From positions 18,662,001 to 18,726,000 of the forward strand of contig NC_134474.1 in NCBI RefSeq assembly GCF_964194025.1: a stretch of DNA of 64,000 nt. Reading direction: 5' to 3'. Both the position numbers and the translations under genes were made by a program. The stretch is from Convolutriloba macropyga. Its lineage: Eukaryota. Shown here piece after piece: positions 1 through 64,000 of this stretch (positions within the stretch are counted from its first letter, which is position 1; every line of letters starts with the position of its first letter). Under the pieces are notes generated by a model that searched no databases, was not told the origin of the DNA, and was given only the letters and a program-made list of their open reading frames with translations.

Positions 1-745
1 CTAAACCAAAACTCACTAGTAATCATTAGACGAACTACGGCGGGTATCTGTATAGATCCTGTAAAATTCTTGCAAGTAGCGGTTATCTGCTAATAAGAGA
101 AGTTGGAACGGTTATCTGCTAAAGTTCTTGTAGGAATCTTAACCAGATAACTGTCCCACCAGATAAAACATTTGATCAGAAATTGAAATAGTTTGATAGA
201 ACATTGTGATTTGTACAATTTTCAACAGTTCTCGACTAGGATATCCATTTAAAAATTTGGTTTCTTCACATTTTTTTACTAGGTTTCGGATTTAGAAACA
301 TTTGTCGTTGTTCGGGTCATTTTCATTCTTTTTAGTAGTGTCTTGAACCAATCCAGTTGATATCCAAGAGTGACGGTTTTAACAACTCTACTGAAAATCT
401 AAAGCCTATGGCCGGAATCAAATATTAGTTCTTCGATGGTTTTATGTGTTGTAAAATTAAAAGGATGAGAAAGCACATTAAAAGGATGAGAAGGCACAGT
501 GGGTGGGGGGGGGGTCTGAGAGGGGTCAAACAGCAGCAAAAGTTCACCGGGCTCAAAATATTTCCAAAACAAGTTCACTTGGCTATACTTAGATGACAAA
601 ATTATTTCGTATCAATGTATTAGAAATCGTCGAGCAAAATTCAATTTTTTGACGTTATAAATTATTACTATAGATACAAAAATGCATATTAAAAGAAAGC
701 AAAACTCAAAAAATATATGAAGAGTAATAAATTTTTTTTATATAC

Positions 746-899
746 CTGATGTCGTCGGAAGCTCTTCGGCCACTTGTGCACCTGCTGCCTCGGCGTCTTT
801 GACGAAAGCTTTACTCTCCTCGTCATAGTCGTCTAAGGGAAGGTTGACACTATCCCCCGGGGAGCTGCCATTGCTACTATTACTAGAACCAGAACTCAT
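746..899 (-). CDS. Probable first coding exon of an unidentified gene continuing left of the window (MSSGSSNSSNGSSPGDSVNLPLDDYDEESKAFVKDAEAAGAQVAEELPTTS, phase-1 donor)
   Basis: GC-richer island. Acceptor tattttcag| before 931, ATG at 899, open frame to a cag|gtata donor at 746/745. A candidate upstream non-coding exon donor (ttcag|gttagt) lies near 2438. Confidence 0.55.
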
Positions 900-3800
900 C
901 GAGACTAGCTCGCAATCATTCAGTCCTCACTCTGAAAATAACACCTAGTTATCAATCTCGATGGCTCAGCGGTTTCAGAAAACATAACCGACAAACGTTG
1001 AAAGAATTCTTCTCGAACGACTAGCGGGGAGCTCTAATCTACAGCAACTTGCTTCAATCGAGGGGGATGAGGTTCCCTAATGGACAAGCGTACTAAGAAG
1101 TTCACTAAAAAAACTTCATATGACGTCATTAGAGGTTATCATATACCACTATTGTTTGTTGTATAAGTGAAAAGATGACACCAAACAAGGCACACTTTTC
1201 AATTGACTTCTGGCAATGAACTGCCGTCAATTCAGTTCAGCTGCTTAAAATTCTAAGAATGATTGAGAAATTTAAATCACAACAAAAGCAAGAAAGTCAT
1301 AAGCGCAAGAGTCACTAGAAAAATTTGCATAAAAAGACATTTACAATAACTGCTTCAAACTAAATGCTAAATGCAGAAATATAATTAACAGTAAATTAAT
1401 AAAAACTATGATAGCTTTGCAAGACCTTCGCATCATTAGTGTATGCTATCAATTTTGTTTAAATCTCTTCTGAGCACTAAAACTTTCCAAAGGTTTCCAA
1501 AGGTTTCGAGGAAAGTTTTATTCAGATAGCGAAATTCTCCTCTTGCCTTTTGGCAACTAGAATTTTGCATCAATTGCAAATACACTTAATAGTAACAACA
1601 CTACACTAATACCTTAGAAAGATAACATTCGCCGCAAAACGGTAGTTTTAAATTCCTTACACGGGAAGGGACATGAGAACTAGATCCTTACTTGGGCCAT
1701 TTGATTTGATTATTAGTAATAAAAGGGCGTCTATGAGTTGGGCTGCTTAAAATTGTGAATGAGAGAGCAGTTCAGATCACAAAAACAAACGCCAAGGGCA
1801 AATTCTCAACTAGAGTTTATAGATGATCCATAGCACTTAAGTTCAACATAGAAATACCCGATTAATAGTTACAAACAGGAATCCTGTGACAATATTACAT
1901 CAAAAACTTTCCACGGAAGTATTCAGATAAAAAATTTAGACTGTTGCTCACTCACTGATTGCTTCACAGCAATCAACAGTAATCTAAAAACCCTAACAGA
2001 AATAATTAAATGTTTTCATTCTAGTTAATTACATGGCACAATATTAACTGACAGCGCTTAACTGGCGGCGCTTAAACAATTCTGAAAGTTTGGGCTTTGG
2101 ATTTGATCAAATTTTTAGCATCAGAGATTTGCTTGTTGCATAATGCCTACTGGAACAGCACAGAAGCAATCTTAAATTAAAAAGTTATTCAATAATTTTG
2201 GAGGATGGGAACCGAACGACTAGAGCCGATTTCATAGACTTTAATGATAGAATTACAGATTGAAAATTGCATTGAAAATCAGAACAATTGAACGCTAAAA
2301 ATTTTGGCGATAATAATTTCCAGGTCGAAACTTTTCATTTTTCTAGGTTGTTTATTTTTGGTTGAATGCTGTAACTTAAAAAGTCTCACTGAATATACTA
2401 TATATTGCTCTACTCAACAGAAAAAGTATTGACTAACCTGAACGTGCTTAAAAATTGCTTTAAGACTTTCAAACTGCTGTGTAATAGCGTTCGTTTGAAG
2501 TAATAGCATTCGCTCTTGTAGTAAGGCGAGACGAGTAAATAAAATAAAACTGACGCACATGTACGCGACTTTAAACTCAATTCATACCACCGCCGACTAC
2601 AAAAATTTTATTCTATATTTACGCCTACCATCAAAAATGCTCTTCATGGATGTAACATTCATTCCAAATATGGACTATTAACGTCACAAGATTAAAATCA
2701 CGAGATTAATCTGAAATTCAATTTACATACAATGACATAAGATGAAATCGTATAACGCCATTCTCAAAAATCTTTTAACCGAAGAGCTCCTTTAAACTCA
2801 TAAAATTCATTGGCTTAAGTTGAATAAGGTCCATCAAGAGAATAATTGAAAGCTATAAAGATATCGACTCTAAACAATCTGTCAATAATGTTCTGATTAT
2901 ACAATGTATGATAATGATGATATCAAAAATTGAGCGATGAAACTATGAGAATTAATGACTATATGCATTGCTACTATTACTAGAACCAGAACTCATCGAG
3001 ACCAGCTCGCAATCATTCAGTCCTCACTCTGAAAATAACACCTAGTTATCAATCTCGATGGCTCAGCAGTTTCAGAAAACATAACCGACAAACGTTGAAA
3101 GAATTCTTCTCGAACGACTAGCGGGGAGCTCTAATCTACAGCAACTTGCTTCAATCGAGGGGGATGAGGTTCCCTAATGGACAAGCGTACTAAGAAGTTC
3201 ACTAAAAAAACTTCATATGACGTCATTAGAGGTTATTATATATCACTATTGTTTTAAAGTGAAAAGATGACACCAAACAAGGCACACTTTTCAATTGACT
3301 TCTGGCAATGAACTGCCGTCAATTCAGTTCAGCTGCTTAAAATTCTAAGAATGATTGAGAAATTTAAATCACAACAAAAGCAAGAAAGTCATAAGCGCAA
3401 GAGTCACTAGAAAAATTTGCATAAAAAGACATTTACAATAACTGCTTCAAACTAAATGCTAAATGCAGAAATATAATTAACAGTAAATTAATAAAAACTA
3501 TGATAGCTTTGCAAGACCTTCGCATCATTAGTGTATGCTATCAATTTTGTTTAAATCTCTTCTGAGCACTAAAACTTTCCAAAGGTTTCCAAAGGTTTCG
3601 AGGAAAGTTTTATTCAGATAGCGAAATTCTCCTCTTGCCTTTTGGCAACTAGAATTTTGCATCAATTGCAAATACACTTAATAGTAACAACACTACACTA
3701 ATACCTTAGAAAGATAACATTCGCCGCAAAACGGTAGTTTTAAATTCCTTACACGGGAAGGGACATGGGAACTAGATCCTTACTTGGGCCATTCGATTTG

Positions 3801-5068
3801 ATTATTAGTAATAAAAGGGCGTCTATGAGTTGGGCTGCTTAAAATTGTGAATGAGAGAGCAGTCCAGATCACAAAAACAAACGCCAAGGGCAAATTCTCA
3901 ACTAGAGTTTATAGATGATCCATAGCACTTAAGTTCAACATAGAAATACCCGATTAATAGTTACAAACAGGAATCCTGTGACAATATTACAGCAAAAACT
4001 TTCCACGAAAGTATTCAGATAAAAAATTTAGACTGTTGCTCACTCACTGATTGTTTCACAGCAATCAACAGTAATCTAAAAACCCTAACAGAAATAATTA
4101 AATGTTTTCATTCTAGTTAATTACATGGCACAATATTAACTGACAGCGCTTAACTGGCGGCGCTTAAACAATTCTGAAAGTTTGGGCTTTGGATTTGATC
4201 AAATTTTTAGCATCAGAGATTTGCTTGTTGCGTAATGCCTACTGGAACAGCACAGAAGCAATCTTAAATTAAAAAGTTATTCAATAATTTTGGAGGATGG
4301 GAACCGAACGACTAGAGCCGATTTCATAGACTTTAATGATAGAATTACAGATTGAAAATTGCATTGAAAATCAGAACAATTGAACGCTAAAAATTTTGGC
4401 GATAATAATTTCCAGGTCGAAACTTTTCATTTTTCTAGGTTGTTTATTTTTGGTTGAATGCTGTAACTTAAAAAGTCTCACTGAATATACTATATATTGC
4501 TCTACTCAACAGAAAAAGTATTGACTAACCTGAACGTGCTTAAAAATTGCTTTAAGACTTTCAAACTGCTGTGTAATAGCGTTCGTTTGAAGTAATAGCA
4601 TTCGCTCTTGTAGTAAGGCGAGACGAGTAAATAAAATAAAACTGACGCACATGTACGCGACTTTAAACTCAATTCATACCACCGCCGACTACAAAAATTT
4701 TATTCTATATTTACGCCTACCATCAAAAATGCTCTTCATGGATGTAACATTCATTCCAAATATGGACTATTAACGTCACAAGATTAAAATCACGAGATTA
4801 ATCTGAAATTCAATTTACATACAATGACATAAGATGAAATCGTATAACGCCATTCTCAAAAATCTTTTAACCGAAGAGCTCCTTTAAACTCATAAAATTC
4901 ATTGGCTTAAGTTGAATAAGGTCCATCAAGAGAATAAGGTCCATCAGAGAAAAGATATCGACTCTAAACAATCTGTCAATAATGTTCTGATTATACAATG
5001 TATGATAATGATGATATCAAAAATTGAGCGATGAAACTATGAGAATTAATGACTATATGCATTGCTAC
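869..5068. repeat. Tandem duplication, two ~2.1-kb near-identical units (869-2965, 2966-5059)
   Basis: Direct comparison shows only scattered SNPs and small indels. The 9-bp microhomology cattgctac occurs at 869, 2966 and 5060. Confidence 0.95.
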
Positions 5069-8000
5069 AATTTCTCACGGAGAAATTGGAAATTTGTTTT
5101 GAACATGCACTGGATAATGAAATGTTCTCAAAAGCACTGTATTTCAAACACGAAGAGTAGCTTCCAACATGATCATCGTAAAATTCTCGGAAATAAGTTC
5201 AATAACAATCAAACATGAATTATATTAAATTGAGTTTCGAACTCAATTAATTTTAAATAAATACGTCAAAAGACAAAGATATTTTCAAAGTCTGGACTTG
5301 GAATAGTACCCGCGACCATATTACCAAATTAAACCAGTCTTAATGATTTAAACATTTTTAACTGCATTTGAAGGCAGTCAAAATTTCTCAAGTTATAATT
5401 AATAAACTCTTATAGTTGCAAAACTTGCGCTTGCGCAATAGTCAAACTAATTTTAAAAACAAAAAAATTGCTGCGATAACGAACGATAACTTAAGAACTC
5501 TGCTATGTTGACAAAATACATAAACATAGCCGGTAGATTGCCGAAAAAAGACGCCGCTGAGGCGCTTGATACACATCGGGAATGAAACAGAAAAAAAAGA
5601 GGAGATAAATTGAACAAATTTTATTTTCAGTGTCATAAATTGTTCCAATTTGGCGTGCAGCTTCAGTTGGATTCTAAAACTATACTTAATTCAGCTTCCA
5701 GACTGAAAGCTAATAAGCTTAATACCAATGTCAGCTAGCAAACACTCTAATGAACTTTGATAACCTAATTCTAAATGACTTAATGACCGGGCTTTATCGG
5801 TTTATCCTGTCTCTTTTGATTTTGATCTTTTGACTTCGACAGTATTCACCACATTGCGCAATTGAATGCGTAAAAGAATTTAAAATCCATTCAGTTGAAA
5901 CAGTGAGTGAAGTAAGTCAAACGTAAAAATCGTGGCTCATGTAAAACGTTATCAAAAAAAGTGAAAAGGCGAGCGCCTAAATAATAGCCGTTGAGAGGCT
6001 AACGGCTGCTATTAATCATGGATTTTTCATTTTTAAATACACTATAAAATTTCGATGGCCTGTTTTTTACCATTTTTCTTTTAAGTCACTACAGGTTAAC
6101 CCCGACTTTTTAACTCGTCTATACTGAAACCTCAGCATTGTTTCACTCCAAATTCAAGATTTCCATAATTGCGGATAATTAGGTCTAAATTTATAGACCA
6201 CCCCATTCTTGGAGATTAAAATTGCGATGAAATGACAAAGGTGGAAAAATAAAGAATATTTACATCTCATTCTTTTCACTCGTGTTAGACTGTAAATGAA
6301 AGACTGTAACTGAAAAAAGCAAAGTAATCAATTACTAAAAGAAAAACTATAACCTTTAGCAATTTAGTAATCTCATTTAGTCACTAAAACGGCAATTAAA
6401 AATTGAAAGAAATCGATTTCTAGAAACATGATTTTAATACATCTTAGTTTCATTGCAACTTTGTTTTATGAGCATGAAAACTGCTGACTTTGTTTAACAT
6501 TTCTTCAAAAAAGAAAAGGTAGTAGAAGGCCAATATTTTAGACTAAAATAAGTGACAAGTATATCAAAGCCTGGAATTCCTGCGACTACAAGTGCCGCAC
6601 CATGTAAGCATTCAAACATGGTGGCAAATTTTTATCAAAGTGATTTTTATCCGTGATTTTATTAAAATCAGCCACTCGAGGAGTCACAAATGAGATTAAA
6701 GCTTTTGAGCAGATGTTTAACAACCGCGAAAACTACCATTAACCGATCTTCTCTCGAGGCAGGTGTCGTTGCCGTCGAAACTCAATTTAAACAACAATTT
6801 CAGCTTTTCAGGTAGAAAGAGCAGAAAACGAAGGGCAAAAATGAAAACTTGCCAGAAAATTGAGTTTTTCTAAACGTATAGAACTCCTTTAAGGTCGTTG
6901 ATATGATGTAGAACCAAAAATTGTAATATTAGCGGTAAATAACTCAAAATCAGCTCAAATCATTGAACTTCGCAAATATTGAATCAACAAAAAAAATGCG
7001 AATAGCAAAAAGGTTCCATTTTATGAAAACATTTTTAGCAGCCTTCAAATTGGTATTACCAAGCTTTTGAAATAGATATCTTGACAATTATCTGGCTTGC
7101 TAGTCAAAACAATCTAACTCGACGACAAAGTCGGATGAAATGTTCTCGAACGACAGGCGGGGGAAATTTAATTTAAATAGGGTGTAGCTTATGTTTTAAG
7201 GGTGCAATAAATGCAGCACAGTGGCGCGGACCCTGACCTCCAGGTTGACAGTCTGACATAACGACTCGGCTAAAATGCTTCTGATTTCGATTAGATCACA
7301 AATTTTCCAACAAAATTTCAGAACGAGAGCAACTTTGATCACTCAAAAAGGAAGAAATAAAACGCGAAAAAGTCTATCAAAGTCAATGAATGTTCTAGAA
7401 CAAAAGCGCAAAAACGGTAGAGCAAAAACATTGAACCAAAAAGACAAACACGTTTACAATAGTTGTTTCAAACTTCGTCCTGCGGGGTAGCAATTAATGA
7501 CCGAATAATTAACTAACATCGCGTAGTCATTGAAGTCTGCTTCAGAAAGCAGGGGCGTCTCATTGACACTATACTATGATGATTTAAATTGAGTAGGAAA
7601 TTGCAGCCATTTGAGTTAAGCTGCTCAAAAATTTCAATGAGAGAGCAATTTAGATCACCCAAAAATTAAATAAGGAAGTCAAAACGGCCAAGCAAAAACT
7701 TTGCATTGCGCCACACATGACTACAAAATTTACTTCAAACTTCGCTCCACAGCAAAAAAAGAAACACTCAGTATTAGTAATTTGGTGACGTGTTTGCTTA
7801 GGATTTTGACGGTTCAGGACCGTTCATATTTTAGCAAACATAAAAAATGTGGCAACTTTGTAGACGGCGTAACTAGCAACGAATATTAGGGTACGCAAAA
7901 ATAAGCAGAACACCAGATTTGCAACGCTCTGCTTAAATAAGTCGTAATTTCGCTTCGATTTCAACAGAAAATTATTAACAGAAACTCTCCAGATATTATA

Positions 8001-9224
8001 TTTGACTGATGATTTATGACAGATCGCCTCAGCAACGGAATAAAAGTTTGCTAGATAAACTCACTAATGAGCGCAATGATTGATGTTAAAATATTCGACA
8101 GGTAATAGTGTCCTCTGATTAATGCGTAGTTGCATCAATTCATGTGTCTAATGCCTAGCTGAGACGAACAGGAATAAATATGTCAATTAATGCAAATAAG
8201 TTAATCTTCCAAATTTCGAACGAGATACGATTACTCATTTATTCAATACTCTTGGCTAACAAAGGTCAAATTTGTTACAATCATGAGCGCTAATAGATGT
8301 CAGTTGTAGCGAAAGCGTTCGCTAATGTTCTTGCCTAACGATACGTTTCAGTACTACACAAAAAAAAAGATGGCAAAGCTAAACGTGGGGCATTTTCAGC
8401 CGCTTGAGTAAGAATATAGATATGATTACTGTGACATGGTAAAATTTAAAGATGTGATTTTCATAGTTATGAAAACAATGATTTAAATGATGATTTATAG
8501 ATGATAGATAGAATAGATGTTGAAATGAGGGTTTTGAAATTGAAAGGGCATATTTGAACTCAGCAATAGGTCAGCAAATAAATGCTCTGCAGGCTCTTAG
8601 AAACGTTTACTTCTGCATTTGTCTTTTTTAAGAAGCTTTTATGAACAGAATAAAGGCTCTTTTTTCGTTGAAGGGCTATATTTTAAATAACACTTAATAC
8701 TTTTTCAGTATCATAACCTCACATCCAAATTCAAGCAAAATACCATACTGATAGTGGTACCGCTGTGCTTTCGGAGACCTCAGGGGGAGGGGACTCCCAA
8801 ACTTGAACAGAATCCCAGCTTGAAGACGGTTTAGAAAATAACAATTTCAAAAACAATTTAGTCTATGTTCTTTTCTATTGTATGTGGAAATGTTCACTAA
8901 CTTGCAATACCTGATTCAATTCCCACCAATGTAAAACGCCATCAACTTCAGCTGTAAGAGATAACACGTCTAAAGAACTCATGTGAAAATAATTAATTCG
9001 ACATATTCATTAAACAGGAGGAACTTGTAGCAAACAGTTATGTAAAAACATCTATTCTAAACTAACTCTGGGTATCCCCGAATAAATAATTACCCAAAAT
9101 ACAACTCATTTAGATGATTCAACAATTGATAATTCCAAATGATTGGATTCTTTAGATATGAACAAGAAGCCAGAACTCCTTTGATTCTTTGTCATAGACG
9201 CGTGGCAGCTGCTTTGCATACAAT

Positions 9225-10067
9225 TCAGTCGTTCTTCAAGGCTTTGTTGTCTGAATTTAAATAAGCGATACTCCAGTTAAGAAAGGTTGCAAAAGTGCAC
9301 CATGCTAAATATGGATAGAGTAATCTACTGGCAGTCAGATCCAGAGGTTGGAATTCCTTGATGGTCCAGATAATACTGCCACACAAACCAATCACGATCA
9401 CTCCTGCCTGAAAATTAAAATAACGGATCTTGTCAAAACCTATCTCCTCCTGAGTGAAGGCCAATCAAGTATTGCAGCAATAACACAATCATGTGATTTC
9501 ATGGTCGAAGGAAATGGTTACGATGCGTATGATTTTATATAATTCTGGTATGATTAGTGAATTTAGATTTTTAAATGCTTTCTGTATTATACGTTTTGCA
9601 ATGCGTGAGAGCTAAGTAATTTTTGTTGGCTGGGTTAGCCAACAAAAATGAACTTTTTGTTGGCTAACCCAGCCAACAAAAAGTTCATTTACCATCATAT
9701 AAAAGCCTTTGAATTCACTCAATATCTGAAATATTTTACGACAGCTTACAGCTTTAATCCTGTGCATGCCGAAAAATACTGGAGTCCAAGACATGTTCAG
9801 AGCCAGTTGGACCCCATAAGCCGTTAGTGCCATCGAAACGTCAGACGTCTCCCGGAGACTCAGAATCCTGTAAGATGCATACCCCATCATTCCGTACAAA
9901 GTGGTCCACACAGGACCGAAAACCCATCCAGGAGGATTACAAGGTGGTTTGACGAGTTTATTGTACCAGTCTTCTTTGTTCTCCCGTTTGGGGCCAAAAA
10001 GAAATCCATTCGTCATGCCACCAATAACTGGCAATACTGTCATCCCTACCGCTTTCCAATTAATCAT
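9225..10067 (-). CDS. TSPO: Translocator protein (TspO/MBR family), copy 1, 166 aa; exons 10067-9750 and 9407-9225
   Basis: Motifs WYNKLVKPPCNPPGWVFGPVWTTLY, QLALNMSWTPVFF and RLLYPYLAW..FATFLN. Phase-0 intron with gct|gtaagc donor and ttttcag|gca acceptor; TGA stop. Confidence 0.95.
9620..9690. repeat. Nested palindrome in TSPO copy 1 intron (also 12701-12770 in copy 2)
   Basis: tttttgttggct-gggtt-agccaacaaaaa followed by its reverse complement. Confidence 0.9.
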
Positions 10068-12304
10068 GGTTAACTGAAGTGATTGAGCAAAATAAGGCTA
10101 TATACAAAACCCACGTATTTATAGAGTAGAAGTTCAGGCAACGCCAGTTAACATTTCTAGAAAGTCTCAAGTTATTTAAGTCTCTCAAGTTATAAACTTT
10201 CCATAAACCAGACCTAATTACACTAACACGATAAACAAAACATTAAAAAGACCGACTAACGTCGGACAAATTGCTCTCTTATCAAGGGGAAGGATGTTAC
10301 TTGCATGGAGTGGGCGTAATAATTTCACTATAGGTCTTCAAATGACGTCAAGTTTGGCAGTCTGACATCATAACGACTCGGCTAAAATGCTTCTGATTTC
10401 GATTAGATCACAATCGGTTTTTTCAAAAAACTTTTCCAACAAAATTTCAGAACGAGAGCAACTTTGATCACTCAGAAAGGAAGAACTAAAGTGCGAAAAA
10501 GTCTATCAAAGTCAAAGAATGTTCTAGAACAAAAGCGCAAAAACGGTAGAGCAAAAACATTGAACAAAAAAGACAAACACGTATACAATAGTTGTTTCAA
10601 ACTTCGTCCTGCGGGGTAGCAATTAATGACCGAATAATTAATTAACATCGCGTAGTCATTGAAGTCTTCTTCAGAAAGCATGCGCGTCTCATTGACACTA
10701 TGATGATTTAAATTGAGTAAGAAATTGCAGCCATTTGAGTTCAACTGCTCTAAAATTCAAATGAGAGAGCAATTTAGATCACCCAAAAATTAAATAAGTA
10801 AGTCAAAACGGCCAAGCAAAAACTTTGCATTGCGCCACACACGACTACAAAATTTACTTCAAACTTCGCTCCACAGCAAAAAAAAGAAACACTCAGTATT
10901 AGTAATTTGGTGACGTGTTTGCTTAGGATTTTGACGGTTCAGGACCGTTCATATTTTAGCAAACATAAAAAATGTGGCAACTTTGTAGACGGCGTAACTA
11001 GCAACGAATATTAGGGTACGCAAAAATAAGCAGAACACCAGATTTGCAATGCTCCGCTTAATTAAGTCGTAATTTCGCTTCGATTTCAACAGAATAAAAA
11101 TTATTAACAGAAACTCTCCAGATATTATATTTGACTGGTGATTTATGACAGATCACCTCAGCAACGGAATAAAAAATTGCTAGATAAACTCACTAATGAG
11201 CACAATGATTGATGTTAAAATATTCGACAGGTAAAAGTGTCCTCGGAATAAATATGTCAATTAATGCAAATAAGTTAATCTTCCAAATTTCGAACGAGAT
11301 ACGATTACTCATTTATTCAATACTCTTGGCTAACAAAGGTCGAATTTGTTACAATCACGAGCGCAAATAGATGTCAGTTGTAGCGAAAGCGTTCGCTAAT
11401 GTTCTTGCCTAACGATACGTTTCAATACTACTCAGAAAGATCGATGGCAAAGCTAAACGTTGGGCATTTTCAGCCGCTTGGGTTAGAATATAGATATAAT
11501 AACTGTGATATGAAGAAATTTAAAGATGCGATTTTCATAGTTATGAAAACAATGATTTAAATGATGATTTATAGATGATAGAGAGAATAGATGTTGAAAT
11601 GAGGGTTTTGCGCACGAATTGAAAGGGCATATTTGAACTCAGCAGTAGGCCAGCAAATAAATGCTCTGGAGGCTCTTAGAAACGTTTACTTCTGCGTTTG
11701 TGTTTTTTTTAGAAGCTTTTATGAACAGAATAAAGCCTCTTTTTTGGTTGAAGGGCTATATTTTAACTAACACTTAATACTTTTTCAGTATCATAACCTC
11801 ATATCCAAATTCAGGCAAAATACTATACTGATAGTGGTACCTCTGTGTTTTCGGAGAGCTCAGGGGGAGGGGACTCCCAAACTTGAACAGAATCCCAGCT
11901 TGAAGACGGTTTAGAAAATAACAATTTCAAAAACAATTTAGTCTATGTTCTTTTCTATTGTATGTGGAAATGTTCACTAACTTGCAATACCTGATTCAAT
12001 TCCCACCAATTTAAAACGCCATCAACTTCAGCTGTAAGAGATAACACGTCTAAAGAACTCATGTGAAAATAATTAATTCGACATATTCATTAAACAGGAG
12101 GAACTTGTAGCAAACAGTTATGTAAAAACATCTATTCTAAACTAACTCTGGGTATCCCCGAATAAATAATTACCCAAAATACAACTCATTTAGATGATTC
12201 AACAATTGATAATTCCAAATGATTGGATTCTTTAGATATGAACAAGAAGCCAGAACTCCTTTGATTCTTTGTCATAGACGCGTGGCAGCTGCTTTGCATA
12301 CAAT

Positions 12305-13147
12305 TCAGTCGTTCTTCAAGGCTTTGTTGTCTGAATTTAGATAAGCGATACTCCAGTTAAGAAAGGTTGCAAAAGTGCACCATGCTAAATATGGATAGAG
12401 TAATCTACTGGCAGTCAGATCCAGAGGTTGGAATTCCTTGATGGTCCAGATAATACTGCCACACAAACCAATCACGATCACTCCTGCCTGAAAATTAAAA
12501 TAACGGATCTTGTCAAAACCTATCTCCTCCTGAGTGAAGGCCAATCAAGTATTGCAGCAATAACACAATCATGTGATTTCATGGTCGAAGGAAATGGTTA
12601 CGATGCGTATGATTTTATATAATTCTGGTATGATTAGTGAATTTAGATTTTTAAATGCTTTCTGTATTATACGTTTTGCAATGCGTGAGAGCTAAGTAAA
12701 TTTTGTTGGCTGGGTTAGCCAACAAAAATGAACTTTTTGTTGGCTAACCCAGCCAACAAAAAGTTCATTTACCATCATATAAAAGCCTTTGAATTCACTC
12801 AATATCTGAAATATTTTACGACAGCTTACAGCTTTAATCCTGTGCATGCCGAAAAATACTGGAGTCCAAGACATGTTCAGAGCCAGTTGGACCCCATAAG
12901 CCGTTAGTGCCATCGAAACGTCAGACGTCTCCCGGAGACTCAGAATCCTGTAAGATGCATATCCCATCATTCCGTACAAAGTGGTCCACACAGGACCGAA
13001 AACCCATCCAGGAGGATTACAAGGTGGTTTGACGAGTTTATTGTACCAGTCTTCTTTGTTCTCCCGTTTGGGGCCAAAAAGAAATCCGTTCGTCATGCCA
13101 CCAATAACTGGCAATACTGTCATCCCTACCGCTTTCCAATTAATCAT
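12305..13147 (-). CDS. TSPO: Translocator protein copy 2, 166 aa, protein identical to copy 1; exons 13147-12830 and 12487-12305
   Basis: Same motifs and splice sites as copy 1. The three coding differences I could see are all synonymous. Confidence 0.95.
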
Positions 13148-14160
13148 GGTTAACTGAAGTGATTGAGCAAAATAAGGCTATATACAAAACCCACGTATTT
13201 ATAGAGTAGAAGTTCAGGCAACGCCAGTTAACATTTCTAGAAAGTCTCAAGTTATTTAAGTCTCTCAAGTTATAAACTTTCCATAAACCAGACCTAATTA
13301 CACTAACACGATAAACAAAACATTAAAAAGACCGACTAACGTCGGACAAATTGCTCTCTTATCAAGGGGAAGGATGTTACTTGCATGGAGTGGGCGTAAT
13401 AATTTCACTATAGGTCTTCAAATGACGTCAATCAGGTTATTTTAGACCACTATTAGAATTTAAAGTGAAATCGCGGCCAATTTTTTGTTTGAATTTGATA
13501 GTAAAACACCACTAATTAATCTCCGCTGTTTAAAATGTGAAAAAGACCACTTTAGAGCACGCAAAAATCCACGGATCTAGAATCCAATTAAATTCAAAAA
13601 ATCAAAAATTTGCATAAGACACGATGGTTGCTTCGAGCATTATTTGAGAGCAATTTTTATCAAAGGCGCAATGCTCTGGAGGAATTTTTCGTCAGACGTA
13701 AGGGGAAGGATGTTGCTTAAAGGTGGCGGGAGCAATAATTTCACTATAGGGTTTCAAATGACATAAATCAGGCTATTTTAGACCACCATTAACATTTAAA
13801 AATCGCGCAATTTTCTGTTCCGACCATTCTTGCGGGGAGAGGAACTATATACTCAAAAAAGTTTTTCTTTTGTTCAGTCGATTTAGTCCAATCGATATAT
13901 TCATCAAAGAGAGTAGTTCTGAGTGGTATCATTAAAAAGCCCTTCCAGCGTAGAATATAGAACTAAAAAGATTTTTTTTTAATTTCGTTTTCTAATATTT
14001 TTTTGAACATTGGACCGATTTGCGTTATTTTTATTCACATTTTAAAGAATTTTTGCGTAAAATTTCGTCAATTTGCTAAAATATGTTAAAATTGTTAACA
14101 ATAGTGTTATTGATTTTATTTTTAAAGTCAAAAATACAAAAATTCAATTACAAAACCAAA

Positions 14161-14570
14161 CATAACCGACTAACGTCGGTCGAATTACTCTCTAACGACC
14201 GGCGAGCGGTTGGCTTTGTCAGTAGCTAGAAACGTTTTAGTGAGGCTAGCTTTAGCTTAATTGAAGGGGCGTGAGGTGCACCGGGGTGGGGGGGGGGGCA
14301 AGTGGGGGAGAGCGCTTTTCGGCGACTGTGGGAGGGCGGTTTTCGGCTGCCGGTGCCCTTACGGCATGAACGATGTGCAGGGGCGGGGATTTGGGGGTGT
14401 GGGTGAAGTGAGAAGGGGACTGATGTGTCTGTGGGGGAGAGGGTCAAACTACCCTTCACAGCATAAGTATATCTCCAAAACAGTTTCTGTGAATAGCATA
14501 CTTGGAGACTAGTGAGCGGAAATGCTCTAAGAGCACTTAATGCCCACTGGGCACTACCTTTTTATCCTAT
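14161..14570. mobile_element. Dispersed non-autonomous repeat with terminal hairpin (ccgac-taac-gtcgg) and G-rich interior
   Basis: Homologous to 17391-17800. The same hairpin end recurs near 985, 3081, 7116, 10252, 13331 and 25018. Confidence 0.6.
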
Positions 14571-17390
14571 TTTTGAGGAACAGAAGTCAAATGGGTCAAG
14601 CAAAAAATTGGTCAAGCAAAATTTCGCATTAAAAAAAACCGACAGGGGAAAAATAATTGCTACAATTTTCGTTTGTGAGCAATTAACAAACAAATTGAGC
14701 AAGGAAAAACGGATGAATTTTAGATATGACAAATGTCACTGAGGAAAAACCAGTCATATAACAGCTGATTAAAGAGACAAACATTTAATTCATGTAGCAC
14801 AAAAAAACTGACGAAGAACTTACGCCACAAAAATTTTTTGCGGAAAAAACCAAGTCATTTCTTTCAGGCAAAAAATTTTAGAGTAAAAATTATTGGAGCC
14901 AAATTCAAAATAAATTTTGAGCCTCAACAACTTGCTATGCTAACAAATTGAACCACATTTTAGCTGAGAAAATTTCGCGCAACTACTTTTTATCAGCAAT
15001 CATGTAGTCTATTTTATGATCTCGATCGAATGTTAAGAAGTAGCTTTCTAAAATTATGATGCTTTCAAATTTCTTGCGTTAGATAAACATAAAAAACATG
15101 CACACATTTAATATGATCTTTTTCCAATACGGAAAACTACCAAAGAGTGTTTTCGTTAAAATTATAAAAATAGAATTTCCCTGAAATTTAGTTTTTTGCC
15201 CTGGAACTTCTAGGCGCTAACTCAAACAAATGGAGTTAAAGACATGAGTTCTTGAATCGGTACTTCTTGAAAAAAAACATTCGAGAAAAAACCTAAAAAT
15301 ACGACCATGCGAGCAACATGTCAACAGTAGACCTTCCGTCCAAAGAACCGCCAAAAAAAACTTTGAAACCACCAATCTGGGGGCACCAGAAAGCACCATA
15401 AACTGTCATACAGATGGTGCAATAGGTTGATAGCCCCAGCATTCGAAAACTCGTTAACAATAGTAAACCCACAATGTAATTATTCATGGTAAACTGCCTG
15501 TTTATAAAGTCAATTTTAGTCAAAATATTTCAGGCCATTTATTCTTTATTTTTATATCAATCGACGTATAATTAACAGAAGTTAAAAGGTCTAAATGTAG
15601 ATAAACGGACACGCTTAATTACAGAGAAAATTCAGATATAAGTTGGCGAGTTTTATGTAAGCCAACAAGATGTTCCATGTGAAATCTGCAATTTGCTCAA
15701 GCGCCGATAATTTTAAGCAGGATTTTGCATTGTGAAATCAACAACTTTATGGGCAAGTTAAACAGGTTTCACATGTGACTCAGCACATTGGTTCTTCAAA
15801 AACCGGTCAAATTCTACCTGGAATTTCTCTGAAATTAAGCTTGCAAATTTGTTCAAATTTAGAGCTTTTTAACTTCTGATGATTGCGCATCGATTGATAT
15901 AAAAGTCATAAAGACTGAACCGAGTTTTCGTTGACTAATACTGGCCTCACAAAAAAGCAGTTTACAACGTTAAAATAGCAGCTTGAGCTAATAATTTTGC
16001 CAACGAGTGTGTATATACGGAATAAATATTTGTAATACAGGTGAAAAATCTGTTTGTGAAATGCCTGCCTAGAGAAACCAAGCAAAGAAATTTCAATAAA
16101 TTGTGCGATGAAATGTAAAACTGAATGAAAAGAACAACAACAACGAACTACTCTTAATGTCACGTGTGATGAAAGCCCTCAGCAGAAAGACAATCCTCAA
16201 TACTCTTCTCGCACCACTCTTCTCGAAATTGTTTTTCAACGCACCAAAAGTAGCCCTAACTTATCATTCAACTGACAACGAACTACGGTAAAAGTATTTT
16301 AAAAATTCAGGTTCGACTGGCACTTTCCTTAACACAAAGCTATGTCGATTTGTTCACCACATTGATATTTTCTCAAACATTGTGCAAGAGTGAAAATCAG
16401 TTTTTTGTCCGATGAATCTTGTTCTACAGGGAACAATAAACTACGATTACCTAAACTAAAATACAAATTTATAACTAAATACAAACTAAATTTTCTACAT
16501 GCACCGTTAGTTTTCTTTAACAAGAGATAAAACTGCAGACTCGAAATAATTATCTTTAAAACAAAACACTCGGTGTTAGTAAAGAACGAAATTGAACCAG
16601 CTGATAATGGCTATGCTGATATTTTCTGCTAGACGTTATTCTACTTTAAAACTCACTGTGTAGTCTAAAAACTAATCTGCAGCCTACAAACGTTTATTTT
16701 AAAAAATTAAATCTAGGTTTTAATAGAGAAGAGATGTCGACCAGTTAAAATTAGCACAATCAGCAACAAAATGAAGGTCTAAGCTTCCCAAAATGGACTT
16801 TCAAATCATGCTATTACGCCTCAGCGGTTTTGGAAGTCAATTACTACAAAAACCATAAAAACCAGAAGAGTCGCCTTTGTCAAAAAAAATAGAATCTTGA
16901 AATAGCTAGTATCTACTAGAACAACTCAAGAACACAAAAAAGCATCTAGTAAAAAAATCTTGATAAAAATCTGATCGATTTAAAAAATCAATTTCTATAA
17001 ATAAGAAGAGATACAAAAATATTCTTTCCTCATGCAAATCGCAATATCAAACAGCTCACAAATTATTAATCAATCTCTAATTGGCTCGAAAACATACCTA
17101 ATTTCAAAAAAGTAAACGAAATTGGCAAAATATTAACGTTTTTTCAATTTTCCAACAAAAAAAATGCATTATACCAACCAAACAGTAACCATTTCCTAAA
17201 TATCTAACAAAAATAGCCTACGAGGAGAATGAGTCTATTCAATTCCCAATTAAAAGTGAAGCACAACACGCCTCAAACTGCCTATAAATCTAAAATTGGA
17301 ACTACCTCAAAAGTAGATTAGAAATCATTTTAATAATCAAAAACATCAATACTCTCTTCAAATAAAAGTAAAGTAATAAAATCATTCTAA

Positions 17391-17800
17391 ATAGCCTACT
17401 AACGTCGGGCAAATTCCTCTCAAACGACTAGAGAGAGGTTGCTATTGTCAGTAGCTAGCTACGGTTTAGTTAGACTAGTTTCAGCTTAATTGAAGGAGCG
17501 TAGGAGAGCTCACTGTGTGTGTGTGTGTGTGTGTGTGGGAGGGAGGGGGGGGGGGGGTTCGAGCACGGTGGCTTACGGTTGGAACAAAGTTCAGAGGTGG
17601 GGATTAAGTGTGAATGGTGGCAGATGTGGGGGGAGGGGTCGGGGGGGGGGGGGGGTGAAGTCGTGGGGCGAGGGGTCAAACTCTAGGAACTTTCCTTCAC
17701 ATCATAATTCGGTTAATTGCATATTTAGAGTCTAGTAAGCCGAAAGAGAGACTTTAATGACCTCCAGGCGTTACCTGTTTATAATATTTTTGAGGACGAA
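17391..17800. mobile_element. Second long copy of the hairpin-ended repeat, with a (TG)n microsatellite and G-tracts
   Basis: Aligns with 14161-14570 (tgtcagtagctag...cagcttaattgaagg...gggtcaaact). Confidence 0.6.
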
Positions 17801-18855
17801 AAAAGGTTAAGACGAAAATCTGTCAAGTGAAAAATCGCAATAAAAAGACCACAGGACTATTATATTGCTAACTTTGTTCGAGAGCAAACTACAACCTTTA
17901 AAATATTCAAAATCAGCTAAAAAAGAAGAATGTTTGAAAAAGCGACACGCTAACAAAAAATTTCGATTGCTTAGAGGAAACGTTTTTACTCATAGAGTTC
18001 GTGCTCTTTCGAAAACAGCAGAAAACACCCTTATTTTCGCTCCGCTCCTTAAAGTTGTTAAACCACTACCATTGTTTCCACACTTTTCATTTCCTAGTGT
18101 GTGAAATGATTAATGCAGAAATATTTGTCAGGTAATAAAATCTTACACTTAATGGGTTGTTGCACCAAATCATTCGTGTGCGTACAATTGTTCAAAAACG
18201 CTGAAATAAATATATTTTGTCAATTAATGCTAATAATTGAACACGATACGATGACCAATTTATTCAATGATCTTAACAAGTCTAATGGAGAGTGCAAATT
18301 GAGTAAGCCTATTACACTTAAGACAATTTTGTCAAATAACCCACGTTCCCGAAACATACAACGCGGCCGCTGTTTTCAGGGTGGGGTTATATTCTACCAA
18401 AATTTTGACGAAAATAGGCAATTTCGCACTTAGGACTACTTGAAAACGTTTTCAGAATTAATTTAAAAAATGCAGTATACGTCCGCTGCTACTGAAAGCG
18501 GAAATCAACAATTTCATACTCACGTGCTGGCCTGATTCACTTTGCCCAAAATAAAACCGCCTTCTAATGAAATTGTACAAAGTAACACAGGTATTAAGAA
18601 CTGAAGCTGATTTAATATAAAAAGAATTGATTTAATATATTCGTTAAACAGAAGGATCTTGTAGCAAACAGTTACCTAAAACAATCTAGTCTAAACTAAT
18701 TCTCGATAACCCTGAATAAGTAATTACCCAAAATACAACAAATTTAGTTGATTCAATCAATTGTTAACTTCCAATGATTTGATTCTTTAGATATGAATAC
18801 GAAGCCAGAACTATGATTATTTGTCATAGACGTGTGAGAGATGCTTGCGTACAAT

Positions 18856-19858
18856 TTAGTCGTTCTTCAAGGCTTTGTTGTCTGAATTTAAATAAGCGAT
18901 ACTCCAGTTAAGAAAGGTTGCAAAAGTGCACCATGCTATATATGGATAGAGTAATCTACTGGCAGTCAGATCCAGAGGTTGGAATTCCTTGATGGTCCAG
19001 ATTATGCTTCCACAAACACAAGTCGCAATCACTCCAGCCTGAAACTTAGACATGAGAGCTCTTGTCAACAATCTGCATGATCTCTCCCTTATAGAGCCAT
19101 GAAAAAATGCGGTACTCACACTTAAAAATTTTAGATCGGTCAATTATTTCCGCATTTCGTCTAGGTTTTCGTGCGATCAAACTAATTATTTCGCTTTCTA
19201 AAATTTCCTATCTGGCAGAACTGGATTTTGATAACCGAAAAAATCAGAACCATAAATCGGCATCATCCAAATTAAAAGCAAGGGACCTCGTCCATTATTT
19301 ATCCTAGAACCATATTACATAAACAAATTACGAACTTCCAACGAAAAGTGAAATACTGGAGCATTCAAGCACTATCTAAAATTAAATTCAATTAATTTCA
19401 AGATTGACAAAACGACAATAAAGACAACTCTTTGCTATAGGCAAGCTTCAAACCTGCGACAGAAATCCACAAAATAATCTAAATATAATAGCCGTAAGCA
19501 AGTCATAAACAATATCTGAAAAAGATATTTTGAAACATCTTACAGTTTTAATCTTGTGCAATGTGAAGAAAACTGGAGTCCAAGACATGTTCAGAGCCAG
19601 TTGGACCCCATAAGCAGTTAGTGCCATCGAAACGTCAGACGTCTCACGGAGACTCAGAATCCTGTAAGATGCATACCCCATCATTCCGTACAAAGTGGTC
19701 CACACAGGACCAAAAATCCACTCGGGAGGGTTACAACGAAGTCTCACGAGCTTATTGTTCCATTCTTTATTCTCCCGATTGCGACAGAACAGAAATCCGC
19801 TCGCCAAACCACCAAAAACTGGCAACGCTGTCATTCCAACCGCTTCCCAATTAATCAT
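18856..19858 (-). CDS. TSPO: Translocator protein copy 3, 165 aa; exons 19858-19544 and 19038-18856
   Basis: TSPO motifs. act|gtaaga donor and tttcag|gct acceptor at the same phase-0 position. Intact frame, TAA stop. Confidence 0.93.
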
Positions 19859-22460
19859 CAAGGTTAACTGAAGTTAATACAGCCGAACAAGGTTAACAAA
19901 AACATGCATAGAGAAAGCAATAACTCAAAAATAAGGGCTGTTGACGTTATTCGACATCTACTTCGATTCCAGTTGAAGAGTGATTAAGAAGTGACTTCAA
20001 CTCGAAGAGCGCATTCTTTCTAACAAAAATAGAGTGCCATTTTTCTGCTGGAGCTCTCGATCAAGTTTGAAGTGGAGCGATCAAAGGCATCTGCAGCCAA
20101 AAATCTTTTTGATAGATTTCAGCTCAAATGGTTACACAGATAGACACATCGATCAAAATTGGATTTAATATGGGCTGCTAAAAAAGTTGACGATTTTCGA
20201 AGAGGCCATGAAAATGTTCGGCAATACATAAGAAGACTTGAGCAGTATAAATCATGTTTTATTTCCAAATTAACGAGGCTGGAAGCAAAAATTGAAGCCA
20301 TAATCTTTAAAATTGCTCCAAATCCATTGCCAGGTGAAATGAGAGCTCTTTAGATACCAAAAATCACAAAGTGAAAAACCAGTACCATAACCAATTGCTG
20401 TCGAAAGATATACTCTCCAAAACAGATAACTCACTAAGAAACCAGATTTGCTTGAAAAGATATAACTTATAGTTTAAAATAACGCACGAAGCAACAGCTG
20501 ATAAAATATACATCTAATTGCTCGCAGCATTATTTATATTGGTCACTCTCTTTATTTAAAAAGTAACCACCGACTTACGCAGCATGATTTGCTTGAAAAC
20601 GACTTGCGAGGGTTGATGGTTCGGCTGTAGTTTTCTTAATCTGAGGGGGGTGGGGGGGGGGGGGCAAAGATGTTCAAAACCTAAAAATTGCTCTTCAAAT
20701 TATGGAATCATGCCTCAGAAGAAAACGAATGACACAAACAATCGCGTCAAAACTAATAGGACCCAAATAATTACTATAAGCCTTGCTTGAAATAAGCAGG
20801 TAAGTAATAATTAATCACCACGTGTCAATTCCAGCTGGAGCCCAAAAACACATGATTGGCTTCAAAACTTTAAATGAGCTCTATGTGTATGCAATAATCG
20901 AGAAATTGCACGTGAAAAAGGTCACGCAACAAAAAATGAAACCAGTATAAAAAGAAAACACAGCCTGAACTCAGCAGAAAGGTAAAAATATGGTCGCCTA
21001 TTTTTGGCGCAAACAGGCAAATTTTAGAGAAAATATCTTCATAAAATTTGAAAACTTTCGAGCTTGATAACCTACGCCATAATCATTTGCTAAAACTGAG
21101 CAGAAGAAAATACGAGGTTGTTCCTTTCAAGTTACTTGCAAAAATTTACCGGCATTTTTCGAATGGAAAACTGAAAGGAGTCCGGAAATGATTGGCTTTA
21201 TCTTGAATGCTTTTATTTTCCTTGTTCTACTATAATAACATGCAAACAAACATAGGAGCACACTCGTGCTTTGGTTTTCCAAAGTTACTGGAAGTCAGTA
21301 TAACTAAACGGTAATACCTTTTGATTGCCTACAATTGTCACTTCATTAATAATTTCCGCCGTTTAGTAGAATTACAACAAAGTTTTAAAAGGATATAGCT
21401 AAAATAGTTTCTAAGAGTGCTGTTTTATACGGCTATTTACTCGCCAATTATTTAAATACGGAACCGAGCGACAAGGTATGTTGTACAGGTGCCATTCCTT
21501 CTCCGAACAAATGGAGGGTAATCGAACCTTCTGAAAATGTGATTTTCGTTTATCAAACAATCGCGCTGTTTTTCAGCAGAGTCATGTTCTGTGGTGTCGA
21601 AAAAGTCAAACAATCTTACAGATATTATAGCAATTTTGAAAATAAGATCGGAACTTGCTGTGCGAAAGCACAGAGAGGCCATGTACGATTTCAATTTTGA
21701 GGCACTAAAACCTATGATGCTCATAAAGGTGTTTCGTAAGGGACGTAAGACCTCAACTTGGGGAAAAAACACGGTTCCCAGACTTTTAGCGCATTAAATT
21801 GTGTGATAAGTATTACATAACTACAAATAATTTGGCTTCATAATAACAATTTCAATGCAAACTACGTGAATAGTACTAAATATTACCTACAAGTGAGATT
21901 GCAATACGTAGTGTTAAATGATACTTTGCAGATTATGTATATAGATCTTTACTATTTGGTCAGTCATAGGTCCATTAGTTTTATTATATTGCCCCTGAGT
22001 CTAAATGGTTCAGTACTTAACGCAAAAGACAAGACCGTTATCGGCAACCAGTAATACAAAATTAAAATGATGTAGGCTCACACAATCGCAACTTGAATAA
22101 ATCGCCAACGTAGTTCGTTGTTTAGTAATAAATCTATAATAAAATTGCCCACCAAAGTTCTTAATCTTCAAAATCCATAATCAAGGAGGAGTGATTTTAG
22201 TTATCAAAGTTATTCATCAAATTTAAATATCGTGAATAGTGTGGCTCCGTATCAAGTTGCGATTTTGACAATCTTGCGAAAGTTTACTGCTGAACAAATA
22301 CACATGCGAGATACTATTTGCCAGCCAGTAGCGATAAAATTTAACGATCACACTATTACTGAGACTTAGTAAATATTATTGAAAGAGTTTGGCCATGCAC
22401 TTCTTTGGCAATTCAGTCTTCAATCTTCGTTCGAAAAGAGATCACATCCTCTAATTTGGA

Positions 22461-24966
22461 TTATTGTTCCTTTAGGGCTTTGTTATCCTCGTTCAGGTAA
22501 GCAACGTGCCATCCGAGGAGAGTTGCGAAGCTGACCCAAGCCATGGCTGGATACATGAGCTGACTAGCCAACTCATCAATCGGGGCAAACTCTCTAATGG
22601 TCATGAAGATTCCACCGGCGAATGCAGTCACTATGGCAGCCGACTGAAAATATGACACCAACAATTAGAAAACAAAAGCAAGAAGTTATTATGGTCATAT
22701 CATTTAAAATGCATCCATTATTTGTCGATGTCCAACTGTCGATGATCTTACGAGAAGGTCTAGGCCAGGAGGAGTGCTAGGAGGATGATCTAACGTGGAG
22801 GAGTGCTCCAGATGACGTACGAGGAGGTCTAAGCCAGGCAACAGAGAAACGCTACGCTACAAAAGCAGGCTTCAATCCATTATTCAACGAATGGCAAGGT
22901 AGATGCAACGTTTTACCATTTTTCTAAGGAAAAATTTTCAAAAATAACAATGATTGATAGCGAGCAAAACCCTGGGAGAGAACATCTACGGAAATTGAGA
23001 GACTATTATGATCGATTCTGCCTCTGAAGTTCTGCGAGCACATAACTTTTACACCCAGGGAATTGGAAAAATTAATTGCAATTAATTGGCTGAAAAAAAG
23101 TAACAATCAATCAATTTAATTGACAATTATATCAATCAGTTATTAAAATAATTGCCATCATAAAGCAGTTAAATTTGACTTTCCATCAATAATTGTTCTG
23201 ATTTTTTAACGAAAAGTGCGCAGATGGCTATACTACCTGTAGCCTTCTTTTTTCATTACAGACGGAAACCATTTATCTATTTACCCTTATTTCAACCGTA
23301 TTGTCCTAAAACTACTTACAACAGAAATTCGTCATCAGGAAAGTTTCTCTCAAGTTTCAGGTTTGCGGCCGGAGAAAAAACTAATTCAATTTTCCTCCAA
23401 TTGGGGGAAATATTTGTGTCGTTCTATAGTAACGCTCTATTCGAGCTCCTAGGAGGGTTCCTCCTAACGTTTAAGTGTCAAGTGCGGTCTTCATGTTTCC
23501 TTTTTTAAATATTTTTCAAGAGTTTAGGTACGCAAGCGTCCGATATTTTGCTAAGATGAGAAAATTACAAGTTCTGAGGATGGCGAATAGTTCTGAGTTT
23601 CACAAAATTCAATTCCAGAAATGAATAATCACTCAAGCAATGCATTTCTTGTTTATACTTTATATTTATATTTTGATCGAATCAAAAATAAGAGCGTTCT
23701 AATAATAGATAGGAAATATTTTCTCTGTTCTGTTTTAGTCTAAGTGTTTATGCTCGACATTGCGGCTAACTAGAAAAGCTATTAGCATCGGTTAGAAAGC
23801 CCATTAAGTGATGAGTTTGAGTCTCTTTTTCAAGTTTCTCGAGTTTTTCAATTGGAAAAAATGCTCAAGTTTTTGCCAATTTCAGTTCCAATTATTTATG
23901 GATCTTTTCTGCTAGCGCCCCCCCCCCGCTTAGTTAGGCACCCCCCATTTATAAATGTGTAAACATATTGTTAAAGCTAAGTAATCTTATACGTGAACAT
24001 ATGAGCAATATGCGCTTACTAAAAGCTAGCACAGCTATGGTTTGAAAGTATTACGTATTCAACCAAAATTTGTTGCATATAACGTAAGCATCAATAAAAA
24101 TTTCTGTATTAGATCATTTCTGGTGTTATCAGCTACAATAAGGGCTTGATTTTTTAAAACTTCTTAAGGAAACTATTCAAAAAGTGCCGTCAATCTACCT
24201 AGACACTCTTGTTTCAATGAAATGCAAATATCGCTCTCACAATTCGCGAAAACTTAGACTTTGGGGGGGGGGGGGTGCAAATTTAACGGCTACATAAGGC
24301 TGGGGGCGCTAGTAGAAAAGATCCTCATTTATTTCAAACCTCTTTCACGCCCCATCCCAACATGATATTTATCTTTCAGAGTAAAGAGCAAGGTAACAAA
24401 TAATTTGTAAGCGGGGTTCATAACAAAGACTGAGGGGCGAAATAGACTGACTATTTTATAATCATGGGGAAATCAGATACTCTGCTTTCGCCGATTTCGC
24501 TTTTCATAGTAGCGAGTTATTTCTCTTTTCTGCGCACAGATCAAATAAAATATCGCAGCCCTAGAATATAATTGCTTGATTCCGTTTGATTTTCGAACAC
24601 TTCACAAAACAAGTGGTTGTGCTAAAAAGGTCAGTGAAAAACCATTACCGTTTTCAGGTGATGAGTTCCGAAGAAGACAGGAGTCCACATCATGCCAATG
24701 GCTAGTTGGGTACCATAGGTTGTCATGGCCCGAGTAACATCAACCTCGCCGCTCTTGCTCAGTATCCTATAGGAGGCAAAGCCCATTAATCCGTAGAGGG
24801 AAGCCCAAACTGGTTTGAAAACCCAGTCCGGTGGATTATAAGCCGGGAATATCAGCTTGTTGTACCAGTCGTTTTTGTCTCCAACTTTAGGACCGAATAA
24901 AGCCCCAGTAGTCGCAGCACATCCAATTGGAAAAACGGTTAATCCGACTGCTTTAAAGCTCATCAT
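22461..24966 (-). CDS. TSPO: Translocator protein copy 4 (divergent), 166 aa; exons 24966-24649 and 22643-22461, 2-kb intron
   Basis: WYNKLIFPAYNPPDWVFKPVWASLY, WTPVFFG and YPAMAWVSFATLL. acg|gtaatg donor, ttttcag|tcg acceptor, same intron position. Confidence 0.92.
23900..24324. mobile_element. MITE in TSPO copy 4 intron (GG-starting TIR, Merlin/Mutator-like)
   Basis: TIRs ggatcttttctgctagcgccccc / gggggcgctagtagaaaagatcc. Flanks ttatttat / tcatttat (7 of 8 match). Confidence 0.8.
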
Positions 24967-25296
24967 CTTGATCAAATCTGAAATAAACTCAAACCGGTAA
25001 CACAGTTAACAAATTAACATAAGCTGACAAACGTCGGATGAATTGTTCTCCAATGACAGGCTACTTAATTCATTGGGGGCGAAGCTCAGAAATGTGTAAT
25101 GGGTTCAAAAAAACTTCTTAAGGTACAACAGCTTTGATTCTCATTCTCTCGCAACAAACTATTTCATTATGAGAGCAACTTAGAACACTCAAAAATAAAT
25201 AAGCGTGGAAAAAAAATTAAATAAAAAGACCCAATCACAGCTATACTGAACGGCAAAATTAATTTAGCAACTACTATTTGCACTAAAGAATTTCTT

Positions 25297-25430
25297 GGAT
25301 CTTTTCCGTTTGTGCCCCCCATCTACAGAGCACGTGTCATTACACAGTAAATCAATATGTAAACATATTTCTGCTGGGGGGTGCTAATAATATGCGCCCA
25401 CTAGGCTGGGGGGACAAAAGGAAAATAGCC
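25297..25430. mobile_element. 134-bp MITE of the same TIR group with perfect 9-bp TSD
   Basis: ggatcttttccgtttgtgcccccc ... ggggggacaaaaggaaaatagcc. TSD gaatttctt at 25288-25296 and 25431-25439. Confidence 0.8.
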
Positions 25431-25811
25431 GAATTTCTTTTGAAGTTAACTAGTTGAATTCAGAAAAGAAGTAAAATTCAGCTAGAAAACGCAAAAACTG
25501 AATTCATCTAGAGAAGAATTGATCTCACCATGAGTAAATAATGTAAAAGAAACCGATTGGTCAAATTAAATTTACTTCCGATATTTAAAACAAACGTTTT
25601 CGAACTTTTGTCAAATTTGTCAAATTAAATTTACTTCCGATATTTAAAACAAACGTTTTCAAAACTTAAAACAAACGTTCATCGTCAGGTTAAAACTGTT
25701 TTACAAATTGTTAAAAAAAATAATTATGTATTTACATTTGCCTGAGACCACACTTAAAACAATTCTAGGAACTATTCTAAAAATTCAATCGAAAATTTTT
25801 CCATATGTACA

Positions 25812-26760
25812 TATAGCAGCCGCCCCTGCGCAATATGTATTATCTTTTGTAATTGAGCGTGGTACTTGTTTTAAATACAAGGATTGAAGTTTAATTAATA
25901 AGTAGATAAAAGCAGAAGAGAATGGTTTCAAATAAATGAAGACCTTATTGAGTGATTAACTCTAAGATAGGTTAATTGTTCAATTAATGAGTTTTTTCCT
26001 CAGTTTGGTCCGTACCCAATATCCGTTCTATCACCGCGGTAAAATAACCAAGTAAATACTGATATGTCACAATTGTTTGTATTGCCCGAAGCCCGAGCTT
26101 TGTCTATTTCAATCTGTCGACACCTATCAAGATTGTGTCACTCATTAATCAAGTAATAAAATAAAATTTAAACTAAATCTTTGACCTTGAAACCCAAGGT
26201 GTGTCTTTCCTTCGGCACTCACTCGTCAAGTACTGGTTATAGTTTTCCAACTGCTGAAGTTCTGACCTCAGTTGGTCATTCTCTTTCTCCATTTTCTCCA
26301 TGGCGTCGCTCTTTTTATCAGTATTGACTTTTAGATCGGCCAACTCCTGCTTAAGTAAGTCGATTGACTGCTCTTGTTCGGCATTTCTAGCTGCCGCCGC
26401 CATTAGGTTATCTCATAGCGCCTCACACTCGGCGCTCAGTTTTCCCAATGCTTCTCTTGTTGCCTTTTTGGCTTTTTGGCAATGTTTGTCTAGTTTTTGT
26501 CGAAGCTCGACAAGATCCTTTCGGAGTAAAGAGTTTGTGCTCTTCAATTTCTCTAACTGCGCGCACTGGTTATGCAGTTCCACTTCAGTCTGCAGAGCTC
26601 GGGACTGAATATTGGCGAGTGCCAGAAGTTCTAGTGTAGACACTTTCCGAGTCCGTGACAGACAAGATTCCTCTCAGTACACTCCCGGGGAAATCTCCGA
26701 AATAACTTTCCACAACTCTGGCATATAGTACACCTTTTTTACATACGTGTGACACTCACA
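25812..26760 (-). repeat. 3' LTR of A, interrupted by a ~525-bp copy of internal sequence (26201-~26727)
   Basis: Matches 33158-33616 on both sides of the insert. The insert matches 27222-~27749. Confidence 0.9.
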
Positions 26761-26888
26761 CTGCCCTCTCTCAAAAAGAATAGAGCGTGCCACTGACTCA
26801 CATAAAATCATAAAAATTTTACAGCTCTTAATGCATGAACGTTTTAAAGTTCAAAAAGTTTGTACTTTTCATATAAAAAGTTTAGTTA

Positions 26889-27790
26889 TCAGTTTTCGTC
26901 ATTCATGACTTTCTCTGCCTCCTCCAGCCCGAAAATGTTGTACGCTTCTCGCGCCCCATCGTTCATCAGTATTTGGTATGCTCGACTAATGGTCTTGAAA
27001 AACTCCTCTTCTCCACCAGCATCAGGGTGCGTCAACAAGCTCATTTTGTGGTAGTGTTTTTTGATCTGATCTTTTGAAGCAGAACTTTTTACCAACAAAA
27101 TCTCGTACAATGTCGCAGGCCGATTCAATATATTTTTATTCCGAATCTCGAATAAACACTTTTCTGTGGCCTTCGTTTTGGCTTTCTCGTTCTTCAAGGA
27201 TGCTTTTGTCTATCAATTACAGTGTCTTTCCTTCGGCACTCACTCGCCAAGTACTGGTTATAGTTTTCCAACTGCTGAAGTTCTGACCTCAGTTGGTCAT
27301 TCTCTTTTTCCATTTTCTCCATGGCGTCGCTCTTTTTATCAGTATTGACTTTTAGATCGGCCAACTCCTGCTTAAGTAAGTCGATTGACTGCTCTTGTTC
27401 GGCATTTCTAGCTGCCGCCGCCTTTAGGTTATCTCTTAGCGCCTCACACTCGGCGCTCAGTTTTCCCAATGCTTCTCTTGTTGCCTCTTTGGCTTTTTGG
27501 CAAAGTTTGTCTAGTTTTTGCCGAAGCTCGACAAGATCCTTTCGGAGTAAAGAGTTTGTGCTCTTCAATTTCTCTAACTGCGCGCACTGGTTATGCAGTT
27601 CCACTTCAGTCTGCAGAACTCGGGACCGAATATTGGCGAGTGCCAGAAGTTCTAGTGTAGACACTTTCCGAGTCCGTGACAGACAAGATTCCTCTCAGTA
27701 CACTCCCGGGGAAATCTCCGAAATAGCTTTCCACAACTCTGGCATATAGTACACATATTCACCAATTTGTGGGGTCTCACTGCCTGCTAT
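26889..27790 (-). pseudogene. Element A accessory ORF: small N-terminal domain + coiled coil + C-terminal J-domain (DnaJ)
   Basis: TLYEILLVKSSASKDQIKKHYHKMSLLTHPDAGGEEEFFKTISRAYQIL...REAYN is a canonical J-domain with HPD. It joins the heptad-rich 27194-27664 ORF by a 1-nt frameshift near 27200. One in-frame TGA lies near 27697. Confidence 0.88.
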
Positions 27791-27982
27791 GTTTAACAAA
27801 AACCATTTTTGCTTCTGAAGTTTCTCAATATTTCCAGTCTTGATCTCATTTTTGCTTTCCCCTTATTTTTGTTGGTCTTGACCTCAAGACAACGCTTTTT
27901 AATTTTTTTCTCTTTTTTTGGTCTTGAACTCAAGACAAGTCATTTTCATTTTTTTCTGTCCTGAACTCAAGACAAGTCATTT

Positions 27983-29490
27983 TCATTCATTTGTTTTGGT
28001 CCCGGACTCAAGACAACTCATTTTCATTTCTTTATTTGTTTTTTTTAACACAAACGAAACTTTCAAGGACTCTTTTTCTTCAATCATTTTCTTTTGTTCT
28101 CGGCGCTCATTAACTAATTTTAGTAGTTGATTATACATACGTGTTCCCGTTACAGGGTCGAGATTCCGCAACAGTTGTTGCCAGGAGGCTCCATTAATGA
28201 CTAATCCTAAACGAAAAATCCTAAACGACTAATCTAATAGACGAAAAATTCTGACCCTCTACTAACACAGAAACTTCTTCTGTGCAAAAAGGAAGTTTAG
28301 TTATTGTTGCTACCATCTTTGCACATTTATGAACATATAACACAGATCCTGCTCTTTCGACGAGAGTTCCTTTCTCGAAGAGCGTTACCGATGGTCTAAC
28401 AATGTTTTTTGATATTTCAATCATAGTTTGAATTTTTAGTCGTTGAATCTCGCATTGGAGCGTTCTAATTTTCATTAAAAAATTTCTCTCTCCTTGAGAA
28501 GTTCGAAATTTAAGGTGTCAACAACGCTTGAAAGAAACATTTCCATGGTTATTTTAAGTTTACCAGTTTTCAGTTCTGAACTTTCCTCGGAGTAAAAACA
28601 CCTGGAACTCCAGTTGTTTTCACCTGCTGTCCACACAAACTAATTGCTTTTTCCTCTAAGATTTCTAATGCAAAATCTTCATATTTGTTTTTGTGTAAAA
28701 TTTTTCCGCTGATAAAAGTAGTCTTGTTGTTACCAAAAATTTTTACAGGGTCCTCCTTATTAAAGTGTTTGATCGTTTGACATGTTTGCTCACCTTGTGG
28801 TATATGTGGTTTTGATAAAAACATCTTTCGAGAAACCTAGGGGATCCTTAAATCTTAAGAGGTTTCTTTATATCAGCGTTCCCCAAATTGTTCCGATGAA
28901 AAGTTTTGCATTGATCATCACATTTCCAATAAATTGTACTCCTGTAGGTGAAACCCACTCTACAGGCTTAGCATACATAGCACCTTCACGATTATTTTTT
29001 TTTTCATGAAGCTCTGGCTATGCTCATCGGCATAAGTAGTTTCACTTGCTCTATGTAAAATCTTTTTCGTTACTGAATTGTTGATTTTAAAGATTTTATC
29101 TCCAAACCCTGGTAAAGCAAATTTTTTGTTTTGCCAAATGCTCCTACAGGTTCCCTCGTTTAATGGATATATGGATTTTAGGAGTCTTTAGTTTTTGGTA
29201 ATAAAGACAACATCGTCATATACATTGCTTTTTTTTAGTGCAGACACAGTATATTCCGCTTCATACATGCAAAATCTTAATTTTATCTCGAGCTGAACGT
29301 CAGCATATATCAAACTACCTTCTTCTATTGTTTTCGACACTCGAATTTTGTTATCACAGTTTGTACTGTGATCCAATGAATATATTTTTGTTGATACGAT
29401 ATTCGCCAAAACATAGCCGTAGAATTTAATACGAAGTGAAGGAGAAGCAAAAATGGCTAACAATGCCATATACAAACATAGTGACATTCC
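27983..29490 (-). pseudogene. Element A env-like glycoprotein (class III fusion, chuvirus/gB-like); frameshifted, TM region deleted
   Basis: Signal-peptide-like MSLCLYMALLAIFASPS, then FYGY...YSLDHSTNC and AGSVLYVHKC...FCTEEVSV. Collinear with env of element B. Confidence 0.7.
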
Positions 29491-29804
29491 ATCACACGAT
29501 GCTCCAGACGAACTCGTCCTTCTTTTCGATTCCAATATTTCTTTCTGGGTTTTCCTTAGACAAAAACATCATCAGTTTCCTGGCTGCTAAAGTACTCCTC
29601 ATCTTGCTCAGTAAAGTAATTTTTTAAAATCTCAGGCACCGATTTTAATCGACTGCTAGACCTTGTAGTCATTTTTGTTGCCTTGGGATTACTATTAATT
29701 TTTTTAGTACTTTTTGTTTTACTACTAGATTCCTCTGTCTTTTTTTCTGGTTTTGGAATTTTTGTTTCTGCCTTTTCTTTTCAGTGTAGCTTTTAATGAA
29801 GTTG

Positions 29805-32521
29805 CTACTCCTCCCTCGGGAACATTTTGTGCCTTCTCTTGCCCTTTAGAGGTTTCTTGCTCTGACTCTTTGCTTCATTCTCACACGTTTCTTTTGTAAC
29901 ATTTAGTGAATCGTTAGCATCCTCAGCTTCGGATTGATTTTCTGTGTTTAGATTGCTTTCACTGTCTGTTGATGATTCTATTTCAATTATATCGCCATCG
30001 TCTGAGCTGTTCAAATCGCTATTCTTCTGCTCCTTAATGGTTGTTTTTCGTTTCGCCTAAGGATCAGGCGTGAATGGTTTTTCTCGTGTTTTAAATTTCT
30101 TCATTCGGTCATAATGAACCTTGATAGCTTTCCTCGTCTTTTTATCTTCTACCTTGAAATTCAAATCGTTTATAATTTCAACAATTATGTCTGTTCCTCT
30201 AAAGAAAGAAGTAAATTTTCTTGTTTTTCCTTTTTTAACCGTTGGGTTGAAAACTAACACTTCTTCGCCAACTTTATAACTCGGCCCATACTTACTGCGA
30301 TCATAATATGACTTCTGCTGTTCTTGTTTGACATCCATATACTCTCGCATCAACTGGTGCGTTTCCTGTGGTTTCTGTTTCATCGTGAAAACCAGGTCAC
30401 TTTGCTGCATATTTTGTGGTCTGTGGTGTGCTATAGATGCAGTCTATATGTAGCGACAGTGGAAAACCCAGTACAACAAACGCTGGGTTGTATCTTGTTA
30501 CACTATGAATTGATGATCGATATGCCATCATCGCTAAAGGTAGAAAATTAGTCCACTCGTGTTGTTATTGTCCTATATATTTGGAGAGGCATTCTTCTAT
30601 TGTTCGATTTGTTCGTTCAATCATCGCGTTCCCTTGTGGATGGTAGCATGTGGTTGATGTCCTCTGAATTCCTAGTTCACTGTAAAGACTACGAAACAGT
30701 TTAGACATAAAGTTTGACCCTTGGTCACTGTGTAGGTTGACTGTACAGCCGAATCTTACTATCCAGTGTTAAACAAACGCTTTAGCCACAGTTTTTGCCT
30801 CTTGATTGGGTAACGCTACTGCTTCGTACCACTTAGTGAATTGATCACCGATAAGCAAAATGTACTTGTTTCTGTCAGACTCGGGAAGTGGACCCATGAT
30901 ATCAAGAGATACTTGCCAAAATGGGTGACTAGGTTTCCATTTTGTGAGTGAATGACGATGTTTCTGCTTAGTGCCTTTCCTTTTTAGGCAAACGTCACAA
31001 CTTTCTATCCAGTTTCTTTCGTCCCTTCTCATGCACGGCCAATAAAACCTTTCGCAAGCTTTTTTGTACGTTTTCTCTATACCAAAGTGTCCTGCGCTAG
31101 GCGAATCATGCAACAGTTCAAGAACGTTGGTCACTCTACCCCCGGGGTACCAGCATTTGGTAATTAGTTTCAAAGTTAGGTTCTGTTTGGTGTTTTCGAT
31201 ACAAAATCCCTTCTATGAGAAAAAGATTTTTATACTGAACCCGGTATTTCCATAACTCCTTTGAAGCTCAGTTTCTCATTTGCCGTGGTTTGGGTCTTTT
31301 CTTGTTTATGACCCATGATTATACTTCTTTGAGTATATTGTCACTTTGCTGCGAATACCGCAGTTTTGCTCTCTGTAGTTTGTGTAACTGCCAACCTCGA
31401 CTACTATTGTCGGTACCGTCTTGCTCTACGTCTAGCGCAATAGCGCTAACGAAATCTGTTTGGTCCTCATCTTCTGTGTTTATGCGCGAAAGACAGTCAG
31501 CTTATGGGATTTTTTTCCTGCTCTATGCTTGATGTCAAAATTAAATTGCCCAAGTTTCTCTATCCATCTTGCGGCCATAACGTATGGTTCCTTAAAACTA
31601 TAGATCCGCACGAGAGCCCTGTGGTCCGTTATAATCAAAAAATGCTGACCAAGTAAATAGTTTTTAAAATAATAGGTAAAATGAACTATTGCAAAAAATT
31701 CCCGCTTAGTTGCTGAGTAGTTTCGTTGACTTTTACTCAAAATTTTGCTAGCATGTGCAACAACTTTATCCTCAGTTCCTTGTTACCGTGTAAGGTTTGC
31801 TCCGATGCCTGTCAACGATGCATCGGTAGTTAATGTATATTGATCCCTATCTTTTGGATATCCTGAAACTGGGGCTTCCAAAAGCTTTTTCTTCAACTCT
31901 GCTACCGCACTTGTGCGCTCTGTACTCCATTCAAATTTATTTGATTTATTTAGTAACCTGTAAAGAGTTTCTACTGTTTTTCCGAAACCCGGAATGAATT
32001 TTCGATAATAGCCCACAAGGCTCAGAAAAGCCCTGACGTCTTTTAGGGATGATGGTTCTTTCATTTTTTCTACCGCTCTTACTTTCTCTGGGTCGACCTC
32101 GACACCACTCTCAGATATAATATGTTCTAAAAAGCTGATGCGCTTTTGGAAGAAATTGCATTTTGATCCTTTAATCTTTAATCCGATAAACGATGGAAAA
32201 CCAGCTCTAACCGTTTAAGATGTTCTTCGAAATTTCAAAAACGATAAGGTCGTCTAGATAAACTAAAACTATCTCGTAAGAGAGATCAGCAAAAATTATT
32301 TCCATTAGGTTTTGAAAAGCCCCTGGTGCAGAAGCTAGTCCCATAGGGAGCCTTTTCCACTTATATAGGCCCAAAGGTGTTATAAAAGCTGTTACATTTT
32401 GACTCTCTTCCTCCAACGCCATTTGAAAGTATCCCGACAGAAGATCAATGTTTGAGGAGTACATGTTTCCCTCCAGTGAATCAATAACCTCATTCCACCG
32501 AAAGTGTACGATAGAAATCAA
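29805..32521 (-). pseudogene. Element A pol fragments: RT (32207-32521), RNase H (31480-32064), integrase (30057-31173), acidic tail
   Basis: IDLLSGYFQ..LPMGLASAP..YLDD; TTDASLTGIG; TDHRAL; HDSPSAGHFG..FYWP..CDVC; SLDIMGP; GPSYKVGEEVLV. Confidence 0.93.
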
Positions 32522-32714
32522 TAGCCGACTTTTGTAACCTTAACGCGAAATAATGCGGACGTTCATCAATTTCGGTCTCGGCGCCGTTTACTGTTTCTTT
32601 TCTTTGCCACTTTTGAAGTTGTAATAAGAGCTCAAAGTTTGTAATATAACATTCAGAATCATTTGATCCAGTAAACGGTTCCGGTGACAGCGTTTTTGAG
32701 GAGTGCCGCACCAT
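32490..32714 (-). pseudogene. Element A gag N-terminus, joined to RT by an internal deletion of most of gag and the protease
   Basis: PEPFTGSND..YITNFELL..PHYFALRL..AIDFYRTL is homologous to the gag start of B (PEAFTGSNDLESYVTHFE) and runs directly into RT sequence. Confidence 0.8.
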
Positions 32715-33157
32715 CTTTATTTTATTTAAAAGCTGTTGTTATTCAAAATATTTCACTAATTCTATTCGCAACTCGAACTATTTTTCCGACACTCCAGTTA
32801 ACAGCTTTTAAATATGATTGAAACTCTAATTCCCTCTTCAATAAATGCAAAAAACTCGAGTTTCGATGCTTGAGTTTAAGTCAAATTCAGTCAAATTAAA
32901 TTACTGATATTTCTGAACGCTATTTTTTATCAAAAAAATATGTACGCCCTGATTTATGCTATTCGAATTTTTAGGGAGTCCTCACTTGAAAGTTCCAAGA
33001 TGGCAGTTGTTCTTGTCGAATCCCGACAGCAGTCCACAATTCGTCTTCTGGGTCGTGATGTTAAGACGTCGAACTCGAGTTTAAAAGTTGGAAATTAGTA
33101 CAACGCTCAATATTATTGGTAGGTGGTTTTCTATTTACTTTTAATCTCTGTCGCCAC

Positions 33158-33616
33158 TATATCAGCCGCCCGTGCGCAATATGTATTATCTTTTGTAATC
33201 GAGCGTGGTACTTGTTTAAAATACAAGGATTGAAGTTTAATTAATATGTAGATAAAAGCAGAAGAGAATGGTTTCAAATAAATGAAGACCTAATTGAGTG
33301 ATTAACTCTAAGATAGGTTTTTTGTTCAATGAATGATTTTTTTCCTCAGTTTTGTCCGTACCCAATATCGGTTCCATCACCGAGGTAATTTAACCAAGTA
33401 AATACTGATATGTCACAATTGTTAGTATTGCTCAAAGCCCGATGTCTATTGGCCCATGCTCAAAATGCCCCATGCTTTGTCTAATTCAATCTGTCGACAC
33501 CTATCAAGATTGTGTCAGACATTAATCAAGTAATAAAACAAAATTTAAACAAAATCTTTGACCTTGAAACCCAAGGTTTTTAGTACACCTTTTTTTACAT
33601 ACGTGTGACACTCACA
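33158..33616 (-). repeat. 5' LTR of element A
   Basis: Direct repeat of 25812-26760. Starts TGTGAGTG on the minus strand; the PBS follows after a 1-nt spacer. Confidence 0.92.
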
Positions 33617-34099
33617 TACAATATTTAGCCTATTTACAACTCATATTTACATCCGTTATCAATTTATTTAAAAACATTCCTATTCCGGAATTGTCGATTT
33701 TGGCCATGTCTTTTCAGGGTTATTTCGATTTTGCCCTAAACTTAGGTATCCCTATTGTGGAGGTTTTGCAAACTTCGTTTTGTCATGCACAAAATGTTTT
33801 TTGCCCTATGTATCCTCATCTAGTCAAAATTAAAATTTGAACTAATACTTTAACGTGAGTTACCGCCCCCTATATTTGTAATATCCGTGCACTGTGTACG
33901 GTTACGGGCTGGGTTGGGGGTTTTTCGAAAGCACTTTAAAACCTCGGGGTTACTGATGAAAATCTTCTAAGTCTAAGACTTTAATTAATTATGAAGATGT
34001 AAATATTCAAAACTGTTCAATATAGAGTTAGAATTATTGATCTAAAATACAACAAGATTCAAAAGATGAGAAAGTGTAGAGCTAATAAGAGAAAGACAA

Positions 34100-34806
34100 A
34101 ATTTTGAACAAGTCCTCCCGACCACCCATGTTCGGATGACAGAGCATTGCGAACGTTTGAAATGTTTTTGGATAGTACTGGTTGTGGCCCCCAGTGGCAG
34201 GAATAGAAGCTCATAAAAGTTCGGAGGTAGACTGAACGGGCTCTGCGCTTTGATTGCCTCCAGTCTCTTCTGGATGAGTTTTCTGATATCTATATCGGCA
34301 TTCTCAAAATCCCGAGCTAAACACTCCCGCTCATCCACCAAAGCGATAAATTCTCCTGTCTTTGTTTCGGCTACCTTCGTAACCTCCGCCAACTTTTTCT
34401 TCATTATTTCCACCTGCCTCCTGCAGAACTCCCGCTGATTCCCAGCGTACTCAAGCAGTCCATTGGTCTCAAGCAATTGATCGCTTAACCTTTCACTTTC
34501 AAGTTTTAACTGCCGGAGCTCCTCTTCGAGCCGAGCCCCGGCAGTTCCCAGCATTTCGCTGTTGTCAATCTTCTTTTACTGTTCCTCGATTCTCTGATGC
34601 ATCCCATTTAACTCCATAACACTAATTGCGGCTCTATCTACTATATTTGGTGGTTGCAGCTGCGTCAATGGCACCACGTATCTTTTCTTTGAGGTTACTC
34701 CAACAATCAGATACACTTGGTGCCTGACTATCGACCTGACCTCGAACAACTCGGGTAGATAGTAGCAATAATCGACCATTTTTGGTTCTGCATTCCAACA
34801 TATCAT
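34100..34806 (-). pseudogene. Element B accessory ORF: N-terminal domain + coiled coil + J-domain (C-terminus lost in a deletion into the 3' LTR)
   Basis: 34576-34806 and 34042-34554 are in one frame, split by a single TAA. NFYELLFLPLGATTSTIQKHFK continues after a frameshift as FAMLCHPNMGGREDLFKILS. Confidence 0.8.
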
Positions 34807-34959
34807 ACATTTAAATTAATCTACCAGTCAATCTCAATTTCTGTCATATCTGGTACAGTTTAGCTTTTTTTGCTTTTATAACTACAACGTATGCATTACC
34901 ATCACACAGTTCAACTGTCTTTTTTACTGTCAATTTTCCGTCCTTAGTACGTTGTTTTA

Positions 34960-36885
34960 GATGATGAAAATAACCTAGTTCCCCTATTGGGTTAAATAGT
35001 TAAAGAGAAATTACAGGATTCGTGCCACTGCGTAGCATATCGATTGAAAGAAACACACGTACTAAACAAAATATGATTTTCGATCCGAAAAAAATTGCCA
35101 TCAAACTAATGGTTATTTCCCTGGCCACATGCCAGACTTGTTTCACTTCACTAACTAAAATTCAAAAATCAGCAATCCATGCCACTGGTGATTGTACTTC
35201 AAGTCCGTGTTGAAATACTCTAGAGTCTCATGCTCATATAAGCCTCCTTGTCCCAGGAAAACTTCTCCTCATGTAATCGTTTTTCTCAAATGCCTTAATC
35301 TTTGGGCCCTTTTGCTCAATTCTAGGCCTTTGTCATTGAAAAATTCTTCCATTGGCGCGGAGGTTGACCAATTGACGCTAGCTCTGTAATTAGGCATATC
35401 ATTGGGTTTAACAATCAGTTGTATTCGTCTGGCATATGTTATCCATGACCCATTCTGCAATTCAAGAGCAATCGAGTACATGGGGTTGCAATTAATTAGT
35501 GTGAAATTTCAATAGAATACTCTAGAAGCAGGGTCCATGTATCTAATTCCTTCTGAACTGTTGTCAGAAGACACCCTAATTGGTACTTCCTCGGTACAAA
35601 ACTGGTTTTCGACAGCATGTACGATAAATTTAGCGCACCTATGGACATAAAGTCTTCCTCCAGCTCTTTCTGCGTGTGTACCTAGAGCGTTTTGTTGGTT
35701 TAGGGAAATTTGGTGTGAGTTCCCGTTAATTGGTGTCGTTAAAATCATAGCTCTGTGCAGTGTTTCTATGTGAAAGTTTAATAACTCTATTTGTTTCAGA
35801 TTTTCAAACATGCCTCAAAAATCCCACACAAAAAGTAGATCAAGTTTTATGTCCCTGAGATCTGTAAAACAAATTTCTGTGATTTGTTTCAAAATGCAGA
35901 AAATTGTCTATCTGTTTTGTCTTGTTTTTCAACTGAACATCTATATTTATTTTTCTGTCTAATTTGCTCTTCAAATATTTTTCGTTTCCAGCGCGGACTA
36001 TTTTTGCTGTTATCGAGTCTGAAAATTTAACTATCGTTAAGATACTTGGTTTTTTGTCTTGGTCGAACAAATATTGTACTGAATCTATTTCAAATGTGTC
36101 TCCTTGATATAACAAGGTCTGCTCCTGTTTCAGAGGGTCTTTAAAATATAACCATTTTTTCAGAGGGTCTTTAAAATATAACCATTTTTAAAATATAACT
36201 GGTTATATGAAATATAACCAGTTTCTTCATTTGCTTCCCTAATTTCAATGAACAAAGTCCCGATGAAAATTTCAGCATTTATCATGATGTTACTTTTCTG
36301 TGTTATTTGTGCAACTTTTGGATTGATCCAATCCACGGGGTAGACATAATTCTTTCCTTTCTCATCTCCGCCTTTCATGAATGTTTTTGATACCTTTTGA
36401 AAAAACTCTGCGTCAGTTCGGTTAACATTCATCTCATCAAGGACTTCTTTAGGAGATTGAATTTAAAGTCACCAAGACACGGTAACCGCGTTTTGTGTCC
36501 CTGCCAAAGGTTTTGGCAGACTGATTCTTTTATTGGGTAAAACGTTAGAATTATTTGTGATTTTTTGTTAGGTAAGTTGCGTCGTCATACCAAACACTTT
36601 TTTTTTCAGCACAGTTACCGTATATGCAGCCCTGTACATGCAGTATTTTAGTTTACTCCTGCTGCCTTCGGCGTAGATGAGTCCTCCTTTGTTTACCTGC
36701 TCCTCATTTATATGTAACTTTTCGCATTTCGTTGGTTCCGTCATGTCAAATTTTTGCGTCTGCAGAATGTTCTCAAAATCATACCCCGCAATCTCCAAGG
36801 ATTGTTAAGAACAAACTATGATAACCATTTGGAGAAGCTTCCAGTTCAGCTGCACGTTCCAATGTGGTCTTCACGCCCTCTGCAT
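34960..36885 (-). pseudogene. Element B env-like glycoprotein (class III fusion, chuvirus/gB-like), roughly 630 codons, frameshifted
   Basis: IAGYDFEN..KFDMTEPTKC; KYCMYRAAYTV; AGGRLYVHRC..FCTEEVPI..YMDPASRVFY; CNPMYSIALELQNGSW. C-terminal hydrophobic helix ITISLMAIFFGSKIIFCLVRVFL near 35050-35120. Confidence 0.75.
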
Positions 36886-37013
36886 TTTGTCGTATCACCT
36901 TTTTAAAAAAATACATCATTGTCAAACATTTCATCGGAATCGTTATCCTTGAATAAAAAATAGTCTTTGAGTTACCGTGGTCTTGTTATTCCCGACGCAC
37001 TTCTTGTTTGATA

Positions 37014-61630: not shown

Positions 61631-62004
61631 TATTAGAGTAGTGATTCGTGGTGCGAGTGTGCGTAGAAATTATTACTTAGTGATTCGCGGTGCAAAATCC
61701 TGATTCAATTTGTTCGCGCTCACTCGCGGAGCGGAATTCAAGAAGAGAAATTGGTGAACTGATTTTGAAATGCAAAATTAAAGAGAATGAAGTTTAAGGA
61801 AATATAAAGCACTTGTAAACAACGTAAATGCGTGATCAGACATGTCTGATTACGGGGCGGGAAACCAAGCAGAAAGTTAACAGCAGATTACAAGACGCGA
61901 ACTGAACAAAATATGAAAAGCAAATAAATGAACTAAATTTAGGGAACCACATAAGATATACTGCATCAAACAAATTAATGAATAAAGATACATCAGGTAT
62001 CACA
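61631..62004 (-). repeat. 5' LTR of D
   Basis: Direct repeat of 55191-55564. Confidence 0.92.
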
Positions 62005-64000
62005 GGTCGTTCAAAAATCTATTTGTATCTCTGATTTGTGAATCTGTAAATCTGATTTGGGACTATAAATGGTTTATGGGCTTGGAGTTGCTTTGCAGGA
62101 ATTATAGATTTTAAGTTTTTACCGATGGCAGTGAAAGGTTTGCACTCTATTGCTTGGACCAAGAGGTCGCGGTTCATGTATGGCCACCAGCAATGCTGGG
62201 CCACACATACCATCCCCCGGCTACACAGGTGACTGGCATGGAGGTCCTCGACAAGCGCATCCTTTATTTAGAGCGTTGGGGATGGTCACCTTCTCGTCCA
62301 TGCACACACAACCATTGCTGACATGCAGCTTCCGCCAGTAGCTGTGCAGGTAAGAGTTTAAGGCTTTTAAGTTTTCCTGGTCAAAGCGGATGATGCAGTC
62401 CCTGACTTCTTTGAGCACTGCATCTTTGCTCGTTAGGGATGCTATTAATCCTTTGTTAAAGACCTTGCCAAATACTTTGTCAAAGGAAAGGATTTGAGGG
62501 CTATCAATGAGCGGGGTACTGATATTTGAATGCGATGAGGATTGGCGTGGCGTGTTTGGAGTAGTATTTTCCGTAAAGCAAACGCGCGGCGAAGTTCGGT
62601 TTAGACGAGTTGAGGTTATTTTGCCTTTCATTGCGGACATTTGTTGGCTCATTTTTGTAGAGATTGTTGAATTTTCAATTAAATTAATTGAATAGGAGAA
62701 AGACAACTGAATTTCACATTGATTTTGGGCAAAAAAGGGCCTTTATTGTTTATCAATTGGGCACGTGAGTTATTTAAGGTATGTGACTTTTTAGTGCTAC
62801 TTAAGAAAGAAATTGTGATTGACAAGTTAGAGTGGTTCAATTTGGTGAATTGATGCCGGTTTCGGTAAGCGAGTGACGCCTTTCCGGTATTTTGTGTCTG
62901 AGTTAGTGCTATTTGAGGCTCAAATTGTATTGGTGTAATTATGGTATTTGTATTATGCGACGCGAGTTTGGATGTAATTTAGTGTTTACTAGTGTGAGCT
63001 GCAAATAGGGCATTTGAGGTATGCGAATTATATTACTGGTTAAATAAAAGAGGATTATGCCCGGCAGGTGTGAATTTATTATGAGTAAAGCGTACTCGCG
63101 GATCAAAATTGCAATCGGAAATATTATGATTGAGTGTGTTTGATTTTGAAGTATGAAATTCTGGGGCAAGTGCTAATTGATTTGGAGGTAAGTGTACTTG
63201 CGGTGCGAGTGTGCTATCAAGTTTTGTACAAATATTGTGGTTGAAATTTTGATTCGGCTTTTGCTTCCTGGCGAGTATTGAACTATTCTGTGTGAAGCGT
63301 ACGCGCATTGCGTGTTCACTATCTGAATTAACCGAGTTAAAAAGGGGCAGATTGAAAAGATACATTCGCGTCTTGTGTGCTGAAATATTGTCTGTTAAAC
63401 GTACGCGCTTTGAGGAATCATTATTAAAATCAGGATTGTATCTCAAAAATAATTTTGAACTAGAATTTTTCGGAGCAGGTGACATATTGTCTTTTGCTGC
63501 TAATTTAGGTTTAGCGAGATTTATATTCAATACTTGTTTTGTATGTTGGTAAAGACAATTTTGTAAATCATATTCATTATCGTGATAATATTTATTGAAT
63601 GTAAGTGCGGAAATATGTTTTTCTTGATTAAGTAATATTGCATCAGTATGTATACGTGATAATGTCGGGACTAAAAATTCTTTGTCATATTTAGAAATAC
63701 TTTTTGCCGGTTGATAAGGATTGCGGGATATATAATCAAAAAGTCCCATCATTGCGCCTGGCAAATGTGCTATTTTAAATTGAAAGAGTAAAAATCGACC
63801 AACCCATCGTGATAAACGAATGTTGTATCTTTTGTTGGATCTGTGCTCTTTTAAAATTCAAAGAAGGGCTCGGTGATCAGTTATAAAAGAAATTTCTTTG
63901 CCGTAAAGGTAATGTTTAAAATATTCTATGGACCAAACTACTCCAAGAAGTTCAAGTTCATTTAAGCTATAACGTTCTTCATTACTATTTAAGAATCTAG
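62005..64000 (-). mobile_element. Element E, upstream part: RNase H end, long linker, integrase zinc-finger region; continues beyond the window
   Basis: ELELLGVVWSIEYFKHYLYG..TDHRAL; LIASLTSKDAVLKEVRDCI; HCWWPYMNR. Confidence 0.9.

Follow-up and report, generated by a model that had tools for sequence, protein, structure and literature searches.

Two decayed Ty3/gypsy LTR elements, A (25812–33616) and B (33877–43140), lie on the minus strand of the window, a stretch of 64,000 nucleotides from Convolutriloba macropyga. In each, the integrase is followed by an env gene, and env by a fourth open reading frame, ORF4. We read env as a homolog of class III fusogens and ORF4 as an Hsp70 co-chaperone of the element, an explanation to which sequence and structural models lead us to assign a probability of roughly 0.72. 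This type of env has been described before; what makes the element new is ORF4, which is also the more important of the two genes. In the general view, retroelements rely on chaperones borrowed from their host, and ORF4 would be a selected J-domain protein encoded by an LTR element itself. It would offer a handle on whichever life-cycle step is limited by Hsp70, be it the assembly or uncoating of particles, the handling of the envelope or evasion of small-RNA silencing. The env genes carry little weight by comparison, being a further divergent subgroup of a class that a 2026 survey already covers.

Both window copies are dead, with broken coding regions (Table 1). The LTRs of A are 93.8% identical over 389 aligned bases, contigs of a sequencing run connect 33616 to 26768, and the element sits between 4-base copies of its duplicated target site (TGTA). 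The start of its gag is fused directly to the middle of the reverse transcriptase (RT), with most of gag, the protease and the RT N-terminus gone and RNase H and integrase following. Its ORF4 has one stop and one frameshift, and a second copy of 533 bases of ORF4 DNA (26201–26733, 98.1% identical) splits its 3′ LTR. In B, the env gene is split into at least six frame pieces with several stops, and the J-domain of ORF4 is frameshifted, reads HPN in place of HPD and ends abruptly at the terminal repeat. The primer-binding site of B, at 42918, shares its first ten bases with that of A. At the 3′ end of B we found neither a preceding purine tract nor an exact target-site duplication, and contigs with unlike flanks start at 33876–33877 in sequencing run X5; because of this irregular end, B may be a composite element. 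The LTR of a third, A-related element starts at 45341, with an assembly gap upstream, and its ORF4 remnant matches Pfam DnaJ at E 3e-12. Rfam gave no match within the window.

Table 1 Positions of the retroelement features in the window.
Feature	Position	Strand	Basis and remarks
A 5′ LTR	33158..33616	-	alignment; start TG, end TATA; primer-binding site at 33156
A gag-pol remnant	29870..32730	-	six-frame reading and Pfam; end approximate
A env, class III type	28076..29490	-	four frame pieces to ~28230, deletion through TM helix, post-TM tail
A-rich tandem repeat, 37–46-base units	27867..28033	.	between A env tail and A ORF4
A ORF4	26889..27860	-	small N-terminal domain, coiled coil, C-terminal J-domain with HPD; start approximate
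A 3′ LTR	25812..26760	-	purine-rich tract precedes it
B 5′ terminal repeat	42920..43140	-	TG...CA, ~222 bases
B gag-pol	37200..41898	-	zinc knuckle, RT, RNase H, integrase; many stops and frameshifts; end approximate
B env, class III type	34820..36850	-	near full length; Pfam PF24664; ends approximate
B ORF4	34098..34815	-	N-terminal domain, coiled coil, J-domain
B 3′ terminal repeat	33877..34098	-	90.5% identity to 5′ copy
Third, A-related element, 3′ end	44908..45760	-	J-domain end of ORF4, purine tract, LTR

By domain order and Pfam models, A and B are Ty3/gypsy and not BEL/Pao elements. The Pfam domains RVT_1, RT_RNaseH, Integrase_H2C2 and rve follow one another in both, which is the Ty3/gypsy order, with RT_RNaseH_2 directly before Integrase_H2C2 in A. 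Domains of BEL/Pao type include Peptidase_A17, DUF1759 and DUF5641; none of the BEL/Pao models reached E≤0.01 in the six gag-pol frames scanned, where Gypsy-type models were strong. Pfam detected no protease in the gag-pol of A or B, the region being deleted in A. The best solved-structure match of the RT-RNase H piece of A is Ty3 (E 9e-15), and no BEL/Pao RT occurs among the PDB hits. An LTR pair, primer-binding site, purine tract and target-site duplication are all present in A, and B retains the terminal repeats and primer-binding site. A database sequence, P0191, joins a Ty3-like RT to the same type of env, so the linkage of Gypsy pol and this env is independent of the window.

ORF4 comprises a small N-terminal domain, a long coiled coil and a C-terminal DnaJ J-domain. 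The Pfam DnaJ model matches A ORF4 with E 7.6e-17, its HPD intact, and P0051, a relative of the B family, with E 1.1e-6; the HPD of B and that of the third copy are altered. The N-terminal domains of A and B, and the J-domains of A and P0051, align with scores reached by 0 of 2000 shuffles each. In the model of a database homolog, a helix of 145 residues is predicted with pLDDT >90, and the J-domain superposes on that of Sis1 with an rmsd of 1.9 over 68 columns. Databases hold at least 117 relatives, 35 of them labelled DnaJ, and HPD is kept in 22 of the 28 in which the site was found. For the single pair available, the J-domains of A and the third copy (78 codons), dN is 0.095 and dS 1.13, giving a dN/dS of 0.08 (Fisher p 1e-12), and by this sequence measure purifying selection acts on the J-domain. 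Env and ORF4 sequence are joined in other copies too, as P0051 and P0194 show, and the adjacency of the two genes is therefore not peculiar to the window. Taken with the structural model, this sequence evidence makes an element-encoded Hsp70 co-chaperone the most likely identity of ORF4. For the N-terminal domain, the best Atlas score is 0.78, to unnamed clusters, and a PDB search gave no hit; an SH3/Tudor-like barrel, considered as a candidate, is unsupported, as pLDDT is <50 for residues 1–74. The span covered by a preliminary description of this DNA, 27983..36885, ends before ORF4, which was missed there.

The junction between env and ORF4 allows a different reading, in which ORF4 is a cytoplasmic extension of Env, produced in one frame or by stop-codon read-through. 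The product would be a membrane-tethered J-domain fusogen and, if so, the fusogen itself would recruit host Hsp70 to sites of budding or entry, or for the uncoating of particles. Env tail and ORF4 are in register in the B family, where the natural protein P0082 reads on past the TM helix as far as the opening residues of ORF4, as translated in window copy B. The junction codon is sense in P0082 but a stop in the other two of three B-type copies (window B and P0026), with a Met a few codons on. In the A family, 9 of 117 ORF4 relatives have a frame that stays open for over 15 residues ahead of the conserved YYMP motif, and in two of them it reaches back into the A-rich repeat, where the env tail frame of window copy A ends. 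Against this, the intact env relatives P0044, P0180, P0192 and P0104 end with an ordinary tail, and no long fused protein appeared among 139 hits of any length or in a search, itself weak, of proteins of 451–2000 aa. On balance we regard such an extension as unlikely.

A second alternative concerns the purpose of the J-domain. Complex retroviruses have accessory genes similarly placed beyond env, where ORF4 also sits, and ORF4 might serve counter-defence, its J-domain acting as a decoy for the Hsp70/Hsp90 machinery by which small RNAs are loaded onto Argonaute/Piwi. The very high copy number (~26,000–30,000 contigs match the stretch in each of two sequencing runs) is compatible with such a role, as is the requirement for an Hsp40 in RNAi-dependent silencing in fission yeast, as stated in the available text of PMC5985592. 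However, the conserved HPD suits an active co-chaperone at least equally, and we judge this role to be improbable, on a par with an extended Env.

The env genes of A and B are homologous, as the preliminary description had proposed: an N-terminal piece is 36% identical over 66 aa and a core 51% over 43 aa, each with 0 of 2000 shuffles scoring as high, and the motifs quoted there are found in the sequence. Its signal-like N-terminus holds for A (Kyte-Doolittle mean 2.11 over 15 aa), whereas in B the stretch is weaker (1.65–1.78) and interrupted, hydropathy being the measure in both. On the same measure, B has a TM-like stretch near 35060–35120 (mean 2.23 over 19 aa), as described, and A has none after the FCTEEV motif in any of the three frames (best mean 1.17). 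A profile (A4) built from 23 homologs matches A at positions 5–427 and weakly at 582–637, and matches B at positions 12–619 in six frame pieces. Since 428–581 is missing in A and covered in B, A has indeed lost everything between the FCTEEV motif and the far end of the TM helix, from mid-ectodomain through the TM. The asserted likeness between the tails of A and B is not significant in direct comparison (267 of 2000 shuffles score as high). The tail of A is clearly the post-TM tail all the same: its match to the C-terminal end of P0104, a natural homolog, is reached by 0 of 2000 shuffles. An assignment to the motif right after FCTEEV fell away, as 178 of 2000 shuffles scored as high.

By sequence and predicted fold, env is a class III, gB/chuvirus-like fusogen homolog and not a baculovirus F protein, which bears out the earlier family call. 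Pfam Monjiviricetes_fusion (PF24664) matches B env above its cut-off (E 6.3e-8) and a short core piece of A env weakly (E 0.009), and env is collinear with the intact homolog P0192 along most of its length. All folds were computed on database homologs, none on window sequence. The model of one intact homolog, P0044 (pLDDT 69, pTM 0.38), matches herpes gB in Foldseek with E 2.6e-12, all of the ~38 rows among the matches listed being gB, and the predicted structures of chu-, xinmo- and qin-like virus G with E 5e-30. VIA-align ranks gB first (Z 7.3, rmsd 27, 397 aligned). The TM-scores to gB are low, 0.2–0.36. Atlas features score 0.97 to PF24664 clusters. A PDB sequence search with the env profile gave no match at E≤1, and the gB likeness is thus visible by fold only. 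The best match was not to baculovirus F-type env: F-type Pfam models were absent from five env pieces (E≤1) and 19 homologs, and the top structure matches of the env homolog are all of another fold class. Intact homologs have both a signal-like start and a TM helix.

Intact multi-copy relatives of env exist: in the P0180 cluster, 11 of 15 listed members are 684 aa long and one sequence occurs on 13 contigs. For the A and B families themselves, intact env genes did not turn up; among 139 hits, the longest at ≥45% identity is 338 aa, and a word-index search with the B env core among proteins of 451–2000 aa, a weak search, found nothing. Loci of relatives were recovered for 0 of 87 candidates in JGI metagenomes and for 1 of 89 in a second search, the one being a 2175-base contig with env only, and for 0 of 6, 0 of 5 and 0 of 85 in IMG/VR.

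The preliminary description took gB- and chuvirus-like env to be mainly a BEL/Pao trait and inferred an independent acquisition here; the first view does not hold, and the second goes against the published reading. The available text of Chary and Hayashi (eLife 2026, PMC13524379) reports Ty3/gypsy elements with a gB-type, chuvirus-like env from throughout the animals, finds this env equal to the F-type in abundance and spread in metazoan Ty3/gypsy elements, and reads it as an ancient inheritance. In 114 elements from one search there, gypsy pol has as its neighbour the chuvirus-like glycoprotein that mosquito BEL/Pao elements carry. As far as that text goes, A and B share with gB-type errantiviruses the Ty3/gypsy pol, gag-pol-env order, LTRs, tRNA primer site, multi-copy state and an env with signal, class III ectodomain and TM helix, and differ in the post-env ORF with coiled coil and J-domain. 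The survey searched for gag, pol and env only, dead copies such as A and B would fail its intact-ORF filter, and 'DnaJ' does not occur in its main text and seven supplements. Anakin, a mosquito BEL/Pao element (Dezordi et al. 2020, PMC7642597, available text), likewise has a chuvirus-derived, PF24664-type glycoprotein inside its LTR boundaries, whereas the pol of A and B is Ty3/gypsy and their env a distant subgroup. With the class III fusogens of chuviruses, xinmoviruses and herpesviruses, the modelled env homolog shares predicted fold and domain order, but sequence identity is 9–16%, and the env of A and B is a putative fusogen encoded by a retroelement.

These data also bear on the original proposal that a chuvirus or BEL/Pao glycoprotein was captured independently and recently, founding a new infectious Gypsy lineage. 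Negative-strand RNA virus glycoproteins are the best predicted-structure matches, the env clade is remote from the core of the Pfam family (77 bits for P0044 vs 159–231 for five other members), and six of its motifs are missing from the sequence supplement of PMC13524379, a weak test on gapped alignments in the part available. We nevertheless consider capture distinctly unlikely, given the age and breadth of gB-type env in Ty3/gypsy elements reported there. The env clade is also deeply diverged internally (29–76% identity), and a capture would therefore not be recent. A tree of the env core (21 rows) groups A, B and the intact homologs with support of 91/89, below threshold; for that reason, and because its branches are long and it holds no named references, it is silent on origin.

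Very improbable, and largely refuted by the dN/dS of 0.08 at the level of sequence, is that ORF4 is a passive passenger, either a piece of a host gene or an insertion of unrelated DNA. Transduction of host sequence is common in LTR elements, every window copy is broken, and the ORF4 relatives, all at least 46% identical, may share one host. Yet A and B, which are 63% identical in integrase and 25% in ORF4 and are saturated at synonymous sites, have ORF4 in one and the same place, and in A it lies within the LTR pair and target-site duplication.

Under the preferred reading, active ancestors would have carried env trimers on budding particles, which env would let into neighbouring cells, for example germ cells. 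ORF4 would act in the cytosol as a soluble J-domain protein of class C. Its N-terminal domain and coiled coil would bind a component of the element, on which its HPD loop would trigger the ATPase of host Hsp70. Up to this point the chain, comprising class III homology of env, conservation of ORF4 and the inferred roles of env and Hsp70, appears highly probable. The candidate client is the element's own particle, through assembly or uncoating of the Gag lattice, or the RT complex; this last step we place slightly below even odds, and no result indicates a specific client.

Polyomavirus T antigens recruit host Hsp70 through an HPD J-domain of their own, and ORF4 would be another case of a mobile element with a self-encoded HPD J-domain. 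Such virus-encoded J-domains appear in titles cited in the available part of PMC7356129. The T antigen J-domain is N-terminal in a DNA-virus regulator, whereas that of ORF4, a retrotransposon protein, is C-terminal and preceded by a long coiled coil. Bdelloid LTR elements also have extra family-specific ORFs after pol, some with coiled coils (PMC5408684). According to the available text, these ORF3 genes encode GDSL esterases, DEDDy nucleases and TM or coiled-coil proteins, with no occurrence of DnaJ, and stand in place of env, whereas ORF4 of A and B comes after it. We could not find a J-domain ORF in LTR elements in the literature searched, which covers few subscription papers or Repbase reports and in which absence is not proof; such a co-chaperone ORF in an env-bearing LTR element is apparently undescribed. 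A DnaJ passage in the available text of PMC9940879 is unrelated. Because intact natural ORF4 proteins exist, in a cluster of 63 members, the biochemistry can be tested without the broken copies.

Across the window the DNA is AT-rich, repeat-packed and eukaryotic, and its minus strand carries two decayed LTR elements, A and B, arranged in tandem. A host gene family with introns and Penelope-like remnants are consistent with an animal source. In both elements, the Pfam domains follow the Ty3/gypsy order of reverse transcriptase (RT), RNase H and integrase, and none of BEL/Pao type is detected in any of the six gag-pol frames scanned; the best solved-structure match of the RT–RNase H piece of A is Ty3. 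The LTRs of A are 93.8% identical over 389 aligned bases, with a primer-binding site two bases past the 5′ LTR, a purine tract ahead of the 3′ LTR and a target-site duplication of 4 bases, and the protease is gone from the element, along with most of gag and the beginning of RT. B has terminal repeats of 90.5% identity, a primer site that shares its first ten bases with that of A and an irregular 3′ end. Because the integrase cores are 63% identical and their synonymous sites are saturated, A and B represent separate families rather than recent copies of one; both are dead. Their families are very abundant: ~26,000 and ~30,000 contigs from two sequencing runs map to a 16-kb stretch and cover env, ORF4 and pol alike, a depth that is not a copy number.

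Features of the window (positions are window positions)
Feature	Position	Strand	Content
Element A	25812-33616	minus	LTR pair, primer-binding site, purine tract, target-site duplication
ORF4 of A	~27860-26889	minus	N-terminal domain, coiled coil, J-domain with HPD; Pfam DnaJ E 7.6e-17
ORF4 duplicate	26201-26733		533-base copy of ORF4 coiled-coil DNA
Spacer between B and A	33620-33876		~250 bases
Element B	33877-43140	minus	bounded by 222-base TG...CA repeats
ORF4 of B	34815-34098	minus	A-like parts, frameshifted, cut short
Endonuclease remnant	43524-44493	minus	GIY-YIG, Pfam E 1e-6
Third element end	44908-45760	minus	J-domain, Pfam DnaJ E 3e-12
Other LTR lineage	53600-64000	minus	nested remnants
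Tandem array	47559-52823		three units of ~1.75 kb
Tandem duplication	869-5075		2.1 kb
TspO/MBR copies	9612-10097, 12692-13177, 19448-19873, 24631-25005	minus	four in tandem

The terminal repeat of B, also found at 43140, starts at 34098 exactly where the J-domain of B is cut off, without a purine tract; the complete last J-domain helix is present in another B-type copy, P0051, and the 3′ end of B may reflect a deletion or a solo-LTR insertion. Read-contig depth reaches its maximum for the window in the spacer between the elements (138,000-184,000 at 33690 versus ~30,000 elsewhere). This spacer starts with a purine-rich tract and may be a fragment of some other highly abundant repeat or LTR that served as the insertion site of A. 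Within the 3′ LTR of A, the ORF4 duplicate is 98.1% identical to its source and thus younger than the insertion of A, whose LTRs diverge by 6.4%.

The preliminary description had assigned the env genes to a class III, gB/chuvirus-like family, and this assignment holds. The core env piece of B matches Pfam Monjiviricetes_fusion at 31.5 bits (E 6.3e-8; cut-off 27 bits), and a short piece of A matches it weakly (E 0.009). Searched without length restriction, the B piece retrieved 139 proteins; the close matches are all fragments (338 aa for the longest at no less than 45% identity) and full-length PF24664 proteins make up the long ones. A group of 14 proteins, mostly full length, was reached through one of the latter, P0044; its member P0192 aligns to A as well as to B, beginning at the signal region. 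The fold was predicted for the intact homolog P0044 and not for the window sequence (mean pLDDT 69, pTM 0.38). In the Foldseek comparison that had been suggested, every PDB match listed is a herpesvirus gB (best E 2.6e-12, TM ~0.2); among predicted viral structures, glycoproteins of chu-, xinmo- and qin-like viruses come out on top (E 5e-30), and in a wide VIA search gB takes the first six ranks and rhabdovirus G follows, with middling Z scores (7.3 to 5.7) and large rmsd. For the family, class III membership thus has good support, and sequence homology extends it to the window env.

A 23-homolog env profile covers B at positions 12-619 in six frame pieces and A at 5-427 in four, skips 428-581 in A and returns weakly at 582-637. 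The gap means that neither the ectodomain end nor the TM helix is left in A, in agreement with the loss described earlier. The supposed resemblance between the A and B tails is not borne out, direct comparison being no better than chance (267/2000 shuffles); the match of the A tail to the C-terminus of the natural homolog P0104 was equalled by none of 2000 shuffles. The deletion is peculiar to the window copy: in run X1, 31 contigs depart from the window sequence at 28211, and the natural proteins P0194 and P0104 have a TM end joined to an A-like tail. P0191, in which a deletion has joined a Ty3-like RT to an env of the window's subgroup, and an intact 684-aa env of that subgroup, letter-identical on 13 contigs (P0180 cluster), show that the subgroup belongs to Gypsy elements with a recent expansion somewhere.

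Such an env had been regarded as mainly a BEL/Pao trait. That premise is out of date: Chary and Hayashi (PMC13524379) read the association of gB-type env with Ty3/gypsy as ancient. The class III env in Ty3/gypsy is real but already known. Six short motifs of the window's subgroup are absent from the sequence supplement of that paper, a weak test of whether its set includes this subgroup.

Overlooked previously was a fourth open reading frame, ORF4, lying beyond env and ahead of the 3′ LTR in both elements, just outside the interval first described in A and inside it in B. ORF4 of A and B share 25% identity over 165 aligned residues; their N-terminal domains beat 2000 of 2000 shuffles, as does the J-domain of A against P0051. 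Restricted to proteins of 121-387 aa, a search gave 117 relatives; 35 carry a DnaJ label, and HPD is intact in 22 of the 28 whose site the pattern located. None falls below 46% identity, and judging from contig sizes they may come from one host; one cluster has 63 members, including several full forms of 285-306 aa. In the P0194 model, residues 78-222 form a long helix, the J-domain matches that of Sis1 with an rmsd of 1.9, and the N-terminal part is predicted at low confidence. The J-domain is under purifying selection: in the 78 codons compared between A and the third copy there are 7 differences at first, 8 at second and 30 at third positions, which gives a dN/dS of 0.084.

The main text and seven supplements of PMC13524379, which describes HSV/gB-type errantiviruses, contain no occurrence of "DnaJ". 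By virtue of its J-domain ORF after env, the A/B element type is a new form of the known gB-env Gypsy elements. The term is likewise absent from the bdelloid accessory-ORF paper (PMC5408684), and full-text literature searches, with subscription papers and Repbase entries outside their scope, listed no LTR element described as carrying a J-domain ORF.

Class III fusogens form trimers and bring about membrane fusion, and in J-domains the HPD motif triggers ATP hydrolysis by Hsp70 on a client held by other domains. The active ancestors of A and B would have made enveloped particles, and ORF4 may have directed host Hsp70 onto a component of the element. The most likely target is the element's particle, to which we assign a probability of roughly 0.45. 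It is improbable that ORF4 was made as part of an Env-J fusion, directly or by read-through. In the B family the two frames, env and ORF4, share one register, with a sense codon at the junction in one of the three copies seen and a stop in the other two; in some A-family relatives the ORF4 frame stays open upstream as far as the repeat 3′ of the env tail. Intact env relatives have ordinary ends, and no fused Env-J protein occurs among the 139 matches of the B env piece. That ORF4 acted on the small-RNA loading machinery, and not on the particle, also seems unlikely.

Elsewhere in the window, the GIY-YIG remnant, which we take to be Penelope-like, lies behind RT-like sequence directly upstream of the 5′ repeat of B. 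The remnants of the different LTR lineage include RT and integrase in an 869-codon frame, and no env was seen in them. Neither the three-unit array nor the 2.1-kb duplication contains an Rfam match or a long ORF. Pfam confirms three of the four TspO/MBR (translocator protein) gene copies (E ≤ 4e-25); the copies have an apparent intron past the first exon, and two lie within a 3.1-kb duplication of 94.7% identity.
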